Shown piece by piece: positions 1 through 64,000 of a DNA stretch of 64,000 nt; the first letter of the stretch is position 1; the number at the start of each line of letters is the position of its first letter. The DNA comes from Macrostomum lignano. Its lineage: Eukaryota. Location: NCBI GenBank assembly GCA_002269645.1, contig NIVC01000697.1:1-64000 (forward strand), in the 5' to 3' direction. Both the position numbers and the translations under genes were made by a program. The notes beneath the pieces are model-generated. The model worked only from the letters and a program-made list of their open reading frames with translations, was not told the origin of the DNA and did not search any database.

Positions 1-546
1 CTGAAATATATAGAGTAAAAAGAAGCCTTAGTCCAGATCATGCTGGTGCACGCCTGAACAAAATTGAATAATTACAAATGCATGCCGGAAAAAATGTAGT
101 GCATACCCATTCTCAAAAATACGCTAGTGTTGCGACAATAAATGACCTTGTTATATGTTGAGACAATAAAATACTTTTTTTAATGTGTGATAGACCTTTA
201 TTACCTGATAATTTGGTGGCTTTTTATGCTTATTTGGTGATAATATTTGCAGTGGAAAATTTATACACAAAAAATATTTGTTTAAATGCTCTTTTACGAG
301 CTTGAAACAACTGGAAAGCTTGAAATTTGGGCTTAAAAATGAACTTTTTCATCTTTTTTCTACTTCACAATAACTCTTACGCATGATTCTATAAAGTGCA
401 TACCAGGTGTGCACACATACTATCTTCTCAAGAGTGATGTACGCCAACTATGCACGCCTAATTTTGGCATGCAAGGCCAATGCATACCTGAATTTTGGGC
501 ATATACTACATGATCCAGAGTGTGGAGAAGAAGTAAGCCCTATGAT

Positions 547-2226
547 GGTGCATGACCAAGACCGCCACATACCAAGACCACCACAGCTCTTATTGGCTAC
601 TGGAATTGAAGGGGAGCTACCAATCTTCCAGCATTGCTATTGGTTGTGATGGGTTGTGGAATTAGATAAGGAGGAAGCATCCTAAGATTAGTCATTAATA
701 AGATTAATAAGTGGCCCAAAACAATTGCAAGTCAACCAGGGCAATTTAAAAAATTCAAATTGAATGAAAAAAGAGGAGCTTGCATGACTCACTTACTCAC
801 CTGGCCTGCTTACCAGTTCTTCTCTTGTGGCCTTGTCTTGCTGGCTCCCTTCCTTAACACCATCCAATAACATGGCAAGCCAAATTCCTCTCCTTTAACT
901 CCCCAAGTGTGGTGGTCTTGGCATAGAATATACACAGAATGCCAAATTGAGCGATTTCCATGAAGCCAAATTAAAATTTATGTGCACTACTCTTGTTGTG
1001 AAATCTATGGCCAGTAGTATAAATTAGTGAAGAATAATTTAGCAAAGTCTTGCAGACAGTCAGAAATCCTACCTGGAGGACCAAATGTAAAATTTTATCA
1101 TTTTTTTATATTTTATTATCTAAATAAACCAAACAGTCTGAAGAACTCTAGTCAAACAGAATTCATTCGCATCATCAATAAGCAACAGCTACAACAACAA
1201 CAAGGTACTGCTCCCGCCAGCCATGCAGTAGCCAGAAAAGGGGGAGCAGTCAGAAAGCGCTAAGCAACAGATAAGAAGAATTCATTCGCATCACAGTTAA
1301 ACAGCATTTAATTGCATCAGTTTCTTCCTCTTTTCAGCTCTCTTTATTCCTGTTGTATGCCCCCACTTTCTCTGCTGAGCGAGCATCCTCTGACTATTGC
1401 ACCAATGATGCAGGCGAAGTCTGGCAAACAACTTGGCCATTGCCTTCAGCACAGCATTTGCTGTGATCCGAGCTTTGCATCTGAATATTTGCAATGGGAA
1501 ACATTGGGAAAGAACTTTTCCTGAAGCTGTTTGCTCATATCCTTAAGAATGAATAGCTTTTTGTCTGTTGTCGTGAAGGAGCACTCCATCTGACAGACTG
1601 CAGATATGACTGCCTTGTTGGGAATGATCAGATTTCCAGTCCCGCCTTATCCGTTCTTGAGCTGCAGGAAGCGCATCTCTTCCAAGCCATTGCCTTTTAA
1701 TGACTGCTGGCACTCCTCGCATTTTCCTCAAATTTGAATAGCTTGAAAAGTAGCCAGCCTCCAATGTAGGCGCACTTCTCATTTCCAATGCTGCCAACTA
1801 TGCCAGCAGGCAGGTCTTAAGCTTCCTCAGTGGAGTCTGCTGAAATTAGACCATTGCCCTGCGGACCAAGACTAGGCACACTTGCACTTGCTATTACTTT
1901 GGCCTGAAACTTGGTCAGCAAGATGCTACCATTGTTCTCATAGTTGCTGTTGGTCTGCAATAGACAGCCCAACAAGTGACTGACAGTGGATTTTCCAGCC
2001 ATGCTTAATTAGTTAGTTAGAACTTAGTTTTCATTTGAAAGCAAAGAATAAAAGTTGCTCTTAGAATAGTCTATGACAAAAACTCAAGTCCTACTTATCA
2101 AAGCTTCACAACAAGAGTAGGCTAGTGATTTCAATTCTTGCACCAATTTTTTAAACAAAAATGCTCAAACCAGCATTTTGTGTATATTCTGTGGGTCTTA
2201 GTATGTGGCAATTTTGGTCCTGCACC
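547..2226 (+). mobile_element. Non-autonomous TIR element (MITE, Merlin-like), copy E1, interrupted by a P-like element (MITE parts 547-921 and 2202-2226)
   Basis: Left end GGTGCATGACCAAGACCGCCACATACCAAGAC at 547. The reverse complement of the right end (2194-2226) is GGTGCAGGACCAAAATTGCCACATACTAAGACC. Flanked by 8-mers CCTATGAT (539-546) and CTTATGAC (2227-2234). Segment 547-921 aligns in inverted orientation to 2235-2652. GGNRM termini with an 8-bp TSD match the Merlin description; the family call is tentative. Confidence 0.7.
922..2193 (-). mobile_element. Internally deleted P-superfamily DNA transposon with a degenerate C-terminal transposase (THAP9/P-like) fragment at ~1297-1775
   Basis: TIRs CATAGAATATACACAGAATGC (922-942) and revcomp CACAGAATATACACAAAATGC (2173-2193) match at 19/21. 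8-bp TSD GGTCTTGG (914-921) / GGTCTTAG (2194-2201). Termini fit CANRG. Frameshifted minus-strand peptides AYIGGWLLFKL..KCEECQQSL..FLQLKNG*GGTGNLIIPNKAV..MECSF..RLRLHHWC resemble the P-transposase C-terminal YIAGY / CxxC / KNRGGLxxPS pattern (recognised by eye). Confidence 0.7.
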
Positions 2227-2234
2227 CTTATGAC

Positions 2235-2652
2235 GGTGTAGGACCAAGACCGCCACACACCAAGACCGCCACACTTGGGGGAGCTAGGAGGGAGGAATTT
2301 GGCTCGCCATGTTATTGGATGGTGCTAAGGAGGGGTGAGATGGGGAGAGCCAGCAAGACAAGGCCACGAGAGAGGAACTGGTGAGCAGGCCAGCCTGGCC
2401 AGGTAGGTGGTGAGCCAGGCTCCTTGTTTTTTTCATTTAATTTGAATTGTTAAAATTGCCCTGGTTGACTTGCAATCATTTTGGGCCACTTATTCATCTT
2501 ATCAGTGACAATCTTGGGACACTTCCTCCTCATCTAACTCCACAACTCATCATAACCAATAGCAATGCTGGAAGATTAGTAGCTTCCCCTCAATTCCAAT
2601 AGTCAGTAAGAGCTGTGGCAGTCTTGGTATGTGGCGGTCTTGGTCATGCGCC
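2235..2652 (-). mobile_element. MITE (Merlin-like), copy E2, complete, inverted relative to E1
   Basis: Starts GGTGTAGGACCAAGACCGCCACACACCAAGAC and ends GTCTTGGTATGTGGCGGTCTTGGTCATGCGCC. Perfect 8-bp direct repeats CTTATGAC at 2227-2234 and 2653-2660. Confidence 0.75.
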
Positions 2653-5600
2653 CTTATGACATATCTATGATATCTAACAATATTTTATTTATTAAATAGA
2701 AGAAATTTAAAGAAATCATAGAGTAACTAAATAACTTGAATTAAATCTAAATTATTGTTGGCAAATTTGCTTTAAGCTTGTTTTGACTTTTAGTGGAACT
2801 TTTGAAATTTTTATTGATAGACATTTTATATATATATTTCAAGATGAATTTAAAGAATTCATTGGGATTAAAATAGTTTCTGTAATATGCATTAAAAGTC
2901 AAGCAACTTTATACTATATATAAGGACTTCAAGTTCAGTGAGATTTTTAGAGGTGAAAATTATTTACTCTACTAGAAAATTAAAACTTTAAAAATTAAAT
3001 ATTTTGATACTTTTTTGCAGTATTTGGTTAAATAATAAAAGTTTTTTAAGCAAAGGAGCCTACAAAGCCTATATTGAGATAGTATATTTAAGTTACTATT
3101 AGCTAACTTAGAGATTCTAATATACACAGTATTTGGTCAGTCATAGGATGTCTTGGTGCATGCACCATAATCCAGATTATGCTAAAAAGTAGGCCCTAAT
3201 TAGCAGATGTTTTTCTACATTTCTGCTTTTTAGGCTACGCTTCATACACTATCCATTTAATAAATCATAAGGACCAATCGAAATTCCACAATGGCTCGGA
3301 TAATTTGACGGTTAACAACTTAGCATAACTTAACCATAAAGTACACACATTTGAGCGCTACTGATCAAAACAGATTGTATCATTAGAGTTTAAACAAAAC
3401 CAACATCTAAAACAACTAAAGTTATTGTTGCCTTTTTTTAAAATTGTATCTTTGTCACTTAAAATTTTTGCCTAATTTAAAAAAATGATATTTTAAGAAG
3501 TAATGTAAGGAAGGGAGGTTTAACGAGTATAACTTTATTTGAAGCTGATCTCTTAATTTGATCTCTGAAAACTGCAATTTGGAATCAAAGGAAGGATCCC
3601 CTGGTTTGTTGTAAGGACGGAACACTCGCCGATCGTGAAAAAAGATACTAAGGCCTTTTACAGCATGGCATGCACAATGTTTTCGAGCAGAAATGAAATG
3701 AAGCAAAAACAAGCAGTTTCTAATTGCTTCTTTCTGTTGGTAGTTAATGCATTATTATTTTAAATGAAATTTATCAATATTTTTGTTTACACTACATCGA
3801 TAATTGCCATAAACAGCTTATACTCGGTAACTACTTAACCTTCCTATCTCCGTATACGCTAGGCAAATCCAATGCGATGTACTGCAATTAGTATAGTTAG
3901 GTATAGCCGCTGTGTGTACATGACATAGTAATACAATGATGAATTCATGTGTACATGTACGAGTAAATGTGTAACTGCATTACAACAGCACTAATTAACT
4001 ATTGATTGTGTTGTGATGTGATCTAAAACGTATAAATTTTTTCAAATGATTGAAGGTCGAGTGACTATTACCAATTTTAGACATACTCGAGTATGACTTC
4101 TGATCTATTTATATGCTTGGAATAAAACATTAAACAATTGTTACTAAATCGTAATGTTTAAGTTCATTGAAACAGAAAATCTAATAGCAGATTGCTACGC
4201 ATTGCTTGTGAAATATAGGAATAATTTTGAGATGCAATAAATAACAAAGTTTACTAGCATATCGATATTGCGCTTATCGAATGACCAATCAATTATTGTG
4301 TTCTTAGAGCTATATATGCGCAGTAAAATATTTAGGCCATGTCTAGAATAAAAACGGAGCTATTTATGCTTGTATACCAAAGGGCTTAAAATCTGCATGC
4401 TGACTGGAAGGTACAAAGCACACTAAAGTTAATCATTAATAATTGTCACTTTCACGTGCGGGTGCACTACTGCTTTTATTCGTTAGGTATTGCAAAAGTG
4501 CTTTTAACTGTGGCCATACTTACTAATTTAAAACAGTTTCAATTGAAATCAAATGAACGGAGTTTAGCAAGCCAAATGATCGTCAAACGTTGATATCTCG
4601 AGTTAGGACAGGACGAAAAAAATCGCACATAAACTTGGAAAAAGCACGATTATTTTACCAAACTAAAAAGAGAAATTCGTGGCATTGATTTCGTTATGCA
4701 TTCTGTTCTTAATAGCAATATGTGGGAATCGAAGCTTCGTTTGGATTTAATTAAACTCGCGTAGCAACAGCACGCTTGCTAACGCGAGAACAATTACAAT
4801 AGCTTGCTTGCTGGCTCGAAAGGTATCCCTCGGTGTTCAAGTATTGCCTTTGACATGCTAGAGAATTTGGCCAAGCTAGTTTATACATTAGCTAATTCAG
4901 ACTGAGGATAATTTTGTCTATGGCTAAACCTTACTTCCGTTAGAATGTTTTGAGCTGGGGTTAGACTGGGCCCCAGTCTAAATTGTCTGAATTGAATTTC
5001 CGCTAGTTTTTTAGAACCGGAATTTGATCAAAATTGAACGTGAAAAGGTGTATCGTATAATGCTATAATGCTAATATTAGTTCAGTATTCTTTGGTTGAT
5101 ACTCAGCTATCTGCTGCATGCAGACACAGACATAGACAGACAGCTTGATAAGCAAATATACTCAGCAACATTGAAAAGTCGCCACTCTATGCGCCAGTGA
5201 GCATTTTTCTGGGACTATTCTGAAATAAAAGGTACGAGAAAACTGATCCAGGTAGCTTTAATCCGTCCAACCCTCGCACAACGCTCCCCCCACTTTATTC
5301 CTCAACTCTAGTCTGCCGCAGCGTAGCTAAGTTGCGTCACTCGCAAAGATTGAGACTTTAACCTGCACTCTCGAAAGTGGCGACCACAGACTTTTCGATA
5401 TAGATAATTGGACACGCGAATTGAGAATCACGCCATTTTCTGTTGTTTCGTCTCGCTCATAACCCCACTCTCTGCATACGAGATGGCACCCCCTGCGAGT
5501 TCTGCTGATCGAACGCTGCGGAATTCGCCAACTCTTTGCTGAAGGCAGCGATCAAAAGCCGCCTGACGCAGCCCGACGTTGTCGAAGAGGAAGCAGATGC

Positions 5601-6406
5601 CCCCGACAGCATCAAACAGGAGGAACGGCGGAGGTTTATGTTATTGGAGAGGGTGGCGAAAGAATCGTGGCCGCATGGGAGCTGAAAAACTTCCGCCGGG
5701 TGGGCCGTTAGCTGGCGATGCAGCCATTCTGAACATTTGCATTCTGCGTTGTTCTGCTTCCTGGTTTCTGCATTCTGAGCTGCATTCCGCATTCTCAATT
5801 CGCGTGTCAGGCTGTCTATAGTGGCAATGCATATTGACGCTCCGTCTACGAGTATGTCTGTGTCTGGGGTCCATGAGAATTGCCCGCAGACGAATTGCCC
5901 ACGAGCTTTTCCCGCCGGGCAATTCTCGTGCTCCTGTGTCAGCATGCAGCAGATAGCCGAGTCTCAACTATTCATAGATTGGCCAAATTTTCATTTCACT
6001 AGGCAACTTGTGGGATCTATGCAGCCCACCAAGAAGTAGTGTGTACACTGAATGACCATTCCATATAAGCGTAGATATTACAGCTTGTTTCTGTGCACAC
6101 ACTAAGATCCGATCGGATTAAAAAATAATAATCAAAGATCAAAGCTCAATGATACACGTATGACCCCTTCGATCAAATTTCAAAACAGAATTTGAGACTT
6201 AAAAGAAAAAAAACGCAAAATTATATAATAATAATACAGACTAAAAATCAGTAATGAAATTTATGTCTGATCAGTAGAAAAAAAACTGTGACAAAATATT
6301 TATAAAATATTTAACAATTTACTCGTATTGCACAGTGTCAGTTCCCTTGAAGTAGACTGATTAATTAATATGGCCATGTACACTTAGCGTGAAGAATATG
6401 CAATTC

Positions 6407-27660
<21,254 letters not shown>

Positions 27661-29274
27661 CTTTAAGACTTTATCTATGTAAGATAGCTATTTATTCACA
27701 GTCACACTCAGTGTAAAAAAACTCAAGACTAGGCCTAGACAGATGCCCTGAATTACTTTACATTAAAAAATAACATAGGACAACAAAGCCATTCTTTTCA
27801 ATTTTTTTACGGATGCCGCAAGAAAGGTTTTAGTTAAAGATTATCGGGGGAAATTTTAGATCCTGAGGAATGAGAATAGGAATGGATGAATTATAATTAT
27901 TATATCGATAAAAAATATTTTTAGCTAGAATGTAAAATCGCGCCTAAAATTATTAGACTCCGGTTTAACAAATCAAAAGCAGTCTTCTATTGAAGCAAAC
28001 ATTCTACTTTAGAAGTTGCTACTTATAGGACTCAAAAATCTTATATACAAATAATTAATTTGTTTGCATTACCTCGCGCAGGAACTTTTATCTCTAATAT
28101 TTAAACTTTGCGTATCTGCTCGTATCATTGTTTAGGCACTCTTACTGCAAGATTAGTGGTGTATCAAGTAAGGGGTACAGGAAAATCTATCCTCAATACG
28201 TTGATATTTTCTATTATTTTTTTCATAAAAATGTTGTTTCTCGCTTTTTTCGACTCTTAACCCCAATCGATGCCTTCAAATTAAAGTAAAGTAAATGCAT
28301 GGTAGATCGATGTACATCCACCTGTAAATTAGTTACCGTAACTACATTTGTGATACATTTTTATTGAAGTTCCTCTAATATACGAGTTGATCAATCTTAC
28401 CAGTGAAAGACTAATTCAAAGAGCACCTAGCCAGGTCAGCACATAAAACCTCTCTGAGAGGACGCACAGTAATAATGGCAACCGGCCAAAAAGAAACAAA
28501 GTAAGAGCGGTAAGCCCTCACAGAAATAGAAAATCAGCAGAAAGCAGCTCATCTGGGGTCAGAGATAATAAACTGAAATTATATTTGAGGGTTAAAGAGC
28601 CCTACTGGCCTCTCTATTATTCAAGTTACTGCAGAAGACAATCAAACGAAACGGTTCGAGAAAATTTGGTGCGAGGTAACAAATGATTATAGTATAGCAG
28701 CCAAGCAAGCCGGTGCGGCTGACAGGCGACGTAAACCGACTCAACAGGTTTGACAAGCACGGCGTACGCGCCAGAAACTGGCGAGCTCTCAGGGGTTGAG
28801 GGTAAGCCCACCTGTACCATACACTGCAGACCATGGTTGCTTAAAACCCTTGCCGTTGCTAACTGCGCTAACAAACAACTCAACAGTGGCAGGGGAGAGA
28901 AGAAAAACACCGCTTCTTTATGAATAAACTTCAACTAAAATTCCGAGCAACATTCCTTTGCTCTCGGTAAGCTCGTTAACCTCGGTTAAGCTCTATTAAT
29001 GTGCTTAAATATTTTAAGAGCTGAGAGTTGGAATCGTATAAGTAATTGCTGCATGGTAAGATGTACATATACATTTATAAGCAGAGACTCGGCCGTAACT
29101 CCTATAGGTGATCAAGTCAGGTTCAAAAGGCCTTGAGAACCCATAGAGTTGGACCTGCAGTAAACCATTTTACCGTGGAGCTTTGATGTGCGCGTAAGTC
29201 ACCTGACGGCGCGAAAAAATCGAAAAAATCGAAAGTAAAGTAAAGTCATTTTGCTCATTTTGCTCATTTACTCA

Positions 29275-30410
29275 TTTTGCCTGCAGCGCCAAAATGAGTG
29301 CCTGCAGCGCCAAAATGAGTGCCTGCAGCGCCAAAATGAGTGCCTGTGGCGCTAAAATGAGTGGCTGCGGCGCTAAAATGAGTGCCTGCAGCGCCAAAAT
29401 GAGTGCCTGCAGCGCCAAAATGAGTGCCTACAGCGCCAAAATGAGTGCCTGCAGCGCCAAAATGAGTGCCTGCAGCGCCAAAATGAGTGCCTGTGGCGCT
29501 AAAATGAGTGGCTGCGGCGCTAAAATGAGTGCCTGTGGCGCTAAAATGAGTGCCTGCAGCGCCAAAATGAGTGCCTGTGGCGCTAAAATGAGTGGCTGCG
29601 GCGCTAAAATGAGTGCCTGCAGCGCCAAAATGAGTGCCTGCAGCGCCAAAATGAGTGCCTGCAGCGCCAAAATGAGTGCCTGCAGCGCCAAAATGAGTGC
29701 CTGCAGCGCCAAAATGAGTGCCTGTGGCGCTAAAATGAGTGGCTGCGGCGCTAAAATGAGTGCCTGCAGCGCCAAAATGAGTGCCTGCAGCGCCAAAATG
29801 AGTGCCTGTGGCGCTAAAATGAGTGGCTGCGGCGCTAAAATGAGTGCCTGTGGCGCTAAAATGAGTGCCTGCAGCGCCAAAATGAGTGCCTGTGGCGCTA
29901 AAATGAGTGGCTGCGGCGCTAAAATGAGTGCCTGCAGCGCCAAAATGAGTGCCTGCAGCGCCAAAATGAGTGCCTGCAGCGCCAAAATGAGTGCCTGCAG
30001 CGCCAAAATGAGTGCCTGCAGCGCCAAAATGAGTGCCTGTGGCGCTAAAATGAGTGGCTGCGGCGCTAAAATGAGTGCCTGCAGCGCCAAAATGAGTGCC
30101 TGCAGCGCCAAAATGAGTGCCTGCAGCGCCAAAATGAGTGCCTGCAGCGCCAAAATGAGTGCCTGTGGCGCTAAAATGAGTGGCTGCGGCGCTAAAATGA
30201 GTGCCTGTGGCGCTAAAATGAGTGCCTGCAGCGCTAAAATGAGTGCCTGCAGCGCCAAAATGAGTGCCTGCAGCGCCAAAATGAGTGCCTGCAGCGCCAA
30301 AATGAGTGCCTGCGGCGCTAAAATGAGTGGCTGCGGCGCTAAAATGAGTGCCTGCGGCGGCGCTAAAATGCGTGCCTGCGGCGCTAAAATGAGTGCCTGC
30401 GGCGCTTTAT
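29275..30410. repeat. Minisatellite, 21-bp unit (GCCTGCAGCGCCAAAATGAGT), three variants in a higher-order pattern
   Basis: Intergenic tandem array. Confidence 0.95.
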
Positions 30411-32347
30411 AAAATGAGTGCTGACAAGACGGATTCTAAAAATAATCGGTACATGATAGTGTGCATTTTCCATATATAAAAACCTAACTCGACGGGGGCG
30501 TGCGCCCTGTGTGCCCCCCCCCCAATCCGCCGCTGAACCTTGCCCCCCCACACTTTTTGAAAAGTTCCTATACCTATGTCGTCATAGAAACAAAGTGCCT
30601 ATCAGGCTTCAATAGATTTAAGAGTTTTAGATCTTTTAGCAGAAACCGTTTTCTTACAAAGTTTATAAGTTGAAAAAAACGACGCTAGGTGCGCGGTGGC
30701 ACAACTTATTGTACATATACTACAGGCCGTTCTGTGCTGCTGCATGATCGCGGTCAGCCCCTTAGTTAACTAAGACTAAACGTAGAAGCGCCGAGCTGCA
30801 AAAGCAAACCAAGCATGCATTCATCTCTCTGCAGCAGGTTGTGACAACAATGGCCAGCTCTGAGTGTGCCTGTTTGTCTTGGGTGTGTCAGCACAATTGG
30901 GGGCTGCTGTGTGCTATTCGTGTCTTTTTAAAGGCTTATTCTGCATAACTGGGCGTGTGCTTTCTCAGTCAGCACTTCAACCACTGTGAATTGAGCTTGG
31001 CTATAAAAAAAAGAATTGTCGAGTGTGTTTTGCATGGCATCGAACAAAAAGTGGGGCTGCTGTTATAGCAAAGGCAGAGGTCCACTGGTAGGGAGCGCGG
31101 TTAAACGTGAAAATATGTATTGCAGGTACTGCGGCACTGCAATATGTGCCTGCATGCAACTTCCGAATTGCTAATACTTCGTATATTGAATAATCAAAAG
31201 TGTGAGAACAAAGTTCTAAAAAATAGACGAATTTAGTGGAAAAAATCAAATAAAAAGATAGGGAACAGTTGAAGTTTCGCCCAAACTTTGCTTGCCTACT
31301 GCTAGTTGCAGCTCATGTAAGAATAGCTCGATAAACTTATGAGTGCACCTCGCACAAAATTAATAAGATTGTAAACAACTTTAATCAATGTAGTTGAAAT
31401 TCTGTGCAGGCAAACAATAAAATGGAATTGCCGGGAAATTCTTGCCTAGAACCGTATCAGACAAAAGGAAACAATCCTGAAAGTTGCAAGCTCTAAATGT
31501 TATGAGATAGGCTGGTTGTTGGAGTTTAGCAGATAATGTCTATGGTCAAGCCTGTTTCCGATACGCTGATGGGTAGGGAGTTGAGCCATAGACTAAATTT
31601 CAGGAAGTGAGACTTGTTCACTTCTGGGGAGGAATGATACCGAGTTTTGCTACCACTCTGATCTGCATGCTTACTACGTCTAGAGAATGCTGAACTTAAG
31701 CAATATACCTGACCAAATGGTCTCTGGCTAATCAACAGAAGAGCTAGAATGTGTTACTTCTGAATCAGCAATTCTGCATTGCGTGTGGATTAACTTCCAA
31801 TGTCGTAAACTTCAATCGAACCATTCAAAACTGCATAGGATCTGGCATAGATAAACAGTAGTAATTTCGAGTGACTGACAGAATTCAACTGAAGTTTCAA
31901 ACAGACAATTGAAATTCGATTAAAAATCACATTTCAAGCTGATCTACCATAATACAGACTATAGTGAAGAGAGAATCAAGTCTTTTTCAACGTGTGTGAC
32001 TATAATATTTAGTTTAAGCAAGATGCATTCATTCACCCATCGCCTAAGTTAATATAGACACTAAAATAAAAGAACGACCAAGAAGGAAAACAATGGCAGG
32101 ATCTGAAGAGTTAAACAAACCGAAGCCATATCTTTTCTAATATACTAGTCTCGTACAGCAGCCACATACACGCAGCATAAACCTGCCTAGTAGGTGGCAG
32201 GAATGCAATTGAGGCTGCCGTTTCTCTTCTGTGAGCTGCGCAAACTCGGCGCTGCTCTCCCTCCCTAGTCTGTGAGCCAGCCAGTTCTAAGCTATGAGTA
32301 TGCGCTCATCGGCACCCACCTCAGGCTACCGCGTCAGCCCCCACAAT

Positions 32348-32355
32348 TATATAAA
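32348..32355 (+). promoter_or_regulatory. Candidate TATA box of the TAL gene
   Basis: TATATAAA in a GC-richer stretch ~105 bp upstream of the ATG. Confidence 0.45.
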
Positions 32356-32459
32356 CGCTCTGCATGGGCTCAGCCTCTGCGGACTACCAACAGAGACGGT
32401 GTCAAGGTTCGTCAAGACAAGGCCCGAATAGTTAACCCCAATAGTTGCTACCCAAAAAT

Positions 32460-33221
32460 ATGGAGGCATTCAAAGAAGCCTGGCTAGCCATCGATGTCCA
32501 AGGCAGGGGCAGCATCACTTCCCGGGACTTGTCGGCTTACATGAAAAAGCAGAACTACGATGACGCCTTCGTTAATGTAAGACTTGATTTCTGATTTGTA
32601 CAACTCACTGTAAATTGACAACAATCTCCATTCCTCCCAGAAATGGATGCGACTGTTCGACCAGGACAACTCGGGCACCATCGAGGTGGAAGAGTACTGC
32701 GACGTGCTCGGTTTGAATCCGAAGCAGATGTAAGCCGGTTGATTAAGTCTCTTGTGTACTTGAATTCGATAGACGCGACTGTTAAATGAGTACTTTTTAC
32801 ATTACACATTCGTTTAGCCGACGTATGACGTCAGTATTTACAATGTACTCGTACTTTAGCCGCGGATCCGTGAGATTCTCAAGCAATCCCATCCTTCTCT
32901 TGTAACAGCATGTCCGAGGTTCGCTCGCGCATTGCCACTGGCTCCATGCCCGAAGGCGTCGAGTACATTTCCGGCGATATGGATCTTAGCTGGCAGATCA
33001 AGATCGCCAACCTGACCCTCGAGGGCCTGCGCACCAACCAGAACATGAAGGACGTGCCCAAGTGGATCAAGACCCAGGCCGACCGGCAGTTCAACCAGCT
33101 GTGGCACGTGGTTATCGTCAACGGCCAGTTCTGGTGCTACTTCGGCCACGAGCCCGCCTACTCGTTCATCTTCCGCTACGGCAAGCAGATCTTCATCATC
33201 TTCAGGACTCCCTTCACCTAA
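32460..33221 (+). CDS. Tegumental allergen-like (TAL) family protein: N-terminal EF-hand pair plus C-terminal dynein light chain-like domain, 172 aa; join(32460-32576, 32641-32729, 32909-33221)
   Basis: MEAFKEAWLAIDVQGRGSITSRD..KWMRLFDQDNSGTIEVEEYCDVLGL (EF2 loop canonical), then ..WIKTQADRQFNQLWHVVIVNGQFWCYFGHEPAYSFIFRYGKQIFIIFRTP. GT-AG introns of 64 and 179 nt. AATAAA at 33520. Confidence 0.9.
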
Positions 33222-34562
33222 GTTGGGACGGCTGGCAGCCTGACAAACAGTGATTGATGCACTAATTCTCATCTGATATTGGACACACACTGTCTTCGCT
33301 GTACTCATTGTCATGTAGGAAATTATTAATCAACTAGTAGGGATTAATGCCTGTCACATTATGATATTGGTAGGTAGACATTATATTATGCAACCAATTT
33401 TATACGAGTACACAATCAATATGAACTAAAAATTATATAAATATATTTGAAAGAATTGCAGCGCAACTACCATTTTTTTTTCTAAACTCTAAGCATATTT
33501 CTAAGCATATAAACTGGCTAATAAAACGTTAGAGTAAATCATTTCTAAGCAATTTTATGTATAATATAACGAATTGCGAACGAAAATGGGCTGTAACTAG
33601 AAGCCAATTCCCACTCGACAGAAGAAAACTTGAAGAATCTGAAATAGAAAAAAATTGTGTCAGAACAGACTCGCCACGGTGTCCGAGAGATTATCGACAC
33701 TGCTCACAAGTTTTTCTGTTGTCCTTAGGTATTGATAGTTATAATCTCTAAAAATTCGACAATTTCTTTTTTTGAATGGCAAAAAATGCAACATTGCTAC
33801 TTAAAAAGAGTAGCTAGATCGTTATAGCCGTTAATCGAATTTTTGCGAAGGACATATACTATTTAGTTACCGACCTGCTTGACTAGGAAAAAAACAAAAT
33901 AACATGTAAAAAAGGCAAGTGTCCTCTGGTGGGCAAGTGTTTATTTCAATATTCCAACATGTACACCTGTTTACACTCCAACCAGAAGTTTTTCTCTGCA
34001 ATTTGGTTTCTGCTTGGGGTAGTAGCCAGTTCGTGTACGTACAGTTTTATAAAAAAACGTAAAATTTGCAGTTTCCTCTGCAAGCAGAGTTTCAACGCTG
34101 ACTTGCAAGTAGTCTAGGAGGAGTTATCGAACATACATACATACATACAAACAACGCTTTTAGTACAGGTGTAATATGTAGCGATGAGGGATTCGTGCAA
34201 GAAAGTTTTTACGAATCGAAAAAAATCGGTAGTCAAGTGGTTGTCGATGGGGTCGGGATCCAAACGGCTGAGAACCCAACAACGCCGGACCGCCTTATTG
34301 AGACTGGCGACTAAATGCTATTTAAACTCTACCGATAGAGCATGATGCAAGGAGAAGTATTATGCTGCTATTGTATAATACGCATGTGCTAAGCATCTAC
34401 TTATAGTAGAAGTATAAACATTTTGCGTTTAAAAATACACAGCGGAAACACAAAAATTAGGTAAGGGTTATGTTTAAGGTGTAAGAAATAGGGTTTCCGT
34501 CTACTTTAGTACTCCTTTCTTATAGCATAGCCTATAAGTACTCCTTTCAGTTGTCTCCCGGT

Positions 34563-35709
34563 CAGGGACAACTAAAACACTCGGGACGCGAAACGAGCCA
34601 AATCATGATGAAAAAGTTGGGGGCTCGTTTAAAAGCAGTGTTCTATGTGGCCATTCCAACTGCAACTCTCTCAAGTTTCAAGAAGTGTGAGGAAAAACAA
34701 CAAGCCCTCAACTCTTGTGCAAATGTAAAAAATACCATGCCAAGTTTAAACCTTTCCTTCGTGAATATCTCACGCTGGGCGCCTTCAACGGACGAGGACA
34801 GGAGGGCGAGGTCGTAGGCGTAGCCAAGCACGCTCAGGCGCTTTTCGCCGTGGCGGCGACCGATACGTCTGCGCAGCAGGAAGCCGTCGTTAGCCGAGGG
34901 GAGTACGAACCGAAGCACCCAGTCCAGCAGCAGCACGAAGAAGAACATCGTCAGCGTGCATGTCGCCCTGCAGAACTCCTGATGAAGTGTCGAACAGGTC
35001 AGACAGGCGTTTGCCGTCACCACAGCAGCTCGAGTGTTGCAAATTACAGTACAGCGCCATGACAGCGTCGATTAGCTGCTAGGGTACCCGGTAGGCTCGA
35101 AGGACAAAGGGAAGTGCGGTTCTCAACACACACCGAGTCAAACGCCTTTGGAAAAGTCAATGAAGACAATGATCAGCGTAGACTGGCGGATGCGCGCCTC
35201 CTCAATGACACGGCGGAGTGTGAGGTCTGGTCACTGTATCGCGTTGCGGCCAGAATCCGAATTCTGATCGTACCGCAGGTACGGGTTCAGCACCGACTGC
35301 AGACTGCAGTACGTGACGGTCCACTCGGTGGGCGCGGGGGCGCCTGCGAGCCACGCGGTTCATGACACACCTGTGACCTGGGAGGCCACACACAGCGGAG
35401 CCGCAGCGCTTCGACCGGGACTTCTTCGTCGGGACCGAGCGCCTTGCCGCCTGGATGTTTTTCGAGAGAACAGCACAACGTCCTCCGTGGTGACTCGGCT
35501 GGTGCAGAAGTCCTCCTCAGCTGGGAGCGGCGTGCCCAGTGGGAGAGCAAAAACTGGCAGGCAGCGGCGACGTGGGCGCGTTCATGATCACGATGCCGGC
35601 GAAGAAGTCGCGCAATTCATTCCTGCGTTCCTCCAGGGTGTCGCCGGCCAGGTTCAGCGTCGGCTGTTATTTAAAAATGACTAAAAACCGAGTGTTTTAG
35701 TTGTCCCTG
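34563..35709. mobile_element. TIR-bounded non-autonomous element (1.15 kb) enclosing a LINE fragment
   Basis: Perfect 22-bp inverted termini CAGGGACAACTAAAACACTCGG (34563-34584 and 35688-35709); no TSD recognised. Confidence 0.65.
34770..35670 (-). pseudogene. Degenerate non-LTR retrotransposon (RTE-like) reverse transcriptase fragment
   Basis: Frameshifted RT motifs in the correct order on the minus strand: GKALGPD, IVFIDFSKAFDSV, RAYRVP*QLIDAVMALY, DLFDTSSGVLQGD, VLLLDWVLR, LGYAYDLALLS (a YADD variant). Confidence 0.85.
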
Positions 35710-37133
35710 TTGACTTCATAAACAAATCGAATAGCGAGTGAGCACTGAGCATACGCAGTATGGCATTCAATACGGATAGCGAATGGCAGTTATTCACTGT
35801 GGCCAATCTAGTTGAGTAGAAATAATATTTTAATATTTTATAATAATACTGTATTTAAAGAAAATTCCCTAAAAATAAAAAGCATCATCTCGCTGGCAAG
35901 CTAAAAAGTCCGCTACTTGAAGAATACGCAGTATAACAAAGCGATTTTATAAAGCACAGACTTGATTTTTGAAAGTAGGCTAAATATTCTTTTTGTTTGT
36001 TTTTCAACAAAAAAGTGTCTTATTTCGTTTTCCTGTTTTGTTTTAGAAAAAAAACCAATCAGCTGACTGGCTTTACTCTATTGACTTCAAATTCAGTAAC
36101 TCTGATGAAATAGGTTCAGGATTCATTAAATGAAACAGAGTAGACCCGGTACCCGTAGGTGTAAGCAGTTTTAATTTAGCTAAACTTACACACTTTTTCC
36201 GTTCATAATCAATTGAATTTCTAGGATGATGAGTAAAAATTCTGTTTCTTTTGTTTTCTTTAAAAGAAAGATTTCTTTTAATCTTTTTACTTTTCGTTAG
36301 GCCTAATCTTCAGCTTGAATACCACCGCAGTATTTTAATTAAGCGTTTATTTAATGTCAAGATTGTAAGGCCAGTCAAGAGACTATGCGATTATTTTTTG
36401 GCCTAGTATAATCATAAATCGGCATGCAAATTGTATGTAAGATTTTCGAGAAACTCTTTGTGAAATTGACTTGAATTTTCTTATTTTTAAATAAACTTAT
36501 TGTTTCCATGGTCCTATGGTAGGCCTACTGGCCTAAAACAGTTCCTCTTTCGAAAGAGGAATTTCTCATTTTGAGTTGATCCTAGCCAAGAAGATTTGAA
36601 GGTGACACAGGACTTGCCAAAAAAAGTTATAAACTAACTAGCAAAAAGTTCATAACTAGAGTATAACCATGCATATTTGCCTTAGATTTATAAAACAAGA
36701 CCTAACTAAAAAAATAGACGAAATGCTTAATAGTTAGTTTAATGATTATTAATAGGCCTATATGTAATAAGTAATAAGTATAAATTCAATAGTTTATTTA
36801 ATTTATAGACAAGGATAGTTAGGGAATTATAGTTAATTATATTTCAAAGTATTAAAACTTAAAATAATTATAAGTTACTGTTTATCTAAACAATATCTAG
36901 TTAAGCTCAAAATAATAGTTTATAAATCACAGTTTTTGTAGCCTTTAAGCAAACAATTACTATATCATTAAATGATAGAACACTGATTCATTAAACACTA
37001 TGAAAGCTATCTTAAAAAATTATCTTAAAATCAATTTTATGGATTTTTTAAAGGTTATTAATATTTGCCTGCTTATAATGAAATGCTTTTCAATGCCCCC
37101 TACCGATTTTCAGTCCCCGCTAGCTGCATAGAA

Positions 37134-38527
37134 ATGACTTCGCCAGCCAGGCGTCGCCTTGTTCGCGATTTCAAGCGCCTCCAGGAGGACCCACCTGCTG
37201 GCGTATCTGGGGCCCCTAACGAGAGCAACATTCTGCATTGGAATTGCCTGATTTTCGGACCGCAGGACACGCCATTTGAGGATGGCACCTTCCAGCTGAC
37301 TATGGAGTTCAGCGACGAGTATCCCAATAAGCCGCCGCTTGTTCGCTTTGTATCGAAAATGTTTCATCCCAATGTCTACGCGGATGGCAGCATCTGTCTG
37401 GACATCCTGCAGGTTAGTATCTGGACATCCTTTACTCTTAACTCTGCCCAGTGTTCAGGCTGGGGTCTCAGCTCCACCCAGACAGCTCCGCTCCACCCAG
37501 ACAGCTCCACCGAGACAGCTCCACCCAGACAGCTCCGCTCCACCCAGACAGCTCCACCCAGACCTCAGCTCCACCCAGACCTCAGCTCCACCCAGACCTC
37601 AGCTACACCCAGACCTCAGCTACACCCAGACCTCAGCTACACCCAGACCTCAGCTCCAACCAGACCTCAGCTCCACCCAGTGATCCAGACCTCAGCTCCA
37701 CCCAGACCTCAGCTCCACCCAGACCTCAGCTCCACCCAGACCTCAGCTCCACCCAGACCTCAGCTCCACCCAGACCTCAGCTCCACCCAGACCTCAGCTC
37801 CACCCAGACCTCAGCTCCACCCAGACCTCAGCTCCACCCAGACCTCAGCTCCACCCAGACCTCAGCTCCACCCAGACAGCTCCACCCAGACCTCAGCTCC
37901 ACCCAGACCTCAGCTCCACCCAGACCTCAGCTCCACCCAGACAGCTCCACCCAGACCTCAGCTCCACCCAGACCTCAGCTCTACCCAGACCTCAGCTCCA
38001 CCCAGACCTCAGCTTCACCCAGACAGCTTCACCCAGACAGCTCCACCCAGACAGCTCCACCCAGACAGCTCCGCTCCACCCAGACAGCTCCACCCAGACC
38101 TCAGCTCCACCCAGACCTCAGCTCCACCCAGACAGCTCCACCCAGACCTCAGCTCCACCCAGACCTCAGATCCACCCAGACCTCAGCTCCACCCAGACCT
38201 CAGCTCCACCCAGACCTCAGCTCCACCCAGACCTCAGCTCCACCCAGACCTCAGCTCCACCCAGACCTCAGCTCCTCAAATGAGCCATCACACTGCGCCG
38301 ATCTGCAAATTACGTGGCATCCCTGAAAACTTGCGCAGGCCAAGTGGAGCCCCACCTATGACGTTTCCGCCGTGCTGACCTCCATCCAGTCCCTGCTGGA
38401 CGAGCCCAACCCAAACTCGCCAGCCAACAACGTGGCCGCCACTCTCTACCAGGAGAACAAGCGCGAATATGAGAAAAAGGTGCGCGCCATTGTTGAAGAG
38501 AGCTGGGAGATGGCCGAGTCCACTTGA
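37134..38527 (+). CDS. UBE2A: Ubiquitin-conjugating enzyme E2 A/B (Rad6 orthologue), 155 aa; join(37134-37412, 38339-38527)
   Basis: [38 protein letters not shown] | [43 protein letters not shown] motif and catalytic Cys present. GTTAGT/CAG intron, phase 0. Confidence 0.96.
37470..38275. repeat. Minisatellite, 18/15-bp units (CAGACCTCAGCTCCACCC)
   Basis: Fills the UBE2 intron. Confidence 0.94.
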
Positions 38528-39293
38528 TGACGGATGACACTTTGCGCGTGTTTTAATCTAACAATTGAAAAATGAGACAAAAATTCACTGGAAAAAACAT
38601 GGTAAAGTTTCAAACTTAGTTTAACAACTAAACATATATTTTTGTATAAAACAACACAGATATCTGTTGTCTCCTGTATTTTACTCTGTTTTGATTATTT
38701 TGGACTTGTCTATTCAGGAGCGAACACTGTGTACTTCCTGTGTTTTATTATTTAAAACCGTAATTTATTTTATTGTCTTACTGCGATTTCATCTTAACAC
38801 AGCTAACTTATCGCGACTGGACTACTTACAGTAGGGAATGTGCTCATATTTTTTAAAATTGCATTCTTTCAATCGATTCTTTTTTATTATCTAGCATGGT
38901 TTCCCACATTGATAAGATTAGCAATGCGTATGTAATGCATAGAATCTGCAATATGTAGGCCGTCTTTCCTGTAGTTGAAATGCTTGACCGCGGCGCTTAA
39001 CTTTAATTAATCTCTTGCTTTACCTTTGTTTTAAATCCGGCAAAGTTTCCCATTTTTTGTTTTGAACCTTTACTTAAAGTACCATCCGGCACACAGAATA
39101 TCAGATTTAAAATACACAACACCACTCTAAATAATTTAATTCGTTTATTTATTTTCATGCGGATTCTAATTTTCCAACAAGTTTTCCGCAAATTAAACCC
39201 GTTGCATTGCTTCGATTCGAGTTGGGTGGTATTTAAAATGACTGTTTTTATACTTTGTATTGCCGTATTGTTTATACTCACTGCCTTGCTGGC

Positions 39294-39672
39294 GTCTCTG
39301 GTGCTGGCGCCTCTGGTGCTGGCGCCTCTGGTGCTGGCGCCTCTGGTGCTGGCGCCTCTGGTGCTGGCGCCTCTGGTGCTGGCGCCTCTGGTGCTGGCGC
39401 CTCTGGTGCTGGCGCCTCTGGTGCTGGCGCCTCTGGTGCTGGCGCCTCTGGTGCTGGCGCCTCTGGTGCTGGCGCCTCTGGTGCTGGCGCCTCTGGTGCT
39501 GGCGCCTCTGGTGCTGGCGCCTCTGGTGCTGGCGCCTCTGGTGCTGGCGCCTCTGGTGCTGGCGCCTCTGGTGCTGGCGCCTCTGGTGCTGGCGCCTCTG
39601 GTGCTGGCGCCTCTGGTGCTGGCGCCTCTGGTGCTGGCGCCTCTGGTGCTGGCGCCTCTGGTGCTGGCGCCC
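39294..39672. repeat. Perfect 15-bp tandem array (CTGGTGCTGGCGCCT)
   Basis: About 25 invariant copies. Confidence 0.96.
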
Positions 39673-39674
39673 CT

Positions 39675-40430
39675 CCAATGGAATGGCGCCCCTCAAATCG
39701 AATGGCGTCCATCAAATGAAATAGCGCCCCTCAAAAATGAAATGGCACCCTACTCAAATGAAATGACACCCTACTCAACGTAAATGGCGCCCCTCAAAAA
39801 TTGAAATGGCACCCTACTTAAATGAAATGGCACCCTACTCAAATAAAATGGCAGCCTACTCAAATGAAATGGCACCCTACTCAAATGAAATGGCACCCTA
39901 CTCAAATGAAGTGTCACCCTACTCAAATGAAATGGCACCCTACTCAAATGAAGTGTCACCCTACTCAAATGAAATGGCACCCTACTCAAATGAAATGGCA
40001 CCCTACTCAAATGAAATGGCACCCTACTCAAATGAAATGGCACCCTACTCAAATAAAATGGCAGCCTACTCAAATGAAATGGCACCCTACTTAAATGAAA
40101 TGGCACCCTACTCAAATAAAATGGCAGCCTACTCAAATGAAATGGCACCCTACTCAAATGAAATGGCACCCTACTCAAATGAAATGGCGCCCCTCAAATG
40201 AAATGGCACCCTACTCAAATAAAATGGCACCCTACTCAAATGAAATGGCACCCTACTCAAATGAATTTCGCCCTACTCAAATGAAATGGCACCCTGCTCA
40301 AATGAAATGGCGCCTGGTCGCTTGGTCGCTTGGCTACTCAAATAAAATGGCACCCTACTCAAATAAAATGGCACCCTACTCAAATGAAATGGCGCCCTAC
40401 TCAAATGAAATGGCGCCCTACTCAAATAAA
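39675..40430. repeat. Minisatellite, 21-bp unit (AAATGAAATGGCACCCTACTC)
   Basis: Directly abuts the 15-bp array. Confidence 0.93.
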
Positions 40431-43019
40431 TGGGTATACACCCTTTTTATGCTTTCCTGCGGCTTGCAGAGTGTATGTTTTGTAAGTGATTGTGCATCCA
40501 CAAATTACAATGCAACTCGAAAGTATACAGCAAGGACCAGCAAAATTGGCATACGGTGAGAGGCATCAGAGTCGCAGAGCGAGGGCTAGGGATACAGAGT
40601 GGACGTTGCGTCATCCGTTCTGCCTGCAGTCTGTCTAACTCAGCGACTCCCCTGCAGAGAGTGATCCCATGGCGAGCTCACTGGGGGGAAGGGGTGGGAC
40701 TTGAGACCGGAACCTGCAGCTCGGCCGAGCAGCAAATGCAGGCGGTGTGAAAAGCCGAGAGAGACCGCGCGGTCTCCCGCTGGGTGGTGGGGAGGGGCTG
40801 CAGGGCCAGCGGTGGAGGCGCAAGTCGCGCCCCGAGTCTTGACTTTGTTCCCGCCGTTATCCCGCGGATGGCGTCCCGTCTGCCTGCTGTGCATTGTGAC
40901 AGCCCGCTAGGCTTGGAGAAAGAGAGGACCAGGCTCGAACAGGGACTCCTAAAAATAGAAGCTGGACTGGAAGCTCCCCATATGCATTGCATTATACACT
41001 GGCGTAAAATGGGGGTGTTTTCTATTCTAGCTTCCGGTCCAGTGGTGCTATTTTTAGAAGTCCCTGACTCGATCAAGGAGATTTGCTCACAAAGGATATA
41101 GGGCGAGTTTCAGTGAACTTCGGTTTGTATAAAACTTGGAGCTTTTTCGAGCAAGGACATCTGCGAAAAATCAAGGAATAGAAACCTTTCCAGGTACTGG
41201 TTGAAGGTCTCCTTGACTCCTTGGCCCTCGGCAGACAAACTCTGACACAGGTGGGCCAAGCACCGACCGTGGCGAGTCTCCCTAAAGCCAGTCTATATGT
41301 GCCTCGCCTGGCAAAAATAGCAGGTGCGCTGTGGGCGGGCCATTGCCAAGAGCAAAGCCGTGCATGCAATGGACATGGCGTAGATATGGACATCTAGAAT
41401 TAGCTATCTGGAATAGAAACAGACTGGCACAACAACGGATAATGGCAAACTTATCTCGTGTGTGTTATAAATTATCCAACTATGATCAGTTACTAAGAAA
41501 TGATGAAGGTCGTAAAACTTGATTTTTTATAGGGCACACTTGTGTTGAAAAAAACCAAACTACTATTCTGCCGTCTGACAGATCCATATATCTAATGAGT
41601 GATGATTTTCCTCAGTTAAAATTAACGCCCAGATTTCGTACATTAAATTTATTACGAGTAAGCGTTAAATTTATCCATCATGAGCTGCTTGGCTATGAGT
41701 TTACGAGCTCGCTTTAGTTCCGAGTCGAATATTTGTATCATCAATTTTTGTTTAAACTGTTAGACTGCTCTGCATCTTAAATAGTCACAGCTTATGGACG
41801 TTGGCCCTGTTAAATTTTAGTTTCAATAAATTTAACCTTCTGAACTTTCTGTGGGCTACTAAATTCTAAGAAGGGAATGACGCAATCTCAGGCGACTCAT
41901 GTGACTTTAATTGGATTAATTAGATTTGCACGGTGGCTATCAACCTTAGCTGGCATTCTGTATTGGGTGTTTCGCATTTTCTTAACAATTCTTTCCATTC
42001 AAAGTTTTGTTCGCCCCACACAAAAATTCAACTTGTTGAGTCGAACTCGCCCTCTGCTCAGCCTGTTCCGGGAATTCTGGGGCCTTGGCCGCATCCTAAA
42101 TCCTTGAAAACTGATCCCCTAAGGCTGTGGGCAGCAAAGCATGCATACAGAGGGATCCAGTTCAACAGGCCGCATGGCTCGGAGCCCAGTCTATGGCCAA
42201 GACCCCCTACAGACACAAAATCCGAGCTGACTTCGCGACAATCCCCCCGCCCAACACCCACAGATTCGCTTGGCTGCTCGAACACCCCCATTGCCATCCG
42301 TGCTCTCCCTCCTGCCTCTAGGAGCAGTGAAAGCTCCCCCATCGCATCTCAACTGCGGGTATCCATGGGGAGGAACTGAGAACGAAAACTTACCACCCAA
42401 AGCCCCCCCCCGGTTGTTGCTGGGCCCCCAGACCCGAGACCGAAGAGGCTGGGTGTCAACTCTCACCCATGCAGTCTATAGCCTATAGCTCTTCCCCTCG
42501 GGGAGTTCGGGCAATGGGAATAAAATAAGGGGATAATGGACAGTCGTGGAACAACAAATATCTATAAAAATCACATTTTGAGTAGCTCATTGTGAAGAGT
42601 TCCCTCATAAAGGGATTGGCGATTTTGCGCTTGGCTTAACAGAGCCAACCAGTTCCATCCACAAGTGCGAGTTTCTTAGTCAATGATTTCCTAGAACAGT
42701 GTCCTTGATATGTTTTGCCCATCTGCCCAAGGAGACTGAACACCTCGATGACACATTGAATACTATGAAACGTTTTCTTATACTGCTTTTAAAAGTTTAG
42801 CAAATGATTCTACGAAACAAGGTGTCTATGAATATTCAGTAAATAATAGCAGAAATCGCACGCACTCCTAGTTTGAAAAGTGTTCTTTCTTAGAATATAA
42901 ACGCAAGCAAAATCTTCAGTTTCAATATAAATATCAGTACCATATGCCCAAAAACAATAATTTTTAAACACTAAAAGGAAAAAGACAACTCTCTCTTCTC
43001 TGCAAAGCTTCCACTTGCT

Positions 43020-44706
43020 CTGGCACCGAAGTATCTGGCACCGAAGAAGTGTCTTGGCACCGAAGTGTTTGGTACCGAAGAAGTGTCTTGGCACCGAAGA
43101 AGTGTCTGGCACCGAAGAAGTGTCTGGCACCGAAGAAGTGTCTGGCACCGAAGAAGTGTCTGGCACCGAAGAAGTGTCTGGCACCGAAGTGTCTTGGCAC
43201 CGAAGAAGTGTCTGGCACCGAAGTGTCTGGCACCGAAGAAGTGTCTGGCACCGAAGAAGTGTCTGGCACCGAAGTGTCTGGCACCGAAGAAGTGTCTGGC
43301 ACCGAAGTGTCTTGGCACCGAAGAAGTGTCTTGGCACCGAAGTGTCTTGGCACCGAAGGTGTCTGGCACCGAAGAAGTGTCTGGCACCGAAGTGTCTTGG
43401 CACCGAAGAAGTGTCTTGGCACCGAAGTGTCTGGCACCGAAGAAGTGTCTGGCACCGAAGAAGTGTCTGGCACCGAAGTGTCTGGCACCGAAGAAGTGTC
43501 TGGCACCGAAGTGTCTTGGCACCGAAGAAGTGTCTTGGCACCGAAGTGTCTTGGCACCGAAGAAGTGTCTGGCACCGAAGAAGTGTCTGGCACCGAAGTG
43601 TCTTGGCACCGAAGTGTCTTGGCACCGAAGTGTCTTGGCACCGAAGAAGTGTCTTGACACCGAAGAAGTGTCTGGCACCGGTGTCTGGCACCGAAGAAGT
43701 GTCTGGCACCGAAGAAGTGTCTTGTCACCGAAGAAGTGTCTTGTCACCGAAGAAGTGTCTGGCACCGAAGAAGTGTCTGGCACCGAAGTGTCTTGGCACC
43801 GAAGAAGTGTCTTGACACCGAAGAAGTGTCTGGCACCGAAGAAGTGTCTTGACACCGAAGAAGTGTCTGGCACCGAAGAAGTGTCTGGCACCGAAGAAGT
43901 GTCTGGCACCGAAGTGTCTGGCACTGAAGAAGTGTCTGGCACCGAAGAAGTGTCTTGTCACCGAAGAAGTGTCTGGCACCGAAGAAGTGTCTGGCACCGA
44001 AGTGTCTTGGCACCGAAGAAGTGTCTTGACACCGAAGAAGTGTCTGGCACCGAAGAAGTGTCTTGACACCGAAGAAGTGTCTGGCACCGAAGAAGTGTCT
44101 GGCACCGAAGAAGTGTCTGGCACCGAAGTGTCTGGCACCGAAGAAGTGTCTTGGCACCGAAGTGTCTTGGCACCGAAGTGTCTTGGCACCGAAGTGTCTT
44201 GGCACCGAAGTGTCTTGGCACCGAAGTGTCTTGGCACCGAAGTGTCTTGGCACCGAAGTGTCTTGGCACCGAAGTGTCTTGGCACCGAAGTGTCTTGGCA
44301 CCGAAGTGTCTTGGCACCGAAGTGTCTTGGCACCGAAGTGTCTTGGCACCGAAGTGTCTTGGCACCGAAGTGTCTTGGCACCGAAGTGTCTTGGCACCGA
44401 AGTGTCTTGGCACCGAAGTGTCTTGGCACCGAAGTGTCTTGGCACCGAAGTGTCTTGGCACCGAAGTGTCTTGGCACCGAAGTGTCTTGGCACCGAAGTG
44501 TCTTGGCACCGAAGTGTCTTGGCACCGAAGTGTCTTGGCACCGAAGTGTCTTGGCACCGAAGTGTCTTGGCACCGAAGTGTCTTGGCACCGAAGTGTCTT
44601 GGCACCGAAGTGTCTTGGCACCGAAGTGTCTTGGCACCGAAGTGTCTTGGCACCGAAGTGTCTTGGCACCGAAGTGTCTTGGCACCGAAGTGTCTTGGCA
44701 CCGAAG
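43020..44706. repeat. Minisatellite, 15-19-bp units (GGCACCGAAG[AAG]TGTCT[T]); homogeneous 16-bp block from ~44150
   Basis: Intergenic tandem array. Confidence 0.95.
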
Positions 44707-45494
44707 TAATGCATCTGTAGAAAAGAGAGGCTCAAAAACTCTTCTGTAAAACATTTGTGTGCATTTTTCAAGCAATTTTTCTCGTTTGAAAACGCAGCTG
44801 CTCAATAATTTGCGCTCTAGAGGAGGAAAGCGATTAAAATAACGCCACAATTCTCTCCAGATAATTGCCCCTGGAGGAAATAGCGACTCTGTGTATCTGG
44901 TCCAACAGCTGATGCCATCGCTGCTAGCTTTGAGTTGGCGCCATGCAGGATATTCTGCCTATTTCTCATTTTTTTCGCTTTTCCATAGAAAAAAAAACAA
45001 ATTTTCGTCCGCATCCATGATGACGTCATTAGACAAGCGCGGAGTCGCAACTTAAGCCTGCCAGCCCTGCACAGGGTGCAAATACGGCCCGGGTCGCTAA
45101 TTCGCGCTCGAGTTTTCGCGGTCGCTAGGGCCTCGCGCGTGCATTGTTTCGCACTGTGATGCGTACAATAACCACCAACTCGCTGAGCCTTTCTCACTTG
45201 TGAGCAGTCAGGCTATTTTTATTGGAGTCCATCGATAATAGCCCAGCCCCCAGGGGTCGCAGCGGGAGTGCGAAGGCTCGTACCGGCGTTGGGGGGTTGC
45301 GGTTTCGCGCATTTTGCATCATTTTTTCTCAACTTGCAAACAGCTGCTGAATGAAAGCAAATTTTTTTTAGTTGGCTTTCGTTGCATTAAAGCATCAATC
45401 TTATGACTGTTCTCATCTACATTGCGGATGCTGATCCAGCATCCCTTCCTCATCACATTCTTATCCAATGAGCTAAGGTAAAATTAATCATTGT

Positions 45495-45968
45495 CTTCAT
45501 CTTCATCTACATCCCCCATCACCATCTGCATCCCCCATCTTCATCTACGGTCGTACATCCCCCATCGCCATCTACACCCCCCATCACCATCTACATCCCC
45601 CATCGCCATCTACACCCCCATTACCATCTACATCCCCCATCACCATCTACACCCCCCATCACCTTCTACATCCCCCATCCTCATCTACATCCCCCATCAC
45701 CAGCTACATCCCCCATCACCATCTACACCCCCATCACCATCTACATCCCCCATCACCATCTACACCCCCATCACCATCTACATCCCCCATCCTCATCAAC
45801 ACCCCCATCACCATCTACCCCCCATCCTCATCTACATCCCCCATCCTCATCTACATCCCCCATCCTCATCAACACCCCCATCACCATCTACACCCCCCAT
45901 CCTCATCTACATCCCCCATCCTCATCTACATCCCCCATCCTCATCTACATCCCCCATCCTCATCTCGA
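45495..45968. repeat. Degenerate C/A-rich minisatellite (~19 bp, CATCCCCCATCCTCATCTA)
   Basis: Upstream of Dlx-A. Confidence 0.85.
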
Positions 45969-46321
45969 TCTCCATTCACACAGTCATTCCCATTTTAGTC
46001 TCACATTAATCTCAAGTAAATAATCCCATTCCAATAATATGTGTTACTTCAAAAAGAAAACGGCCCAATGATATTGTAATGGAAAAGATCCATGAAATGA
46101 TTGCGCAATACTCTTATTACTTACAAAACAAATGCCCTTCCTTCTTGCTGCTTCTTGTTTACAGCATTGACAGCACAGCACTGTACACCACCAATGGCAA
46201 TTCTGCTGCTGGCATGTTGACATTAAGACACGAATTCGGCGCGTCTCTGCGCCGAAGAATGTGTTAAATTCCAGCAGGGCAGCACGGCAGGTTGGGGGTA
46301 GACAGAAAATCGGTCTCTCAG

Positions 46322-46457
46322 CCAATAGCAGCGGGCCTCGGCCTTGGCGCCCCAACCCCCCTCCCCCTAGCCCGGCTCAGCCGGTAGCCCAGCCGCCCAC
46401 CCTCCAATGGCGGATCGACGGGCCTCTGAATAAAAACTTGACAGCGGCAGATATAAG
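46322..46457 (+). promoter_or_regulatory. Candidate Dlx-A core promoter (CCAAT box 46322-46326; TATAAG 46452-46457)
   Basis: AGCCAATAG (NF-Y-like) and a TATA-like motif ~90 bp upstream of the ATG. Confidence 0.4.
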
Positions 46458-46543
46458 AGCTCAAAGCTTCTTTAGATTTAAGCTAAGCTAATCAACACAG
46501 TTTGACAAACACTAAGGAAGGACTCTGAGCTGCAAGCACGGAG

Positions 46544-46838
46544 ATGGAAACTTTGAAATCCGCGGCTGCCGCGGCCGCAGCAGCCGCCGCCGGTGGCCCA
46601 TATTCCCCGGAGCAGCCTGACGGTCCGGACTTCTCGCCACAGAGCGGCGGAGCCGGCGGCTACCCCGGCGGCCTGTCTGTCGCGGCGGCCTACTCCTCCG
46701 CACTCGGCCAGGGATTTCCGGCCGCCGCCAGGTCCGCCGCTCCCTACATCTCGGCTGCTCACGGCTTCGGTGGCGACCAGGCCGCTGCCGCCGCTTACTT
46801 CGCTGCCCACCACGGCTTCGGCGCTGCCAGGCCTGATG
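46544..46838 (+). CDS. Dlx: Dlx-A exon 1
   Basis: Ala/Gly-rich ORF; donor GTGAGT, phase 1. Confidence 0.85.
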
Positions 46839-49800
46839 GTGAGTCAAGGCCTGATACAGCTGCTGCATCCCGCCTTCATCTGTCTGAGCTGCTGCATCCC
46901 GCCTTCATCTGTCTGAGCTGCTGCATCCCGCCTTCATCTGTCTGAGCTGCTGCATCCCGCCTTCATCTGTCTGAGCTGCTGCATCCCGCCTTCATCTGTC
47001 TGAGCTGCTGCATCCCGCCTTCATCTGTCTGAGCTGCTGCATCCCGCCTTTATCTGTCTGAGCTGCTGCATCCCGCCCTCATTTGCCCTGTCTACCCCTC
47101 ATCTCCCCCTGCCTGTCCCTCATTTCCCCCTGTTTGTCCCTCATCTCCCCCTGCCTGTCCCTCATCTCCCCCTGCCTGTCCCTCATCTCCCCCTGCCTGT
47201 CCCTCATCTCCCCCTGTTTGTCCCTCATCTCCCCCTGCCTGTCCCTCATCTCCCCCTGCCTGTCCCTCATCTCCCCCTGCCTGTCCCTCATCTCCCCCTG
47301 CCTGTCCCTCATCTCCCCCTGTCTGTCCCTCATCTCCCCCTGCCTGTCCCTCATCTCCCCCTGCCTGTCCCTCATCTCCCCCTGCCTGTCCCTCATCCCC
47401 CCTGCCTGTCCCTCATCTCCCACTGCCTGTCCCTCATCTCCCACTGCCTGTCCCTCATCTCCCACTGCCTGTCCCTCATCTCCCACTGCCTGTCCCTCAT
47501 CTCCCCCTGCCTGTCCCTCATCCCCCCTGCCTGTCCCTCATCTCCCACTGCCTGTCCCTCATCTCCCCCTGCCTGTCCCTCATCTCCCACTGCCTGTCCC
47601 TCATCTCCCACTGCCTGTCCTTCATCTCCCACTGCCTGTCTCTCTACTCTCCACCAATTGCTTTACTTTTCCTTTTAGTCATCCTCTCCTCCCCTTTCTC
47701 AATCACAGCCTGGCTATTTTTACTGACTTTATCAAACAAATTCCTCTGGCTTCATTCTCTGGCTCCATTCTCACCTTTCCTACCTTTCCAACTCCTCAGC
47801 CAACTCAACCAAAGTCCGACTGTGGGAGCAAAGAGTTAGATCCCCACTGGCCTCAGAGCCCCGCCCCTGCCCGCCTTCTCAATCGGCGACCAACCCCACC
47901 AAACGAGATTGCTATCTGTAAGTCCGGCCGAGGCCCCTCGCCGTCTCAAAGATCTCAAATAAAAATCTATCTATTGTAAGAAGTCGGACCAGATAATATA
48001 GACAGACAGGCAGGCAGGACAGTCAAGATTAAAGCGAGTAGAAATTCAGAGTGATTTCATCGCATCGTGTCGTCTCTTTGGAACAGCCATCTCCCTTCGG
48101 GGGGAATCCCATTGTTTTGCCATCGCTGTCTACGACCACCTGTTGCGTGGCCGAATTTCCCAACTGACTTATAAATCAGATTACTCCAACTTTCAGGCCA
48201 CTCCGCCACAGTTCCCACTTGTTCCTGTTTCCCTCATGGTCAGGATAGTCATGTTTGTTTGTTTTAATTTTTAACGAAAATAACAACAACTCCAACTACT
48301 GCCCGCAGACTTGCCGCGCGACTCAGAGGGTGTCAGAGTTGGCGCCGGCCTCGGCAAAGGCAAGAAGATGCGCAAGCCGCGCACCATCTACTCCAGCCTC
48401 CAGCTGCAGCAGCTTAACAGGCGGTTCCAGCGCACCCAGTACCTGTCACTGCCTGAGCGGGCTGAGCTGGCAGCCAGCCTGGGGCTCACGCAGACTCAGG
48501 TGAGTGAATATTCAGTTGTGATTTGATGGGGAAATGGACTGAGATAGGGATAGACAGGGATAGGCAAGAATAGACATGGGATAGACATGGGATAGACAGG
48601 GATAGACAGGGATAGACAGGGATAGACAGGGATAGACAGGGATAGACAGGGATAGACAGGGATAGACAGGGATAGACAGGGATAGACAGGGATAGACAGG
48701 GATAGACAGGGATAGACAGGGATAGACAGGGATAGACAGGGATAGACAGGGATAGACAGGGATAGACAGGGATAGACAGGGATAGACAGGGATAGACAGG
48801 GATAGACAGGGATAGACAGGGATAGACAGGGATAGAAAGGGATAGACAGGGATAGACAGGGATAGACAGGGATAGAAAGGGATAGACACAACGTTAGCAA
48901 TGCTAGAGTAGCCTTTAAAAAGCGACATCCCCGCGAAGAGTGAAGAAGCAACAAAAAGGAAAAGAAAACTTCTCCCCTACCGATGCCAAAAACGCCCCGA
49001 GGACTCAAATAGAATTGTTTTGGATTGCGTGACGGCCCGCGAATGTCCTCTCAGCGTTCTGCGGGGCGGGCTCTTCCTCGCCACTCGTCAGCGCGCATGG
49101 TTGGTGGCGTGCGCGCCGTGACGCAACTGTTGCATCCTTGAAGTTGGGAGGAATGCATGGAGAGTTCTAGCCTATTCTCACTCTCTCCTGAGGGCGCCAT
49201 TGTGCCACTCTATTCTGCTTTATATCTCTAAAATGCTTTGAGCTATTGTCTTTATAGAGGCCTTTGACTTATCAATAATTTTTCCCTCTTAACTCAATAT
49301 TTCAGGTGAAGATTTGGTTTCAGAACAAGCGGTCCAAGTATAAGAAACTGCTGAAGCAGGGCCAGGACCCGCAGAACCTGGTTGACAGCATGAACGCCGA
49401 CGATGAGGAATTTTCTGATGACGTGAGTTCTTTGGGATTTTGATGAAGCAGAGTTTTAGTGGGTAGCAGAGCAGTCCTGAAGGATCGGGTGAGGGGTAGC
49501 GGAGCAGTCCTGAAGGATCGGGTGAGGGGTAGCGGAGCAGTCCTGAAGGATCGGGTGAGGGGTAGCGGAGCAGTCCTGAAGGATCGGGTGAGGGGTAGCG
49601 GAGCAGTCCTGGAGGATCGGGTGAGGGGTAGCGGAGCAGTCCTGAAGGATCGGGTGAGGGGTAACGGAGCAGTCCTGAAGGATCGGGTGAGGGGTAACGG
49701 AGCAGTCCTGGAGGATCGGGTGAGGGGTAGCGGATTGAATGGGGGGCAAGTGAATCGTCAGATTTTGGGATAGAAAAGAATTTCAGAATCCTTAATGAGA

Positions 49801-50468
49801 CAGCAGTCTTTTAGTTGAAAAAAAACGGATAAGAGGATTCAAACAAAGTTAAAAATTTTAATCTAGATAAAAAAACCGATTCTTTCCAGGAAATGATGAT
49901 GAAGAACGAAGCGAACAGTCCGATAAAGTCTGAAGCGATCATCCCGATGCACCAGCTTCCCCAGCATCCCCAGCTTCATCAGCATTTTCAACAGCGCCAG
50001 CAACAGCTTGACTCGGCTAACGAAGCCTGCGAAGCTGACTCCTTGGATTCGAACTCCCGACCTCCGCCTCCGCCGACAACTCACGGATCCTCCGAGGCTG
50101 AAGCCGACGCCGCTGGAAGCGGCGACTCGGGAGTTCCGGAAATTCAGAAGCCGCAGCCGCTGCCTCCGCCGCCACCGGCCCTGCTTGGTGAAGTTGGTGC
50201 ACCTGGAGGAGGCGCCAGTGGCCCCCTGATATCGCAGTTGCTCCCGCATCAGCACGCGCTCCAGCATCAGCACGCACTGCAGCAACATCATCAGCAGCAG
50301 CATTCTCAGCTGCATTCGTATAGCGGAGACTGGGAGCAATCGCATCATCTCCATGGCAACGCCTACCAGCTGCCGATGTCGCCTCATCCAGGCTACAGTT
50401 ACCACGGAAACCCGTACTGGTACAGCGGCGGCTATCAGCAGCAGGTGTACAACCATCAGGAGTGCTGA
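46544..50468 (+). CDS. Dlx: Distal-less/Dlx homeobox protein, copy A, 393 aa; join(46544-46838, 48309-48499, 49306-49422, 49890-50468)
   Basis: Homeodomain [44 protein letters not shown]|[14 protein letters not shown], with the Dlx-type intron between HD positions 44 and 45. All introns GT-AG, phases 1,0,0. Confidence 0.93.
46858..47640. repeat. Two adjacent minisatellites in Dlx-A intron 1: 29-bp GAGCTGCTGCATCCCGCCTTCATCTGTCT (46858-47077), then 21-bp CCCTCATCTCCCCCTGCCTGT (47079-47640)
   Basis: The same two units occur inverted at 58268-58830. Confidence 0.93.
48309..48499 (+). CDS. Dlx: Dlx-A exon 2 (homeodomain 1-44)
   Basis: CCCGCAG acceptor; GTGAGT donor. Confidence 0.95.
48545..48888. 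repeat. 10-bp tandem array (GATAGACAGG)
   Basis: Dlx-A intron 2. Confidence 0.95.
49306..49422 (+). CDS. Dlx: Dlx-A exon 3 (helix 3)
   Basis: TTTCAG acceptor; [19 protein letters not shown]; GTGAGT donor. Confidence 0.93.
49457..49733. repeat. Minisatellite, 33-bp unit (GGGGTAGCGGAGCAGTCCTGAAGGATCGGGTGA)
   Basis: Dlx-A intron 3. Confidence 0.93.
49890..50468 (+). CDS. Dlx: Dlx-A exon 4 (Pro/Gln/His-rich C-terminus)
   Basis: TCTTTCCAG acceptor in frame with ORF 49893-50468. Confidence 0.85.
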   Translation, partial: EMMMKNEANSPIKSEAIIPMHQLPQHPQLHQHFQQRQQQLDSANEACEADSLDSNSRPPPPPTTHGSSEAEADAAGSGDSGVPEIQKPQPLPPPPPALLGEVGAPGGGASGPLISQLLPHQHALQHQHALQQHHQQQHSQLHSYSGDWEQSHHLHGNAYQLPMSPHPGYSYHGNPYWYSGGYQQQVYNHQEC

Positions 50469-53056
50469 TCTGGACGCGCCTGAGACCGACATTCCCATTC
50501 GAGTATCTCTCAAGCCTACCGGCTTAACAACTATAAATTAGTCAATAGATTAAACTTAAGCTCGGTACAAAAATATACTTTTGTTACTAGGGCCGGTCGG
50601 TATAAATGCAGTTTGGTAGTTGCACAGCGTCCAATATATCCGTGCCCCCACTGCTCACTTGAATTGCTGCTTTTTCTCCCATTGTTTCGCTTTTGTCGGC
50701 CGTTTCAATAATATACATTTTTTCTCTGCTTTTTTCTTACACAAAATTTTCCTAATATAACTGTTGCTTGTTTGTCCGCGCTTCTGGTTTGTGCGTTGGT
50801 TTCCGCTAATATTCATTATGCTTTTAATACGCGCTCCGAAGCTCACCTTATAGCCCCCACCACCCCTACAGCACCTGTAGCAATATCTTTTGCATACTAT
50901 CTGCAATAACAGAATTTGAAATATAAAAATATGAAGAATTTATATGCAGGAATTGTGCAATCTAATATATGTTTATACAAGCTCTGTGTAGCTCAGTGCT
51001 AAAAAAACCCATATGTCTGTTCCGAACATTGAATTTAATTTTGAAAGATTTTCGCAACGTTGTTTGAGAATTGGAAATGTACTTCAAATGCCGCAGATGA
51101 TTGATAACAAAGACAACAGATACCGACTCAAATGGCCATTGCAGCGACACAAGAACAAGATGATATGTTACAAGATGAATGCCAGCTAAGACAAAGGCCA
51201 TAAATTTCAGAGGCATGTTGGTCTGGCGGTTGGCAGTCTGAATAGAAAATCCGAGTTCACGCTGTGCCCCCCCCCCCAGCCGAGCACAGGCCAGAGGCAG
51301 TTGTGTCGAGAAGCGCTGAAATTTGAGACGCCGGGCACAAACGCCGCTCCGTCATGAGCAGGAGGCCGCGGCTTGGTGCCACCCGCCACAGAACTTGCCA
51401 TGAGTTCCAAACGAATTCGAGACACAGAGAGACAGTGGAGGGTAGGGGAGGGCGGGCGGACCTCCCCCTGCTCCCCCCTGTAATTAGCGGGTACCTTCGC
51501 CCAAGCAAAGGGGGGGGGTTGCCTCCTGCCAACCCTCCCCCCTTCCCTCGGGATGGGCTCGGGGCTCAAGGTAAAAAAAAATCGCCGGGGACTCATCGCT
51601 TATGGTTTGAAAGCAACTTTTGGCCAAGCAGAACCGGCCTGCCCTGTCCTGCTCAGTCACCGAGGACCAGAATGCACAGACGGGCGCTCTGGCTGGTGTG
51701 CGGGCCTTGGTGTGTGGTGTGCGATGGTCGAGCCTTTGAATTGTGGAGGTGGGCGGATCCACCCTGGGGAAGAGGGAATAAGACTCTGGAGGCAACGAAT
51801 CCTTCCTACGGGCCTTGGAGATTAGGCCCCGCCTAGCCCTGTCCTCAGTCTCTTTCTCCAAAGCTAATTCTCCATCATCATTTTGTTGCTATGCTAAATG
51901 AACGAAAATCGCTATTATTGCATTGTGTTGTGCCTGACTGCTAGGCCAGTGCCAGGACAAGCTTTGAAAGTTTGTTTTAAACAGGTTAGTTTAATGCAAA
52001 AGCGTGTGATCGAGTCAGATTAAATCGAATAATATGGCTTGTTGGTGAAAGAGACACGCGCTGGTCAGGCCATGGAGGAGAATGGATCGCTGATTCGATG
52101 CACTCGTTGGGGGGGGGGGCTCGCTCATGCAACTCTGGGGATATGGGGGGGGCACACGACCCCTCAGGTGAGTCCTCGAGTTGAGTAGGCTGGATTCAAG
52201 CCTCAGGTGCGCATGGGGCCGTCCCCCCATCAGCCCTCAATCAGTAACGCGCAGCCTTAGCCAGAGCGGAGCGGCAGCAAAAGCAGCATAACAGCAGGGT
52301 TGCTTTCAACATTTGAGCGCCTTTGTTCCCTCGCCTCTCGCACAAAGGCTTGCAGCAACAAAAAGCAGACAGAAGAGCGACAGTTTTTGCTCAAAAAGCC
52401 TATTTTTTGCCTTTCTCTCCCTCTTCGAGCTGCTCAAACAATCGCTCTGAGGACTTGCTGATCGGGGAGCAGCTTAAGAGGGCCAATTAGCGATGAAAGT
52501 CAAAGGCCGCTCGGGAGGGGGGGGGGGCTAAGCAGGTAAAACAAGCAGGCAAATATTTCACCGTTTCTCTTGGGAAATGCAACAGTGGAATTCCTTTACC
52601 GATTCTACATAACCGGTGTACTCAATAATAAAATTGCGCTAATATTATGAAATTTTCATCACTGAAAACTTGAAAAATGAAAAACACACTGGCGCCTGAG
52701 TGACTCAGAGAGACAGGAGCTGCCCCGAAGCTGAAAGTGGAGGAAGAGTGGAAGGCGGAAGCAGAGAGCAGGATCTATCAGCCTCCCATTCGAACGAATT
52801 CACTTCCGGTGCGTGCGGAAGCGGCTTCAGCTCGAAATTTCGAATTTTGTTTGTCCAGTTACAAAAAAAACCCAGCCTCCGCTGCTTCATCCTCAACTGA
52901 GCAGCGAAAAAAATGGTTAATTTCTGCCTTCCGTGCGGAGGCGGCTGCCGCTGGAGTTTCGGGGGTTTTCCTTTATATATTTTTTATATATTTTAACTGC
53001 CCTGTGCTTAACTCGTTTTTATAAGCTATCAGATAGTATAAATTGATCGCCACAAA

Positions 53057-53487
53057 CCCTAATCCTAGCCCTAATCCTGATCCTGATCCTGATCCTAATC
53101 CTAATCCCAGTCCTAATCCTAATCTAGATCCTAATCCTAATCCTAACCTTATAATCTTAATCTTAATCCTAATCCTAATTCTAATCCTAATCCTAATCCT
53201 ATTCCTAGTCCTAGTCCTAATCCTAATCCTATTCCTAATCTTGATCCTAATCTAATCCCTAATCCTAATCTTATCCCTAATCCTAATCCTATCCCTAATC
53301 CTACTTTAACCGTGATCCTAATCATAATCCTAATCCTAACCCTGATCCTAATCCTAAGCCTAATGCTAATCCTAATCATAATCCCAATCCTAACCTTGAT
53401 CCTAATCCTAATCCTAATGCTAATCCTAATCATAATCCTAATCCTAACCCTGATCCTAACCATAACCTCGGTCCTAACCTTAATTCT
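53057..53487. repeat. Degenerate (CCTAAT)n hexamer array, telomere-repeat-like
   Basis: Mostly TCCTAA with scattered CCCTAA; lies in the Dlx intergenic spacer. Confidence 0.88.
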
Positions 53488-53810
53488 AAGAAAAACACAA
53501 AACCCTAACCGACAATGCTTTTCTGCTCTCTTTTTTCTTCCGTTTGGCCAATCAATCAGAGATCAAACGCCTCATTGAAATTTTAAAACCTCTTAATTGC
53601 TTACTCTTAGTAGAATAATTCGACTAAAAGGATTAGAAATAAATTAGTCAATCGAACTCATTTCAAATGCAAACAATGCATGAATTAGCGCGAAGAAATT
53701 CCTGGCAATCCAGCCACAGTCGATCATCGTTCATTATAGACATCGTTTCAAAAGCTCTGAGGCGTTACAACAAGTCAAGCCAACGTAGCTAGAAAACTAG
53801 ATTTGCTAAA

Positions 53811-54044
53811 CTAGTTGGTTTGAGACGGGTACTCAAACCAGTCATAGAAGGCTTGGGAACCGTTGCTCGGCTGCTGGCTCTTCTGGTGCCACGGTCGTGC
53901 ATCGAAACCCTTTGACTGCATTGTGCCGTAGGCTGAAGCTTCTTGGTGGCACCATCGGTTGAGCTGATGGCTGCTGGCGGCTGATGGAGCGGAGGCTGAT
54001 GCTGATGCTGCTCCCAGATTTTCCGCCAGTTGCTGATGTACTGG
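53811..54044 (-). CDS. Dlx: Dlx-B probable exon 4 ([23 protein letters not shown])
   Basis: 77-codon phase-0 frame after CATTTAG. An upstream CAG acceptor (exon starting at 54071) would give PPNTEVNI*. Confidence 0.6.
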   Translation of the reverse strand, partial: PVHQQLAENLGAASASASAPSAASSHQLNRWCHQEASAYGTMQSKGFDARPWHQKSQQPSNGSQAFYDWFEYPSQTN

Positions 54045-57000
54045 CTAAATGTTGACTTCCGTGTTTGGAGGCTGCGGGCGGACAGCGGGTTGAATGAAAA
54101 TTCCATGTGCTACTTTCACTTTGCCATGCATCAATAGTGTGTGATGTGCGATTTTCACTTTGCCATGCATCAATAGTGTGTGATGTGCGATTTTCACTTT
54201 GCCATGTATCAATAGTGTGTGATGTGCGATTTTCACTTTGCCATGTATCAGTAGTGTGTGATGTGCGATTTTCACTTTGCCATTTATCAATAGTGTGTGA
54301 TGTGCGATTTTCACTTTGCCATGCATCAGTAATGTGTGATGTGCGATTTTCACTTTGCCATGTATCAATAGTGTGTGATGTGCGATTTTCACTTTGCCAT
54401 GTATCAGTAGTGTGTGATGTGCGATTTTCACTTTGCCATTTATCAATAGTGTGTGATGTGCGATTTTCACTTTGCCATGCATCAGTAATGTGTGATGTGC
54501 GATTTTCACTTTGCCATGTATCAATAGTGTGTGATGTGCGATTTTCACTTTGCCATGTATCAGTAGTGTGTGATGTGCGATTTTCACTTTGCCATTTATC
54601 AATAGTGTGTGATGTGCGATTTTCACTTTGCCATGCATCAATAGTGTGTGATGTGCGATTTTCACTTTGCCATGCATCAATAGTGTGTGATGTGCGATTT
54701 TCACTTTGCCATGTATCAATAGTGTGTGATGTGCGATTTTCACTTTGCCATGTATCAGTAGTGTGTGATGTGCGATTTTCACTTTGCCATGCATCAATAG
54801 TGTGTGATGTGCGATTTTCACTTTGCCATGCATCAATAGTGTGTGATGTGCGATTTTCACTTTGCCATGTATCAATAGTGTGTGATGTGCGATTTTCACT
54901 TTGCCATTTATCAATAGTGTGTGATGTGCGATTTTCACTTTGCCATGTATCAGTAGTGTGTGATGTGCGATTTTCACTTTGCCATGTATCAGTAGTGTGT
55001 GATATGCGATTTTCACTTTGCCATGTATCAATAGTGTGTGATGTGCGATTTTCACTTTGCCATTTATCAATAGTGTGCGATGTGCTACTTTCACTTTGCC
55101 ATTTATCAATAGTGTGTGATGTGCGATTTTCACTTTGCCATTTATCAATAGTGTGCGATGTGCTACTTTCACTTTGCCATTTATCAATAGTGTGCGATGT
55201 GCTACTTTCACTTTGCCATTTATCAATAGTGTGCGATGTGCTACTTTCACTTTGCCATGCATCAGTAATGTGTGATGTGCGATTTTCACTTTGCCATGTA
55301 TCAATAGTGTGTGATGTGCGATCTGTCGTGTAAAGTCCAGCTCAGAATCCTTCTCAAGCCTCACCTGCTCGAACTCTGCGTCGCCTTCACCACCCAGACT
55401 CATCGAGTTGATCAGCAGATGAGGATCGTTGCCCAGCTTCACCAGCTTCTTGAATTTCGATCTTCGGTTTTGGAACCAAATTTTCACCTGATGGTTGCAG
55501 CGACTGCCATTCTTGCCATTATCTGCCATTATTCAGCTACATACTGAACAATCTGCCATTATTCAGCTACATAATGAACAATCTGCCATTATTCAGCTAC
55601 ATACTGAACAATCTGCCATTATTCAGCTACATACTGAACAATCTGCCATTATTCAACTCAGCTACATACTGAACAATCTGCCATTATTCAGCTACATACT
55701 GAACAATCTGCCATTATTCAACTCAGCTACATACTGAACAATCTGCCATTATTCAGCTACATACTGAACAATCTGCCATTATTCAACTCAGCTACATACT
55801 GAACAATCTGCCATTATTCAACTCAGCTACATACTGAACAATCTGCCATTATTCAACTCAGCTACATACTGAACAATCTGCCATTATTCACATCAGCTAC
55901 ACACTGAACAATCTGCCATTATTCAACTCAGCTACATACTGAACAATCTGCTATTATTCAACTCAGCTACACACTGAATAATCTGCCATTATTCAACTCA
56001 GCTACACACTGAACAATCTGCCATTATTCACATCAGCTACACACTGAACAATCTGCCATTATTCAACTCAGCTACATACTGAACAATCTGCCATTATTCA
56101 ACTCAGATACATACTGAACAATCTGCTATTATTCAACTCAGCTACACACTGAACAATCTGCCATTATTCAACTCAGCTACATACTGAACAATCTGCCATT
56201 ATTCAACTCAGCTACATACTGAACAATCTGCCATTATTCAACTCAGATACATACTGAACAATCTGCCATTATTCAACTCAGCTACACACTGAACAATCTG
56301 CCATTATTCAACTCAGCTACACACTGAACAATCTGCCATTATTCAACTCAGCTACATACTGAACAATCTGCCATTATTCAACTCAGCTACATACTGAACA
56401 ATCTGCCATTATTCAACTCAGATACATACTGAACAATCTGCCATTATTCAACTCAGCTACACACTGAACAATCTGCCATTATTCAACTCAGCTACACACT
56501 GAACAATCTGCCATTATTCAACTCAGCTACACACTGAACAATCTGCCATTATTCAGCTCAGCTACATACTGAACAATCTGCCATTATTCAGCTCAGCTAC
56601 ATACTGAACAATCTGCCATTATTCAACTCAGCTACATACTGAACAATCTGCCATTATTCAGCTCAGCTACATACTGAACAATCTGCCATTATTCAGCTCA
56701 GCTACATACTGAACAATCTGCCATTATTCAGCTCAGCTACATACTGAACAATCTGCCATTATTCAGCTCAGCTACATACTGAACAATCTGCTATTATTCG
56801 ATAGAAGTTTGCAACTTCCCGAGCCTGTTGCTTCTCCAGTTCGATTGCAAATTTCAAGGTTCGAACAATTTGGACAAGCAACTGATCAAACCTCCAGAAG
56901 CTGTCGCAGGGCAGAGGGTTTCGAAGCCGTTGAATAGAAAAAAGGTGGCCAGGAACTTCAAACAAAAACTGACTCACAAAAAGTCACCGCCTGCAGGCAG

Positions 57001-59105
57001 CCCCATCTGGCGCCATTCAGTTGCAGATAATTGCAGGCCTCACTGCTCCTGCCGCCACCTGAGCTGCTCCCACCTGGCTGGAGACTTTGGGCGGCGAAGG
57101 TCTCTCTCTCTCTCTCTCTCTACCTTTCTCTCTCTCTCTCTCTTTGAGAAGAAAAGTGGATCGCTGCACGAGTTTGATTTTCCTCCTGTCGAGCCTGACA
57201 GTTTGTCAGTTTTTCAAGCAGCGGCATTCGGGAAAAATGAAAGCTAAGAGAGGTCATAACAGCTGAGAGAGGTGATAACAACTAAGAGAGGTCATACACA
57301 GCTGAGAGAAGTCATACACAGCTGAAAGAGGTGATAACAACTAAGAGAGGTCATACACAGCTGAGAGAAGTCATACACAGCTGAGAGAGGTGATAACAAC
57401 TAAGAGAGGTCATACACAGCTGAGAGAAGTCATACACAGCTGAGAGAGGTGATAACAACTAAGAGAGGTCATACACAGCTGAGAGAAGTCATACACAGCT
57501 GAGAGAGGTTATAACAACTAAGAGAGGTCATACACAGCTGAGAGAAGTCATACACAGCTGAGAGAGGTTATAACAACTAAGAGAGGTCATACACAGCTGA
57601 GAGAGGTCATACACAGCAAAGAGAGGTCATACACAGCTGAGAGAGGTCATATACAGCTAAGAGAGGTCATAAAAAGCTAAGAGAGGTCATACACAGCTGA
57701 GAGAGGTCATATACAGCTAAGAGAGGTCGTACACAGCAAAGAGAGGTCATACACAGCTAAGAGAGGTGATAACAACTAAGAGAGGTCATACACAGCTAAG
57801 AGAGGTCATAAACAGCTAAGAGTGGTCATACACAGCTAAGAGAGGTCATTAACAGCTAAGAGCAGTCATAAACAGCTAAGAGCGGTCTGCTCAAATGCTA
57901 CTCACCTGAGTCTGCGTGAGCCCCAGGCTGGCTGCCAGCTCAGCCCGCTCAGGCAATGACAGGTTCTGGGTGCGCTGGAACCGCCTGTTGAGCTGCTGCA
58001 GCTGGAGGCTGGAGTAGATGGTGCGCGGCTTGCGCAATCGGCGCAGCTTCTTGTTGCCAGACGGCAGGAGCACGAGGCAGCCTGCGGCTGTGCGGCAATG
58101 GCAGGAATGTTCAGAAGCCGTATTTTGCTGAGATTTTCGGGTCAATCCAGTTTAAATGGCCATACGAGATATAGAGACTTGGTGCAGAGACAGTGCGTGA
58201 GACTGTATGAGATGGAATGGGAAGATGAGGAAGTGAAAGGGAGAACTGGGAAGCGGGTAGAAAGGGTGAGGGACAGACAGGGGGAGATGAGGGACAGACA
58301 GGGGGAGATGAGGGACAGACAGAAGAGATGAGGGACAGACAGGGGGAGATGAGGGACAGACAGGGGGAGATGAGGGACAGACAGGGGGAGATGAGGGACA
58401 GACAGGGGGAGATGAGGGACAGACAGGGGAGATGAAGGCGGGATGCAGCAGCTCAGACAGATGAAGGCGAGATGCAGCAGCTCAGACAGATGAAGGCGGG
58501 ATGCAGCAGCTCAGACAGATGAAGGCGGGATGCAGCAGCTCAGACAGATGAAGGCGAGATGCAGCAGCTCAGACAGATGAAGGCGAGATGCAGCAGCTCA
58601 GACAGATGAAGGCGGGATGCAGCAGCTCAGACAGATGAAGGCGGGATGCAGCAGCTCAGACAGATGAAGGCGGGATGCAGCAGCTCAGACAGATGAAGGC
58701 GAGATGCAGCAGCTCAGACAGATGAAGGCGAGATGCAGCAGCTCAGACAGATGAAGGCGGGATGCAGCAGCTCAGACAGATGAAGGCGGGATGCAGCAGC
58801 TCAGACAGATGAAGGCGGGATGCAGCAGCTGTATCAGGCCTTGACTCACCATCAGGCCTGGCAGCGCCGAAGCCGTGGTGGGCAGCGAAGTAAGCGGCGG
58901 CAGCGGCCTGGTCACCACCGAAGCCGTGAGCAGCCGAGATGTAGGGAGCGGCGGACCTGGCGGCGGCCGGAAATCCCTGGCCGAGTGCTGAGGAGTAGGC
59001 CGCCGCGACAGACAGGCCGCCGGGGTAGCCGCCGGCACCGCCGCTCTGTGGCGAGAAGTCCGGACCGTCAGGCTGCTCCGGGGCGAACCTGGCGGCTGTC
59101 TGCAT
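53811..59105 (-). CDS. Dlx: Distal-less/Dlx homeobox protein, copy B, ~262 aa; join(58850-59105, 57906-58081, 55365-55487, 53811-54044); last-exon acceptor uncertain (54044 vs 54071)
   Basis: Homeodomain [44 protein letters not shown]|[14 protein letters not shown]. Same four-exon layout and phases (1,0,0) as copy A. Confidence 0.85.
54107..55322. repeat. Minisatellite, 39-bp unit (TTCACTTTGCCATGYATCARTAGTGTGTGATGTGCGATT)
   Basis: Dlx-B intron 3. Confidence 0.95.
55365..55487 (-). CDS. Dlx: Dlx-B exon 3 (helix 3)
   Basis: [29 protein letters not shown]; GTGAGG donor. Confidence 0.92.
55520..56797. repeat. Minisatellite, 35/30-bp units (ACTGAACAATCTGCCATTATTCAACTCAGCTACAT)
   Basis: Dlx-B intron 2, acceptor side. 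Confidence 0.95.
57245..57885. repeat. Minisatellite, 19/20-bp units (AGCTGAGAGAGGTCATACAC)
   Basis: Dlx-B intron 2, donor side. Confidence 0.92.
57906..58081 (-). CDS. Dlx: Dlx-B exon 2 (homeodomain 1-44, with Y25N)
   Basis: CCGCAG acceptor (a second in-frame CAG lies 6 nt upstream); GTGAGT donor. Confidence 0.9.
58268..58830. repeat. Two adjacent minisatellites in Dlx-B intron 1 (21-bp at 58268-58432; 29-bp at 58433-58830), reverse complements of the Dlx-A intron 1 units
   Basis: Units GAGGGACAGACAGGGGGAGAT and AGACAGATGAAGGCGGGATGCAGCAGCTC. Confidence 0.93.
58850..59105 (-). CDS. Dlx: Dlx-B exon 1 ([17 protein letters not shown]..)
   Basis: 231/234 nt identical to Dlx-A exon 1 over 58850-59083; donor GTGAGT. 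The start codon is inferred. Confidence 0.8.
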
Positions 59106-59384
59106 CCCTGATTGTTGAAGATAACAGCGCAGTTGTTTCCGAGTGATCAATTGGCACCCGATAGGAGCTGTCAGTGCCAATTTACACCATTCGAATGCAG
59201 GCCAAAAGCCATGGGGGAGAAATGCAGCTCTCACTGGCAGCTGGATGCTATTGGCTCAGAAAGCTTCCCAAGTTTTTTACGAGAGAACGAAGACAACGCT
59301 TGGGAGAATCCTTGAATACCTCCGCATCTTGCAATAACTATTTTCATCTCAATTTATGACATGCCGGTCTCATACTCTGCTGTA

Positions 59385-59822
59385 CATCTTAGCCATCTCC
59401 AAGCTGCACTCAGCCACCCCCAAGCTGCACTCAGCCACCTCCAAGCTGCACTCAGCCACCCCCAAGCTGCACTCAGCCACCTCCAAGCTACACTCAGCAA
59501 CCTCCAAGCTACACTCAGCCACCTCCAAGCTACACTCAGCCACCTCCAAGCTACACTCAGCCACCTCCAAGCTACACTCAGCCACCTCCAAGCTACACTC
59601 AGCCACCTCCAAGCTACACTGAGCCACCTCCAAGCTACACTCAGCAACCTCCAAGCTACACTCAGCCACCTCCAAGCTACACTCAGCCACCTCCAAGCTA
59701 CACTCAGCCACCTCCAAGCTACACTGAGCCACCTCCAAGCTACACTCAGCCACCTCCAAGCTACACTCAGCCACCTCCAAGCTACACTCAGCCACCTCCC
59801 AGCTACACTCAGCCACCTTCAA
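59385..59822. repeat. Minisatellite, 21-bp unit (CACTCAGCCACCTCCAAGCTA)
   Basis: Upstream of Dlx-B. Confidence 0.93.
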
Positions 59823-60494
59823 GCTGAAGCGAATCCAACCAAGCCAATTTTCATGTTACTTGGACTCAAATGCTAAAAGCAAATAATTTTCCCTGAAAGG
59901 GGTCAAAGCAGCGAGCTGCGAGGCTTGGCATTAGATGTCATGCGGGCTTTCTGGCTGGACGAGTGGCGGGGGGGTTGCAGTGTAGGCTCCGTTCCCTCGC
60001 CCGCCTCGCTCTATTAATTACCGACTTCCTCTTCCGCGCTTGGCGGGGAGAGGGCCACCTCCTGTCCAACCCCAACCCCTCGACTTCCCTTTTGACTTTT
60101 CTCCACTGTCTTTTATTTCTGCTTCTCCTCTTGTGCATTCGGACAAGCCGCCTTCGACAAGCTACAAAGACCAAGGTTGGGTAATTATCTGATGCCAGCA
60201 GCCCTAGAAACAGCTGCAATTACCCCCCCCCCTTATCCTCCCGTTCCCCGGCCCCCAGATTTCTGTTCTGCTGCTGCCGCCCCCGGCAAATTCATAAGCT
60301 GCGCCTCATTTCCGATTCCAGCAGCAGCTATCACAAGTTTTTTATTTTAATTTAAACAACATCTTTTATGGTGGAGTTGCAATTAGCTTGTCTGCTGAAA
60401 ATTTTCACTTAGTCATTAAATTATAATTAACTCTTTTTGCCAGACAGCGAGACAGAAATTACTGCACTCAGGAGAAACGTGAAAGTGAAAAGAA

Positions 60495-61548
60495 AAGGGG
60501 AGTGAGAGTGAAGGCAACTGAGAGAGTGAAGGGGAGTGAGAGTGAAGGCAACTGAGAGAGTGAAGGGGAGTGAGAGTGAAGGCAACTGAGAGAGTGAAGG
60601 GGAATGAGAGTGAAGGGGAGTGAGAGTGAAGGGGAGTGAGAGTGAAGGCAACTGAGAGAGTGAAGGGGACTGAGAGAGTGAAGGGGAGTGAGAGTGAAGG
60701 GGAGTGAGAGTAAGGGGAATGAGAGAGTGAAGGGGATTGAGAGAGTGAAGGGGAGTGAGAGTGAAGGGGAGTGAGAGTGAAAGGGGGTGAGAGTGAAGGG
60801 GAGTGAGAGTGAAGGGGACTGAGAGAATGAAGGGGAGTGAGAGTGAAGGGGAGTGAGAGTGAAGGGGAGTGAGAGTGAAGGGGAGTGAGAGTGAAGGGGA
60901 GTGAGAGAGTGAAGGGGACTGAGAGAGTGAAGGGGAGTGAGAGTGAAGGGGAATGAGAGAGTGAAGGGGAATGAGAGAGTGAAGGGGACTGAGAGAGTGA
61001 AGGGGAGTGAGAGTGAAGGGGAGTGAGAGTGAAGGGGAATGAGAGAGTGAAGGGGACTGAGAGAGTGAAGGGGAGTGAGAGTGAAGGGGAGTGAGAGTGA
61101 AGGGGAGTGAGAGTGAAGGGGAGTGAGAGTGAAGGGGAGTGAGAGTGAAGGGGAGTGAGAGAGTGAAGGGGACTGAGAGAGTGAAGGGGAGTGAGAGTGA
61201 AGGGGAATGAGAGAGTGAAAGGGAATGAGAGAGTGAAGGGGACTGAGAGAGTGAAGGGGAGTGAGAGTGAAGGGGACTGAGAGAGTGAAGGGGACTGAGA
61301 GAGTGAAGGGGAGTGAGAGTGAAGGGGAGTGAGAGTGAAGGGGAATGAGAGAGTGAAGGGGACTGAGAGAGTGAAGGGGAGTGAGAGTGAAGGGGAGTGA
61401 GAGTGAAGGGGAGTGAGAGTGAAGGGGAGTGAGAGTGAAGGGGAGTGAGAGTGAAGGGGAGTGAGAGTGAAGGGGAGTGAGAGTGAAGGGGAGTGAGAGT
61501 GAAGGGGAGTGAGAGTGAAGGGGAGTGAGAGTGAAGGGGAGTGAGAGT
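60495..61548. repeat. Purine-rich minisatellite, 17/19-bp units (GAGTGAGAGTGAAGGGG)
   Basis: Between Dlx-B and the kinase 3' end. Confidence 0.93.
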
Positions 61549-61956
61549 TAACTTGCAGTTCCACCCAACTGGGCTGACAGTAAATTAAAGCAGAAATCCT
61601 TACAAGCTTAGATTTGATTCATTTTCAATTGAACAATATATTTATTTAGACATGTCACAATCATTTTTTCATCCCCCAAATTCGCACACAGGTAAGTAAC
61701 GGTATAATTAAGTAAATAATTATAATAAAATAGTAATTTAATCGATACGTAAATGCACTAGAATGGCTACGCAGCAGGACGAACAAGCAAAGCAAACACT
61801 GCCAGTGGGAGAGCTTTCAAGTTTCTATCAAATTCGCAAAAAATAGTTTAATCTGGTTTTTTAAGCATTTAAACAGCAATAAACAGCCACTTTATGCTAC
61901 TAAGAGTAGAAAGCAGCAGTTTTTAGCGCGGGGAGAGTCGCGCAATGAGAGGAGTC

Positions 61957-62204
61957 TCAGGTAACCCCGCCATAGAGACTAGAAGCCTTCAATTTGCTGA
62001 ACTCTTCAATCGCTGCGGCCGCCTCTGCAACAAGCTGGTCGCGCAGACTGGACTGTTCGTCTTTCAAGGCGGCTGAGTCAGTCTGCTGCTCCTGGCGTTG
62101 TGAGCCGCCGCGTGACAGCACCCAGGCGTGGCAAAGGACGTCTATGGCAGTGAGGCGGGCCGCCTTGTCCACCACTAGGAGACGGTTGATGAGATCCTTG
62201 GCGG
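61957..62204 (-). CDS. Last coding exon of a CAMK-group Ser/Thr kinase, DCLK3-like (gene continues beyond the window)
   Basis: AKDLINRLLVVDKAARLTAIDVLCHAWV is kinase subdomain XI, similar to doublecortin-like kinases. Acceptor CACCGCAG, phase 1; stop at 61957. Confidence 0.75.
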
Positions 62205-62240
62205 CTGCGGTGTGAGATTTCGAATTCAAATTTATGTAGA

Positions 62241-64000
<1,760 letters not shown>

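Follow-up and report, generated by a model that had tools for sequence, protein, structure and literature searches.

We identified two Distal-less/Dlx homeobox genes, Dlx-A and Dlx-B, lying tail to tail within the window (the whole 64-kb stretch of DNA analysed here). They probably form a real paralogue pair of the flatworm Macrostomum lignano that arose by an old inverted duplication in the flatworm lineage and underwent later gene conversion of the 5′ halves. In this assembly the genes are transcribed convergently and their stop codons are separated by 3,342 nt, in agreement with the 3.3 kb given in the initial annotation of this DNA (Table 1).

Table 1 Positions of the Dlx genes, the converted tracts and the neighbouring features in the window.
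Feature	Position	Strand	Description
Dlx-A	46544-50468	+	four exons, 393-aa ORF, all introns GT-AG
Dlx-A exon 1	46544-46838	+	295 nt, ends in phase 1; ATG at 46544, GTGAGT donor
Dlx-A exon 2	48309-48499	+	191 nt; linker and homeodomain residues 1-44; AG acceptor, GTGAGT donor
Dlx-A exon 3	49306-49422	+	117 nt; homeodomain residues 45-60 (helix 3) and 23 codons; unconverted
Dlx-A exon 4	49890-50468	+	579 nt; Gln/His/Pro-rich C-terminal region, TGA at 50466-50468
Dlx-B	59105-53811	-	exon plan as in Dlx-A; flawed in the assembled copy
Dlx-B exon 1	59105-58850	-	256 nt, phase 1; in conversion tract 1 except for the first 22 nt
Dlx-B exon 2	58087-57906	-	182 nt; B-specific linker and homeodomain residues 1-44, Y25N
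Dlx-B exon 3	55487-55365	-	123 nt; homeodomain residues 45-60 and 25 codons; unconverted
Dlx-B exon 4	54071-53811	-	two candidate acceptors; final TAG at 53813-53811
Conversion tract 1, A arm	46605-47650	+	exon 1 from codon 21, donor site, two intron-1 minisatellites
Conversion tract 1, B arm	58264-59083	-	exon 1, donor site and both minisatellites (29-mer, then 21-mer, as in A)
Conversion tract 2, A arm	48369-48505	+	homeobox part of exon 2 and 6 nt of intron 2
Conversion tract 2, B arm	58036-57900	-	homeobox part of Dlx-B exon 2
Intergenic spacer between stop codons	50469-53810	.	3,342 nt, GC 0.457; holds both 3′ UTRs
CaMK/DCLK-like protein kinase, last coding exon	61960-62202	-	tblastn 95% identity to P0002 residues 94-176

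Four UniRef proteins of M. lignano matched exons of the window at 95-98% identity and a fifth public protein (P0001) was 100% identical to Dlx-A. On these matches the source organism is M. lignano, and the flatworm origin that had been proposed from the DNA alone is upheld. The best named matches of both proteins were Dlx/Dll of vertebrates, arthropods, molluscs and brachiopods (E 1e-27 to 1e-33), and the Pfam Homeodomain scores were 74.7 bits for Dlx-A and 74.1 bits for Dlx-B; judged from these similarities, both genes are members of the Distal-less/Dlx family (ANTP class). A homeodomain scan of the whole 64-kb window detected only these two genes. In each, an intron of phase 0 with GT-AG borders falls between homeodomain residues 44 and 45 (...TQTQ/VKIWFQN), the typical position for Dlx (PMC3199776). 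The intron positions and phases had been described as identical, which is right for the phases (1,0,0 in both genes), but for introns 1 and 3 the positions can differ between the genes by 1-3 codons at the acceptor or the donor.

The predicted products of both genes are homeodomain transcription factors, nearly identical in the N-terminal region and in helices 1-2 and different in the pre-homeodomain linker, the helix-3 flank and the C-terminal tail. Dlx-A terminates in the aromatic motif PYWY and the C-termini of other Dlx proteins read YSWY; these candidate tryptophan-centred motifs downstream of the homeodomain were compared by eye. Across the exon 3/4 junction, the start of Dlx-A exon 4 (MMKNEANSP) resembles QMKDEAVSP of P0003, an A-like protein whose species is only inferred. 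The N-terminus of Dlx-A resembles the SKSAFME motif only in LKSA and Dlx-B begins MQTAARFA, with no similar remnant; the motif is absent from several accepted Dlx genes too. Protein searches with Dlx-A or Dlx-B returned no transcript-derived near-identical protein, and neither the M. lignano protein P0002 nor the Dlx-A exon-4 ORF had an exact-product record. One public M. lignano gene model truncates Dlx-A.

Alignment of the two genes revealed a mosaic, with only two alignable tracts, both ~98% identical, and an unalignable remainder. In tract 1, the A arm and 58603-59083 are complementary at 98% of positions, and the arrays of the A arm have their counterparts at 58264-58830. The intron-1 minisatellites of Dlx-A (29-mer at 46858-47082, 21-mer at 47096-47644) hold 7.8 and 26.2 copies, respectively, versus 13.8 and 8.1 in Dlx-B. 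The first 20 nt of intron 1 are identical in the two genes and the exon part of the tract has a dS of 0.05 and a dN of 0. Tract 2 comprises 137 nt at 97.8% identity (dS 0.06), and the probability of two or fewer silent differences there under exon-3-like divergence is ~1e-17. In exon 3, silent sites are saturated (pS 0.84), and pN is 0.22 overall but 0.09 across the homeodomain residues. Saturating divergence extends to the 3′ halves as a whole (helix-3 exon, C-terminal exon and UTRs) and to most introns. The counts made in the initial annotation were reproduced exactly for the helix-3 exons (13 of the first 42 nt different, 12 of 14 residues identical), and its observation that the last exons cannot be aligned was confirmed. 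Its statement that the duplication is old applies only to the 3′ half; exon 1, ~1 kb of the first intron and the homeobox-coding stretch of exon 2 are 98% identical between the genes. The annotation alluded to conversion in calling exon 3 unconverted, but this near-identity at the 5′ end went undescribed.

The juxtaposition of 98% identical tracts and a saturated exon 3 argues for an old duplication followed by recent conversion across the 5′ half. A near-identical homeobox with adjoining non-coding sequence and a divergent rest, the Capitella-type pattern, is present at this locus. Selection alone was ruled out as the cause of the homeobox identity because this identity extends to silent sites and into the intron. 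A wholly recent duplication was likewise ruled out, given the saturated silent sites of exon 3 and the other, unalignable parts. In the sequence of events that we propose, a third intron downstream of the homeobox would have been gained by a single ancestral flatworm Dlx, which then, long ago and within the flatworm (probably macrostomid) lineage, underwent an inverted duplication that would have left the genes tail to tail across 3.3 kb. In both copies, purifying selection has presumably acted on helix 3. The 5′ halves would recently have been homogenised by gene conversion, as non-reciprocal recombination of one inverted copy with the other, covering at least 1 kb with exon 1 and the intron-1 minisatellites in tract 1 and 137 nt of the 5′ homeobox in tract 2, as the mosaic suggests.

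The genes had been reported as two complete, convergent four-exon Dlx genes. Convergence and the completeness of Dlx-A stand, but Dlx-B was taken as intact and its in-frame TAG and Y25N were overlooked. Of the exon-4 acceptors, only that at 54071 (CGCCCGCAG/CCT) is preceded by a good pyrimidine tract, and splicing there reaches an in-frame TAG (54047-54045) after 8 codons. The stop at 53811 is reached in an open frame only from a second, weak acceptor at 54044 (ATTTAG/CCA), whose AG belongs to the early TAG itself. The long reading ends in the aromatic AFYDWFEY, which is absent from the short reading. A tandem acceptor at 58081 offers an alternative start of exon 2 (giving 176 nt) and is the one used in public M. 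lignano models, which also keep the near-invariant homeodomain Tyr25 that is replaced by Asn at codon 57965-57963 of the assembled Dlx-B. The same B-specific start and linker recur in four other public M. lignano models, which indicates that Dlx-B is a stable, distinct gene. Exon 3 matches P0002 at 41/42 residues and exon 4 is colinear with P0002, with stretches of 12 aa and 8 aa replaced. These replaced stretches apparently stem from compensating 1-nt indels at homopolymers; a reconstruction of the exon 4 start from the protein alignment suggests a 3-nt insertion and five indels of 1 nt. Because exon 4 is open and Tyr25 retained in P0002, at least one other Dlx-B copy looks intact.

The spacer contains a (CCTAAT)n array of ~400 nt (53058-53459) whose orientation is constant throughout. 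Rfam yielded no match in the whole window, a 160-aa ORF in the spacer (51354-51836) had no Pfam match, and no gene was detected between Dlx-A and Dlx-B by these searches, so a hidden gene or RNA there is unsupported. A remnant palindrome in the spacer was rejected, the only pairs found being G-run/C-run pairs of 16-25 nt. The neighbours of the pair are a dynamin, a UBE2 enzyme and the CaMK-like kinase. The kinase gene lies upstream of Dlx-B on the same strand, as a neighbour outside the pair, and is fused to Dlx-B in the public models P0002, P0004, P0007 and P0122; with these fusions and the truncation of Dlx-A, the public M. lignano gene models at this locus are wrong. No other homeobox was found in the 64-kb window, which is too small to exclude a looser linkage to Hox genes. 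Co-regulation of Dlx-A and Dlx-B by putative shared intergenic enhancers is possible.

M. lignano is polyploid, and with redundant copies an incipient decay of Dlx-B is plausible. In the stronger form of this explanation, Dlx-B is a dying or dead partial copy that the 5′ patch does not rescue, so that the locus holds one working Dlx (A) and a decaying inverted duplicate. The TAG 8 codons past the only good exon-4 acceptor, Asn25 where the four other M. lignano models have Tyr, the indels and insertion reconstructed against P0002 and the lack of an LKSA remnant all fit such decay. The absence of any relative of the last exon among 1.84 billion representative proteins could be added to them, but we read it as neither for nor against Dlx-B function. 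Exon 3, however, bears the mark of strong past purifying selection (helix 3 pN 0.09 versus saturated pS), the frame is regained after each indel pair and runs on to FYDWFEY, similar to PYWY of Dlx-A, the indels sit at homopolymers, the usual place of long-read errors, and P0002 combines an open exon 4 with Tyr25. We thus consider a dead or dying Dlx-B unlikely, and the assembled copy is either starting to decay or bears long-read indel errors. Polyploidy is also relevant to the assembly itself, in which a false repeat join or a chimeric palindromic long read could have brought together genes that are not neighbours. The window is packed with minisatellites, including the array in the spacer, and frameshift errors in the older assembly behind the UniProt models are seen in P0007 and P0122. 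Such an artefact is nevertheless improbable: the arms form no palindrome, with two short tracts aligning and the rest unique, the (CCTAAT)n array never changes orientation and, at 400 nt, is easily covered by long reads, and, on the side of B that faces away from A, the order kinase, 21-mer array, Dlx-B recurs in four independent public gene models. The chimeric-read version was rejected because the arms are unalignable outside the two tracts. Gene conversion between A and B would itself be likelier for close neighbours (PMC3199776), which also speaks against an artefact.

The age and origin of the pair were evaluated using the unconverted exon 3. Among 189 Dlx proteins, the nearest neighbours of Dlx-B were Dlx-A (7/14 post-homeodomain residues shared) and P0003 (6/14), and the other 187 shared at most 5/14. 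Dlx-A and Dlx-B also have in common a third, phase-0 intron located 23-25 codons past the homeodomain, whereas Dlx genes usually consist of three exons (PMC3199776). Together, the exon 3 affinity and the common extra intron favour a duplication within the flatworm lineage, on the basis of ~14 residues and one shared intron. The same two features make an origin independent of the chordate pairs, as had been suggested, the better reading. Orthology to the vertebrate pair, or descent from the chordate duplication with one gene in the Dlx2/3/5 and the other in the Dlx1/4/6 group, was unsupported in the exon 3 comparison, which carries moderate weight given the short data. A pair that is instead ancient, of common origin with the annelid and/or chordate pairs and so a spiralian or bilaterian two-gene cluster kept in M. 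lignano and lost in most other lineages, was raised as a possibility by McDougall et al. (PMC3199776). In its favour, the tail-to-tail layout is common to Capitella, Ciona and vertebrates, and with silent sites of exon 3 saturated, dS sets no bound on age. We judge it very improbable for M. lignano, since the unconverted Dlx-B exon is closest to Dlx-A and P0003 and to no other Dlx, the fourth exon common to A and B is missing from the three-exon annelid and vertebrate genes, Cichlidogyrus has a lone Dlx, and McDougall et al. placed the annelid duplication inside annelids (PMC3199776). The 10 kb flanking the one Dlx of this monogenean on each side contain no further copy; one neodermatan whose Dlx is intronless says little about the ancestral condition in flatworms.

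Dlx pairs are a classic example of developmental gene duplicates that have stayed tail to tail, supposedly because they share enhancers. The annelid pair raised the question of whether this layout is favoured or accidental, and a second protostome example, from another phylum and with a vertebrate-sized spacer of 3.3 kb, would strengthen the case for convergence. That the M. lignano locus is a third independent tail-to-tail pair, after those of chordates and annelids, with both genes functional and with only the second case of ongoing conversion that keeps the 5′ homeobox half uniform as the helix-3 and C-terminal halves diverge, is a tentative proposal to which we give slightly less than even credence. 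If true, it would imply a recurrent bias acting on one gene family, whether structural (inverted duplication and then conversion) or regulatory (shared enhancers). The locus is small and experimentally accessible, in a flatworm that is RNAi-capable and for which transgenesis is established, so the 3.3-kb spacer is directly testable for enhancer sharing.

The initial annotation had presented convergent Dlx pairs as a chordate hallmark. This is outdated: the tail-to-tail architecture is already known in protostomes, in the annelid Capitella teleta since 2011, and the flatworm pair closely parallels that case. CtDlxa and CtDlxb are adjacent and inverted tail to tail (McDougall et al. 2011, BMC Evol Biol 11:241, PMC3199776), and they encode divergent proteins whose 5′ (pre-intron) homeobox is almost identical, including silent sites and adjoining intron, which the authors explained as gene conversion between closely linked inverted copies (PMC3199776). 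Enhancer sharing as a cause of the layout was a question already put in the same paper (PMC3199776). Both pairs are inverted, adjacent protostome Dlx genes with a converted 5′ homeobox, and in both the conversion is confined to the 5′ homeobox half. They differ in the spacer (18.2 kb in Capitella versus 3.3 kb in M. lignano) and in exon number (three versus four). In M. lignano, unlike Capitella, a further tract spans exon 1 and the intron-1 minisatellites; at 1 kb or more it is far longer than the homeobox tract, which reaches just 6 nt into intron 2. The two species belong to different phyla, and the duplications were probably separate.

Other flatworm Dlx genes, namely the planarian Smed-dlx (Lapan and Reddien 2011), Hymenolepis dlx and 'Distal-less homeobox 6' (P0084) of Cichlidogyrus casuarinus, are reported or annotated as single, and the Cichlidogyrus gene is one uninterrupted ORF. 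The KQGQDP flank after the homeodomain, of flatworm type, is common to the single flatworm genes and Dlx-A. Searches of the literature on Macrostomum and flatworm Dlx genes and on bigene or tail-to-tail layouts turned up no flatworm pair. The vertebrate Dlx1/2, Dlx3/4 and Dlx5/6 pairs resemble that of M. lignano in their convergent transcription, spacer of a few kb and 44/45 intron. They have three exons, are linked to Hox, and combine diverged homeoboxes without conversion with experimentally shown shared intergenic enhancers (PMC3199776), whereas the M. lignano genes have a converted 5′ half and no other homeobox in the 64-kb window. Dll-A and Dll-B of Ciona intestinalis are also tail to tail, are linked to Hox12/13 and have been attributed to the duplication that also gave rise to the vertebrate pairs; theirs is a chordate pair, and that of M. 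lignano appears to be independent of it.

Reading of both strands of 46000-60000, followed by exon assembly, gave predicted models for two convergently transcribed Dlx genes, Dlx-A (gene A) and Dlx-B (gene B). The introns of gene A are all GT-AG, with phases 1, 0 and 0 as in gene B, and its ORF encodes 393 aa, ending in a TGA at 50466-50468, 3,342 nt from the stop of gene B. Both homeodomains are interrupted at residues 44/45, where an intron is classic for Dlx genes. No third homeobox was detected by a homeodomain scan of the 64-kb window. Exon assembly thus bears out the initial annotation of two four-exon, convergent Dlx genes with stops 3.3 kb apart and phases 1,0,0, and its helix-3 exon counts (13 of the first 42 nt different, 12 of 14 residues identical) were exact. 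The neighboring genes include a dynamin and a ubiquitin-conjugating enzyme, neither of which is known as a neighbor of vertebrate Dlx pairs.

Predicted exons, neighboring genes and aligned A-B segments in the window
Feature	Position	Strand	Remark
Dlx-A exon 1	46544-46838	+	predicted model
Dlx-A exon 2	48309-48499	+	predicted model
Dlx-A exon 3	49306-49422	+	predicted model
Dlx-A exon 4	49890-50468	+	predicted model
Dlx-B exon 1	59105-58850	-	predicted model
Dlx-B exon 2	58087-57906	-	tandem acceptor at 58081 is the choice of public gene models
Dlx-B exon 3	55487-55365	-	predicted model
Dlx-B last exon	TAG end at 53813-53811	-	predicted model
Dynamin GTPase/middle-domain exon	24686-25330	-	neighbor gene, ~13955-25330
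Dynamin GED exon	13955-14479	-	same dynamin gene
Ubiquitin-conjugating enzyme exon (UQ_con)	37065-37420	+	neighbor gene
CaMK/DCLK-like kinase last exon	62202-61960	-	same strand as Dlx-B; match to public models
Tract 1	46605-47650 (A) vs 59083-58264 (B)		A-B alignment
Tract 2	48369-48505 (A) vs 58036-57900 (B)		A-B alignment

Genes A and B were alignable in two segments only, both ~98% identical. From codon 21 of exon 1, tract 1 extends through the donor site into intron 1, whose first 20 nt are identical and are followed in both genes by the same 29-mer and then the same 21-mer minisatellite (7.8 and 26.2 copies in A versus 13.8 and 8.1 copies in B). Tract 2 holds the homeobox part of exon 2 and 6 nt of intron 2. 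No A-B alignment was obtained for three coding segments, namely the first 22-60 nt of coding sequence, the initial ~60 nt of exon 2 and exon 4 (the last exons had already been described as not alignable), or, outside the coding sequence, for the promoters, intron 1 in its 3' part, introns 2 and 3 and the UTRs. The B-specific start (MQTAARF...) and the B linker also occur in other M. lignano models, so the tract boundaries are stable gene features and not noise.

Nei-Gojobori counts of A-B divergence gave a dS of 0.05 and a dN of 0 for the shared part of exon 1, and 0.06 and 0.02, respectively, for the homeobox part of exon 2. Silent sites were saturated over the first 30 codons of exon 3 (pS 0.84, pN 0.22) and in its helix-3 part only (pN 0.09). 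Were the exon-2 homeobox of the same age as exon 3, the probability of at most two silent differences over its 34 silent sites would be ~1e-17. The simplest reading of this mosaic, based on sequence comparison, is that the duplication would be old, that both helix-3 exons would have been under purifying selection for most of the time since, and that gene conversion between the inverted copies would recently have overwritten the 5' half. The great age initially proposed for the duplication is consistent with the saturated exon 3 and the unalignable last exons, but not with the ~98% identical 5' half, which was probably overwritten recently.

The top matches of the window Dlx proteins were Macrostomum lignano proteins. 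Gene A was 100% identical to P0001, a public Dlx-A model (284 aa), over the length of the latter, and four UniRef entries named M. lignano (P0002, P0004, P0007 and P0122) matched the B exons at 95-98%, confirming a flatworm source and excluding a chordate one. These four entries are fusions of a CaMK/DCLK-like kinase with Dlx-B that translate through a 21-mer array at 59383-59825. Given that kinase, array and Dlx-B recur in all four, the flank of B away from A is independently reproduced. As gene models, the public entries at this locus (59105-62202, reverse strand) are wrong; frameshifted stretches occur in two of the four fusions, and P0001 has most of exon 4 spliced out. An assembly mis-join is an unlikely source of the tail-to-tail layout: the arms of the locus are not palindromic, the orientation of the spacer array is constant throughout, and A-B conversion itself argues for proximity of the copies. 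On balance, the locus is regarded as real and tidy.

Neither Rfam nor Pfam gave a match in the A-B spacer. A near-identical 17-nt direct repeat at 50533-50549 (ATAAATTAGTCAATAGA) and 53639-53655 (ATAAATTAGTCAATCGA), slightly above chance expectation, has a core, TAATTAG, that is homeodomain-site-like by sequence. Its copies lie 65 nt past the A stop and ~160 nt past the B stop, on one strand, so that their orientation with respect to A is opposite to that with respect to B. Nearly all introns and spacers, in 45494-64000 and in the whole window, contain long clean minisatellites (period 6-39 nt, 8-98 copies, 85-98% matches), many of which create long spurious ORFs in several frames.

Both genes had been called complete, which holds for gene A but not cleanly for gene B in this copy. 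The exon-4 acceptor of B with a well-formed pyrimidine tract, CGCCCGCAG/CCT at 54071, is followed by eight codons and an in-frame TAG at 54047-54045; the frame to 53811 requires the weak acceptor ATTTAG/CCA at 54044, whose AG is part of that TAG. At homeodomain position 25, gene B has Asn in place of a nearly invariant Tyr, which four further M. lignano models of this gene retain. Exon 4 is colinear with P0002, but stretches of 12 and 8 aa are replaced, the putative cause, reconstructed from the protein alignment, being compensating 1-nt indels at short homopolymers. Such a pattern is compatible with early decay and also with errors of long-read assembly. The last exon of B had no detectable relative among 1.84 billion representative proteins. 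Intron 3 of B is a 39-nt minisatellite (31 copies) open in frame with exon 3, probably as a by-product of a period divisible by three. A 494-aa ORF (54045-55529, reverse strand) spans it and ends at the in-frame TAG of 54047-54045, and intron retention would add ~31 repeats of a 13-residue unit.

For the origin of the pair, only unconverted sequence is informative. Among 189 Dlx proteins, those nearest to the start of B exon 3 (30 residues) were A and P0003, each with 20/30; over the 14 residues that follow the homeodomain, 7 are shared with B by A, 6 by P0003 and at most 5 by any other protein. P0003 (UniParc UPI0007A135DF) is an A-like Dlx protein, with 25/30 helix-3 flank residues as in A and a similar N-terminal motif. 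Its composition and a UniParc number near that of P0001 suggest a probable flatworm source and possibly M. lignano itself; in the latter case this species would have at least three Dlx types. Genes A and B have in common a third intron (phase 0, 23-25 codons past the homeodomain), the usual annelid and vertebrate Dlx gene having three exons (PMC3199776). Cichlidogyrus casuarinus, the sole other flatworm locus compared, has one intronless Dlx with no second Dlx within 10 kb on either side. Together, the exon-3 neighbors, the extra intron and the lone Cichlidogyrus gene favor a duplication inside the flatworm lineage, and with it the independent origin suggested by the initial annotation, at moderate confidence because the evidence is short.

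The Dlx of C. casuarinus, a monogenean (L001:10001-11485, GCA_045687925.1), is a single uninterrupted 494-codon ORF lacking even the intron at homeodomain 44/45 that is otherwise universal, suggesting complete intron loss or a retrocopy. A Tara Oceans marine metagenome contig from an animal (ERR599314 k127_546495, L002:873-1770; also L003 and L004) carries three same-strand tandem Dlx 5' homeobox exons, each encoding homeodomain residues 1-45 and ending in TQTQ before a GT donor. Spaced ~360-400 nt apart, they share 82-89% identity with gene A, and the 5.3-kb contig yielded no helix-3 exon. They look like mutually exclusive alternative homeobox exons.

The initial annotation took convergent Dlx pairs as a hallmark of vertebrates, present also in Ciona; that view has been out of date since 2011, when CtDlxa and CtDlxb of Capitella teleta were reported to lie tail-to-tail with an 18.2-kb spacer (McDougall et al. 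2011, PMC3199776). Those genes are 100% identical at the nucleotide level in the 5' homeobox and adjoining intron and divergent in the remainder, which the authors ascribed to gene conversion acting on inverted copies in close linkage. They also explicitly treated tail-to-tail convergence and enhancer sharing, and Capitella was then called the sole Dlx pair with gene conversion (PMC3199776). The M. lignano pair is therefore not a new architecture but a second such case among protostomes, from a different phylum; the literature covered, which excludes most subscription-journal papers, yielded no account of a Dlx pair in flatworms. Compared with Capitella, the M. lignano genes have four exons, their spacer is much shorter (3.3 kb), and they carry an additional, much longer conversion tract.

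What the first reader, a model, noticed from the sequence alone, without database searches (positions are those of the whole stretch)
46605..59083. Patchwork identity between the Dlx paralogs indicates two gene-conversion tracts
Seen: tract 1 (46605-46838 vs 58850-59083) is 231/234 identical, all three differences are synonymous, and it continues into intron 1. Tract 2 (48371-48505 vs 57900-58034; HD residues 2-44 plus the donor GTGAGT) is 132/135 identical. The N-termini, the 5' part of exon 2 ([21 protein letters not shown] vs [16 protein letters not shown]), the rest of intron 1, introns 2-3, exon 3 and exon 4 are unrelated or strongly diverged. Inference: recurrent non-allelic conversion between inverted paralogs (fold-back pairing) homogenises the N-terminal domain and HD helices 1-2, while the recognition helix and C-terminus diverge. 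This would distort phylogenies and cause RNAi or probe cross-reactivity.
Basis: partly seen in the sequence, partly recalled or inferred. Interest (0 to 1): 0.75.

Follow-up and report, generated by a model that had tools for sequence, protein, structure and literature searches.

The report
Gene conversion between flatworm Dlx paralogs
Two old, tail-to-tail copies of the Distal-less (Dlx) homeobox gene in a Macrostomum lignano-like flatworm share two islands of about 98-99% identical DNA. These are best explained by copy-and-paste repair (gene conversion), a pattern already described for the Dlx pair of an annelid, so this is a real but fairly ordinary example of a known process.

Summary
Gene A (+, 46544-50468) and gene B (-, 59105-53811) are intact four-exon Dlx genes transcribed convergently. 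Tract 1 is much longer than described: it runs about 1 kb (A 46605-47652, B 59083-58264), through a shared 29-mer array and a shared 21-mer array in intron 1.

Synonymous divergence is 0.05-0.06 in the tracts but saturated in exon 3 (pS 0.84). All other sequence is unalignable. A third M. lignano paralog (C) groups with A in exon 3 and the pre-homeodomain segment, while exon 1 groups A with B. That is the incongruence expected from conversion.

Other M. lignano B-type gene models show the same mosaic junctions, which argues against an artefact of this assembly.

"Recurrent" conversion is not shown. The two tracts have indistinguishable divergence, similar to the divergence between M. lignano subgenomes, and at least four of the six differences are private to this B copy.

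Capitella teleta CtDlxa/CtDlxb is a direct published precedent. Verdict: new member of a known kind, modest interest.

The parts
46544..50468 (+). Dlx gene A (canonical flatworm-type Distal-less). Exons 46544-46838, 48309-48499, 49306-49422, 49890-50468; 393 aa, intact.
   Evidence: ORF and splice-site reading. All donors are GTGAGT. The exon 1-4 junctions are reproduced by database model P0001 (100% identity). Pfam Homeodomain E = 5e-21. Best hits are all Dlx/Distal-less.
53811..59105 (-). Dlx gene B (divergent paralog). Exons 59105-58850, 58081-57906, 55487-55365 and a tentative exon 4 at 54044-53811; 262 aa, no internal stop; homeodomain Tyr25 is Asn in this copy.
   Evidence: The exon 1-2 and 2-3 junctions match M. 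lignano models P0002/P0004/P0007/P0137. Pfam Homeodomain E = 6e-21. The exon 4 acceptor is uncertain (54044 or 54032). An upstream acceptor implied by the error-prone P0002 model would give an early stop in this copy.
46605..47652 (+). Tract 1, A arm: exon 1 from codon 21 (46605-46838), the donor plus 19 nt of unique intron, a 29-mer array (46858-47082) and a 21-mer array (47096-47644).
   Evidence: (inverted repeat I1: 481 nt ungapped, 98%).
58264..59083 (-). Tract 1, B arm: exon 1 from codon 9, the donor plus 19 nt of identical intron, a 29-mer array (58830-58430, 14 units, six of them with a CCC>CTC variant) and a 21-mer array (58435-58267, 8 units, GTC variant).
48369..48505 (+). Tract 2, A arm: the last two bases of the codon before the homeodomain, homeodomain residues 2-44, and the GTGAGT donor.
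   Evidence: 137 nt, 97.8%. It ends 37 nt before an A-specific 10-mer array.
57900..58036 (-). Tract 2, B arm.
   Evidence: It ends 13 nt before a B-specific 20-mer array.
47653..48368 (+). Unconverted segment of A between the tracts: the 3' part of intron 1 and the first 60 nt of exon 2 (…[21 protein letters not shown]).
   Evidence: No similarity to B 58263-58037 (z = 0.2 against shuffles). The GKGKKM motif is shared with paralog C and other flatworm Dlx proteins.
58037..58263 (-). Unconverted segment of B between the tracts: the 3' part of intron 1 and the first 45 nt of exon 2 ([16 protein letters not shown]).
   Evidence: The same B-specific peptide, with one substitution, is present in all other B-type models.
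49306..49422 (+). Exon 3 of A (homeodomain residues 45-60 plus a tail). This is the old-paralogy control: homologous to B 55487-55365 but only 65.6% identical over the first 90 nt.
   Evidence: pS 0.84, dN 0.26, third positions 13/30 identical; z = 12.
50469..53810 (.). 3.3-kb spacer between the two 3' ends. It contains a degenerate telomere-like (CCTAAT)n array at 53058-53459.

Best explanation
A and B are old, lineage-specific Dlx duplicates arranged tail-to-tail in a Macrostomum lignano-like genome. A is the canonical flatworm-type copy and B is the divergent one.

Two collinear, in-frame patches have been overwritten by interlocus (non-allelic) gene conversion. The first covers exon 1 from codon 21 of A (codon 9 of B) through about 0.8 kb of intron-1 minisatellites. 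The second covers homeodomain residues 2-44.

Inferred mechanism: a break in one copy is repaired by copying from the inverted paralog 9-11 kb away on the same chromatid or the sister, without crossover. The copied stretch ends where homology ends. Both 3' tract ends lie 3-37 nt from minisatellite array edges, so heterologous arrays probably act as barriers.

The likely direction is A to B (inferred). The last exchange is about as old as the split between the M. lignano subgenomes. Since then the arrays have changed copy number and this B copy has gained private mutations, including Tyr25Asn in the homeodomain.

Shown: the mosaic itself, its significance, the incongruence between regions, and its presence in other B copies. 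Inferred: the repair mechanism, the direction, and the number of events.
For: - Identity counts and sharp boundaries.
- dS of 0.050 and 0.062 in the tracts against saturated pS of 0.84 in exon 3 of the same gene pair. Third-codon-position identity is 74/77 and 42/43 in the tracts against 13/30 in exon 3.
- The identity includes non-coding intron and two minisatellite arrays in the same order, so protein-level selection cannot explain it.
- Everything else is unalignable except exon 3.
- Per-region identities are incongruent. Exon 1: A-B 100%, A-C 49%. Pre-homeodomain: A-B 19%, A-C 35%. Exon 3: A-B 54%, A-C 74%.
- Both patches sit at exactly homologous, in-frame positions of the two genes, as expected for homology-directed copying.
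- Four M. lignano gene models (P0002, P0004, P0007, P0137), which differ from this window by substitutions and so come from other copies, carry the same junctions: TAARFT|PEQPDG, ARPD|[16 protein letters not shown]|RKPRT, and TQTQ|[12 protein letters not shown].
- Both 3' tract ends lie within 3-37 nt of array edges.
- No Rfam family or tRNA lies in the shared region.
- Published precedent with the same architecture: Capitella teleta CtDlxa/b (PMC3199776).
Against: - No nucleotide sequence of the homeologous loci or of sister species could be obtained. The classic test, in which tracts group by locus or species and flanks group by paralog, was done only at protein level and within one genome.
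- Immediately outside the tracts there is no measurable nucleotide homology. It is therefore unclear what homology supported the first exchange.
- GC3 is only mildly higher in the tracts (0.74-0.88) than in exons 3-4 (0.58-0.74), so there is no clear signature of long-term biased conversion.
- The two tracts are equally diverged, and at least four of the six differences are private to this B copy. Ongoing or recurrent conversion is not demonstrated.
Confidence: 0.82

Rival explanations
1. One-off chimeric origin by a mechanism that does not depend on homology. A partial inverted copy of the 5' part of A was pasted into an older paralog B, for example by replication template switching, and has simply been inherited since. 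No recombinational dialogue between the copies is involved.
For: Boundaries are razor sharp, with random-level identity immediately outside them. The two tracts have the same divergence. The same mosaic is present in every B-type model available. At least four of the six differences are later private mutations.
Against: There are two separate patches with an unconverted 227/716-nt segment between them. Each patch lies at exactly the homologous, in-frame position in the recipient gene, which a homology-independent insertion would not be expected to hit twice. Within the tracts, A is no further from the B copies than the B copies are from each other, so the event cannot be much older than the subgenome split.
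Confidence: 0.1
2. Assembly or polishing artefact. Sequence from A, or from a homeolog of A, was wrongly placed or propagated into B in a highly repetitive neopolyploid assembly.
For: According to PMC10733133, the M. lignano reference has three subgenomes about 2% apart, 36% of its length in chimeric scaffolds, and 93% multi-mapping read pairs. The tract divergence (1.6%) is the same size as homeolog divergence.
Against: The junctions lie inside exons and are reproduced in four gene models that differ from this window by substitutions, so they come from other copies and probably from another assembly. The arms are separated by 9-11 kb of unique sequence, are not a perfect palindrome, and have different array copy numbers and array-specific variants. 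Polishing cannot turn unalignable sequence into 98-99% identity.
Confidence: 0.04
3. A recent whole-gene inverted duplication, with purifying selection keeping the tracts similar while the rest of the gene diverged very fast.
For: The tracts encode the conserved half of the homeodomain and an N-terminal domain.
Against: Silent sites, an intron and minisatellites are also identical. Exon 3 encodes the most conserved helix yet is saturated at silent sites. Introns and flanks are unalignable.
Confidence: 0.02

Closest known systems
Capitella teleta CtDlxa/CtDlxb (McDougall et al. 2011, PMC3199776)
   Same: A lineage-specific protostome Dlx duplication. The two genes are closely linked, inverted and tail-to-tail, and encode otherwise divergent proteins. 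Near-perfect nucleotide identity, including silent sites, is confined to the 5' (pre-intron) half of the homeobox. It was interpreted as mosaic gene conversion.
   Different: In Capitella the identity continues into the 5' part of the intron inside the homeobox. Here it stops at the donor (+6 nt). This locus has a second and much larger tract covering exon 1 and about 0.8 kb of intron-1 minisatellites. The pair also sits in a neopolyploid genome with several copies of the locus.
engrailed/invected in hexapods (homeobox gene conversion; cited in PMC3199776 as its ref. 49)
   Same: Convergently arranged homeobox paralogs with conversion limited to part of the gene.
   Different: A different homeobox class and a different lineage. 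I did not examine those sequences; this comparison rests on the citation.
Vertebrate Dlx bigene clusters (Dlx1/2, 3/4, 5/6)
   Same: Tail-to-tail arrangement with a short spacer. The homeodomain intron lies at the same position, after residue 44.
   Different: Per PMC3199776, no conversion is reported for the mammalian pairs and their homeoboxes are diverged. Nothing here suggests orthology. A and C resemble other flatworm Dlx proteins, and B has no relative outside M. lignano in the searches.
Arm-to-arm conversion in inverted repeats (Drosophila Hsp70 pairs, human Y palindromes; as cited in PMC3199776)
   Same: Intrachromosomal non-reciprocal exchange between closely spaced inverted copies.
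   Different: Those arms are homogenised over their whole length. Here only two short domains are homogenised, and the remainder has escaped completely.

Membership tests
Dlx / Distal-less homeobox genes | A homeodomain of the Dlx type, with Dlx proteins as best matches | tested here: met
   Pfam Homeodomain E = 5e-21 (A) and 6e-21 (B). Apart from the M. lignano models (some named after the fused kinase) and unnamed entries, the named top hits of both proteins are Dlx/Distal-less.
Dlx / Distal-less homeobox genes | An intron splitting the homeobox after homeodomain residue 44 (TQTQ|VKIWFQN) | tested here: met
   Both genes have CAG|GTGAGT after Gln44 and an acceptor before VKIWFQN. That this position is typical of Dlx genes rests on my own knowledge and on PMC3199776.
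Interlocus (non-allelic) gene conversion | Tracts of anomalously high identity within paralogs that are otherwise strongly diverged, extending to silent and non-coding sites | tested here: met
   dS 0.05-0.06 against saturated exon 3. Intron and arrays are included. Fisher p = 1.7e-18.
Interlocus (non-allelic) gene conversion | Phylogenetic incongruence between the tracts and the rest of the gene | tested here: met
   With the third M. lignano paralog C, exon 1 groups A with B (100% vs 49%), while the pre-homeodomain segment and exon 3 group A with C (35% vs 19%; 74% vs 54%). This is protein level only, within one genome.
Interlocus (non-allelic) gene conversion | Tracts group by locus or species when orthologous pairs from other genomes or subgenomes are added | not testable with these tools
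   No DNA of the homeologous loci or of sister species was available. Partial nucleotide states recovered from frameshifted gene models give a star-like A1/B1/B2 relationship.
Interlocus (non-allelic) gene conversion | Non-reciprocity (one copy is the donor and stays unchanged) | not testable with these tools
   The A-to-B direction is only inferred, because A is collinear with C and with other flatworm Dlx proteins along its whole length.
Concerted evolution (recurrent conversion) | Repeated events: tracts of different ages, locus-specific shared variants, or a GC-biased signature | tested here: inconclusive
   Tract ages are indistinguishable (p = 0.67). GC3 is only mildly raised. One site (48449) is shared between this B copy and P0137 but not A. 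At least four of six sites are private to this B copy.
Chordate-type Dlx bigene cluster (orthology) | Tail-to-tail arrangement | tested here: met
   A is on the + strand and B on the - strand, with 3' ends 3.3 kb apart.
Chordate-type Dlx bigene cluster (orthology) | The two members are orthologous to the two chordate Dlx clades | not tested
   No phylogeny was built. B has no relatives outside M. lignano, which suggests a lineage-specific duplication.

The most novel reading that the evidence does not exclude
Independently arisen tail-to-tail Dlx pairs (annelid Capitella, flatworm Macrostomum) both keep the 5' half of the homeobox identical by conversion while the recognition helix and C-terminus diverge. 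This could reflect a selected or structurally predisposed 'shared module' architecture rather than coincidence.

A corollary specific to this locus: the inverted repeat of about 1 kb in exon 1 and intron 1 could mediate inversion of the 11-kb segment between the arms. That would swap the two promoters (and the first 8-20 codons) between the two gene bodies without otherwise changing the proteins.
Probability: 0.1. Interest if true: 0.6.

Novelty: new member of a known kind. Interest (0 to 1): 0.3.

Why it matters
- It would be a second documented Dlx pair with mosaic conversion of the homeobox 5' half. I found no flatworm example in the searches run here. That turns a single annelid curiosity into a possibly recurring pattern.
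- Exon 1 or homeobox 5'-half sequences will mis-place B next to A in trees, and any gene tree built from them will under-estimate the age of the duplication.
- In situ probes, dsRNA and guide RNAs against exons 1-2 of either gene will hit both. They share seven exact runs of 24-74 nt, 356 nt in total.
- The locus shows how minisatellite arrays, which make up 37% of this window, may delimit conversion tracts.
- It also cautions that in the three-subgenome M. lignano genome, 1-2% paralog divergence cannot be read as "recent" without the homeologous loci.

Tried and rejected
- **DNA of the other M. lignano copies.** The look-up of encoding contigs on P0002, P0001 and P0003 found nothing on record. 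An exact 41-nt tract-2 pattern in metagenome contigs gave 0 hits. Nucleotide-level trees were therefore impossible.
- **B orthologs outside M. lignano.** A second protein search with B returned only M. lignano models plus generic Dlx proteins. The Logan-derived hits I inspected are not Macrostomum.
- **Work-around.** I read nucleotide states of other B copies from frameshifted stretches of the error-prone gene models. This was informative for five of the six sites, but it depends on those models.
- **Residual homology outside the tracts.** None was found except in exon 3, plus a weak low-complexity signal in exon 4. A possible short gapped similarity just upstream of 46605 (M[E/Q]T..AA..) is not significant.
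- **GC-biased conversion signature.** Weak.
- **Structured RNA or tRNA as a reason for intron conservation.** None found.
- **TE or cassette explanation for tract 1.** The 29-mer and 21-mer arrays occur nowhere else in the window.
- **Recent duplication plus selection.** Rejected by the silent-site contrast.
- **ENA contig L001.** Its two tandem Dlx homeobox exons proved to be an unrelated organism and a different (direct) arrangement.
Full report
**Observation**

46605-46838 against the reverse complement of 58850-59083 is 231/234 identical. 48371-48505 against 57900-58034 is 132/135 identical.

An unbiased self-comparison (blastn; repeat finder) shows these are the only similarities between the two loci, apart from a weak 72-nt match in exon 3 (49302-49373 vs 55491-55420, 73.6%).

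It runs from 46605 to 47652 in A and from 59083 to 58264 in B, and has four parts:
- Exon 1 from codon 21 of A (codon 9 of B).
- The donor plus 19 identical intron bases.
- A 29-mer minisatellite with the same unit in both genes (8 units in A, 14 in B).
- A 21-mer minisatellite (about 26 units in A, 8 in B), in which each array has fixed its own unit variant..CTGCCTGT.. in A and ..CTGTCTGT.. in B.

Tract 2 is 48369-48505 against 58036-57900. All four boundaries go from random-level identity to about 99% within a base or two.

**Gene models and organism**

Gene A (+) has exons 46544-46838, 48309-48499, 49306-49422 and 49890-50468. It encodes an intact 393-aa protein. Database protein P0001 matches it at 100% and reproduces all three splice junctions.

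Gene B (-) has exons 59105-58850, 58081-57906, 55487-55365 and a tentative exon 4 at 54044-53811. It encodes 262 aa with no internal stop.

Both proteins have a Pfam homeodomain, and their best named matches outside M. lignano are Dlx/Distal-less proteins. The genes are convergent, with 3' ends 3.3 kb apart.

The nearest named relatives are Macrostomum lignano proteins, so the window is very probably from that flatworm. Its genome is a recent polyploid with three subgenomes (S, L1, L2). These differ by about 1.1% in coding sequence and 2.2-2.4% overall (PMC10733133). Minisatellites with periods of 6-59 nt make up 37% of the window.

**Is the mosaic more than chance or selection?**

| Region | Synonymous divergence | Third-codon positions identical |
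|---|---|---|
| Tract 1 (exon 1) | dS 0.050 (3 synonymous, 0 non-synonymous) | 74/77 |
| Tract 2 (homeodomain 2-44) | dS 0.062 (2 synonymous, 1 non-synonymous) | 42/43 |
| Exon 3, first 30 codons | pS 0.84 (saturated), dN 0.26 | 13/30 |

(All.) Exon 3 encodes the most conserved helix of the homeodomain, yet it is the region that has diverged at silent sites. Fisher's exact test of tracts against exon 3 gives p = 1.7e-18.

Local alignment against shuffled controls finds no similarity in the following regions (z between -1.9 and 2.4):
- The 716/227-nt segment between the tracts.
- The 5' part of exon 2.
- Introns 2 and 3.
- The upstream region and the 3' flank.

Only exon 3 (z = 12) is clearly similar. 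Exon 4 gives a weak signal (z = 4.1) that looks like low-complexity sequence.

The identity covers silent sites, an intron and two minisatellites. No Rfam family or tRNA lies there. Selection on protein or RNA therefore cannot explain it, and neither can a recent whole-gene duplication.

**Independent copies**

Four M. lignano gene models (P0002, P0004, P0007, P0137) are of the B type. They carry the B-specific N-terminus (MQTAARFT), the B-specific pre-homeodomain peptide ([16 protein letters not shown]) and, in P0002, the B-type exon 3. They are fused by the gene predictor to the same upstream kinase, whose last exon lies at 62202-61960 (-) in the window.

All four carry the A-like exon 1 and homeobox 5' half, with the same junctions. 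They differ from the window's B by substitutions that they share with each other:
- ARFT in the models against ARFA in the window.
- SAALYIS against SAAPYIS.
- LVPLP against LVLLP.
- QQLS against QQLN.
- TQYL against TQNL.

They therefore represent other copies of the locus. This argues strongly against an artefact of this assembly and shows the mosaic is shared by the B copies.

These models contain frameshifted stretches, so their translations reveal nucleotide states at five of the six A/B differences (plus reading):
- At 46651, 46699, 46774 and 48440, the other B copies have the A state.
- At 48449, P0137 has the B state.
- At 48415, no model is informative.

At least four of the six differences are thus private mutations of this B copy. 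One of them is Tyr25Asn at a DNA-backbone-contacting residue of the homeodomain (the role of that residue is from my own knowledge). Within the tracts, A is no further from the B copies than the B copies are from each other.

**Incongruence with a third paralog**

P0003 has a UniParc identifier in the same accession block as the M. lignano entries, which is why I treat it as an M. lignano protein. It is a third Dlx type (C), about 60% identical to A.

| Region | A-B identity | A-C identity |
|---|---|---|
| Exon 1 tract | 100% | 49% |
| Pre-homeodomain segment | 19% | 35% |
| Exon 3 | 54% | 74% |

 A and C also share the ...KGKKM and ...[11 protein letters not shown] motifs with a monogenean Dlx protein (P0084). 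A is therefore the canonical copy and B the divergent one. This favours A as the donor, but only by inference.

**Mechanism**

The best explanation is interlocus gene conversion between old inverted paralogs. Both patches replace exactly homologous, in-frame positions, which points to homology-directed copying rather than random insertion.

Both 3' tract ends lie 3-37 nt from array edges. Tract 1 ends where the shared 21-mer array ends. Tract 2 ends 37 nt before an A-specific 10-mer array and 13 nt before a B-specific 20-mer array. Heterologous arrays plausibly block extension of the copied stretch (inference).

**What is not shown**

Recurrence is not demonstrated, for four reasons:
- The two tracts are equally diverged (p = 0.67), so one discontinuous event would do.
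- Overall divergence (6/369 = 1.6%) matches inter-subgenome divergence.
- Most differences are private to one copy.
- GC3 is only mildly raised in the tracts.

The last exchange therefore dates to roughly the time the subgenomes split. Whether exchange continues needs the homeologous loci, which I could not obtain.

**Comparison with what is known**

McDougall et al. 2011 (PMC3199776) describe the same thing in the annelid Capitella teleta:
- They are 100% identical at nucleotide level in the pre-intron half of the homeobox and the start of the intron.
- The authors interpreted this as mosaic gene conversion and called it the only known Dlx example at that time.

The flatworm locus is therefore a second, independent member of a known kind. 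It differs in three ways:
- It has a larger second tract covering exon 1 and the intron-1 minisatellites.
- Conversion stops at the homeobox donor.
- The genome is polyploid.

**Verdict**

Conversion is the best explanation. Tract 1's extent needs correcting, and "recurrent" is not shown. This is a new member of a known kind, of modest interest. The practical consequence is real: exon 1-2 probes, dsRNA and gene trees will confound the two genes (seven shared exact runs of 24-74 nt).

Noticed in passing
window 53058-53459: A degenerate hexamer array (CCTAAT)n, about 67 copies at 78% matches. It is one base away from the reverse complement (CCCTAA) of the canonical TTAGGG telomere repeat and contains a few exact CCCTAA units. 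It lies in the 3.3-kb spacer between the 3' ends of the two convergent Dlx genes.
   Followed up: partly
window 48440 / 57965 (gene B homeodomain residue 25): This B copy has Asn in place of the conserved homeodomain Tyr25 (TAC>AAC). All other M. lignano B-type models keep Tyr. Together with three private silent changes, this suggests relaxed constraint on this one homeologous copy.
   Followed up: partly
window 61960-62202 (-) and 59383-59825: The last exon of a protein-kinase gene lies upstream of Dlx-B. It matches the kinase-annotated M. lignano models P0002 and P0007 at 95%, although Pfam does not hit the short fragment itself. Public M. lignano gene models fuse this kinase to Dlx-B by translating the 21-mer minisatellite at 59383-59825 as (VAECSLE)n, which is probably a gene-prediction artefact.
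   Followed up: partly
whole window (e.g. 6959-8111, 17074-18978, 43021-44707, 54105-56799, 62243-64000): 37% of the 64 kb is minisatellite arrays (31 merged arrays, periods 6-59 nt). Many of them create long spurious ORFs in several frames. Every intron of both Dlx genes holds at least one array.
   Followed up: partly
window 24686-25330 (-), 13955-14479 (-), 37065-37400 (+): Neighbouring genes: dynamin (Dynamin_N/Dynamin_M E = 4e-42; GED domain E = 1e-6) and a ubiquitin-conjugating E2 enzyme (UQ_con E = 2e-32). The E2 ORF runs straight on into a minisatellite.
   Followed up: partly
L001 1193-1342 and 1730-1879 (ENA metagenome contig ERZ28668944 NODE_13077): An unidentified animal has two tandem, same-strand copies of the Dlx homeobox 5' exon, 537 nt apart. 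Each has its own acceptor and its own GTAGGA donor. They are 126/150 nt identical, with a near-identical central stretch of about 70 nt. This could be a mutually exclusive exon pair or another partly homogenised Dlx duplication.
   Followed up: partly
window 542-689 and 2510-2657: A 148-nt inverted repeat (88% complementary) with arms 1.8 kb apart, possibly the terminal repeats of a transposable element.
   Followed up: no
P0003 (UniParc UPI0007A135DF), not in the window: M. lignano appears to have a third Dlx type (C), about 60% identical to A and with an A-like exon 3. The species would then hold at least three Dlx paralog types, each possibly in several subgenome copies. I found no description of this in the literature search.
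   Followed up: partly
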